Source of the DNA: Kiritimatiellia bacterium
GTDB lineage: Bacteria > Verrucomicrobiota > Kiritimatiellia > SLOV01
NCBI GenBank assembly: GCA_007132345.1
Contig: SLOV01000138.1
Location: 1 to 43,427, forward strand
Length of the DNA stretch: 43,427 nucleotides
Direction: 5' to 3'
A program made the translations under genes and the position numbers. Shown here one piece after another: positions 1 through 43,427 of this stretch. The notes under the pieces are model-generated. The model was not told the origin of the DNA. It saw nothing but the letters and a program-made list of their open reading frames with translations, and ran no database searches. Position 1 is the first letter of the stretch, and every line of letters begins with the position of its first letter.

Positions 1-2
1 CC

Positions 3-359
3 GGCGATGTATCGCTGGAAAACAATGGTGGCTTCTCTTCCGTTCGACGCTATATGGACCAGATCGATGTCTCGGCCTACAGCACTGCCGTGCTACGCGT
101 GAAAGGGGACGGAAAACGCTATCAACTTCATGTCAAATCCGACCATCGCGACTGGTACCATTACAGTTACGGGTTCCAGACCGGTCACGACTGGGAAGAA
201 ATAGAAATTCCCCTGCGCGAGATGGTCCCTTACTTCCGCGGAACGCGACTCGATAAACCGAATTATTCCGCGGAAGCCCTCGCGAACATGCGGTTGCTCG
301 TTGGCAATCGCGTTGAAGAGTCGTTCCATCTCGAAGTTGATCGCATCTGGTTGAAATGA
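3..359 (+). CDS. CIA30 family protein, 5'-truncated by window edge
   Basis: Open frame from position 3 reads GDVSLENNGGFSSVR...LRVKGDGKRYQL, matching CIA30 family motifs; stop at 357-359. Confidence 0.85.
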   Translation, partial: GDVSLENNGGFSSVRRYMDQIDVSAYSTAVLRVKGDGKRYQLHVKSDHRDWYHYSYGFQTGHDWEEIEIPLREMVPYFRGTRLDKPNYSAEALANMRLLVGNRVEESFHLEVDRIWLK

Positions 360-372
360 TCGAGCGGGCGGG

Positions 373-1929
373 TTACCGGGCATATTCGATGCAGCGGGTT
401 TCGCGGACGACGGTAACCTTTATCTGCCCTGGGTATTCCATTTCGTCCTCGATCTCTTTGCTGATGTTGCGCGCCATCTGCATGGCCTCTTCGTCGTCCA
501 CCTGCGTGGGCGAAACGATGACGCGCACTTCGCGGCCTGCCTGAATGGCGTAGACCTTTTCCACGCCGCGAAAGCGGCTGGCGATGCGTTCGAGATTCTC
601 GAGCCGCTTCAGGTAAATCTCGGTGGTTTCCGAGCGGGCGCCGGGACGCGAGGCAGTGATGGCGTCGGCGGCGCGGGTGAGGGCGGCGTATATGGAAGTC
701 CCCTCGATATCGTTGTGGTGCGCGGCCACGGCATTGACGACCGTCGCCGACTCCCCATGCTTGCGGAGCAGGTCGGCGCCACGCAGGGCATGGCCGCCCT
801 CGCCGGTCTGGTCAAGGCCCTTGCCAATGTCGTGAAAGAGGCCAATGCGGCGGGCGACCGCGGCGTCGAGCCCCAGCTCGGCGGCCATCGCGCCGAGGAT
901 ATGACCCATTTCCATGGAGTGGGTGAGTACGTTCTGCCCATAGCTGTGGCGGAACCTGAGCCGGCCAACCGCGCGCACGATCTCGGGCGCAACGCCTTGC
1001 AGACCGAGAGAGTAAACCGCTTCTTCACCGGCAAGGCGCATGTTCTCTTCGAGTTCCGATTCGACCTTGGCATGTACCTCCTCGATGCGGGCCGGATGGA
1101 TGCGGCCATCGTTAATTAACGTTTCGAGGGTGATGCGGGCGACTTCGCGGCGAACGGGGTCGAACCCGGAGATCACGACAATCTCGGGGGTTTCGTCGAT
1201 GAGGATGTTGACGCCGGTGATGGCTTCCAGGGCGCGGATGTTGCGCCCTTCGCGGCCAATGATGCGCCCTTTCATCTCGTCGCTCGGCAGTGGCACGACA
1301 CAACTGGTGACCTGGTTGGTCTGGTCGGCGGCATAACGCTCGATGGCGGCGGTGATGATTTTCCGAGCCTCGCGCTCGGCCTTGTGGCGGGTTTCTTCCT
1401 GCACGCGACGGATCAGTGTGCCGGCCTCGTGCTGGAGCTCCTGCTCGAGTTGTTCCATCAAATGGCGGTGCGCCTCTTCCTGGGTCAGGCCGGAGAGTCG
1501 TTCGAGCGCCTGGCGCTGTTCACCAAGAATGGTGTTCAGGGCCGACTCCTTCTGCATCAGGATCTCTTTCTGTCGGTCAACGTCCTCCTGTTTGGTTTCC
1601 AGGATCTGTTCGCGCCGTTCGATCTGACTGAGCTTCCGGTCGAGCGTTGCCTCGCGCTGGGCGAGCCGTTCTTCCAGAGCCAGCAGGTCCTTGCGGCGCG
1701 TCTTGCGCTCTTCTTCGAAGGTGCCGCGCATCGCCAGGATTTCTTCCTTGGCCTTGATACGGGCATCGCGCACGAGCACTTCGGCTTCGCGGCGCGCGTC
1801 CTCCAGTTGGTTGCGGGCTTTCCAGGTGGCGGAGGTTTCCCGCATGCGCGCAATGATGACATGCGCGAGGTATCCCGAGAGGACGCCGGTCGTGGCGACC
1901 ATCAACGAGAGCCAGAGGGATGTTTGCAT
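373..1929 (-). CDS. rny: Ribonuclease Y
   Basis: N-terminal TM helix, coiled coil, KH motif (MKGRIIGREGRNIR), HD motif (FHDIGK), C-terminal YAIQAGREVRV and YPGQIKVTVVRE. Confidence 0.97.
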   Translation of the reverse strand: MQTSLWLSLMVATTGVLSGYLAHVIIARMRETSATWKARNQLEDARREAEVLVRDARIKAKEEILAMRGTFEEERKTRRKDLLALEERLAQREATLDRKLSQIERREQILETKQEDVDRQKEILMQKESALNTILGEQRQALERLSGLTQEEAHRHLMEQLEQELQHEAGTLIRRVQEETRHKAEREARKIITAAIERYAADQTNQVTSCVVPLPSDEMKGRIIGREGRNIRALEAITGVNILIDETPEIVVISGFDPVRREVARITLETLINDGRIHPARIEEVHAKVESELEENMRLAGEEAVYSLGLQGVAPEIVRAVGRLRFRHSYGQNVLTHSMEMGHILGAMAAELGLDAAVARRIGLFHDIGKGLDQTGEGGHALRGADLLRKHGESATVVNAVAAHHNDIEGTSIYAALTRAADAITASRPGARSETTEIYLKRLENLERIASRFRGVEKVYAIQAGREVRVIVSPTQVDDEEAMQMARNISKEIEDEMEYPGQIKVTVVRETRCIEYAR

Positions 1930-1998
1930 ACGAATCTCCCACCCCCCGTCGCCTGGCTTGCGGCGGAAGGTTCTGTTTCATGGGTTTCGGTTCAGGGT

Positions 1999-2589
1999 TC
2001 ATGGGTACGACAAATGGGTTGCGCGCTCGGTCCAATAGTCGGCTTCGGGCGTCAAGACGGCGTGCATCGGCTGATCCTGCTCGTTTGCGGGCACGCGGTC
2101 AATGAGTTGAAAGGGAAAGCAGACCCCCAATCGTATTCCGTCGAAGCCAGCCAGGAGCCGGTCGAAGACGCCGCCGCCGTGGCCGAGCCGGTTGCCGTGG
2201 CGGTCGAAGGCGAGGCCGGGAACCAGCATGGCCTGGGCATCGCGGGGGTTCGCCCAGACCGGAGCGGCGGGCTCGCGGATACCGTGCGGGCCGGTGCAGA
2301 GAACGCCCTCGGGCCGCCAGTGTGCCAACCGATAGGCGTCCTGGGCGGGGTCGAGGACCGGGACGAGGATCTGTTTACCCGCTCCGGCCCATTCCGCCAG
2401 CAGGGCGTCGAGGTTGGGCTCGCGGGGCATCGCCAGGAAAGCAGCGATGCAGGGCGCGTCGCGTAAAGCGGGCAGATCGCGTAGCCGACCCGCGAGCGAG
2501 CGGCTGAAAGCGTGCAGCACGGCCGGCGCGGCGTTGGCGCGGCGTCGGCGCATCTCCTGGCGAAGAGTTTCTTTTGCAGTAGCGCTCAT
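1999..2589 (-). CDS. 5-formyltetrahydrofolate cyclo-ligase (YgfA/MTHFS)
   Basis: K..LR N-terminus, GIREP, VPGLAFDRHGNRLGHGGGVFDRLL, DQPMHAVLT. Confidence 0.93.
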   Translation of the reverse strand: MSATAKETLRQEMRRRRANAAPAVLHAFSRSLAGRLRDLPALRDAPCIAAFLAMPREPNLDALLAEWAGAGKQILVPVLDPAQDAYRLAHWRPEGVLCTGPHGIREPAAPVWANPRDAQAMLVPGLAFDRHGNRLGHGGGVFDRLLAGFDGIRLGVCFPFQLIDRVPANEQDQPMHAVLTPEADYWTERATHLSYP

Positions 2590-2674
2590 CTCGAAGCGTC
2601 CCGCTGAGCCGCAACAGCGAAGCAGCCCTCTATCTGGAGGAACGCTGGCTGTTTCATGGCTGCGTTAGACACTC

Positions 2675-4048
2675 TCACGACGGCTGCTCCCCGGAAGGTG
2701 GCGGCGGGGAATCGGCGGCGGCCTTCCCTTTCCGTAACGAGGCCCAGTGCTCCAGGCGCTGGCGAATGGTCGTCTCGTAACCGCGGGGAACGGGGCGATA
2801 GTAGACACGGCTGGTGGGCGCGTATTCCTGTTCCACATAGCCGCTCTCGGTGTCGTGCGGATAGACGTAGCCCTCGTGCCCGAGCCGCGCCGCTCCGGCA
2901 TAACCCGTGCCGCGCAGGGGCGGTGGCACGGGCAGGGTCCTACCCTCTTCCACATCCTTGAGGGCCTCGTCGACGGCCAGGTAAGCGGCGTTGCTCTTGG
3001 GGGCGCAGGCGAGATAGGTGGTGACCTGCGAGAGAATAATGCGCGCTTCGGGCATGCCGACAAACTCCACGGCTTGCAGCGCGGAGGCCGCAAGCGTAAG
3101 GCCGCGTGGGTCGGCGTTGCCGATATCCTCGGAGGCGAGAATGAGGAGGCGCCGCACAATGAAGCGCGGGTCTTCACCTGCGTAGAGCATCTTTGCGAGC
3201 CAGTAGACGGCGGCGTTCGGGTCGCTGCCGCGCACGCTCTTGATAAAGGCGGAGATGGTGTCGTGGTGCCCGTCTTCGTCGCGGTCGTAGACGACCGGCT
3301 TGGTCTGCACCGATTCGCTGGCCGCTTCCAGGGTCACGTGAACCTGCCCGCTTTCGCTGGGCGGCGTGGTCAGCACGGCGATCTCCAGTGCATTCAGGGC
3401 GCGGCGCGCGTCGCCTTCGCAGACGCGTGCGAGGTGACGCAAGGCCTCTTCCTCGGCGGTGGGCGCAAGCGAAGAAATCGTTGGGTCACGCTCCTGTGCC
3501 CGCCGGAGCAGCACGACGATTTCATCCTCGCCGATCGGTTCGAGTTGAAAGACCTGCGAGCGGGAAGTGAGCGGGCTGTTGATGAAGAAGAAAGGGTTAT
3601 GGGTCGTGGCGCCGATCAGGGTGATGGTTCCGTCCTCGACGTACGGCAGAAGCACATCCTGCTGCGCTTTGTTGAAACGATGAATCTCGTCGATGAAGAG
3701 GATGGTTTCGCGTCCGTGTAGCCGGCGCCGCTGGTTGGCGGCTTCCAGGAGGGAGCGCAGGGTGGCGACGTTGGCCAGCACACCACTGGTCTGCTCGAAG
3801 TGGCGCTCCGTGGCGCGGGCGATGACATGGGCCAGGCTGGTCTTTCCGCAGCCGGGCGGGCCGTAAAGCACCAGGCTGCCGAGGCGGTCTGCTTCAATCG
3901 CTCTGCGGAGCAGTTTGCCCGGCCCCAGCAAGTGGTCCTGCCCCACCACCTCTTCCAGGCTGGCCGGGCGCATGCGCGCGGCCAGCGGTTGGCTTCCCGC
4001 CAGATTCACGGCGGCGTTATGTTCGAACAGATCCATTCGTTGACTCAA
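2675..4048 (-). CDS. rarA: Replication-associated recombination protein A (RarA/MgsA AAA+ ATPase)
   Basis: PLAARMRP, Walker A GPPGCGKT, Walker [37 protein letters not shown]; alternative ATG start at 4036. Confidence 0.95.
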
Positions 4049-4051
4049 AAA

Positions 4052-4246
4052 AATACCCCGCCTTGGCCGTTAACAGGGCTGTAGCACTGGACTCCCTGTA
4101 CATGACAGGTGGGAACTCTGCCGGAGAGGAACGAAGCGTCCCACCGAAAAGGAGGGCCTGTTCGTTCGGCCCGGACTCCGAACTCCCATTTTTGATATAA
4201 CGGGTCAGGTGCTTGTTCGCCCCAAAGACGAACCAGGCAGGGTATT
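4052..4246 (-). ncRNA. ssrS: Putative 6S RNA
   Basis: About 195 nt; minus-strand 5' end AAUACCCUGCCUGG pairs with 3' end CCAAGGCGGGGUAUU followed by a U-run; A/U-rich stretch UUAUAUCAAAAAUGGGAG opposite UUCCCACC suggests a central bubble; pheT...ygfA-rny context is typical of 6S RNA. Confidence 0.8.
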
Positions 4247-4382
4247 GAAAAGGATGGCGCCAACGCGAGCAGCTTTCGCGGCGCTTTACGAATCCCGGTT
4301 GGAAAAGAACGGTTGAGACAATGCCTTTATGACAAAACGAAGTCTAACTGCTCGCAAGCCGTTTGCCAAGCATCATTCATCA

Positions 4383-6797
4383 TCAGTGATCCCGAATCCT
4401 CGCATTCAGCCCGCCAACCAGCGCCGCGCTGACCTTCTCATGGAACCGGTTGGCGTCTTCATCCGTCAGCGTCCGGTCCATGGAGCGGTAGGTGAAGGAG
4501 TAGGCCATGCTCTTCTTGCCGGACTCGATGCCTTTGCCTTCAAAGATGTCGAAGAGTTCTACATGCTCCAACTCCTTTGGCGCGGCCTTCCGGGCGATGG
4601 CCAGAATCTCCTCATGCTTCACGGCGCGGTCGACAATCAAGGCAATGTCGCGGCTGACCGAAGGATAAGCAGGCACAGGCCGCAAGGAAACCGTGCGACG
4701 CTGCTCGGCCTCCAGCAGCAGTTGAAGATCCACCTCCAGCAGACCCACCGGTTCAGTGAAGCGCCATTCCTGGCGTGCTTTGCGAGGAAGCAGACCCAGG
4801 CGACCGATCAGCGCCTTGCCGCGCCGTAGCAGGAATGAAAAGCCGGGCTCGAAACTCTGCGAAGGCTCGGCTGCAAGCGTCCAGCCTTCGAAGCCGTGGG
4901 CCCGGGCCAGGGTTGTCCACACCCCTTTGAGCCCCAAGAGCATCTCCTCTTCATCGACGGGGCTGCGCAGATCGAGACCCGTTCGCCCGGTGGGCCCCAT
5001 GAGGCCGATACAGAGGGTGACCGTTTCTTCATGCGCCACTTCTGCTCCTCCGCGGCGGTAAGTTCGGCCCACTTCAAAGAAGGCCGCCGACCGGATCTGG
5101 CGGGCATGGTTACGCGCCAGCGTTTCGCCCATCTGCGGCAGGAGCGAACTGCGCAGTACGGACTGTTCCTGGCTCAGTGGATGTGGCATCACCACCCGCT
5201 TTTCCGGGTCATCTCCCGCCAGCAAGTCGAGCAGGGCGGGCGATGTGAGGCTGTAGTTCATGATCTCGCGCAGTCCCAGGCCAACGAGCGTGCGGCGGCA
5301 GGCGGAAAGGGCCTGATCGTCCGAATCGTCCGCGCCCGGGATCAGGCGTGCCATCGGAGCCGGAGCGGGTACCCGGTCGAGGCCATGGATGCGCGCCACT
5401 TCTTCGGCGAGGTCCACTTCCCGTTCCAGGTCGCCGCGGAAGATGGGAATTTCCAGTTCGCAACCTTCCGCGTCGCGCTGCACGACGCGAAGCTGGAGGG
5501 ACTCGAAGATCGCGGCGATCCGGTCGGCATCCAGATCGAGCCCGATGAGATCGCGGATGCCGGCGAAACGGCAAGTGACCCGGCGCGGCGTGACCGGCTG
5601 CGGATAGTGATCGATCACGCCAGGGCAGATGGTGGCGCTTGCCAACTCCTGCATGAGTCGCGCGGCACGGCGACTGGCCCACTCGACCGTATCGATGTTC
5701 ACGCCGCGTTCGAAACGGTAGGAGGAGTCGGTGCGTAGGCCCAACTCCCGCGAAGTGGCGCGCACGCTGGCCGGATCGAAGCAGGCGCTTTCGAGGAGAA
5801 CGGTGTGCGTGTCGTCATGAATCTCGCTGCCCGCCCCGCCCATGACACCCGCCACCGCCACGGCCTGGGCGGCATCCGCGATAATGAGCATGTCGGGCGA
5901 CAATCGCCGCTCCACCTCGTCGAGGGTCCGCATGATTTCGCCAGGCTGCGCGCGGCGCACCACAACCTGTTTCTGTGAAAGCCGCTCCAGGTCGAAGGCG
6001 TGCAGTGGATGCCCGGTTTCCAGCAGCACGTAGTTGGTGATATCGACCACATTGTTGATGGGCCGAATGCCCGCGAGTGTGAGGCGGTGCTGCATCCAGG
6101 GCGGGGAGGGGGCCAGTGCGACATTCTCCAGAACACGCGCGGTGTAACGAGGGCAGAGGTCTTCTTCTTCCACCACCACGCTGGCGCGTTCGCCGACTGG
6201 CGAGCCTGCTTCCTGAAGATCGACCGGCGGGAGAACCAGAGCCGCCCCATAGAGCGCGGCTACCTCGCGCGCAATGCCGATCAGGCTGAGGCAGTCGGGC
6301 CGATTCGGCGTCACCTCAACCTCGATCACCGTTTCCGGGGGGGCCAGAACATCGCGCATCGGCGTCCCCGGCGTGAGGTCGGAGTCGAGCGTCAGCAGGC
6401 CGGTGTGATCGTCCGAAAGCCCCAACTCGTCTTCCGCGCAGAGCATCCCCAGCGACTCGACGCCGCGAATCTTCGCCTTCTTTAGTTTCATGCCGTTGGG
6501 CAGCGTGACCCCGACCGATGCGAAAGGGTACTTGCCGCCCACAACGACGTTCGGTGCACCACAGACTACGGTCGCACTCTCGGTGTCAGTACTGACGGTG
6601 CAGAGGGTCAGCGCGTCCGCGTTCGGATGCCGCTCCACGGCGGTGACCTCGCCGACAACAACGCGTTCGTCGAGGACGGCGCCAACGGTTTCCACCGCCT
6701 CGACCTCCAGCCCCGAAAAGGTCAGTTTCTCGACCAGTCCCTCGATCGAGTCCTCGAACGCCACGTATTCTTTCAGCCACGAAACAGGTATTTTCAT
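4383..6797 (-). CDS. pheT: Phenylalanine--tRNA ligase beta subunit
   Basis: Starts MKIPVSWLKEYV (ATG 6797); HPNADAL, VVCGAPNV, EVTPNRPDCLS, INNVVDITNYV, RFERG, C-terminal FDX-ACB (YPSVSRDIA...DRTLTD). Confidence 0.97.
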   Translation of the reverse strand: MKIPVSWLKEYVAFEDSIEGLVEKLTFSGLEVEAVETVGAVLDERVVVGEVTAVERHPNADALTLCTVSTDTESATVVCGAPNVVVGGKYPFASVGVTLPNGMKLKKAKIRGVESLGMLCAEDELGLSDDHTGLLTLDSDLTPGTPMRDVLAPPETVIEVEVTPNRPDCLSLIGIAREVAALYGAALVLPPVDLQEAGSPVGERASVVVEEEDLCPRYTARVLENVALAPSPPWMQHRLTLAGIRPINNVVDITNYVLLETGHPLHAFDLERLSQKQVVVRRAQPGEIMRTLDEVERRLSPDMLIIADAAQAVAVAGVMGGAGSEIHDDTHTVLLESACFDPASVRATSRELGLRTDSSYRFERGVNIDTVEWASRRAARLMQELASATICPGVIDHYPQPVTPRRVTCRFAGIRDLIGLDLDADRIAAIFESLQLRVVQRDAEGCELEIPIFRGDLEREVDLAEEVARIHGLDRVPAPAPMARLIPGADDSDDQALSACRRTLVGLGLREIMNYSLTSPALLDLLAGDDPEKRVVMPHPLSQEQSVLRSSLLPQMGETLARNHARQIRSAAFFEVGRTYRRGGAEVAHEETVTLCIGLMGPTGRTGLDLRSPVDEEEMLLGLKGVWTTLARAHGFEGWTLAAEPSQSFEPGFSFLLRRGKALIGRLGLLPRKARQEWRFTEPVGLLEVDLQLLLEAEQRRTVSLRPVPAYPSVSRDIALIVDRAVKHEEILAIARKAAPKELEHVELFDIFEGKGIESGKKSMAYSFTYRSMDRTLTDEDANRFHEKVSAALVGGLNARIRDH

Positions 6798-7075
6798 CGT
6801 ATTTTTCCCAAATTGCCGCCCTTGGATAGCCGGAAACGGTCCCTCCGAACAAGACGCATCTTGCCCCGGTCCCGCATCGTTCCCCGCCGTTGGTGGCCCG
6901 CTCAGCGGACAATGGCACGACAAGGAGGACCTTCCGGACGGTTCAGAGGGGGGAGTCGCCAAGGGTTCATCCAGGCGCAGTCAACGGCGCCGTTCATTCC
7001 CTTATGGGGGTTGGTTCGGGCGTCGACATTCGCCCATATCTCCTCTTCCTCCGGTGCGATATTATGATGGGCATA

Positions 7076-7771
7076 CTACATCGCGAGCACGTAGTACTGC
7101 GCGCCTAGCGGGAGCCACCTCAGCCATGATTCGGCCACACGCAGCGCGCGTAAGGCATGGGGAAAGAAGACGCGATATTTCACAGCCGTCGAGGCAAACC
7201 CAGCTTGTGCCAGGCGGTTGCACATGTCGGCCGATCGAATCAGTTGTGCGTTTTCGTCGAACGGGCATGTATGGACGGCCCGGCGCGTAAGCGGATGATA
7301 GGGGTTATGCTCGTACACCATGGCGAGGCCACCGGATAGGAGCACGCGGCGGAATTCGCGGAACAAATGGGTGTGCTCGTCAGGATCAATGTGGTGAAAG
7401 ACGCAGGCTGCGAATACGAGGTCAAAACTCGCGTCCGCAAATGGGATTTCCACGCCATCGAAGAGTTGGAATTTCGCTTCTCCAGGGAAACGGCTTTGGC
7501 CCAGTTCCAAGCTCTTGCGCGACACGTCCAGACAGGTGAGTTCGGCCGCAGGCAGATGCTTTCCAACAAACGGCACCGAGGCACCCACTCCAGCGCCGAA
7601 GTCCAGGATGCGTGGGGCTTTCACGGAGGGCTGCAGCCGGTTCCATTCCGCTGCCAGATCGCGAATCTTGTATTCGGCGAAATAGTCGGGATCTTCGCCG
7701 GTGATGGCGATGTTCGCCCGGTGCATGGACCGATACTCCGCGGCGAACCGGTCAAACTCTGCTTCGTCCAT
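7076..7771 (-). CDS. Class I SAM-dependent methyltransferase
   Basis: MDEAEFDRFAAEY start; ILDFGAGVG motif I; ACVFHHI; YEHNPYHPLTR. Confidence 0.85.
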   Translation of the reverse strand: MDEAEFDRFAAEYRSMHRANIAITGEDPDYFAEYKIRDLAAEWNRLQPSVKAPRILDFGAGVGASVPFVGKHLPAAELTCLDVSRKSLELGQSRFPGEAKFQLFDGVEIPFADASFDLVFAACVFHHIDPDEHTHLFREFRRVLLSGGLAMVYEHNPYHPLTRRAVHTCPFDENAQLIRSADMCNRLAQAGFASTAVKYRVFFPHALRALRVAESWLRWLPLGAQYYVLAM

Positions 7772-7785
7772 GAGCGGGGCACCCT

Positions 7786-8862
7786 CTACGCGGATGAATC
7801 GGGATCGCGTGCTGGCGGCGAATGGTGGGCGGACCACTGGCGCGGTGCGTCGAGAGCGCCGGCGGTCTCTTCTACAAAATAGCGGGGTCGCGATTTGACT
7901 TCGGCATAAATCTTCCCCAGGTACTCGCCCAGCATGCCGATGCAGAAAAGCTGGATGCCGCCGAGAAAGTACATGGGCAGCACAATCGACGCCCAGCCCG
8001 GTAAGACCCGATGGGTAATGAAGCGCGCCCAGAGCACCCACGCGGTCAGGCCCATGCTTACGAGGAAAACGACGAAACCGATCAGCGTGATGATGCGTAG
8101 CGGGATGACGGAAAACGATGTAATGCCGTCGAGGGCGAGAGCAACCATCTTCCTCAACGGATACTTGGATTCACCGGCAAGACGGGGGCTGCGGTTGTAG
8201 GTGACGATTTCGGATTTGAAGCCGATGAGGGGCACGATGCCGCGCAGAAAGAGATTTGTCTCATTATATTGTTTCAGGCACTCGATGGCACGCCTGCTCA
8301 TCAGCCGATAATCGGCATGGTTGTCGATCGACTCGGCCCCGAGAGCCGCCATGAGTTTGTAGAAGAGCGAGGCGGTCAGCCGCTTGAAGCGCTTGTCCGT
8401 CTCACGATGCTTCCGCACGCCATAGACAACATCGGCGCCGGCAAGAAAGCGATCGACCATGGCCTCGATAGCGGCGAGGTCGTCCTGCAGGTCGGCATCG
8501 ACCGTGACGAGCGCATCGCCTTCAGCGGTGAACAGGCCGGCGATCAGCGCATTCTGATGGCCGCGGTTGCGTGACAGTTTGATGCCGGTAATGCGCGGAT
8601 GGCTCGCGGCGTATTCCTTGATCAGCGCCCAGGTCCGGTCGCGGCTGCCATCATCCACAAAAAGCATCTGGCTGCTGTCCGCGATCTTGCCGGCGGCCAC
8701 CAGGTGGTCGAGCAGCGCGATGACGCGCTTGCAGGTCTCGGGAAGCACGTCTTGCTCGTTATAGCAGGGAATGATGACGCCAAGTTTCACCGGTTCGTCC
8801 GTGGGTGGCTGGCCGTGAATGGTCGCTGCGGATAGGGGAACTGTAACCGACGGCTTGTGCAT
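7786..8862 (-). CDS. GT2 glycosyltransferase, GtrB/polyprenol-phosphate glycosyltransferase-like
   Basis: IPCYNEQ, FVDDGSRD, LSRNRGHQNAL, DADLQD, two C-terminal TMs, GEYLGKIYAEVKSRPRY. Confidence 0.92.
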   Translation of the reverse strand: MHKPSVTVPLSAATIHGQPPTDEPVKLGVIIPCYNEQDVLPETCKRVIALLDHLVAAGKIADSSQMLFVDDGSRDRTWALIKEYAASHPRITGIKLSRNRGHQNALIAGLFTAEGDALVTVDADLQDDLAAIEAMVDRFLAGADVVYGVRKHRETDKRFKRLTASLFYKLMAALGAESIDNHADYRLMSRRAIECLKQYNETNLFLRGIVPLIGFKSEIVTYNRSPRLAGESKYPLRKMVALALDGITSFSVIPLRIITLIGFVVFLVSMGLTAWVLWARFITHRVLPGWASIVLPMYFLGGIQLFCIGMLGEYLGKIYAEVKSRPRYFVEETAGALDAPRQWSAHHSPPARDPDSSA

Positions 8863-8899
8863 GGGTCAATCGATGGGCGGTATCTTGTCGAGTCGTGCA

Positions 8900-10465
8900 T
8901 CATGGAGCGGCTGGATGACCGGGCGGTACGAGGAGGTCGCCGATGCCGTCCGGATCGTGAAAGAGGGTCTGCCAGCCGAGAGAGGCAAGGTTGACGGCGA
9001 TCGGGTGGTGTCGCGGAAAGAGCGCATAGCCGAATCCGTACTTGTCCACTACACGCGCGGTCTCTGCCGGGTCACGTAAGGCCAGGTAGTCGGGAAACAA
9101 TTCCTTGTCGTATTCGGGCGGCATGACGCCGCTGATGAAGACGCGCCGCTCTGGCAACAGATGCCAGGCCAGGTATCCGCCCCACTCGAAGCGATTCAAC
9201 ATGGGGCCTTGCAGATCGAGCCGCTGTATTTCTTCTACCGCCCGGAAGGGGTAGATGGGGGCGAGACTGCGTTGCAGCAACCCGTTCTCGCTGGCGTGTG
9301 TGAAGTGGACCCCCATGACGAAGACGCATACGAGAACCTGCAGGACCGCGGCGAGGGGCGCCAGCCAGCGCCGTCGCGGCAGGGCACCGATACAGCAGAA
9401 GCAGGCGAGATAGAAGTAGCCCACCATGCGATAGTATCGGAGCGCCTGGGAGAGGAAGAGAAAGGGAAGAAGGAGCAGCGGCCATCGTCGGTCGCGGCGG
9501 CCCCCGGCCAGGACACCGGCGAGCATCACGGGCAAAGAGAGGAAGAAAAGCGTGTCCGCCGAGAACGGTAGAAAGCGCGGCCTGTTCCATTCGCCAATGG
9601 TGGCAAAAACGACGGGGTCACGCTTTGTGTAGACCAGCGTTTTCAGCAGGGTGTCGCTTCCATGCACGGTCATGCAACTGACCACGATAGCCAAAACCCC
9701 CAGTCCACCCCAGACGAGCGCATGATGCCGGGCGGCGGCCGGTGCATCGCGCCGGTTGCTCCACGCCCGGATCCAGGCGGCAAGCACGTATGTGCCGAGC
9801 AGGCAGATGCCAAGGATGGACTCCGCATGCATGTTGGCCCATAGGAATTGGATCAGGAGGAGGCCGACCGCCGACCGCCACGTGAGGCCGCGCCGCCATG
9901 TGCCGTCAAGCATCCACAGCATCAAGGCGAAACAGAGATAGGAGAAAAGATATGGACGTACCCCAGACCGAAGAAACAGCGAAAGGAAGAGGATCATGGT
10001 CGCGCTCGTGGCCAATGGAACATCCCGGGCGCGCAGCACCAGCCAGAGAAAGAAGAGCGCGAGCGTTACGCAGACGGCGCGCAGGAGAATGAGTCCGGCC
10101 GGCCCTGCCCCTGCGTGCACCAGATAGAGGATGATCTGGCTTAGTTCCTGGTGATTGACCCATGGGGTTCCCTCCGTTACGTAGCTAAAGGGGTCGGTTC
10201 TTGGGATCGTGCCCTCTTGCACGATCATCCGCCCCGTCGCCATATGCCACCAGGTGTCCCAGCCCCCTACTGGGTAAAGGGAGAAGACGAACAGCGTTCC
10301 CAGGACCAGCGCCATGGCGAGCCACGTGCCCGGGGGCGCCGGGGGAGACTGCTCGGGCGGCAAAGGCATGGCAAGACATGGTGAGGCATCGATGGTGCCG
10401 TCTCGTTGGCTTCTGTGGCGGGTCGCATCGCCGACACCGGCATCTGGTGGAGATTTACGTTTCAT
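8900..10465 (-). CDS. Polytopic membrane protein, GT-C-like; true start probably near 10369
   Basis: DTWWH..TGR...DPFSY loop after first TM, LWANMH, WGGYLAW, many hydrophobic segments. Confidence 0.7.
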   Translation of the reverse strand: MKRKSPPDAGVGDATRHRSQRDGTIDASPCLAMPLPPEQSPPAPPGTWLAMALVLGTLFVFSLYPVGGWDTWWHMATGRMIVQEGTIPRTDPFSYVTEGTPWVNHQELSQIILYLVHAGAGPAGLILLRAVCVTLALFFLWLVLRARDVPLATSATMILFLSLFLRSGVRPYLFSYLCFALMLWMLDGTWRRGLTWRSAVGLLLIQFLWANMHAESILGICLLGTYVLAAWIRAWSNRRDAPAAARHHALVWGGLGVLAIVVSCMTVHGSDTLLKTLVYTKRDPVVFATIGEWNRPRFLPFSADTLFFLSLPVMLAGVLAGGRRDRRWPLLLLPFLFLSQALRYYRMVGYFYLACFCCIGALPRRRWLAPLAAVLQVLVCVFVMGVHFTHASENGLLQRSLAPIYPFRAVEEIQRLDLQGPMLNRFEWGGYLAWHLLPERRVFISGVMPPEYDKELFPDYLALRDPAETARVVDKYGFGYALFPRHHPIAVNLASLGWQTLFHDPDGIGDLLVPPGHPAAP

Positions 10466-10509
10466 GCGATGATCGCGGGTGTCCGCAAAGAGCAGCCTGA
10501 TGGCGTTCT

Positions 10510-10809
10510 ATGGTCGTGGAGACGCTAGCGGAGGCGTGCCGTAAGGAGCAAGCAGAACGAAAGTGTGCTGCACCCCAGCCCGAATATGGCTTCGGAACAG
10601 ACTTGCCAGGTTTCTTCTTTGTGCGGGTGTTTGAAAAAGGCCCCGCCGCTCTGTCCGGGAGTGTAGCATATTACTATTACGAATTTGGGCCGGTCGCCGC
10701 TCAAGACACTTTTTCGATGGCTCCTCAACTGATCGAAATCAATCGTGATCTCGCCTTTGAGGGGCATGGGGATTTGCTGAGTGTGGCTCTTCTCGGCGGA
10801 GAGCCCTGA
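10510..10809 (+). CDS. Hypothetical protein or fragment, in frame with the downstream ORF
   Basis: Protein-like sequence (FFFVRVFEKGP...YYYYEFGPV); separated from 10879..11748 only by TGA at 10807-10809. Confidence 0.4.
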   Translation: MVVETLAEACRKEQAERKCAAPQPEYGFGTDLPGFFFVRVFEKGPAALSGSVAYYYYEFGPVAAQDTFSMAPQLIEINRDLAFEGHGDLLSVALLGGEP

Positions 10810-10878
10810 TCGCATGCGGCGTACTATCGGAATGGAGTTCGTCATGTCGTCACGGAAGACCTGGAGCATGGGCTCAAT

Positions 10879-11748
10879 ATGGTCGGTTTTCTGCGGTTCG
10901 AAATCGATGAGGGGATGGTGCTCAAGTTGGGCTATCCGTTTCTGCCACCGGACCCGGCCCAGTCCCCCAACTTTGAGCATATCTTTGGCGATCAGCTTCC
11001 CGTGGGCAGCGTGGTTCAGGTGTGGGATCAGACCGACAGATGGGTGGGCGTGGTCAAAGCATCGCGTTCGGGTTGGTGGCCGAGGGATGTCTATTTGAAT
11101 CCAGGTGATGGCGCTCGCCTGTATGCGGCAGCAGGGCGGGGGTCGCCATCTGCCTCGGTGCTGTTGATGGGCGAAGTGCCGGTGACGGAGTACCAGCCGG
11201 GAGATCCCTGCTTGGGCCCCATGATGACGATGCCCTTTGTGTCACATCCCTATCCGGAGCCGCTGCCGTTGCCGGAGTTGGATCGCGTCTTCGGTTTGCC
11301 CGGTGGCGCCATGGTGTTTGCGTGGGATTATCCGTTTCAGGGGTATTCTGTTTTCGCGAAGTCCCAGCGGGCCGGTTGGTCCCTGGATGCAGTCAGCTTT
11401 GTCATTGAGCCTGCAACGGCAGTCTGGGTCTCGGGCGGCGCGTGGCAGCAGTCCTGTTTGCCGTATGACCGCCCTTATGACTGGCCCACAACGGTGCTGC
11501 CCGGCTCGTCGGAGGGAGTGGAGATCTTGGGCATGGGCCTGACGGAGGAAGGTATCGAAATTCAGTGGACGGCCCCCGTGGATTCCAGCGTCTTCGGCAT
11601 TGAGGGCAGCAATCAGTGGCCTCTCCCTGACTGGATGCCCATGACAACGACCCATCGGCTGGTGCCTGGGACGAATGTGTGGATCGACACCGACACGGGC
11701 AGTACGACGATGCGCATCTATCGGGCATCGGGGTTTGTACTGCCCTGA
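10879..11748 (+). CDS. Hypothetical extracellular-type protein with internal duplication and shared C-terminal domain
   Basis: Two GYPF/HPYP...WD...GW...P units; C-terminus IQW...W...VWID...RIYR. Confidence 0.65.
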   Translation: MVGFLRFEIDEGMVLKLGYPFLPPDPAQSPNFEHIFGDQLPVGSVVQVWDQTDRWVGVVKASRSGWWPRDVYLNPGDGARLYAAAGRGSPSASVLLMGEVPVTEYQPGDPCLGPMMTMPFVSHPYPEPLPLPELDRVFGLPGGAMVFAWDYPFQGYSVFAKSQRAGWSLDAVSFVIEPATAVWVSGGAWQQSCLPYDRPYDWPTTVLPGSSEGVEILGMGLTEEGIEIQWTAPVDSSVFGIEGSNQWPLPDWMPMTTTHRLVPGTNVWIDTDTGSTTMRIYRASGFVLP

Positions 11749-11827
11749 GGAGGGCCGGCGTGAATCAGCCCTGAATGCCAGAAAATTGAGTTGTCACGGC
11801 GCTTGATTCAGGCTTTCATCTTTTTCA

Positions 11828-13207
11828 ATGTCTTCGCTTCTGACCTCTCCCCTGCTCGGCGCAACGCTGGCCGCACTCGCCGCCTTCGCTCCTGTCGCTC
11901 CCGACGCCCGCGCCGAGATTGCGCCTGCATTGCTCGATTTCCGGGAGGTTGTCCGCGACGCGAAAGACAAAGTCTTTCCCGCCGTCCTCTACGTTAAATG
12001 CCGCCGCGAGGCCTTGGAGCGGGGCCGCCAGGCTACCGCGGAGGTCGCCGGCAGTGGCGTCATCATTTCGCCCGACGGACTGGCCCTTTCGAATTGGCAT
12101 GTCGTCGAGAAGGCGCTCGAGGTGCGCTGCCTGCTCTCCGACGGGCGCGCCATGGATGCCACCATTCTGGGAACGGACAAATCCACGGACCTGGCACTGC
12201 TTCAACTCCATCTGCCCGAAGATGGGGCGGCCCTGCCCTATGCGGAATTAGGCGATTCGCGCCTGCTGACGGAAGGCGATTTTGTCATGGCCATGGGTGC
12301 GCCCTGGGGCCTCAACCGTTCTGTTTCACTGGGGGTGGTTTCCTGCGTCGACCGCTATCTGCCCGCCGCAAGTGAGTACAGCCTCTGGCTCCAGACCGAT
12401 GCCTCGATCAGTCCCGGTAACTCGGGTGGCCCGCTGGTGAACACCGACGGCGAGGTGATCGGCATCAACACGCGCGGCGCCATCATCGGCGGCGACCTCG
12501 GCTTCGCGGTGCCCAGCGAAACGATTCTCGAACTCCTTCCCCACTTTCGGCAACGGGGCGAAGTCGAGTGGGCCTGGACCGGGCTGCAGCTTCAGCCTCT
12601 GCGCGATTTCGAGCGCAACACCTACTTTGACGCGGAGGAGGGCGTGGTGGTTGCGGGTACCGATCCAGACAGCCCGGCCAGGCGCGCGGGGGTTCTAACC
12701 GGCGACCGCATCGTCGCACTGAATGGAACCCGCATCACGGCCTTGACCGCGGAAGGGCTGCCGGGGATCCGGCGCAAGTTCGGATTACTCCCCCCCGGCG
12801 AGCTGCTCCAGATCGAATTGCTCCGTGGCGAGCAGCCCATGGAGATTTCGTTCGCGCCGCGTGTGAAAGGCACCGTAGAGGGCGACCAGCTCGCCCTGCC
12901 GCGCTGGGACATGACCGTTCGCACCATCAATCAGTTTGCCAATCCCGGCCTCTACTTCCATCGCCAGGATGGCATCTTCCTTTACGGAATCCGACGCCCC
13001 GGCAATGCACAAAACGCTGGCTTTTCCTCCCGCGATATCCTGCTGGAAATCGAGGGACAGCCGGTGCAAACCCTCGAAGATGTTCAGCGGATTCATCAGA
13101 ATGCCATTGAGCAGATCGACGAGCGCCACCGCCTTCGCTTCACGGTGCTGCGAAACGGATTGCGCCGCGAGATCGTCCTCGACTTCTCCCGGGATTTCGA
13201 ACGCTGA
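11828..13207 (+). CDS. HtrA/DegP-like serine protease with two PDZ domains
   Basis: Signal peptide; GSGVII, SNWHVV (His), TDLALL (Asp), ISPGNSGGPLVN (Ser); PDZ motifs SPARRAGV and NAQNAGF. Confidence 0.92.
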   Translation: MSSLLTSPLLGATLAALAAFAPVAPDARAEIAPALLDFREVVRDAKDKVFPAVLYVKCRREALERGRQATAEVAGSGVIISPDGLALSNWHVVEKALEVRCLLSDGRAMDATILGTDKSTDLALLQLHLPEDGAALPYAELGDSRLLTEGDFVMAMGAPWGLNRSVSLGVVSCVDRYLPAASEYSLWLQTDASISPGNSGGPLVNTDGEVIGINTRGAIIGGDLGFAVPSETILELLPHFRQRGEVEWAWTGLQLQPLRDFERNTYFDAEEGVVVAGTDPDSPARRAGVLTGDRIVALNGTRITALTAEGLPGIRRKFGLLPPGELLQIELLRGEQPMEISFAPRVKGTVEGDQLALPRWDMTVRTINQFANPGLYFHRQDGIFLYGIRRPGNAQNAGFSSRDILLEIEGQPVQTLEDVQRIHQNAIEQIDERHRLRFTVLRNGLRREIVLDFSRDFER

Positions 13208-13254
13208 GTGATTTTGTTCCGCTTCCGGTCGACAACCCATCGAAAGGCCACACC

Positions 13255-15492
13255 ATGAACGAAAACTGCCACGCTACTTCCGTTCCGTCCCGTTGCGCCG
13301 CACCCGTTCGCGGGTTCGCAAGTTGCCTGCAAGCGATTTGCCTGGCATCGGTCCTGCTGCTCGCCGCGGGGGGCGCCGTGCGGGCGGAGGAAACGGCTGC
13401 GACATCAGGCGCCACGCAGCTCAAGATCGCGGAGGCATTGTCCCCTTCTGTCGTGCGGGTCGAATACACGCTCCGCTACGATGAAGGCGATGCCCCGCTC
13501 AGTCGCGGCTGGAACCAGCGCTGCCCCCGCTGCGGCAATTTCCACGGCGACCGGGTCGACCCCATCGTTCGGGACGAGCGACCCCTGGAGCGGGCCGGGT
13601 TCCTGCTCACTCCGACGAGCGTGGTCTCTCCCCACATCCTGGTGCACCCCCGCTTCATCGAAAGCATTGCCGTCACCTGGCGCGGCCATTCGATTCCGGC
13701 GCGGCCGGCCGGCTATGCCACGGAACATCGTGCCTTGCTGCTGGAACTTGATGAACCGATTCCGGGTGCCGAGCCGCTCGTCTTCGGCGCCGACCCCGAA
13801 GCGCCCCTCTTTGCGGCGTCGTTGGCTGAATCGGGCGGACAGTGGAATATCGGCGTGCAGCCCTTTGCGGAAACAGTTCTGCTCCGCGAGGATGGCGGCG
13901 CGCGGATCGGTCTGCCCGACGGTAGCGCCATCGTCGATGCCGAAGGGCGGGTGCTCGGCATCGCCATGGCCGAAGAACAAGCAATGAACGACCAGTGGCA
14001 TGGGTCGCCCGCCGATTGGGAGCAGGTTGCGGCCGCGGACATGGAGCGGCGCATCGAAGCGCACGCGGCCACCGTCGAGAAGCTTTTGCCGCGTGTCTCC
14101 CTGCATTTTCGCAGCCCGCGCGAATCCAGCGAAGACCCTTTTCAGAGCATGTATCGTGGTTTCGGAACCGACGATAGCAGCCCTACGGAACGCGAAGCCC
14201 ACGGCCTTCTGCTCCCTGATGGTCAGATCCTGATCCTCGCCAACCTGAGCGCCAGGGACACGGCCCGGCTGGAGCGTATTCGCGTGCACCTGCCCGGTCA
14301 GCCTCCCGCGTCGGCCTCTTTCGTGGCGAGCCTCTCCGATTATGGCGCACTGCTCGCACGCCTCGAAACACCTGGGCCCGCGCTCTCCTTTGCGGAAACA
14401 CCTGCTGAGGACCCGCAGGGGCGCCTGCTCCTCGCTTCTCATCTCGAAGTGCGCGGTGAACAGTTGCGTGCCTTTCACGAACCCGCGCGCGTGATCGAAA
14501 TGCGGAAAGGCCGCCGCGGCGCGCTTTTCCCGGAGCTTGCCGGCAACACCGCTGACATTTTTCTGTTCGACCTCGACAGCAATCTGCTCGCACTGCCCAT
14601 CGAAATACGCGAGCGCGCCGTGGGCCAGGAACGCAGATGGCGCTCCAGCGAGCGCGTGCTGACGCCTGCGCCCCTGCTGGCGGCCGTGCTGGCCGATCTC
14701 GATGCGCACATCGATACGGCCAATGTGCCCGTCGATCCGGAGGAAGAACTGCGTCTGGCGTGGATTGGCGTAGAATTGCAACCCCTCGACGCCGGTCTGG
14801 CCCGTGCCTACCAGGTGGCTGGTCGCACCGAGAGCGGCCGCACCGGGGCGCTGGTCACGCATGTCTATCCTGGATCGCCCGCCGAAGCAGCCGACATCCG
14901 TTCGGGGGATGTGCTGCTGCTGGTCAACGTCGAGGGGCTGCCAAGGCCATTCCCCGTGCAGATCGAGGAGGCGATGCATCGGGAAGCCTTCCCCTGGGAC
15001 GAAATCGATCAGGTCCCCGACGAGTACTTTCATTTTCTGCCTCAACCGTGGAGTTCCGCCGAAAACTCCTTTACGCGTTTCCTGACCGACCTCGGATTCG
15101 GACGGGAAGTGGAGATTGAAGGCATGCGCGATGGCGAACTCCTCCTGTACACCCTGCAGATCGTGGAAGGGCCACGCCATTACCAGGCCGCGCCGGAGTT
15201 CCGGTCCGAAGGCTTCGGGCTCACCGTCCGCGAGCTGACCTATGAAACGCGGCGCTTCTACCAGGCGGCCGATGACGGCCCTGGCGTGATCGTGGCCCGC
15301 ATCGAGCCAGGGTCGCCCGCCTCGACCGCGGGATTGAAGCCCTTCGAGTTGATCACGCACATCGACGACGAGCCCATTTTCACCGTCGACCGACTGCAGG
15401 CGCTGGAAGAGCAGGGCGGCGACCTGCGCCTCTCCGTTCAGCGCATGCATCAACTGCGCATCGTCGTCATGCGCCGCGTTGCGGGTTCATAG
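13255..15492 (+). CDS. Secreted PDZ-domain protein with degenerate trypsin-like regions
   Basis: Signal ending AVRA; AWIGVELQPL resembles AWTGLQLQPL of the neighbour; PDZ motifs VYPGSPAEAADI and IEPGSPASTAGL; no GNSGG. Confidence 0.8.
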   Translation: MNENCHATSVPSRCAAPVRGFASCLQAICLASVLLLAAGGAVRAEETAATSGATQLKIAEALSPSVVRVEYTLRYDEGDAPLSRGWNQRCPRCGNFHGDRVDPIVRDERPLERAGFLLTPTSVVSPHILVHPRFIESIAVTWRGHSIPARPAGYATEHRALLLELDEPIPGAEPLVFGADPEAPLFAASLAESGGQWNIGVQPFAETVLLREDGGARIGLPDGSAIVDAEGRVLGIAMAEEQAMNDQWHGSPADWEQVAAADMERRIEAHAATVEKLLPRVSLHFRSPRESSEDPFQSMYRGFGTDDSSPTEREAHGLLLPDGQILILANLSARDTARLERIRVHLPGQPPASASFVASLSDYGALLARLETPGPALSFAETPAEDPQGRLLLASHLEVRGEQLRAFHEPARVIEMRKGRRGALFPELAGNTADIFLFDLDSNLLALPIEIRERAVGQERRWRSSERVLTPAPLLAAVLADLDAHIDTANVPVDPEEELRLAWIGVELQPLDAGLARAYQVAGRTESGRTGALVTHVYPGSPAEAADIRSGDVLLLVNVEGLPRPFPVQIEEAMHREAFPWDEIDQVPDEYFHFLPQPWSSAENSFTRFLTDLGFGREVEIEGMRDGELLLYTLQIVEGPRHYQAAPEFRSEGFGLTVRELTYETRRFYQAADDGPGVIVARIEPGSPASTAGLKPFELITHIDDEPIFTVDRLQALEEQGGDLRLSVQRMHQLRIVVMRRVAGS

Positions 15493-15497
15493 CCTTA

Positions 15498-15677
15498 TAT
15501 GTGGAGTTCACCTCCCCGCTTTCTTCCGATTCGTGGCAGCGGGATGACGCACGCTTTTCGATTCTGGTAGAGCCCGACAGTCCGGACTTCGATCAGGTGT
15601 GGGTCGACGATGCCGAACCCCTTTCGCCCACCGGCGCCTATCGCCTGAAGGGCTACTTGCCCGAGTGGACAAAGTAA
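15498..15677 (+). pseudogene. Orphan C-terminal-domain fragment of a secreted protein
   Basis: Manual translation YVEFTSPLSSDSWQRDDARFSILVEPDSPDFDQVWVDDAEPLSPTGAYRLKGYLPEWTK*; resembles the C-terminus of 10879..11748; no signal peptide or upstream body. Confidence 0.5.
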
Positions 15678-15706
15678 CGGACAGAACCCGAGATCCCTCG
15701 TGTTTT

Positions 15707-16066
15707 TCAGCCGGCGCCCCTGATTCGAATCCCCTTCTCTTCCACGATCCACAGATGCTTTTTCAGCGTTTCAGTGGGAAGCAGGGAAACAAATCGGTGC
15801 GCGAGGGCCAGCACCGCCGGCTTTGACTGATCTTTCGACCTTATTACCACGATTCCGCCGAACTCTTCTGGAGGATAAGCGATGATGTTGGCAAAATCTG
15901 TATCAAGCGTGACGAATGCGCGAGATTCCGCCTGACACACAGAGGCTATGTCGGAATCGGGCTGGCCTCCCAAATCTTGATCAAGAACAGACATTGCGTT
16001 GTGGCCGACCGCGCGAAGAATCGCGCAGATTTCGAATGGAAGATTCTCGTCGACCTTGAAGTCCAA
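15707..16066 (-). CDS. DUF5615 PIN-like protein, putative toxin
   Basis: MDFKVDENLP, GHNA, D.DI, FVTLDTDF, GIVVIR. Confidence 0.88.
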   Translation of the reverse strand: MDFKVDENLPFEICAILRAVGHNAMSVLDQDLGGQPDSDIASVCQAESRAFVTLDTDFANIIAYPPEEFGGIVVIRSKDQSKPAVLALAHRFVSLLPTETLKKHLWIVEEKGIRIRGAG

Positions 16067-16074
16067 GGCCTACC

Positions 16075-16305
<231 letters not shown>

Positions 16306-16481
16306 TCAAACCTACCATGATTGGGGTGTCAGGGAAATCTCTTTGCATCCCCCGCGGTTCCTGCCTCCCTGTCCGCAACACACCTTCGCGTATCGACGGG
16401 CGCATGCCCGTCATGGAGGGGCGAGTTACACGAGCCCGCGAGCGGGTGGTCGTGGCTTTGAACCCATGCGATGGCGTTGAC

Positions 16482-16614
16482 CAGCAATTCTCAGTATGGC
16501 CCGGAACCAGGCCTTCGGGCCTGCTGAAGCAGGTACTACGAACCGTTTTTCGCCTAGTCTTCGCCCGTTTGTAGTCCCGCCTTCAGGCGGCAAGGGCCAT
16601 AATGAGAATTGCTG
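16482..16614. mobile_element. 133-bp MITE-like element carrying a REP doublet
   Basis: 21-bp terminal inverted repeats CAGCAATTCTCAGTATGGCCC / GGGCCATAATGAGAATTGCTG (1 mismatch); flanking 9-bp direct repeat GGCGTTGAC at 16473-16481 and 16615-16623. Confidence 0.8.
16520..16590. repeat. Inverted pair of GTAG-type REP-like hairpins inside the MITE
   Basis: 16520-16539 is the reverse complement of GTAGTACCTGCTTCAGCAGG; 16571-16590 is GTAGTCCCGCCTTCAGGCGG. Confidence 0.75.
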
Positions 16615-16992
16615 GGCGTTGACGGCGGCATCGTGCAAATCCGTCTCGTTGGCCTTACATTTCCTTTCGAGGCCCAGATAGTGTCCCCATGGATGCGATT
16701 CGCGTTGCCGGGCCGTCACGGCAACTCGCTGGCTATCCAGAGGAGAGAAGCCGTAGCGCGTCCAGCCCAAAACCGTCGTACGGTCTTGGCGGTCGCTCTG
16801 CTTTTTCGTTCGCCGCGGCTTGGCGGTCTTGGGTGCATGAGTGGGCATCGATCTCTCCAGTGCCATATTGCCCCTCCAAACGCGCCACATGGCTTCTCTT
16901 GTCAAGGCGGATGTGGAGCCGAAATCGCGGCCCAATGCCAATGGCAAGGTGTCCTGCCTGCAACGGAGCGGCTCCGCTTCCGGAGCCGGTGG

Positions 16993-17097
16993 TTAGGTGT
17001 AAGAGACCGAGCGTGAAATCTCAATGGCATGCAGGCGAAGCGCCTTGTGCAGGACAGGGTCGACATAAACAGTGGCTCGCTTTGTCAGTGTGCTCAT
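16993..17097 (-). pseudogene. Truncated CopG/ribbon-helix-helix antitoxin-like gene
   Basis: Manual translation MSTLTKRATVYVDPVLHKALRLHAIEISRSVSYT*; matches the N-terminal half of CopG-family antitoxins and stops early. Confidence 0.7.
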
Positions 17098-17101
17098 GTA
17101 A

Positions 17102-17263
17102 AAGAACGTCTTTGACGAGGGTGACCTGGCTCCCGATTCAGTTATTCAGGATTTCTTAATAACTGCCGCCGATGGGAAGGAATACCGGGGAAGACACAAC
17201 AACCTGGACCTCATCATTTCGGTGAGGCAGCTATCTATAGAAGACGCAAAAGGTTGTGCTTAA
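17102..17263 (+). pseudogene. RhuM-family fragment
   Basis: Manual translation KNVFDEGDLAPDSVIQDFLITAADGKEYRGRHNNLDLIISV resembles RhuM KNIF.EGEL...TAADGK.Y...YNLD.IISVG; no start codon and similarity is lost after ISV. Confidence 0.7.
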
Positions 17264-17318
17264 TCAGGATCTCATCAGAATGGCACTAAAATAAGGACGA
17301 TTTCGGATGGGACCTTTG

Positions 17319-17394
17319 CGGCTCACCGGGGACGGTTCGCCCTACCCACCAGGCACTTGCGCGGGAAGGTAGGGCGAAGCGTCTCGCTGAGCCG
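17319..17394. repeat. Second GTAG-type REP doublet (different family)
   Basis: 17319-17346 is the reverse complement of GGTAGGGCGAACCGTCCCCGGTGAGCCG; 17368-17394 is GGTAGGGCGAAGCGTCTCGCTGAGCCG. Confidence 0.75.
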
Positions 17395-17494
17395 TAATCT
17401 TGTTGGCGTTGACGGCGTCCCCCGTGAGGAGGGACGTTGTCCCACCAACGGGGGGACTCACGTCCGTATAACTCCGCCCTCCAGCTCAGAGGCC

Positions 17495-20371
17495 TTACTC
17501 CATGGAGAGAATGCGGTAGACGTGGTGAGGCGGTCCGACGGCATCGAACATGGTGTTGGTGGTGCCATCGCCGACGATCGATCCGCCAAGATTATTCCAA
17601 TCCGTGTCTTCACCCAGATCTTCAACAGCCCACTGCACCTGGTAGGTGACGCCATTGCTGGCAAACCAGGTGATGCCCACGCCCCGCTCCAGGTCCAAGA
17701 CCAGGGGCATCGGCCCAAAGGGCATGCCGGTCAGAAGCGAAGATTCTTCGCTGGCCCCGCCCGCGCCAATCGCGACGATCACATAGTAGTAGGTCTGACC
17801 ATTCAGGACGTCGGTATCGATGAACGTCAGATCGGACGTGGTGCCGATGGACTCAAAAGGCCCGGCCATGCTGGAGGCTCTCTTCACCTCGTAGGAGGTT
17901 GCAAAGGTGCTGGCCGACCAGCCCAACGAAACCTGAGAATCGCCAGCCAGTACCGATAGCCCGCCAGGACTCGCCGGGGCTGCGAGAATGGGGGTCGCGG
18001 AAACGGGGTCACTGTCGGGGCTCTCGCCAATCGCATTGAATGCGGACACAACATAGTAGTACGTCGTTCCGCCGAGAACGGTGTCGGTATAGCTCACGTT
18101 TGCCACGCTTGTGGTGGCGATAGGGTCGTACGGTCCGCCCATGTCGATGGCGCGCTTCACGTTGTAGCCGGTTGGCAAGCCGCCGGTGGCGGCGTTCCAG
18201 CTCAGCGAGACCGAGTTGGAGGCGGCTGTGGCGCTGAGCCCCGTAGGCGCATCGGGCGGAACAACGACCGCATCCACAACATCGACATACGTGTCGGCAA
18301 TACGAATCTCGTCGACCGTGATCTCGCCGCCACCCTGAACCTGCATCCCCACGCCGGAAATGGTTCCGACATCGAAGTTGGTAATCGTGGCGGCGGCAGG
18401 CACGCCGGGCGCCGGCTGATTCGCCGTCGGATTCACATAAACCGTTACGGTGTCGTTGTTGCCGGACGTATCGAAATCGATTCTCAAGACGATCAAGTAG
18501 GTGTCGCCGTAGGTGCCGAGTCCCGCGGTGGCAAGTAAACTTGCGCCCTGTGGCGCCGTGCCTACGGTGTTCATGGAACCCAGGCCGAGCTGTCCCTGCG
18601 TGCCGGAGACGGGACCCAGGCCAAAGCCGAAGAAGAGGCCCGTGCCGCCGTTCAAGAAGTAGACCCCGTTCATGTTACCACCGGGATTTGAGGGACTCGT
18701 CTGGTAGAGGAAACTGATCCACTTGGTTCCGCTGGAAAGCGGGGTGTCCAGGCTGACGGATTGCCGGCCGGCAGGGGTGCGCATCGCATTGTGGGACGTT
18801 GGGAGGCCGGGGTAGGTGAGACCGGTCGTAATCCAGCCTGCGACCCCGTTGTTCCAGACGCCAAATCCATCGGCCGTCGAAGGCGTGCCGTCAACCAGGT
18901 TGTCTTCGATGGGGTAGTTGAATGGTTCGTAAATGCCTGTGAAAACGGCCGGCGTGGCACTCACCTCGGCGGACTCATCGCTTTCTCCGGCCGCATTCAC
19001 GGCCGTCACGACATAGTAATAGGTTATGTCGTTCACGGCGGTGGCGTCATTGAAGCTGGTGGTAGGAGCGGCCGGGGTGCCAACGATGTCGAGGTACGGT
19101 CCTCCAGAGACGGTGGCGCGCCGCACATTGTAGCTGCTTGGGTTGCCTACAGCCGGGGCGGTCCAGTTCAATGCGACCTGGTTGTCACCCGCGGTGGCCG
19201 ACAATCCGGTCGGGGCAGTGGGCACACCCAGGGGCGGCGTGGCCGAGACAGGGGAGCTGTTGGCGCTCTCCCCGCCGCCACTGACCGCCGATACCACGTA
19301 GTAGTAGGTCACGTCACCAGTGACGTGATCCGTAAAGGTGACCGTCGGGACCGATGTGGCGCCAATGGTCGTATAGGGTCCGCCGCTGGAGGTGGCGCGC
19401 TTCACATTGTAGCTGACTGGGTTGCCGGTAGAGGCGGTCCAGCTCAGATTGACGGTGTTCGGCCCGGTCGAATCCACCTGCAAATCCGCCGGCGTCGCGG
19501 GAGCGGTCGCACCGACCTCGGGCGTCACGCTGGCCCACGTGGTGCCGAAGCGAATCTCGTCAGTCTGCACTGTAGCTCCGCCCAATGCGGTAAGGAAGGT
19601 CTGGATTCTATCCATGACGGTGTATGTGCCGCTCCATGTCCCGCTTGCGGCAGGCTGCGGAGCACCCGGGGTCGGATTGATCCAGATACTCCCGCTCTGA
19701 TAGTAGGTTCCACCAGCATTCGCATCGAACCGCACGACAATGAAGTAGGTGCTGTTAAAGCTGATGGTCTCGGACGCCGTGCCCAGAACGGTTCCGCTTC
19801 CGTTGACCACCGTGGCCACACCAAAGACTCCCGAGGCGGTCATTCCCATATAATAACCTTGATTGCTCCCCGCACCGTTATCCACGGCGAAACCCGCTCT
19901 GTTGGGCGAATAGGAGGGGGCGTTGTAGAGAAAGCTCACATAAACCGTGGGGGTCGTGGAGGGAAAGATTGCGGAGGCGAGATTGAGGCCGTGGTAAGGA
20001 ACGGCCGGGCTCCACTGCAAGCCGTTGCCCGAGGTCTGCAGGCCAGGGTATGTCAGACCTTCGACAATCATGGTTCCGGATCCACCCGAAAACCAGGTGC
20101 CCGCGAAGCCCCCGCCGGTGGTCGCGGTGGGGGTGCCTGTTGCCGTCGTGGGGTCCCCTGGGTTGAGTGGACCTAGCGGATAGTCAAAGGGCTCGTACGC
20201 GAGAATCGCGGCGCTTGCCACGCCTGCCACCACCAGCAGCGCCAGACCGGCGATCAGCGACGGCAGCGCACTGGCACGACGCACTCGAGCGACGGTCCCC
20301 TCAGGACGGAAAGGCATGGCGGCACCCGGTATCATTTGCTCTTCATTCTTCATCATGTTCACAACTCGCAA
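17495..20371 (-). CDS. Secreted fibronectin type III repeat protein; start probably a later Met
   Basis: Signal ending VASA; four FN3 units (V.L.W...Y.V.R...GGP...D.....YYYVV.A); two YEPF.YP...DEIR domains; shared C-terminal domain. Confidence 0.88.
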   Translation of the reverse strand: MRVVNMMKNEEQMIPGAAMPFRPEGTVARVRRASALPSLIAGLALLVVAGVASAAILAYEPFDYPLGPLNPGDPTTATGTPTATTGGGFAGTWFSGGSGTMIVEGLTYPGLQTSGNGLQWSPAVPYHGLNLASAIFPSTTPTVYVSFLYNAPSYSPNRAGFAVDNGAGSNQGYYMGMTASGVFGVATVVNGSGTVLGTASETISFNSTYFIVVRFDANAGGTYYQSGSIWINPTPGAPQPAASGTWSGTYTVMDRIQTFLTALGGATVQTDEIRFGTTWASVTPEVGATAPATPADLQVDSTGPNTVNLSWTASTGNPVSYNVKRATSSGGPYTTIGATSVPTVTFTDHVTGDVTYYYVVSAVSGGGESANSSPVSATPPLGVPTAPTGLSATAGDNQVALNWTAPAVGNPSSYNVRRATVSGGPYLDIVGTPAAPTTSFNDATAVNDITYYYVVTAVNAAGESDESAEVSATPAVFTGIYEPFNYPIEDNLVDGTPSTADGFGVWNNGVAGWITTGLTYPGLPTSHNAMRTPAGRQSVSLDTPLSSGTKWISFLYQTSPSNPGGNMNGVYFLNGGTGLFFGFGLGPVSGTQGQLGLGSMNTVGTAPQGASLLATAGLGTYGDTYLIVLRIDFDTSGNNDTVTVYVNPTANQPAPGVPAAATITNFDVGTISGVGMQVQGGGEITVDEIRIADTYVDVVDAVVVPPDAPTGLSATAASNSVSLSWNAATGGLPTGYNVKRAIDMGGPYDPIATTSVANVSYTDTVLGGTTYYYVVSAFNAIGESPDSDPVSATPILAAPASPGGLSVLAGDSQVSLGWSASTFATSYEVKRASSMAGPFESIGTTSDLTFIDTDVLNGQTYYYVIVAIGAGGASEESSLLTGMPFGPMPLVLDLERGVGITWFASNGVTYQVQWAVEDLGEDTDWNNLGGSIVGDGTTNTMFDAVGPPHHVYRILSME

Positions 20372-20383
20372 TCTGGATCACAT

Positions 20384-22564
20384 TCACGGCAACTCGATGA
20401 CGCGGTAGATTCTGTCTGTGTACGGACCAAGGGGATCGAACACGGTCTTGATGCTCCAATCGCCAATGACAACAGGCCCCACAGGCGTCCACTCGGTGTG
20501 TGAGCTCTCGGAATCTGTCCATTCCACCTGATAGGACGTACCGGCGGTGCTGGGCCAACTGATGCCAAACCCGTCTTCAGCAATACCTGCGACAAGGTTG
20601 GTTTCGAACGCCCGGCCACCGGAGTAGTAGATGTCATCCAGCTCAATTCCGGAAATCGGGCCATCCACACCCAGAATCTGGAACAGTTGGCTGACCTGGG
20701 TGAGGTCGATGTCGCTGGCAATGTCCGAAATCGGAATCTCGACGGCATGCCAATTGCCATCGCGCACAAACCCGTACGGATCATCACCCGGCGTGAATGG
20801 GATCCAGACCTGCCCGACGCCGGACGGTCCTGTATTGGGGCCCCACGGTGTGTCCGGCCCGATCACATTCCCACTCTTCAACCCCACATAGAACTTCACC
20901 TGAGAACTGGTTCTCATCGCAAAATTCAGTTTGCCGTTTGGATTGTCGAAGGCCTCGAGGTTGTATTTGACTGCGGGGGTGAAGGCGGCGCCGAACCAGC
21001 CCATCCCCGGCGCCGAGGCGAGGCTCAGGCTCTCATCGCCTTCGAATGGGGTCTGTGCAACAGGAAGAAGCGTATCCCCCCAGACAAAGAACTCACCGTC
21101 GACACCCAGTTCGTATTCGCCCGCAGTCATATGGGCTGCCGTTTCGGTAAAGACGCCCAGATTGCCGCCCGACGGTCTCGGCCGTTCAACGCTCGGCTCC
21201 CAGTACACATTATCGATGGATAGAGTCGTGGAAGCGGAAGCCGGATCGGCCGCGATCATAAAAATCTGGTGAATGGTGTGAAAGTCGATATTCATGTATC
21301 CGTTCAGCGGAACACTCACCGTTTGCCACTGACCATCGCGGGCAAAGCCAAGTCCGTCCGTCTCGTCGCCCACTATTTGCCAATATTCGCCGCCGCGTGA
21401 ACTCTTGATGCCGATTCTTATATCGTCGGTCAACGTGGTCTTGATATCGAAATGGAGGAACCCATCCGAATAGTTCCTCATATTGCGGAAGTTGGGGAGA
21501 AAGACGCCCATGCCAAACCAGTCGCCCGCGGCGATATCAAACGACCACACCTCGGTGCCTTCGGAGGGCGTCGCAGGAACCGCCGCCTCGACCATGTTGT
21601 TCCACGTGAAGAGCGCTGCCTCGTATCCATAATCGAAGGCCGGGTCTTCAGGATCCCCATAAACAAGGGCATTGTCGACCGGGGTGGTTTCCGTAAACAC
21701 GCCAAACAGCCCGTCTTCCTCCGCGTCCTCCCCAAGAAACACTTCCGTGAAGCCATTATCTTCAACACGGATCCAATCCACCTTCAGTTGAGCGGGAAAC
21801 GTAGCGGTCACGGCTTCCGGCGTGGTGATATCTGTATAACCATCGGGTCCGCCCCAGTCGCCCACGGCGAGGTTCAAGACGATGAAGTGGGGCTGGTGAA
21901 ACTCCGTCATGTAGTCCGCCGTGATGTCCCAGCTTACGATCTCCTGACCGTCAAAATAGAAGGTCATCTCCGTGGGGGTCCATGAGAGTCTGTAGAGGTG
22001 ATAGTCCAGGGTCAGATCTACAGGCGCATCGCCCCAGAATACATTGCTCTGCTTTTCGCCGGCGGCATTCGAGAAATGCATCGCGGTGTTGAATCTGCGC
22101 TGTTGCATCCCCTCTGCAATTCCACTCTTGGAGCCGATCTCGATAATGTCGACTTCCCCAGCATCCGGCCAGGGAACGCCAGGAAAGTTGTTCCCCAGCA
22201 TCCAGAAGGCCGTCCACAAACCATCTGCCGTATTCGGCATTTTGATTCGGGCTTCGATGTCGCCATACCTGAATGCGAAACGCCCCTGCGTAAGCATGCG
22301 GGCCGAGGTGAATGCACTTCCGAAGTAGTCTTCACGCAGCGCCTGGATGACCAGACTCCCATCTTCGATAAACGAGTTGGCCGATCGGGCCGTGTTGTAT
22401 TCCATCTGGCCGTTGCCGAAGCCCCAGTTCCCCACATCCCAGATCCATGTCTCGGTATCGATTTCGGGCCCGTCGAATTCTTCTGACCAGACGATGGTGG
22501 CGCGTGCCGGCAAACTCGTGAGAAGCAGCACGGCAAAACAGAGGATGCGAACTTTGATATCCAT
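20384..22564 (-). CDS. Secreted GH16 glycoside hydrolase (laminarinase-like) with two putative carbohydrate-binding modules
   Basis: Signal peptide; WSEEFDG, FTSARM, LWTAFWMLG, WPDAGEVDIIE (ExDxxE), LNLAVG; two repeated GVFTET...WFG...GxKS...RDG.W modules. Confidence 0.9.
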   Translation of the reverse strand: MDIKVRILCFAVLLLTSLPARATIVWSEEFDGPEIDTETWIWDVGNWGFGNGQMEYNTARSANSFIEDGSLVIQALREDYFGSAFTSARMLTQGRFAFRYGDIEARIKMPNTADGLWTAFWMLGNNFPGVPWPDAGEVDIIEIGSKSGIAEGMQQRRFNTAMHFSNAAGEKQSNVFWGDAPVDLTLDYHLYRLSWTPTEMTFYFDGQEIVSWDITADYMTEFHQPHFIVLNLAVGDWGGPDGYTDITTPEAVTATFPAQLKVDWIRVEDNGFTEVFLGEDAEEDGLFGVFTETTPVDNALVYGDPEDPAFDYGYEAALFTWNNMVEAAVPATPSEGTEVWSFDIAAGDWFGMGVFLPNFRNMRNYSDGFLHFDIKTTLTDDIRIGIKSSRGGEYWQIVGDETDGLGFARDGQWQTVSVPLNGYMNIDFHTIHQIFMIAADPASASTTLSIDNVYWEPSVERPRPSGGNLGVFTETAAHMTAGEYELGVDGEFFVWGDTLLPVAQTPFEGDESLSLASAPGMGWFGAAFTPAVKYNLEAFDNPNGKLNFAMRTSSQVKFYVGLKSGNVIGPDTPWGPNTGPSGVGQVWIPFTPGDDPYGFVRDGNWHAVEIPISDIASDIDLTQVSQLFQILGVDGPISGIELDDIYYSGGRAFETNLVAGIAEDGFGISWPSTAGTSYQVEWTDSESSHTEWTPVGPVVIGDWSIKTVFDPLGPYTDRIYRVIELP

Positions 22565-22965
22565 AGAGAGTACCTTACAGGGGGCTGCGGCTGCGAAGAT
22601 GGCGTGAATCCTTCACGAATTTTGAGAAGGTATCCCATCCGATCGGGGCGCGCAACCAAAAATCGCAATTATTTTCGCAAGGAACGTAGGTGGATGTGTG
22701 GAGGCCATGGAAACAGTGGTTTTCACTTCATTAATTATTCGGACAAATATAGAGGCCCCTCTCGTTCATTGGTCTTTCCAGGATTTGCGGTCATCAGAAC
22801 CGGTGGCTTTTCTTAAGAAGACCTGATGGGCGCCACGATGTGCACTTCTGGGGACAGGCCGCATGGCGGCGACTTTCGCGTGATGCTTGATGCCGACTTT
22901 CCGAGGTGATTCTGCGCGGCGCGGCCCGTGCTGCGAGCCCAGCGGCAGCTCGACGGGCGCGGTCA

Positions 22966-23001
22966 GCCTTCAGGCGGTAAGAGCCATACTGAGAATTGCT
23001 G
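22966..23001. repeat. Partial second copy of the MITE right end
   Basis: GCCTTCAGGCGGTAAGAGCCATACTGAGAATTGCTG matches 16579-16614 at 33 of 36 positions. Confidence 0.75.
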
Positions 23002-23032
23002 CGGCCTGGTGGGTGGGTTCCGCAACGGGCTT

Positions 23033-23905
23033 TCAGGTGATATTCGGGCGATGATCCAGCGTTTCGAGGATTTCTTCCATTAACAAATGCTGGGAGATCG
23101 ACTCCTCAAGAGAGGGCAAGCAGCAGCTTCCTGTATCCAGGATCTCGCCCACGATACCGCCAATGAGTTCCGACATGTAAGGGAACTTGCTCAAGACCGT
23201 GTCGCCCTGTTTGATACTGGCGTAGTCAAACAGGTAAACCGTTCCATCTACTCGGATCTCCTGGACACCCACGACGCTGTCATCGCCCCGATCGATAAGC
23301 CTGAAACGTTTAGTGCCATCTTTGTCTTCAAAGACCAGTTCCCCATAGATCTCCTCATAGCCGGCTCTCTTGCTGGGAAAAACCTTAAGAACCTTCGTGT
23401 CGCGTCCCACTTGGAGGTGGCTGATCTGCATCTGTCTCTTAAAGACATCAATCCAATGGACTGCATTGCACGCCAGCCCCCAATCTGACCCGATCAATTC
23501 CACCGATTGGGCCTCTTGCTGGAACATGCAATCGAACGTTCCGCTGCCATACAGCCATTGGTTCACAAATGTGGGAACCCGCTTCAGGGAAAGACATGCT
23601 TCAAACTCCGCCCTGGACCTGAACAGATACTTCTCCAGAATGACATAGCTGGGTTCGAGTTCCAGGCAACGTTTGTAGAGCGCAAGACGGGGCTCGCAGG
23701 AGGTCGCGACGACGCAGAGGTCCATCGGCTCGCGAATGTCGTCCAGGGAGGAACAGCGCGTGACCTCACCGAGGTCCTGCCGTTCCAACTCCTGGAGGCG
23801 AGCCGGAGCGTCAACAAGAAAGAGGTGCGCATCGGGAAACGTCCTGGCGATGCCCTGCGCGTACCTCAGGCCGATATTGCCCACTCCAACGATACAGATC
23901 TTCAT
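23033..23905 (-). CDS. NAD(P)-binding oxidoreductase, Gfo/Idh/MocA-like
   Basis: MKICIVGVGNIG Rossmann motif, ILEKY, CNAVHWID. Confidence 0.75.
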   Translation of the reverse strand: MKICIVGVGNIGLRYAQGIARTFPDAHLFLVDAPARLQELERQDLGEVTRCSSLDDIREPMDLCVVATSCEPRLALYKRCLELEPSYVILEKYLFRSRAEFEACLSLKRVPTFVNQWLYGSGTFDCMFQQEAQSVELIGSDWGLACNAVHWIDVFKRQMQISHLQVGRDTKVLKVFPSKRAGYEEIYGELVFEDKDGTKRFRLIDRGDDSVVGVQEIRVDGTVYLFDYASIKQGDTVLSKFPYMSELIGGIVGEILDTGSCCLPSLEESISQHLLMEEILETLDHRPNIT

Positions 23906-24762
23906 GTCATGTTTTCCTGCATCCAGACATGGATGCGGCGATGCTCCGATAGCGATGGCAGCCTCCCCGGGCCGCCCTGGATGAGGTCATCGATCAGCTC
24001 GCCCAATCCGGGTTTGTATGGGGTGTGTTCATATTCCAGGGGACGGATGATGGGCCGATACGACCTGACAGGAATCTCGTCATCCGCTTCCCGCACTTCC
24101 ATGCCTTCGGCAATGGAGAACATCTCGAGCGGCTTGGCTTCATGGACGCGCCCGTCATCAGCGTAGAAGCGTATGGAAAAATTCTCGTGAGATCCATAGT
24201 TCATGTTGATGACGAGGGGCACCCCGCTGTCGTTCGACAAGAAGAAGCTGGGCGAAGAACTCCCAATTCGTGTCGCCGGCCCAAAGGGTCCAGCAAGGTA
24301 CCACAGCAGGTCAATGACGTGAATGCTCTGGGTAATCAGGGCATCGACGCTTCTTTCCGGAATGGTCGCAATGATTTTAACGATCTTTTCCGTCTCCATG
24401 ACCCCCTTCATGAAAGGAACCCAGTAATAGTAGCGCCGGTTCATGAGCAGGTAGATATCCCTGGCTGTGTCATACGTCGGACTGTGGGCGTAAGGCTTCT
24501 CGCAATAGATGTTACCCTCCAGCCTGCTGCACACGTCCTCATGGGACTCGATATTCGTGCAGACGAGCCAATCGGTGACATCGCTGGAAATCTCCGCCAG
24601 CGTCTCAACCTCCAGCTCTGGAAACATTGCCCGAAAAGACGCCACATTTGCTGAGGTCAGGTCTCTGCTGAAAATTCGCGGCCGGTTCCCCTTTGAGAGC
24701 AATACCTTGCAGTATTCTTTCGCCATGTATGCGCAGCCCACAATTCCCCATCTATTTTTCAC
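23902..24762 (-). CDS. Divergent Gfo/Idh/MocA-like oxidoreductase
   Basis: GIVGCAYMA, YCEKP, MNRRY, SIHVIDL; ATGA overlap with next gene. Confidence 0.7.
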   Translation of the reverse strand: MKNRWGIVGCAYMAKEYCKVLLSKGNRPRIFSRDLTSANVASFRAMFPELEVETLAEISSDVTDWLVCTNIESHEDVCSRLEGNIYCEKPYAHSPTYDTARDIYLLMNRRYYYWVPFMKGVMETEKIVKIIATIPERSVDALITQSIHVIDLLWYLAGPFGPATRIGSSSPSFFLSNDSGVPLVINMNYGSHENFSIRFYADDGRVHEAKPLEMFSIAEGMEVREADDEIPVRSYRPIIRPLEYEHTPYKPGLGELIDDLIQGGPGRLPSLSEHRRIHVWMQENMT

Positions 24763-24774
24763 TATACTTTCTTC

Positions 24775-26253
24775 CTATGCAGTGGTTGGAGCAATCTCCG
24801 CGAGCTCCTCGATGAATATTTCGACGATGTGAGAGATTTCTTCGTCGGTCAAACTGAACGAAGAGGGAAGACAGATTGCGTTTGCCGAGAGATAGGTGGA
24901 AACCGGATACGTGCCATGCGCAAATTCGCGGTACGGGTCCATCAGGTGCAAGGGATAAAAGCCGGGGCGCGAATCAACACCACGATGCCCCAAGTGCGCG
25001 AGGAGAAGGTCGCGCCCACTCTCTCCATATCCATCGAGGATGATCGTGTATAGCCAATAGGAGTTTTCTGACCAGCTATTCTTCGGCAGCAGGGAAATGC
25101 CCTGGCAACCCGAGAGGAGCTGGTCGTAGGTCTGAAAGATGACCTTCCTGCGGTGAAGCAACTCTTCGATACGTTCCATCTGGGCAACGCCGACGGCTGC
25201 CTGCATGTTCGTCATCCTGAAGTTGAAGCCCGCAACGTCGTGCCAATATTTCTTTGTCTTGCTCATCCCATGATCCCGCAGGATCCGGGCGCGGTCCGTC
25301 ATTTCATCATCTTTGAAGACCACCATCCCGCCTTCACCGGTGGTGACACCCTTGTTGGCAAAGAAACTGAAGCAGGTGGCGTCACCGTCCAGTCCGACAC
25401 GCCGGTTCTTGTAGCAGGCCCCCAGTGCTTCGGCGCAGTCCTCGATAACAAAAATGCCTGCCTGCGCAGCGATTTCCATGATCTCGTCGATTCGTGCGGG
25501 CTGCCCGTAGATGTGTACCGGCATCACGGCCTTCGTCCGCGGCGTGATGAGTCTTCGTAACTCCTCCAGATCGATGGTCCAGGTATCCCGCTCGACGTCG
25601 GCCAGCACGGGGGTGGCCCCTGCGTGTATGATGGCATTGATGCTGGCGGCAAACGTGAAGTTGGGCACGATGACTTCATCGCCACGACCAATGCCTAACG
25701 TATTCAGCGCCAGGTGCAGGGCCACCGTCCCATTGGACACGGCAATGGCGTGCCCCCCGCCCAGGTAATCATTGAAGGCCTTCTCGAAGAGCCCGATGAA
25801 CCTTCCTTGAGAAGAGATCCAGCCGCTCGTGACGCATTCAAGGACGTTGCTGATCTCCTGCTCGCCAATATTGGGTTCAAGCACCATGAAGTGCTTGATC
25901 CGTTCGCGCGTCGAGTAATCCACAACGCGCTGGTTGGCATCCAGCAGAGGGATACAACGCAGGGTCTGCTCGAAGAGATCCCAGATCTCCGAAATCTCAC
26001 AATCATACGGCAACGAATGAGGGGCGTGATTGTAATAGGGCGAGTCCACCGTCATCGTGTCGTCCAGCTCGACGCCCGTCAGAAGTGCACGCCGCGCATC
26101 GCCGTCGGTAAAGACACCGATCAGTCTGCGGTCTGCGTCCACAAGAAATACGATGCCCAGTGTGTTGGCTTGAATCACTTCCAGCACATCCCGAAAGGTT
26201 GCAGGGAGCGTGACCAGGAGGCTTTCCAGGGGGATATGTGTTCGGGTAGGCAT
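24775..26253 (-). CDS. CBS-domain + DegT/DnrJ/EryC1/StrS aminotransferase (perosamine synthase-like)
   Basis: N-terminal CBS pair (LIGVFTDGDARRAL); SGWISSQG, SNGTVAL, IEDCAEALG, SFFANKGVTTGEGG, NFRMTNMQAA. Confidence 0.9.
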   Translation of the reverse strand: MPTRTHIPLESLLVTLPATFRDVLEVIQANTLGIVFLVDADRRLIGVFTDGDARRALLTGVELDDTMTVDSPYYNHAPHSLPYDCEISEIWDLFEQTLRCIPLLDANQRVVDYSTRERIKHFMVLEPNIGEQEISNVLECVTSGWISSQGRFIGLFEKAFNDYLGGGHAIAVSNGTVALHLALNTLGIGRGDEVIVPNFTFAASINAIIHAGATPVLADVERDTWTIDLEELRRLITPRTKAVMPVHIYGQPARIDEIMEIAAQAGIFVIEDCAEALGACYKNRRVGLDGDATCFSFFANKGVTTGEGGMVVFKDDEMTDRARILRDHGMSKTKKYWHDVAGFNFRMTNMQAAVGVAQMERIEELLHRRKVIFQTYDQLLSGCQGISLLPKNSWSENSYWLYTIILDGYGESGRDLLLAHLGHRGVDSRPGFYPLHLMDPYREFAHGTYPVSTYLSANAICLPSSFSLTDEEISHIVEIFIEELAEIAPTTA

Positions 26254-26263
26254 TGTACTCGAC

Positions 26264-27127
26264 TCATTGATGGCAAGGTTGGGGCTGCCGTTTTGACTCG
26301 CTAAGTTCTTGTTGCTGTTTCAGTTGATGCATCCCGCAGCCGTAGACCTCAATCGAGACATAATCGACGTCTGATTTCAGGTGCGGCCAGAACCACGCGT
26401 CTTCGTCGAACGGTTGGTTCGAATCCTCTCGTCCATCATTGTCGCTGAGATGATAGCCGGTGATTCGTTCGTGGCATTCGTCGAACATCCCAACGGGGTC
26501 GAAGTGTAAGGAGTTTGCCGATACCTTCAGGTGCGCCACATCGATCAATTGACCAACCCGCTGTGGGAGCAGCCCCAGGATCTGCTGACACTCCAGCGGA
26601 TCGCACATCAACAATGGGTTGTCCGGGAACTCAAGAGCATTGCGTGCGGAAAGCACGTTATTCTCAATCATGAGAGTGATTCCGAGCGATTCGGCAGTCT
26701 CGTTCAGACGACATACGCGGCTGACGAATACCTCAATACATCGATCGCGATCGAAAAGGCTCCGATTCGGGATACGATTGCCCAACTCATCGAGCTTCGG
26801 ATCAAGCAGGAAGCCGGCGTGAAAACTATATCGATCCGCGCCAAGCGCGACGCACCAGCGGAGCGCCTGCTCGACATGCGATATGCTCCTTTCGCCGATG
26901 ACGGTATCTAACGATGCCAGGTTAAAGACAAAGGGGTCCGGCGGTGGGGGGAAGTAATTATGAATCTGAAAATGAGCAGCCGGCGTCAACGCCTGTAGAT
27001 CGCGCAGCAGTGTTTCCGAATAGGCACCTCCCGAGAGTTCAATGAACGGCATGCCGGCACTGAGCAGTTCTGTGGAGACGGCATCCCCGGCTCGATCATG
27101 AAAACCGCCTGTGGAAACATAAGTCAT
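26264..27127 (-). CDS. Sugar phosphate isomerase/epimerase-type TIM barrel protein
   Basis: HNYFP, SFHAG, IENNV, DVAHL, HLSDNDG, terminal SIEV. Confidence 0.75.
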   Translation of the reverse strand: MTYVSTGGFHDRAGDAVSTELLSAGMPFIELSGGAYSETLLRDLQALTPAAHFQIHNYFPPPPDPFVFNLASLDTVIGERSISHVEQALRWCVALGADRYSFHAGFLLDPKLDELGNRIPNRSLFDRDRCIEVFVSRVCRLNETAESLGITLMIENNVLSARNALEFPDNPLLMCDPLECQQILGLLPQRVGQLIDVAHLKVSANSLHFDPVGMFDECHERITGYHLSDNDGREDSNQPFDEDAWFWPHLKSDVDYVSIEVYGCGMHQLKQQQELSESKRQPQPCHQ

Positions 27128-27212
27128 AGGAGTCTTGGTGTGTAAGCACTCTCATGCGCGAAGAGCGGCAGCGCGTGGCTCTACCCTGCGGCCCCGGCGA
27201 TGATGGTGTGGG

Positions 27213-28220
27213 CTACAGATCAATGAGTTCATCTTGTGCAAAATCGCGAGGAGCCTTCCGGCCCACGACTTCATCCCACCGCATGGGTGAGATTCCGGTG
27301 CCGGGCCGCTTCGCGGTCATGTTCTCTGTGCTGAAGGTCTCGCCCGCCGCGATCACCTGGCGCGCAACCAGCGATTTCCGCATGACGGGTCGGTTCCGGG
27401 CCTCGCTGGGAGCCAAACGTTTGATGCCATCGCCCAGTGCCGTTTCGATGTTGCGGATGGCGGTGACCAACGCGGCAAGCTCTTCGGGTTCGAGGCTGGC
27501 TTTGTGGTCGGGCCCCGGCAGGGTGCGGTCCAGCGTAAAGTGTTTTTCGATAATCGAAGCCCCCATCGCGACAGCGGCAATCGACACCTCAATTCCGGGC
27601 GTATGGTCGGAATAGCCGACAGCGAGGCCGAAGGCACGATGCATGCTCTGCATGGCGCGCAGGTTGACCTCCTCCATCGGCGTCGGGTATTGCGTCGTGC
27701 AGTGCATCACCGAGATGTCGTTGCGTGGCGTTCCCGCCTGTTCGAGCGCATCGATTGCCGATTCAACCTCCCCCAACGTCGCCATGCCGGTAGAGAGGAA
27801 GACCGGTTTTCCGGTCCGGCCAATCCGGCGCAGATACGGCAGGTTGGTGAGCTCGCCGGATGGGATCTTGAAGCAGTCCTGGCCCAGCCGGTCGAGCAGA
27901 TCGACGCTCTCGATATCGAAAGCGGTAGAGAAAAAGCCTATGTTTCGCGCCGCACAATGCGCCATGAGCTCCTTGTGTGCATCCTCGCTCAGTTCCAGGC
28001 GGCGCAGCATTTCGTGCTGAGATTCCTGTTTGTCTGTGGTCTGGGCCTGGTAATCCGCCTTTTCGGCCGTACGGGTCACGATCCGGTCCGCGCTGAACGT
28101 TTGGAATTTGACGAGGTCGGCGCCGACCCTGGCCGCCGCGTCGATCAACTGCCTGGCCAGCGCGATGTCGCCGTTATGGTTGACGCCGGCTTCGGCGATG
28201 ACAAGAGTTCGATGTTTCAT
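27213..28220 (-). CDS. neuB: Nonulosonic acid synthase (NeuB/LegI-type) with SAF domain
   Basis: IAEAGVNHNG, VKFQTF, KIPSGE, LSTGMA, HCTTQYP, GYSDHT, IEKHFTLD, KRPGTGISPM. Confidence 0.95.
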   Translation of the reverse strand: MKHRTLVIAEAGVNHNGDIALARQLIDAAARVGADLVKFQTFSADRIVTRTAEKADYQAQTTDKQESQHEMLRRLELSEDAHKELMAHCAARNIGFFSTAFDIESVDLLDRLGQDCFKIPSGELTNLPYLRRIGRTGKPVFLSTGMATLGEVESAIDALEQAGTPRNDISVMHCTTQYPTPMEEVNLRAMQSMHRAFGLAVGYSDHTPGIEVSIAAVAMGASIIEKHFTLDRTLPGPDHKASLEPEELAALVTAIRNIETALGDGIKRLAPSEARNRPVMRKSLVARQVIAAGETFSTENMTAKRPGTGISPMRWDEVVGRKAPRDFAQDELIDL

Positions 28221-28882
28221 TTTCTACCGTGTCCAATAAATCGTGCATGATCGGCCTGGTTATGCCGCACACTCAGGCCCATGCCGACCAGACAGCATTT
28301 TCCGAGCCGAAGTCCATCCTTGACCACACTTCCGCTGCCGACAAAGCTGCCCGCGCCAATGGTTACACTGCCATTGAGGATGGCGCCGGTGGAGATATGA
28401 CAGTGGTCTTCGACCGTCGCGTCATGTTCAATCAGGGCGCGGGAATTGACGATGCAATTGCTGCCGACCCTGGCGCCAGCATTTACAATTGCGCCATGCA
28501 TCACGATCGTGCCCGCGCCAATCGTCGCGTGTCTGGAGACGTGGGCCGTTGGCGCGATGATGTGGGGCAAAAGAAAACCGGCCTGGGCGGCTTGCCGGTA
28601 AAGGTGGATGCGCTTATCTGCCGGGCCGACCATGCCCACGGTGATGAGGGCGCATCGATACTCTTTGGCCAGTTCCGGCAGGGCATCGTCCGTGGCAATG
28701 ACGGTGTATCCGAGGTGTTGGCTACGCATTTCCTCTGGCATTCCAACCAGCCCCGCGATCTGGTATTTGCCTTCTTGTTCGATGACCTCCATGCAGGCAC
28801 GGGCGTGGCCGCCGGCACCGATCAGGATCATGCTAGATTCGCTCCGTGATCTCATACGTTCGCCATCCGCGAGTATAGCCAT
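28217..28882 (-). CDS. NeuD/PglD-family hexapeptide-repeat sugar acetyltransferase
   Basis: LIGAGGHAR, IEHD..V.DHCHISTGA, hexapeptide repeats; start may be 28831. Confidence 0.88.
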   Translation of the reverse strand: MAILADGERMRSRSESSMILIGAGGHARACMEVIEQEGKYQIAGLVGMPEEMRSQHLGYTVIATDDALPELAKEYRCALITVGMVGPADKRIHLYRQAAQAGFLLPHIIAPTAHVSRHATIGAGTIVMHGAIVNAGARVGSNCIVNSRALIEHDATVEDHCHISTGAILNGSVTIGAGSFVGSGSVVKDGLRLGKCCLVGMGLSVRHNQADHARFIGHGRK

Positions 28883-28906
28883 GGTCCTAGACCCTGTAAA
28901 CCCATC

Positions 28907-30361
28907 CTAAAGAAGCTTTCGGCGCAGCCACCCGGTCATATCTGTCAGGTGGTTCAGCCTGCGCCAGCTATACAGACTGACGACCAGCGTGACCAGTGCC
29001 CCCATCACATAGCCCGCAGGCTCGGACCAGGCTCCCGAAACGATCGTACCCCCCCCGGCAAGCAGGAGGCACAGGGCGACATACCGGTTCCGCCGGGTTG
29101 GCTTGAATCCAATCATTCTTTTCGTAACGATCGCAACCGCGGCGTAGAGAAAGAGATAGGCAATCCCGAAACTCACTCCGGCCATGACCAGGCCAACCTC
29201 CGGGACCCCCAGCACAAACGACCCCAGGTACACGGCACTCCATGTGAGCTGGATTCCAATGTACGCGCCCCCACGGCCTGCGGCCAGAAACGTGAACACA
29301 ATGGGGGTGGTGGCGACCTTGAGAATGTCGCCCAGCATTTGCCATCTCAGCATCTCCGCCGCGGGCTCAAAGCCTTCGGCATAGAGTAGGTGAATGACCC
29401 ATGGCGCCAGGGTGATCATGGCCATCAGCAAAGGCCCGGCCATCAGCAGGGCCATCTCGGACTGCTCGTTGATCAGCCTGCTTGCCTGCTCCCGATCGTG
29501 AATGGCCGCGGACAGCCGCGGGTAGTAGTCCATGACCATGGCATTCAGAACAAACACGAGATAGGTCATCGAGATCGCCCAGGCCGCCTGGAAATGGCCG
29601 CTGGCGTCCAGCCCCAGATCGCGCAGGACGAGAGAACGCATGGCAAGCTGCGTGATCGACATCAGCAAGCCGGAAGCCATAAAGGGGATGCCCAGTTTCA
29701 GCATGGCCAGCCACTGGCTTCGAATTCCTGCGAGTTCTGAGGGGCCACGGGGACGCGGCAGACGAGCGGCATAGGTGCTCACCACCAGGAAATTGACGGC
29801 CGGCGCGGCCAACACGAACCAGAGGACGCCATCGTTCTCCAGCAGGTAGATCGCAGTAATCCCCACCATCGCACCCACCAGTGCACTCAGGATACTGACT
29901 CTTGCCAGGTCCTCAATTCGCCGCAAGCCCTGCAGCAGAGCGGTCTGCGATCCGGCGAGCAGGGTCAGCAGGAGCCCGAGCCCCAGCCAGCCCACGTCGC
30001 TCGCGTGTGCGGTGTCGCCAAATACCCACTGGGCGACCGGCGCGCGCAGGAGCCAGAGGATCGCCGTGCCTGCGATGCCCAGCACCACACTGCCAAACCA
30101 CAGGGCACGACGAACCGTCGCCAGGACCTCTGCTTCGTCCGCGGAGGCCGCGACCTGCTTGACGCCGCTGGTGGGCATGCCGCAGCCGGCCAGGGTGGAC
30201 GCCACGACCACGACATTCTGGTAGAGCCCCATGAGGCCAACACCCGCAGGCCCCAGCAGCATCGCCAACACTTTGACTTTGACGATGCTGATGCAGATGT
30301 TCATCGCGGAAGCGCCGCCGATAATGGCGCTGGAGCGGAAGATCTGACGGTAGGAAGTCAT
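28907..30361 (-). CDS. wzx: Wzx-type O-antigen translocase (flippase)
   Basis: SYRQIFRSSAIIGG, LLGPAGVG, DYYPRLS, GDILK; many TM segments. Confidence 0.88.
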   Translation of the reverse strand: MTSYRQIFRSSAIIGGASAMNICISIVKVKVLAMLLGPAGVGLMGLYQNVVVVASTLAGCGMPTSGVKQVAASADEAEVLATVRRALWFGSVVLGIAGTAILWLLRAPVAQWVFGDTAHASDVGWLGLGLLLTLLAGSQTALLQGLRRIEDLARVSILSALVGAMVGITAIYLLENDGVLWFVLAAPAVNFLVVSTYAARLPRPRGPSELAGIRSQWLAMLKLGIPFMASGLLMSITQLAMRSLVLRDLGLDASGHFQAAWAISMTYLVFVLNAMVMDYYPRLSAAIHDREQASRLINEQSEMALLMAGPLLMAMITLAPWVIHLLYAEGFEPAAEMLRWQMLGDILKVATTPIVFTFLAAGRGGAYIGIQLTWSAVYLGSFVLGVPEVGLVMAGVSFGIAYLFLYAAVAIVTKRMIGFKPTRRNRYVALCLLLAGGGTIVSGAWSEPAGYVMGALVTLVVSLYSWRRLNHLTDMTGWLRRKLL

Positions 30362-30481
30362 CAATGAAGATCCGGCAGGGCGCCGCAGTCCGGCCACGGA
30401 TGTCGTTCAAAGCCGGGTTTCGATCCAGCGGGATGATGCGCACGCTTCTGCACCGGGGCTCCGGGATCTGATGCCGCGCCT

Positions 30482-31363
30482 CTATTTCTCCGCAATCGCG
30501 ATCAAGGTATCCGTCCTGTCGATCCCTGCCAGCATATTCGAATAGGCGCTATTCAACGGATCCGTAGCCAACAGGCTCCACTTCAAGTGCCCACCCGGCT
30601 TCTTCTCCTTCAGCCAATGAAGATGGTTCGCCAGATTATACCGCTGAAAACCGGTGATGACGGGATTCCTGAAGTTTGCCTTTTCCAGGAAGGCCGTTAA
30701 GGACCATCGGTTATGCAACACCAGATGCTCGCTCCAGAACGTGAAGCTCTTGAATTCTTCACACTCCAGAAACGAAAAGAGAAAGTCATTGGCGTGCGGC
30801 ACTTCGATGACAATTCTTCCGCCGGCCGTCAGCTTGTCGTACGCGACCTTCAGGAAGCCAAATGGATCGGTCAGATGCTCAAACACATGGAAAAGCGTGA
30901 TGACATCGAAGTCTGTATGGGGAACGTCCGCCACATCGCTGTAGGCCTCGTAGCCTTCCTTTTCCAAGGCGTCTTTCGCCCGCTGCTGCGGTTCCACGGC
31001 AACAACGGTTTCGGCAAAAGGCCCGAGCAGATCCAGAACACCACCCGCTCCAGACCCTACATCCATCCATTTTCTATTGCTGATGAGCGGCAGGAACTGA
31101 TCTTTTCGTCGGCTATCGTCTGCATACGCATCGACCAAGACCCTCTGTCGGTTGTTCTCTTTCCGGAGACTTGGAAACTCATGTTTTTCAACATAGTGCG
31201 ACCTGTCCATGTGCTCGGAGGTTGATGTAAAGATGACGCCGGATTTCCGGCACCGCAGAATGGAGATCCCTTCCCGATCCCGTATCGTGGGATAAAACTC
31301 TTCGATGGCATTCTCGTCGCAAATGCCCCAGTCACACAACAGTTCCGCGATCTTGTTTTTCAT
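30482..31363 (-). CDS. Class I SAM-dependent methyltransferase
   Basis: MDVGSGAG, FHVFEHLTDP, IEVP, EH. Confidence 0.88.
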   Translation of the reverse strand: MKNKIAELLCDWGICDENAIEEFYPTIRDREGISILRCRKSGVIFTSTSEHMDRSHYVEKHEFPSLRKENNRQRVLVDAYADDSRRKDQFLPLISNRKWMDVGSGAGGVLDLLGPFAETVVAVEPQQRAKDALEKEGYEAYSDVADVPHTDFDVITLFHVFEHLTDPFGFLKVAYDKLTAGGRIVIEVPHANDFLFSFLECEEFKSFTFWSEHLVLHNRWSLTAFLEKANFRNPVITGFQRYNLANHLHWLKEKKPGGHLKWSLLATDPLNSAYSNMLAGIDRTDTLIAIAEK

Positions 31364-31401
31364 ACAACGTCCTCCCCTTGTTTTAGATATGTAAAGCGGC
31401 C

Positions 31402-32190
31402 CTAAATGCTCCAGCCCCCGTCGACTACCAGATTCTGGCCCGTCATATATTTCGATGCGTCACTCAGCAAAAAGACGAGGGCGCCAGCCAGGTCATCTGC
31501 GCCTGCCATTCTGTTGCCGAGAACGACTCGTTTGCAATATTGCGTCACAAAGGACTCTTCCTGGCGATTATAGACGCCGCCCGGTGAGATGGCGTTGACC
31601 CGTATGCCATGCTGGCCCAGGTAGGAGGCCAAGTATTTCGTCAGGCTCAATAGAGCGCCCTTGATCGCAGAGTATTCCACCGGACTGGTAAAATCCGCGC
31701 CTTCATACACTTCAAATCGCGGCGCCATGAAGCCGTAGATGGAGGAAACGAAGACAATCGTGCCGTGCCCCTGTTTGACCATGACCCGGGACAGCTCCTG
31801 AGACATCAGGAAATATCCGCCCAGGTGGAGATTCACGTTCTCGCAAAAATCCTCGTACGTGACGTCCTCGAACTTGCGACCGTAGTGTTGATTTCGCGGG
31901 TAGGCGTTGTTGACCAGAGCGTCTACCCCGCCGTGTTTCGCGAGAACGGAATCCATCATCCGCTGGATCGACTCTCTGGATGTAACATCCACCCGGCAGA
32001 ACTCGATCTTGTCTGTCCGCAACTCGGCCGACAACGATTCCTTCACCCGTTGTCCCGAAGCCTCGTCGATATCGGCAAGGATGGCTCTTCCGCCGTTCTC
32101 CACCACGGCCCGGACGAAGCCTTGTCCGATCAGGCCCGCCCCGCCGGTAATCACAACGCGACGATCGTGTAGATCAGATTGAAATGTCAT
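31402..32190 (-). CDS. SDR oxidoreductase, PtmA/ElaC-like
   Basis: TGGAGLIG, NNAYPR, SSIYG, YSAIK, SPGG, TGQNLVVDGG. Confidence 0.9.
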   Translation of the reverse strand: MTFQSDLHDRRVVITGGAGLIGQGFVRAVVENGGRAILADIDEASGQRVKESLSAELRTDKIEFCRVDVTSRESIQRMMDSVLAKHGGVDALVNNAYPRNQHYGRKFEDVTYEDFCENVNLHLGGYFLMSQELSRVMVKQGHGTIVFVSSIYGFMAPRFEVYEGADFTSPVEYSAIKGALLSLTKYLASYLGQHGIRVNAISPGGVYNRQEESFVTQYCKRVVLGNRMAGADDLAGALVFLLSDASKYMTGQNLVVDGGWSI

Positions 32191-33112
32191 CGATGTCGAC
32201 TTCTCTCTCTTCGGTTAGAGAACGTTGGGCTGCGATGAGAACCTTCATGGAATTCAGCACGAGGTCCGGGTCAATCGGAGGCTCCCTTGATCGAATCATC
32301 CCAACGAAGTCCCCAAGCAGTCTTCTGAACATGGAGAAATTGTCGTTCAATTCCGCGTGAAAGCGTTTTGTATCGCTCCAGAAATCCAGTGCCAGTGTCT
32401 TAGCCGAATTACCAAGGGCGTCGATGAAGAGCAACGAGTCGTCGTTGTTGCGGATGCGCACCGAGGTGTGTTTCCCCTGGACGCAAGAGACGCTCCTGGC
32501 ATGGAATCCCGTCACGCCGAGGACGCCGTCGAGCATGTGGATGCCATATTTCTCCATGCCGTTGATGACCGTTCCTCGGATCAGCTTGATATCGCCAAAG
32601 GCATCCAGGTGGCCCCTGATCTCATCCAGTTCCCGAGCATATCTTGCGCCGGCGCACGACATCAACTTGCCCTCTTCCAGGTAGGGCCTGAAGAATTGCA
32701 GTTCCGATACTTCAAGGCTCAGGGGCTTATCGATGAAGACGAACTTGCCTTGTTCGAGGAAGTCCTTTGCCAATGGATAATGCGTCTCGTAATCGTCTCT
32801 TGCGATGATGACGCCATCGACGGCGTCGATCATGTCGGCCAGATCCACGACGAGGTTCGGAATCTTCGAGGCCTTCACGAGTTTTTCGGTCAGGGCGGCA
32901 TCTTGCGTCCAGGCGTGGGAGACGTGGACAGAGTCGAACCCGAATTCAGAGGCATGCCGGGTCTTGAGGTAGTTGTAGATGACGTCCCATCCGGAAGCCT
33001 TCATGCCTTCAGGGTCAAACCCATTGATGATGGCGGAAAAGGAGAAGGGGTGACCGTTGCCCTCGTTGAACCCAACGATGCCCAGTTGGATGGGGGCTAC
33101 CATGTTGTCCAT
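32174..33112 (-). CDS. Gfo/Idh/MocA-family oxidoreductase
   Basis: [22 protein letters not shown]. Confidence 0.8.
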
Positions 33113-33900
33113 CCCCCATCGATGCAGATATTTTGACCGGTGATGTAGCTCGATGCATCGGAACAGAGCAGGGCGATGACGCCCTTCAGGTCTTCCGGCT
33201 GCCCGATCCGGGTCAGCATCGTCTTCGCCTTCAAGGCTTCGATGAAGGGTTCATTCTTGAGGATCTCGCCGAAGGGGAACGGCCCGGGGCTTATGGCGTT
33301 GACCCGGATGCCATGAGGGGCCAGAAAGCTGGCCAGATACTTGGTGAGTTGGATGACACCCGCCTTGGCCGCGCCATAACTGGGTGGGTTCGCGTGTTCG
33401 GTTCCCACATACATTCTGTAGTCGGGCGCTACATGGCCATACATCGAAGCGACATTCACAATGACGCCGCGGGTCTCTTTAAGGAACGGAAAAGCCAGCT
33501 TTGTTGTATAGAACACCCCGTTCAAGCAGACATCGATATCGTAGTTCCAATCGTCCAGGCTGATGGATTCGAAGGTGTTCTTCTTTCCTGACCAGGCATT
33601 ATTGATCAGGATATCTAATGCGCCGTATTCTGTTTGAATGACTTGCAGTGCCTTCTCTATGCTTTTGGGGTCGGTGATGTCCACATGCACGCCACTGGCC
33701 CGGACGCCGTACTTCTGATGCAATGCCTCGGCAACGGCATGGCTCTTCTGCTCGTTTCTCGCCCCGATGACGATGTTGGCTCCAAGCTCGGCAAGCGCCT
33801 CGCACATCGCGGTTCCCAGGTAACCGGCGCCCCCGGTGATCAAGACCGTCTTCTTTTCCAGGCCGAGGAGTTCTTGTAGCGGTTTCATGCCGTGCTTCAT
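33097..33900 (-). CDS. SDR oxidoreductase
   Basis: [36 protein letters not shown]. Confidence 0.9.
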
Positions 33901-33916
33901 TCGCGCCTTTCCGCGG

Positions 33917-34654
33917 CTAGGCAGTCTTTTCCCGATAGTGCTGCATGATTTGCTCCGCGATTGTGAAATCGAGCTCTGTATCGATATCCAGTGCCGTTTC
34001 CCCGGGCGTGATGACCGCGGCGGTTCGACCGAGCAGGAGCGAAATCGAGTCCTCCTTTTCGAAGAGGATCTCTTTGGTCAGCGCATAGATCTGGCCCGTC
34101 AGTTCGTAGGCGACGGGTTGTTTCTGTCTCGGCAGCCAGGGGATGGCGCCTTCAAGATATGGCTCCACAACATCCTGTGAGACTCTCCAGAGCCTGTTAG
34201 GGGAAACGTGTGATTCCGTGAAAGTGGCGACACTATCGGCTCTTCCTTCCAGCAGAATCTCGAGGCATGCTTCAATGTCCTCCATTCTTCTGAAGGGGGA
34301 AGTCGGCTCCAGAAGGATCACGATGTCGACCGGCTCGCCGGCCTTCTCAACTTGCTGCACGGTGTACTTGATCGCATCGATGACCAACGAGGCGTCTGCC
34401 GCCAATTCAGCAGGTCTCTTGATGACCTCAGCGCCATGTGCATTTGAGATCCCGGCAATGGCGTCATCATCGGTGGAGACGACGGTCTTATGAATGAGCG
34501 GGCATTGCAACGCGGCTTCAATGGAGTGAACCAGCAACGGCTTCCCGGCAAACGTCCGTATATTCTTGCCGGGGATCCCTTTCGAACCGCCTCGAGCGGG
34601 AATGATCGCCAGTATCTGCTTCTTTGCCATCTTCGCTTTCGGCTGCATTCTCAC
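33917..34654 (-). CDS. neuA: Acylneuraminate (nonulosonate) cytidylyltransferase
   Basis: [33 protein letters not shown]; alternative start 34630. Confidence 0.92.
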
Positions 34655-36864
34655 ATGGCGGTTGAGCGGTTTGGGAGATGGAGGGCTTGTTGAAGCGGGA
34701 GAAAATGGTCGGCGAAGTTGCCCTGCTGGAACTCTCCGTTGACAATGAGGCCAGCGACGTTGGCGCCCACATTACCGAATTGCTGCAACGCGTGGCGCAT
34801 GGCACGAAGACGAATGCGATTGGGTTGGCAGACGATCACCACACAATCGGCGATCCCGGATAACGTGAATGCATCATCGGACACGCCCAGCGACGCGACG
34901 TCGAGGATAATGCGATCATAGTGGTTCCGTGCCCAGTCAATAAAATCGCGGACCGAGCGGCCCCCGATGATGACCGCCGGGCTATGGGTCTCGGAGGCCT
35001 GGCTGGTGATAATATCCAGGTTCTCGCAGGGGCCGGGTACGGGCAGGTCGGCAAAGCGCCCGGGATCGCCGTCGGCCAGAATGTGCAATAGGCTGTGGTT
35101 GGTTCCCTTCTCCTTGTACTTGGCCACCGCGTCGGCATAGATCTGGGTTTTCTGGCGAGGACGAAGGTCGAAGTCAACGAGCAGGGTCTTCTCTTTGCTC
35201 CGGGCACAGATGATGGCGAAGTTGCTGGAGCAGGTGGTCTTGCCTTCTTCAGGGGCGGCGCTTGCCATCAAGATGACCTTGCTGGTCTGCGCCATTTGCG
35301 GGGAATTCAGCCGGCTGCGGATTGTGGCGAACACATCGAGGATCTGGCCGAGGGCGGAGGCGTTGAGACTGGCGAGGGCCAGGTCCTTGCGCTCGGCATC
35401 GGGCACACGGGGCACCACCCCCAGTACATGGAGCCTGAGGCCGGCCTCAATATCCGCCACCGACATGACGCGGTCATCGAACCGGTCGGTGACGAGCCCG
35501 ACCGCGAACCCGGCCATCATGCTGAGCAGGAGGCCCAGCGCGAAAACCTTGCGGGCGGACGGCCGGATCGGCCGCTCGGGGGTGGTCGCCCTCTCCAGCA
35601 CCCTGACGGAAAAGGTCTTCTCGTCGGCGGCGAGCCGGGCCTCCTCGATGCGGCGGAGGATCCCGGTGTAGGCCCGTTCGCGGGCGTCCCGCTCGCGGGC
35701 CAGGGCGTTGTACTCGGAGTTGCGCTTGACGATCTCCATCTCCAGATCGGCCGCCCGGGTGCGCTGGATCTCCAGTTTCTGGCGGAGGCTTTCGATCTGA
35801 TTGACCTTCAGGTCAATGCTGGCCGCGACCGCCCGCTGGGTGCGCTCGACGGACTGGAGAAACCGTTCGGTTTCCCGCTCGACCGCGGCGGAGTTCAGAA
35901 GAACCTCGGGGTGCTGCTGCGTGTATTTCTCGAGAAGGCCGTCGCGGTGGGCGGTGACTTCATCGAGCCGGAGGAGGGCATCGCTGATGGCCCGTCTGCC
36001 GGGGATATCCTCGGGCAGGCTGGTGAACTGCTGGGGATCCTCTTTGGCTGCCTCCAGCATGGCGGCCACGTCTCGAAGCATCACCATCTGGCTCTCCAGA
36101 TCAACGCTGAGCTGGTTGAGCGAGAGGATGGAAGCCTCTGCCGACTTCCGCTCTGCCTCGAGGCTGTCGATCTGGTTTTCGGCGCGGTACGCCACAAGTC
36201 GGGCGTCGGCCTCGGCCACCAGCTCGCGCTGCACCTCGGCCTGCTCCTGGAGCCAGGCGACCGCGTCATTGGACAGATCCCTGTTTTCGCTGACGGACTG
36301 GAACTCGGCCCCCATGGCATAGGCGTTCGCCACCCGCGCCGCCAGCTCGGGTTCGGGATGCTCTGCTGATAGAACGATGATGTTGGTGTTGCGCATGTGC
36401 CTGACCTCGGCACGGCTTGCAAACAGGTCCTCGAGCAACGCGTCCGTTTCGGTGGCCTCCGGGTACATCTCGCGGTACTGCGCCACGAAATGCTGCCTCA
36501 TGGAGGAGCCTCGCAGTTTCTGGAGCCGGGTATTGAACTCCTCCCACGGCTGGATCAGCCCAATATCCTCATGCACGGACTGGGCCATGATTCGAGGGGT
36601 GCGCAGTCTGATCTCGATCATGCTCGTGGCCTGGTAGATACGGGTGGTGAGCATGAAATAGAAGAGGGTACCAACCGCACCGAGGGCAACGACAAGCAGA
36701 ATGGGCTGCCATTTGCGTTGGAGGATCTTGAGTACACGCCGGGGGGTCAGGCCCCCGCCGCGCATGCCCCCCCGGTACCCGCCGCCCGCTTCGGGGACGG
36801 GGTATCCCTGGTGGTGGCCGCCGAGGGGATCACCGTAGCTGGGCGGTCGGGATGAATCGGGCAT
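34651..36864 (-). CDS. Wzc/GumC-type polysaccharide co-polymerase with BY-kinase-like domain
   Basis: Two TMs around a coiled-coil periplasmic region, P..P motif, Walker A SAAPEEGKTT, Walker A' LLVDFDLR. Confidence 0.88.
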   Translation of the reverse strand: MPDSSRPPSYGDPLGGHHQGYPVPEAGGGYRGGMRGGGLTPRRVLKILQRKWQPILLVVALGAVGTLFYFMLTTRIYQATSMIEIRLRTPRIMAQSVHEDIGLIQPWEEFNTRLQKLRGSSMRQHFVAQYREMYPEATETDALLEDLFASRAEVRHMRNTNIIVLSAEHPEPELAARVANAYAMGAEFQSVSENRDLSNDAVAWLQEQAEVQRELVAEADARLVAYRAENQIDSLEAERKSAEASILSLNQLSVDLESQMVMLRDVAAMLEAAKEDPQQFTSLPEDIPGRRAISDALLRLDEVTAHRDGLLEKYTQQHPEVLLNSAAVERETERFLQSVERTQRAVAASIDLKVNQIESLRQKLEIQRTRAADLEMEIVKRNSEYNALARERDARERAYTGILRRIEEARLAADEKTFSVRVLERATTPERPIRPSARKVFALGLLLSMMAGFAVGLVTDRFDDRVMSVADIEAGLRLHVLGVVPRVPDAERKDLALASLNASALGQILDVFATIRSRLNSPQMAQTSKVILMASAAPEEGKTTCSSNFAIICARSKEKTLLVDFDLRPRQKTQIYADAVAKYKEKGTNHSLLHILADGDPGRFADLPVPGPCENLDIITSQASETHSPAVIIGGRSVRDFIDWARNHYDRIILDVASLGVSDDAFTLSGIADCVVIVCQPNRIRLRAMRHALQQFGNVGANVAGLIVNGEFQQGNFADHFLPLQQALHLPNRSTAM

Positions 36865-37083
36865 AGTACGATCTTTTCGGCGCGAGAGTCAGGTCACAGC
36901 AGGCATTGGGATCGCCTTTTGTTTAAATCTGACTATAAGCAATGGGGTAGCCATGTTCAACCTCAATCTGCCTCTTCATGCTCTTGACGGTCCCATCCCG
37001 CATTCGCTACACAAGATAGACGCGCGGTCGAGTTCCCAATCGATGAAGAGCGGCAAGACCATGCAACAACAGCCCGAGCATCC

Positions 37084-38145
37084 ATGCCGCGGCCTATTGC
37101 ATACATCTTTCGATTTGCAACCGATCCAGCAACCGAAAGCATGACCATGGAAACCTTGCAGGCCCAGGCCAAGGACGACACCCCCTCCTCCAGCCCGAGC
37201 GTAACCGTCATGATGCCCGTCTTTAACGACTGGCCGTCCGCATTCACCCTGATCGTGCGCCTCAACCCGCTTCTCGTTCAGGAGGGGTACCGACCCTCTT
37301 ATTTGCTCATCGACGACGGGTCCACCGAGCTTCCACCGTCTGCCGAAGAGGTTGAAGCCATTCCAGACGTATCCGTCCTGCACCTGCGCCGCAACCTCGG
37401 CCACCAGCGCGCCCTTTGCATCGGCATATCCTGGTTGGCCAAAAACCTGCATGGAGCGCAACCGATCGTCGTCATGGATTCCGACGGCGAGGACTGCCCC
37501 GAGGAGGTGAAGCGACTCCTGGATCGCTACGATCGCGAGCATGGACAAACGTTCGTCTTTGCCGAGCGGACCCGACGCTCGGAAGGATTCTTGTTCAAGT
37601 TTTTCTACAATCTATATTGTTTCCTTCATATATTTCTGGTGGGCCATCGTGTTCGATTTGGAAACTTCAGTGTCGTTCCCAGCCGGCGGCTTCCCAGCTT
37701 GAGTGTCGTACCCGAACTCTGGAACCATTATGCGGCGGCGGTCGTGGTCTCCAAGCAGCCCTATACGACAGTCTCTACCGAGCGCGGTGAACGATACTTC
37801 GGCGATTCGAAGATGAACTTCACGGAGTTGGTGATACACGGCTTAAGCGCCCTCTCTGTCTTCAGCGATCGGCTGAGCGTTCGAATCTCGTTCTTTGTGT
37901 TTGGGCTGCTGGTGCTGATTGGAGCGGCCGCGGTCGTGATCATGGGGGCGCAGCTCTTCACCGACTCAGCCGTTCCAGAGTGGGTCACGCTTACCGGTGG
38001 CCTCTTGTTCCTGTGCGCCATTCAACTCATCACGCTTCTGTCCGTTTTCTGCTTTATGGTTCTGGCCAACCGAAAAGGAAATACCTTCCTGCCGATTCGC
38101 GACTACCAATATTTCATCGACCACGTCAAGACGCTGAGCCGCTGA
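37084..38145 (+). CDS. GT2 glycosyltransferase, GtrB-like; start likely 37141
   Basis: PVFNDW, IDDGS, RNLGHQRA, MDSDGED, two C-terminal TMs. Confidence 0.9.
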   Translation: MPRPIAYIFRFATDPATESMTMETLQAQAKDDTPSSSPSVTVMMPVFNDWPSAFTLIVRLNPLLVQEGYRPSYLLIDDGSTELPPSAEEVEAIPDVSVLHLRRNLGHQRALCIGISWLAKNLHGAQPIVVMDSDGEDCPEEVKRLLDRYDREHGQTFVFAERTRRSEGFLFKFFYNLYCFLHIFLVGHRVRFGNFSVVPSRRLPSLSVVPELWNHYAAAVVVSKQPYTTVSTERGERYFGDSKMNFTELVIHGLSALSVFSDRLSVRISFFVFGLLVLIGAAAVVIMGAQLFTDSAVPEWVTLTGGLLFLCAIQLITLLSVFCFMVLANRKGNTFLPIRDYQYFIDHVKTLSR

Positions 38146-38146
38146 C

Positions 38147-38866
38147 ATGAAGGGGCCGTTCACCTACCATGGAAACGAACTCGAGCTATTTGCGGAGGCG
38201 AAGCATTGGAAGCGCTACATCTACAACCAGATGGCAGCCTATCTGGGCGACGAAGTGCTTGAAGTCGGCGCGGGCTATGGTGGATCGACGGTGCATCTTG
38301 CCAGGAAACAGGCCGACCGCTGGGTCTGCCTGGAACCTGACCCGGAGTTGGCCGCGCAACTGCGACTGCGTCTGGACAGGGGTGAGTGCCCGTCCTTTTG
38401 TGAAGTCCGGATCGGTACGCTTGATGGGCTTGCGGCCGATGACCGCTTTGATTCGCTCATCTATCTGGACGTCATGGAACACATCGAAGACGACATAGCG
38501 GAATTCTGCGCGGCGGTTCATCATCTGAAGCCAGGCGGCCATCTGGTCGTGTTGGCCCCGGCTCATCAGTGGCTGTTTACGCCGTTCGATCGGACCCTCG
38601 GGCACTTCCGTCGATACGACCGAAAGACGATGCGTCAATTCACGAATGGCGATGTTGAACTCGTGCGCCTCGATTATCTCGATAGCGTCGGGTTCATGGC
38701 GTCCCTGGCCAACCGACTGGTCCTTAAACAGCCGATGCCAACCCGGCGCCAGGTGCGGATATGGGACCGACTGATGGTGCCCTTCTCCAGAGTCCTTGAC
38801 CGGATCTTGTTTCATCGTGTCGGCAAGAGCGTTCTGGGTGTCTGGAAACGAAACGGAAGGACTTGA
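38147..38866 (+). CDS. Class I SAM-dependent methyltransferase
   Basis: LEVGAGYG, DVMEHIEDD, LKPGG, D...GHFRRY. Confidence 0.9.
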   Translation: MKGPFTYHGNELELFAEAKHWKRYIYNQMAAYLGDEVLEVGAGYGGSTVHLARKQADRWVCLEPDPELAAQLRLRLDRGECPSFCEVRIGTLDGLAADDRFDSLIYLDVMEHIEDDIAEFCAAVHHLKPGGHLVVLAPAHQWLFTPFDRTLGHFRRYDRKTMRQFTNGDVELVRLDYLDSVGFMASLANRLVLKQPMPTRRQVRIWDRLMVPFSRVLDRILFHRVGKSVLGVWKRNGRT

Positions 38867-38869
38867 CCT

Positions 38870-40765
38870 ATGCAAACGAACCTTTCTCAGCCAACAATTT
38901 CGAAGGCGCTCTTTGCCGTTGCTGCGATTGCGATTGGCGTGGCGGGCCTCCTGCCATGGTTCTTCGCTCAACAGAGGTTTCCCGAAGAGCCGATCACCGT
39001 CACGTCCCTGTACCGCAGTGCGGGGGGCGAGATCGAATATTACCCGATCATTGCCGAATTGGCCGAAGGAACTTCTTATGGAACCACCGTCAAGGAATAC
39101 GAAGGACTCATCACGCGGTCGTTTCCGAATACAACCGTGGCCATTCATGCCCTGGGCCTGGCCTGTTTCGGCGCGTGGGGCCTGGCGGTCGCGGACGTGG
39201 TGATCGGATGGATCTATTTTGCGGTGGTCTTTCTATTCTTCCGCACCCTTCGAATGAGTCCGTATGCGAGCTTTCTGGCGGCGCTGTTTTTATCGCTGCG
39301 GATCCCTGAGGCTTTGCATGGCCTCGGACTTCCCGGACCCTGGGGGGCGTTTGCGGGCATTTGGACTTCGCGCCTTCCCCGCCCCATCATGACCGAACCG
39401 CTCTTCCTGCTGGCGATCATTTCCACCATGAAACTGATGTTTTCAAAAGAGCCCGCGCGGTTTCGCTATTGGTTCTTCCTGGGACTGACGTACGGCATAC
39501 CGGTACATGGCGATATACACGCAGCCATCATTCTGGTGCTCGCCAGCCCGATTCTCCTCTTCCTGTTACGCAGGATGCCTGTGCGGGACCTCGCACGAGG
39601 AGTCGGGGTTTCCATGATTCCCTATGTGGCTCTCTTGATCCCTTTCGTGCTGAAGCGGGTGCAGGAGCATCCCGATATCGCGCTTCGTCTGGGGGTGATT
39701 CCAGTGGATCGCTTGCGCCCTGTCTGGCTTCCGCAAGACGTCACCCAGTTCGTCTTTGCCACGGCGATTTTTGCGATCACCCTTCTGTTCCTGCGATGGA
39801 GCCGCTCGAAGAAATGGAAACCGCTATTGGACGACCACGGGCTCGAATTCGGACGCCTCGCCTTTCTTGCCGGCTTCATTCTCATCGCCTTCTGGAGCGC
39901 ACCGATCTCCAGTCTGTTGCTGGGGCGAACGATTCAGCCCTACCATTTCGGTTGGCGCGCGGGCACCTTGCTTCTCTATTTCTGTTTCCTGCTGGGGATC
40001 AATGTTGCCGATATCGCCCTCGGCGAGTTCAATCGTCGGTCACCAATCGCGTTGCGCGGGCCGGTGGGCGTGCTCGCCGCCGTCAGCGCCATGCTGGCTG
40101 TCGCCGTGCCGCACGGGGCCACCCGCTCCACTCTGGTTGCCCACGAAGGCCACATCAAGAGCCCGTACAGCTACCTTGACGCGCTGGGACCTTCCTATCG
40201 CAAATCCTTATCCGAACTCGCGGTCTTCATGGAGAGCATTCCCGACAACTCGGTCGTCGGGGGCTTTGACCTGTCGGTTTATGCATGGTGGCCGACCTTT
40301 CGCGATGGATACTGGTTTCTTGTAGGCCCGTTCGTATCCTCGATCCCTGACGACGAGCTGGAGGAGAGACTGATCCTGTTCTGCAAGCTTCTGCAGATGA
40401 CGCCAGCCGAGTTTGTGGAATTCATTCAGCGGGTCGATGTGAACTTGTTCTGGCTGGGGTCCGCGAAGTACCAGGCGACTTCGGTCTACACGTTCGGCGC
40501 CTTCGAGGACTACACGCCGGAGCAACAGCGCCTCATTGAAGAATCCACCGCGCGGGATATGTGGAACGTCATGATTCCCCAGAGCGAGCTTGCACGGCTC
40601 AGGCAGAGGTTCGAAACGACCTCACTCGCCGGGATGAGCACGCGGCAGTTGGATGTCATCGTCCTCACCAACAATGACGAAGATCGACCTTTCGCGCCAC
40701 TATCGGGCGAATGGATAAAGGAATTCGAAAACGACGTCTTTCGCGTCTTTATCCGCAACGGGTGA
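38870..40765 (+). CDS. Polytopic membrane protein, possible GT-C glycosyltransferase
   Basis: N-terminal TM then acidic loop (GEIEYYP), about ten TMs, soluble C-terminal domain; operonic with GT2 and methyltransferase. Confidence 0.65.
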   Translation: MQTNLSQPTISKALFAVAAIAIGVAGLLPWFFAQQRFPEEPITVTSLYRSAGGEIEYYPIIAELAEGTSYGTTVKEYEGLITRSFPNTTVAIHALGLACFGAWGLAVADVVIGWIYFAVVFLFFRTLRMSPYASFLAALFLSLRIPEALHGLGLPGPWGAFAGIWTSRLPRPIMTEPLFLLAIISTMKLMFSKEPARFRYWFFLGLTYGIPVHGDIHAAIILVLASPILLFLLRRMPVRDLARGVGVSMIPYVALLIPFVLKRVQEHPDIALRLGVIPVDRLRPVWLPQDVTQFVFATAIFAITLLFLRWSRSKKWKPLLDDHGLEFGRLAFLAGFILIAFWSAPISSLLLGRTIQPYHFGWRAGTLLLYFCFLLGINVADIALGEFNRRSPIALRGPVGVLAAVSAMLAVAVPHGATRSTLVAHEGHIKSPYSYLDALGPSYRKSLSELAVFMESIPDNSVVGGFDLSVYAWWPTFRDGYWFLVGPFVSSIPDDELEERLILFCKLLQMTPAEFVEFIQRVDVNLFWLGSAKYQATSVYTFGAFEDYTPEQQRLIEESTARDMWNVMIPQSELARLRQRFETTSLAGMSTRQLDVIVLTNNDEDRPFAPLSGEWIKEFENDVFRVFIRNG

Positions 40766-40775
40766 GGGTCGAAGT

Positions 40776-42026
40776 TTATTGTGGCCGCTCGTCGAGTTGC
40801 CAGTGGTGGGGCGGGTGGAGGACACCCTTGTTGTTGCCGGTCGGTAATACGGTCAAGGGGTAGGTGTGCCAGTGATAATCGTAGGCGTAGTCCCAGTTCT
40901 TCGTGTAGGCCCCCACGTCGACGTAATAGAGGCCGCCTTTTAGATCGAGGCGCTCCATGTGAAGCGTGATCCGCCCCTCCCCGTGGAGCACCGGCATGCT
41001 GATGCCTGCGGCGGCCGTGCTCAGGTCGGCGCAGACCTGCTCGTCTTCTGTGCTGATGGTCACGCCAAAGGTCGGTGCCTCGATTCGCTTTGGTGCCGAA
41101 TACGCGATTTCGACACACAGCGGCTCACCACTGCGAATCTCGTTCACCGGACGATTATGCCGATCGAGGATCTGTACGGCAGCGATTTCCAATTCCATGG
41201 AGCCAAAACGATTCTCGCGCACGCGTAGCTCACGCCCTGATGCCGCGATTCGTGCGGGCCAGTCGATCGGTGTGTGGCGCCGGGTTTCCGTTTCCATTTC
41301 GGCGACATACTGGTCAACAATCTCATCCGGATCGCCCTGCCCGACCAGCCGCCCGCGCCTCAGCCATAATGCCTTGTCACACAGTTTCCGGATCTGCCCC
41401 ATGTCGTGAGAAACCATAAGGATGGCACTGTTCTCGCTCTTGAACTGATCGATCCGCTCGAGACATTTCTTCTGAAACGCGAGATCGCCAACTGCCAGGA
41501 CCTCATCGACCAGCAGCACGTCGGGCGCCGTGTGGACACCGATCGCAAACGCCAGTCGTAATTGCATGCCGGTGCTGAAGGTGCGTAGCGGGCTGTCGAT
41601 AAACTTCTCAAGCTCCGCGAATGCCACAATGGAATCCAGGCGTTGTGCCACCTGGCGCCGGGTGAGCCCCCCGATCACGCCGCTGATGAAGATATTCTCG
41701 CGCGCGGTCAACTCGGGGTGGAAGCCCGTACCGAGCTCGAGCAGTGCGGCGATGCGCCCCCGGATCCTCACCTTTCCTTGGTCGGGCCGGCCCACACCGC
41801 CGATGAGCCGGAGCAAGGTCGATTTTCCGGCGCCATTCCCGCCAACGATGCCGGCGATCTCGCCGGGCTCGACGGCGAAGCTCACGTCATGCAGCCCCCA
41901 GAAGCGTTCCACGGCCCGTAGACGATAGGAGCGGCGCACGAAAACCTCTTTGAGTGTGCGTGGCCGGTCCGTGTGATAGCGGCGGAACTGCTTGCCGAGT
42001 CCTTCCACAACGATTGCGGGTGGCAT
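40776..42026 (-). CDS. wzt: Polysaccharide ABC transporter ATPase with C-terminal Wzt_C-like domain
   Basis: GGNGAGKST, GFHPELTAREN, FSTGMQLRLAF, LLVDEVLAVGD, long C-terminal extension after RFGS. Confidence 0.93.
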   Translation of the reverse strand: MPPAIVVEGLGKQFRRYHTDRPRTLKEVFVRRSYRLRAVERFWGLHDVSFAVEPGEIAGIVGGNGAGKSTLLRLIGGVGRPDQGKVRIRGRIAALLELGTGFHPELTARENIFISGVIGGLTRRQVAQRLDSIVAFAELEKFIDSPLRTFSTGMQLRLAFAIGVHTAPDVLLVDEVLAVGDLAFQKKCLERIDQFKSENSAILMVSHDMGQIRKLCDKALWLRRGRLVGQGDPDEIVDQYVAEMETETRRHTPIDWPARIAASGRELRVRENRFGSMELEIAAVQILDRHNRPVNEIRSGEPLCVEIAYSAPKRIEAPTFGVTISTEDEQVCADLSTAAAGISMPVLHGEGRITLHMERLDLKGGLYYVDVGAYTKNWDYAYDYHWHTYPLTVLPTGNNKGVLHPPHHWQLDERPQ

Positions 42027-42803
42027 CTACAGCTCCTCCACAAAGCGGTAACTCAGGTGTACAAACACGGTGTGGCCGACCACCAGCAGTACCACGGCCA
42101 ACACGCTGAGCTGCAGTAAACTCAGAGCCGTGGGGGAGGTGCCGTCCAGCAGGATGACCCGATAGGCCTGTACCAGATGCATCATCGGGTTGAGACGATA
42201 CATCGGCTGGAAACGCTCCGGCACCAGGCTGATGTCATAGAAGATGGGGGTAAGGAAGAAGAGCAACTGCAGGAGCACCCCCATCAGATGCTCGATGTCA
42301 CGGAAGAGCACATTGCCCGCGGCGACGAGATAGCCAAGGCCCAGTGTGAAGACAAACTGGATCGCGATCACGACGGGCAATAGCAGCGTCACGCGGCCCG
42401 GAACGGTGCCTTCAAAGAAAAGAAAAATCATCAGTAGAGGGAGCGCGAAAAGCAGGTGGACCAGGTTGGTGGTCACGGTGACAACAGGCAAGACCGGTGC
42501 GGTGAAGCCGGGCCACCGGATCAACTCGCGGCTGTCCGTGATGGACCCGGACGCCTGCAACACAGAGGATTGAAACCACGTATAGACCAGCATCCCCGTG
42601 AAGGCGAAGGGGCCAAAGCGCGGAATGTCCAGCGCCAGGGCCACCTTGAAAAGAAAATAGAAGACCGTGAGAAACATGAGCGGGTTCACGAGGGCCCACG
42701 CAAACCCGAGAACGGAGCGTTTGTAACGCACTTTCAGGTCGCGAACGACCAACTCCCGCAAGAGGTCGTGCAGATAGACCAGCCGCTGCAGTTCGATCTT
42801 CAT
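42027..42803 (-). CDS. wzm: Polysaccharide ABC transporter permease
   Basis: RDLKVRYKRSVLGFAWALVNPL, FRD, FLTPIFY, LNP. Confidence 0.93.
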   Translation of the reverse strand: MKIELQRLVYLHDLLRELVVRDLKVRYKRSVLGFAWALVNPLMFLTVFYFLFKVALALDIPRFGPFAFTGMLVYTWFQSSVLQASGSITDSRELIRWPGFTAPVLPVVTVTTNLVHLLFALPLLMIFLFFEGTVPGRVTLLLPVVIAIQFVFTLGLGYLVAAGNVLFRDIEHLMGVLLQLLFFLTPIFYDISLVPERFQPMYRLNPMMHLVQAYRVILLDGTSPTALSLLQLSVLAVVLLVVGHTVFVHLSYRFVEEL

Positions 42804-42840
42804 GGGCCGCGGCTCCCGATCCTGGAATGGGCATGTTCCG

Positions 42841-43425
42841 TCATCTCTGATCCGCCTTCCCCGCACTATCCGCCACGGCGGTTGCCGATCGCTGCGAGAC
42901 GGGGACGTAGGGGCCGCTGCGCCCCTCCCGCCGGACGCGCCGCCGCGATTTCCAGAGGGCCCAGGGGCCGACGAGCGTTCCCATCATTTCGAGCATGACC
43001 AGGGATACCGGATAGACGGTTCGGCCAAGCAGGCGCTGCTTGATTCGGCCCAACTGCGAGCGCGGCAGGGAATAGAGCAGTCGCGTCAAGGCCCGCGGAT
43101 CATGGTCACGCAGCAAGGTGGTGAGATGATACGCGACATGGCCCTTGCTGTAGTTGTAGATCTGATGGCGCAGCGCCGACATTTCCCGGCGATGGGTGTG
43201 CCAGACATACGCGTCCGGCGCATAGACCAGTCGAAAGCCCGCCCGGATGATCTTGTAAAACAGGTAGGTATCTTCACCGACACCACTCGGCATACCAGGG
43301 CCCAGTGCTTCGTCCATGAGACCCACCTGGGGATGGTGGAAGAGAGACGAACGAAAAGCCGCATTCGCGGTGGAACCGAGCTCCCAAGTCGGCACGGCGT
43401 GACGCCTGAAGTACCGGAACCAGTG
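42841..43425 (-). CDS. GT2 glycosyltransferase, C-terminal part (truncated by window edge)
   Basis: GSTANAAFR, MDEALGPG, GEDTYL, VWHTH; frame open to window end. Confidence 0.85.
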   Translation of the reverse strand, partial: HWFRYFRRHAVPTWELGSTANAAFRSSLFHHPQVGLMDEALGPGMPSGVGEDTYLFYKIIRAGFRLVYAPDAYVWHTHRREMSALRHQIYNYSKGHVAYHLTTLLRDHDPRALTRLLYSLPRSQLGRIKQRLLGRTVYPVSLVMLEMMGTLVGPWALWKSRRRVRREGRSGPYVPVSQRSATAVADSAGKADQR

Positions 43426-43427
43426 GA

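Follow-up and report, generated by a model that had tools for sequence, protein, structure and literature searches.

Does the shared end of otherwise unrelated exported proteins in a Kiritimatiellia bacterium act as an address tag for export or surface attachment? The question was raised by an original prediction made from the window, here the whole analysed stretch of 43,427 nucleotides (contig SLOV01000138.1), in which three proteins appeared to end in similar segments of ~60 aa and an orphan fourth copy was noted. The features concerned are as follows, CTD denoting the C-terminal end module.

20384..22564, minus strand: gene for a GH16 family glycoside hydrolase, 726 aa (ORF; Pfam Glyco_hydro_16, E 1e-18)
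22499..22564, minus strand: signal-peptide-like N-terminus of the GH16 protein (MDIKVRILCFAVLLLTSLPARA...), called by a hydrophobicity and charge heuristic, not SignalP
20387..20581, minus strand: CTD of the GH16 protein, aa ~662-725, ending ...RIYRVIELP-stop (profile E 5.6e-16, one residue from the stop)
17495..20371, minus strand: exported FN3 protein, 958 aa (ORF; Pfam fn3, E 3.5e-21, three stretches)
17498..17689, minus strand: CTD of the FN3 protein, aa ~895-957, ending ...HVYRILSME-stop (profile E 1e-14, one residue from the stop)
10879..11748, plus strand: 289-aa protein without a Pfam or NCBIfam match, with a probable divergent CTD
11521..11745, plus strand: probable divergent CTD at aa 215-289 of the 289-aa protein, ...MRIYRASGFVLP-stop (aligned over the full length; hmmsearch E 0.028, 15.5 bits)

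The GH16 protein comprises a signal-peptide-like N-terminus, the GH16 catalytic domain (aa 66-265), a middle β-rich region and the CTD, and several of its 120 close homologues are named GH16 or β-glucanase by their sources. Organisms given for such homologues include Pontiellaceae bacterium B1224, Puniceicoccales bacterium CK1056 and Tichowtungia sp. In the FN3 protein, the CTD is preceded by two unassigned domains of ~230 aa, each with two canonical FN3 domains behind it, and four YYYV F-strand motifs are present. The predicted signal peptides on both proteins and the lack of a transmembrane anchor hold by a crude heuristic only. Searches of all 39,788 stop-to-stop ORFs of the genome by phmmer, with either tail as query, revealed a homologous C-terminal domain of ~65 residues common to the two (E 1e-8 and 4e-9). 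The predicted similarity therefore stands for this pair and is weaker for the third protein, whose C-terminus aligns to the family with an hhalign probability of 84% (E 7e-6) and which is probably a divergent member. The orphan copy placed at 15498-15677, in a plus frame that differs from that of the upstream PDZ gene, did not survive comparison (hmmsearch E 31; hhalign probability 12.6%, with the second half alone aligned) and may at best be a decayed CTD remnant.

Iteration of the CTD profile yielded 42 matches at E ≤ 0.01 in the 3.5-Mb genome, 37 of them at E < 1e-8. The strictly C-terminal position that had been anticipated was borne out in all three scans made: the stop codon follows 0-10 residues after the domain in 40/42 copies of this genome, only 0-4 aa separate the best match from the stop in 20/20 cases drawn from 15 other genomes, and the CTD is strictly C-terminal in 99/99 CTD-bearing GH16 homologues. 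Each carrier in the present genome has a single copy. Worldwide, 38,132 cluster representatives match the profile; among the best 150 of these, the last copy lies within 12 aa of the protein end in 126, and many, from other lineages, contain tandem arrays of 2-10 copies. In 115 of 120 cases, a terminal copy runs for 4-7 residues past the Arg of the YR motif, and Pro is the final residue in 75 of the 120. Tails are typically of the form ...YRVxVxP, without a hydrophobic helix. Upstream, a [DN]P.[DV]P linker motif was found with 19/37 CTD copies (compared with 34/20,000 background windows); the 'TDPxDPxS' linker that precedes roughly every second copy in this genome is thrombospondin-type-3-like and presumably binds Ca.

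These tails belong to a domain family that is very large and uncatalogued and occurs in Verrucomicrobiota, Kiritimatiellae among them. A Pfam and NCBIfam scan of 37 CTD tails gave no consistent family match at E ≤ 10 (0/37), T9SS CTD and PEP-CTERM models included, and a scan of the whole GH16 and FN3 proteins placed no model over either tail. A tail shared by ~40 exo-proteins of this genome is present in none of the curated domain libraries tested, in keeping with the original prediction. The nearest ESM Atlas clusters are 'hypothetical proteins' of Verrucomicrobiota with a length of 65-72 aa. PF26113, a precomputed annotation of GH16 homologues, was considered and is not the CTD, given that it occurs in two homologues without the domain (P0259, P0266) and is absent from one that bears it (P0243). 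Nothing on the domain was found in literature listings and the opening lines of abstracts, and an excerpt of a recent preprint mentions Verrucomicrobiota for PEP-CTERM only (Haft, 2023; 10.1101/2023.06.07.544157).

Structure prediction indicates that the CTD is an FN3-like β-sandwich of six strands (A, B, C, C′, E, F) without a G strand, and its sequence stops directly past the tyrosine-corner motif of the F strand (FYRVxVxP-COOH). A PGTG loop is conserved in the domain. The AF2 model of the GH16 CTD has six strands (pLDDT 86.9), and a two-copy model has six strands in each copy and a 7-residue linker (pLDDT 92.2). In a VIA-align search of the PDB, nearly all of the best 50 matches were FN3 domains, at Z scores of only 5.1-7.0, the range of common arrangements, and Foldseek matches had E values of 0.1 or above. 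T9SS CTDs were absent among the structure-search matches listed, which does not exclude a relationship. Alignment to true FN3 domains by hhalign (E 1.1e-4, probability 57%) placed YRV on the FN3 F strand and left the FN3 G strand unmatched. Furthermore, the conserved Trp of the B strand, the Tyr of the C strand and the tyrosine-corner YxV of the F strand align in the two folds, and in the global search the profile cross-matched canonical FN3 arrays (e.g., in P0062). However, the Pfam fn3 model (PF00041) matches 0/37 CTD copies at E ≤ 10. The FN3 sandwich is seven-stranded (A, B, C, C′, E, F, G), whereas the CTD, whether terminal or internal, ends after F and lacks both the FG loop and the G strand, and it is nearly always the last domain, with a fixed xVxP-COOH tail. 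The canonical FN3 domains of the FN3 protein are internal and reach only E 6 with the CTD profile; the CTD family is therefore distinct. A donor-strand arrangement, in which internal copies would borrow a G strand from the linker and only terminal ones would go without, was discarded because both copies are six-stranded in the two-copy model. Complex prediction for two CTD copies gave a score of 0.06 (mark, 0.42), which weighs neither for nor against self-association.

The taxonomic range is narrower than first proposed. The CTD is present in 20/21 class relatives, with 2-123 matches per genome, and in 74/201 of the Verrucomicrobiota genomes sampled compared with 1/101 of Planctomycetota, and is therefore not PVC-wide; these estimates come from a profile built on one genome, with which distant members may be under-detected. 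Carriers in the present genome include S8 subtilase, GH31, GH13 amylases/pullulanases, GH57, GH16, M12B peptidases, EEP nucleases, an esterase and CotH. The expected co-occurrence with signal peptides was confirmed in so far as signal-peptide-like N-termini were called in 28/30 complete carriers against 421/1532 control ORFs, by our own crude hydrophobicity and charge heuristic rather than SignalP.

The end module is exchanged among orthologues. Among the 120 GH16 homologues, 99 have the CTD, 10 a CBM4_9-like tail, seven a dockerin-like tail (with PF00404 precomputed in 3/7) and two no tail. The CTD is present in 7/64 M12 homologues, others of which have dockerin-like tails or transmembrane segments followed by Arg-containing tails. 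This exchange shows modularity, not function.

Three known types of terminal tag invite comparison. The type A CTD of the Bacteroidota T9SS (Por_Secre_tail; PF18962/TIGR04183) is likewise a small all-β domain that forms the very C-terminus of numerous unrelated exo-proteins with signal peptides; copies per genome range from tens to over 100, on dispersed carrier genes. However, PF18962 matches 0/37 copies of the present module at E ≤ 10, and the present module is six-stranded, FN3-like, devoid of a G strand and found also in tandem arrays, whereas T9SS CTDs are not known to occur more than once per protein. PF18962 has no match in four Kiritimatiellae genomes (G000, G001, G007, G008) against at least 150 in a Bacteroidota control (G213), in which the CTD profile in turn has none; no genome tested for both tail families contained the two together. 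The type I dockerin of cellulosomes (PF00404) is also a non-catalytic module that sits terminally on diverse exo-enzymes. In GH16 orthologues from Planctomycetota-type sources it takes the position of the CTD, and, like the CTD, it has Ca-binding Asp-rich motifs ahead of it or alongside. Dockerin is, however, a duplicated helical F-hand rather than the predicted all-β fold, PF00404 matches no CTD, and the CTD has no known cohesin-like partner. PEP-CTERM tails, which are associated with exosortases (PF07589, PF09721), are C-terminal tags of exported proteins too, and the same genome has 15 of them together with three exosortase homologues. They are ~24 aa long with a transmembrane helix and basic tail, in contrast to a folded soluble domain without a transmembrane segment, and none of the 15 ORFs marked by PF07589 is a CTD ORF.

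Clustering of the 1046 ORFs within 6 kb of ~40 carrier genes revealed no recurrent partner gene. The clusters were generic only, comprising NAD-epimerases, ABC ATPases and GspE/FHA genes on two contigs, and the largest family was a generic epimerase with five members on four contigs. The analysis brought to light no binding partner, ligand or receptor. Of 20 prepilin-type genes, three lay within 700 nt of a carrier gene against 0.24 expected (a post hoc count), but a prepilin motif was found in 0/20 of the 2-kb stretches downstream of carrier genes in relatives, and the pseudopilin link was dropped. The T9SS machinery model TIGR04189 had no match in the genome (91.5% complete) and none in the control genomes either, and the search for Verru_Chthon cassette A, run without a positive control, gave no match.

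On the sequence evidence, sorting, anchoring and simple binding are each conceivable roles of the CTD, and the readings that follow are graded in confidence. The one to which we incline, at a little short of even confidence, is that the CTD serves as a surface-retention handle for exo-enzymes. Such enzymes would leave the cell via Sec and fold, after which the CTD would keep them on or near the cell surface as a non-covalent handle, by binding what we infer to be a shared envelope component, either glycan or protein. Its mode of action would resemble that of dockerin, SLH and other terminal anchoring modules rather than that of a translocation signal that is cleaved off. In other lineages, avidity would be gained from tandem copies; given that every carrier of this genome has one copy, avidity is not the rule here. 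The terminal Pro may, in our view, cap the exposed strand end against carboxypeptidases. The behaviour counted as anchor-like consists of the tandem arrays, the dockerin-like and CBM-like swaps and the linker motif. Simple binding modules are not usually confined so strictly to the protein end, with a near-absolute terminal position and a set distance from the stop, and a recognition tag would fit these features equally.

That the CTD is an ordinary accessory β-sandwich, either a divergent FN3-type spacer or a carbohydrate- or ligand-binding module, with no targeting role, is possible but rather doubtful. Its C-terminal bias would then come from the ease of shuffling modules at the 3′ end, helped by the conserved linker before 19/37 copies. 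The FN3-like fold and the remote profile similarity to genuine FN3 domains fit this explanation, as do the cross-matches to canonical FN3 arrays, tandem arrays like those of other Ig/FN3 repeats and the replacement of the CTD by CBM-like modules in GH16 orthologues. However, the canonical FN3 domains of the same protein are internal and score at E 6 only, and shuffling alone does not predict the terminal constraint (40/42, 20/20, 99/99) with its fixed tail of 4-7 residues ending in Pro. Peptidases, nucleases and esterases are among the cargo, so that one common carbohydrate ligand of the substrate type is unlikely. It is less probable still that the CTD is a dedicated secretion or sorting signal, that is, a folded domain to which an outer-membrane translocon or attachment machinery, so far unrecognised in Verrucomicrobiota, would respond and which a sortase-like peptidase might then remove, by analogy with the T9SS CTDs of Bacteroidota. 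The strict terminal position, the fixed tail length and the diverse cargo with signal-peptide-like N-termini are in keeping with such a signal. The mutual exclusion of CTD and T9SS tail families and the number of CTD matches per genome (2-123 in the 20/21 class relatives), comparable to the T9SS CTD count of the Bacteroidota control (at least 150), also agree with it. The tandem arrays count against it, given that neither T9SS CTDs nor other secretion signals are known to form them. Two GH16 orthologues lack a tail and others have dockerin-like or CBM-like ones, and the catalytic core therefore does not need the CTD tag. Moreover, no recurrent machinery gene lies near the carriers, the pilin-like adjacency at three of them was not replicated, and the CTD has no sequence match to known sorting domains. 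In its most specific form, which we similarly consider improbable, the CTD would be the recognition tag of an undescribed, Verrucomicrobiota-specific system for outer-membrane export or surface attachment, a counterpart of the T9SS with up to ~120 substrates per genome, in which docking would occur via the open F-strand edge, e.g., by β-strand complementation with a receptor. The address tag of the original prediction is therefore upheld in part. Position, diverse cargo, signal-peptide-like N-termini and the lack of a curated match agree with it; the FN3-like fold, tandem arrays, tail swaps, the failure of the searches to find a recurrent neighbour or machinery, and the restriction largely to Verrucomicrobiota weaken it.

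Kiritimatiellae, like other Verrucomicrobiota, have a major part in the degradation of complex and sulfated polysaccharides. Should the CTD prove only structural, annotation would still gain a missing family with an unusual feature, an FN3 fold terminating at strand F. Beyond this, prediction of the surface or secreted proteome from sequence would become possible; the CTD could also be tested as a fusion tag for display and marks where to seek a receptor or machinery. The CTD offers a direct, testable handle on how Verrucomicrobiota export and surface-retain very large enzyme sets.

The C-terminal domain (CTD) followed here is a FN3-like segment of about 65 residues at the ends of exported proteins. 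Three carriers were proposed in the window, which is contig C396 of a 3.53-Mb genome bin (410 contigs, 91.5% complete) whose PheT is 48-65% identical to its nearest relatives, which are MAGs of Kiritimatiellae and Verrucomicrobiota:

20384-22564, minus strand: GH16 gene, a long ORF judged real, with Pfam Glyco_hydro_16 upstream of the tail
17495-20371, minus strand: FN3-rich gene adjoining the GH16 gene, a long ORF judged real, with Pfam fn3 upstream of the tail
10879-11748: 289-aa protein, weakly aligned at its C-terminus to the family profile

The GH16 and FN3 proteins do share a similar terminal segment, as originally noted. Their tails match reciprocally at E 1e-8 and 4e-9 among the 39,788 stop-to-stop ORFs of the whole genome, so the likeness is not due to chance, and the final ~65 residues of both proteins are covered by neither Pfam nor NCBIfam. 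The 289-aa protein aligns over the whole domain and at its C-terminus, as proposed, but its membership is weak (E 0.028, hhalign probability 84%). An orphan fourth copy suggested at 15498-15677 did not hold up (profile E 31, hhalign probability 12.6%).

Beside the GH16 gene lies a large surface-polysaccharide cluster (23033-42866), comprising a NeuB-type nonulosonic acid synthase, a CMP-sugar cytidylyltransferase, a DegT aminotransferase, a Wzx-like flippase, a GNVR/AAA chain-length regulator, a Wzm/Wzt ABC exporter, and several methyltransferases and GT2 enzymes. Downstream of the 289-aa protein are two neighbouring HtrA/DegP-like genes (11828-15492, plus strand). The first (459 aa) has Trypsin_2 and PDZ domains; the second (745 aa) has PDZ domains only, with no protease-domain match in Pfam or NCBIfam, and may therefore be a degenerate or non-catalytic paralogue. 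Between this PDZ protein and a repeat-rich stretch is a DUF433/DUF5615 gene pair (15707-16302, minus strand; 75 and 119 aa) resembling a toxin-antitoxin module. The gene-poor region 3' of the FN3 gene (16400-17490) holds several short dispersed repeats, also present at 22966-23001, which look like MITE/REP-type intergenic elements. A ~133-bp unit (16481-16615) recurs, 85-94% identical, at well over 100 sites spread over about 90 contigs; further units measure ~117 bp (17278-17394) and ~80 bp (17404-17484). No Rfam family reached its gathering score across 15400-17600.

Scanning the genome with an iterated profile (E<=0.01) identified 42 CTD matches, 37 of them at E<1e-8, with a consensus of roughly v.i.W.s..G..Y.leyt.dL....W..l...pGtG....l.D......rfYRv.v.lP-stop. 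The strict C-terminal position envisaged for the segment was borne out, as in 40 of the 42 copies only 0-10 residues separate the domain end from the stop codon. The exceptions are a weak N-terminal match on a DUF1800 protein and a strong copy on contig C241, after which come 341 residues of propeller-like repeats. The latter, the sole strong internal copy in the genome, belongs to a beta-helix protein (L030, C241:1589-8191; region aa 1797-2201) in which TSP3 and the CTD precede ~340 aa containing six propeller-like 'LAxSPxGxPxxxY' repeats. The cargo is diverse, including peptidases (S8 subtilase, M12B), glycosidases (GH31, several GH13 with CBM48/53/20, GH57, three GH16), EEP nucleases, an esterase, and LamG, LTD, FG-GAP and CotH proteins. 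Judged by a crude heuristic based on hydrophobicity and charge, a signal-peptide-like start is present in 28 of the 30 carriers with a complete N-terminus (12 open at a contig end were left out), compared with 421 of 1532 control ORFs (>=400 aa). Immediately 5' of the CTD, 19/37 copies carry a [DN]P.[DV]P motif, found in 34 of 20,000 background windows, which is the terminal part of a thrombospondin-type-3-like repeat; at least eight carriers have a Pfam TSP3_bac match just ahead of the tail.

Beyond this genome, 38,132 cluster representatives in a library of 1.84 billion proteins match the profile at E<=0.001. Among the top 150, which are skewed towards multi-copy proteins, tandem arrays of 2-10 copies are frequent, and in 126 the last copy lies within 12 residues of the protein end. 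Terminal copies with a recognisable motif end 4-7 residues past the arginine of the YR motif in 115 of 120 cases, and the final residue is proline in 75/120 (20/36 in this genome). In 15 other genomes, 0-4 residues separate each of the 20 best matches from the stop, with tails such as YRVKVEVP. Matches occur in 20 of 21 same-class genomes (2-123 each). Of 201 genomes sampled from the phylum, 74 match at E<=1e-5, with whole families lacking the domain, and of 101 sampled Planctomycetota genomes one matches; thus, the PVC-wide scope first proposed is too broad on present sampling. Single genomes of Ignavibacteriaceae, Gemmatimonadetes, Sumerlaeota and Planctomycetota gave no match.

Comparison of 37 tails with Pfam and NCBIfam revealed no consistent family, even at E<=10, and the ESM Atlas clusters closest to them consist of unnamed proteins from Verrucomicrobiota. 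AlphaFold2 confidently predicted a six-stranded sandwich from the family alignment (pLDDT 86.9). Foldseek found no PDB match below E 0.1; an exhaustive VIA-align pass listed FN3 domains almost exclusively, their Z scores being modest (5.1-7.0). Against a profile of five bona fide FN3 domains, of which the FN3 protein in the window supplied four, the tail aligned to columns 10-75 of 100 (E 1.1e-4, probability 57%), placing its YRV on the F-strand YYYV motif. Unlike fibronectin type III, the CTD has no counterpart of the FG loop and G strand in this alignment. A two-copy relative was modelled as a pair of six-stranded units with a 7-residue linker between them (pLDDT 92.2), so the missing G strand is a family trait not limited to terminal copies. 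The listings and abstract openings that made up almost all of the literature searched contained no description of the domain.

The T9SS CTD model PF18962 has no match in this genome or in three CTD-rich relatives; the same search returned at least 150 matches in the Ignavibacteriaceae control genome, so in sequence terms the tail falls outside the T9SS CTD family. A SprA search of the genome, run without a positive control, gave no match. The genome has a separate PEP-CTERM/exosortase system (15 tails on other, small ORFs; three exosortase homologues), three secretins and 20 prepilin-type genes. Among ORFs located up to 6 kb from a carrier gene, clustering disclosed no dedicated neighbour; the families it gave were all generic, namely epimerases, ABC ATPases and, on two contigs, GspE/FHA genes. 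Prepilin-type (GFxxxE) genes directly adjoin carriers at C351:1594, C59:3217 and C409:10217, the latter two being homologous (~265 aa). This link (three observed versus 0.24 expected, post hoc) was set aside because no such gene occurs in 20 stretches downstream of carrier genes in relatives.

Tail exchange is evident among homologues. Of the 120 closest to the GH16 protein, the CTD is present in 99, terminal in every case; seven have dockerin-like tails (three flagged PF00404 by precomputed annotation, one named Sedimentisphaerales by source), ten a CBM4_9-like end domain, two stop right past the core, one is apparently frameshifted and one has a divergent CTD copy. Among 64 M12 peptidase homologues, the seven closest carry the CTD, and others have dockerin-like tails, TM-plus-arginine tails or further kinds of end module. 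Many M12 peptidase homologues of L026 in other organisms (P0292-P0316) share a different conserved tail, ...PGVG(I/L)VEVYE(I/V)xP. These swaps mark the CTD as one interchangeable C-terminal appendage among several, in whose absence the catalytic core can still occur.

A true tag for sorting or secretion stays in play because the terminal position is so strict, albeit as an improbable role. A generic module that has spread through shuffling at the 3' end is somewhat more probable, though still unlikely. The tandem arrays, the exchange with dockerin-like and binding modules and the lack of detected machinery are best fitted by a non-covalent surface-retention handle, a role that the CTD may well, if tentatively, be assigned. 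In itself, the CTD is a distinct, very large FN3-like family, uncatalogued, whose members sit almost invariably at the C-terminus with a fixed tail and are carried by diverse exported proteins of Verrucomicrobiota.
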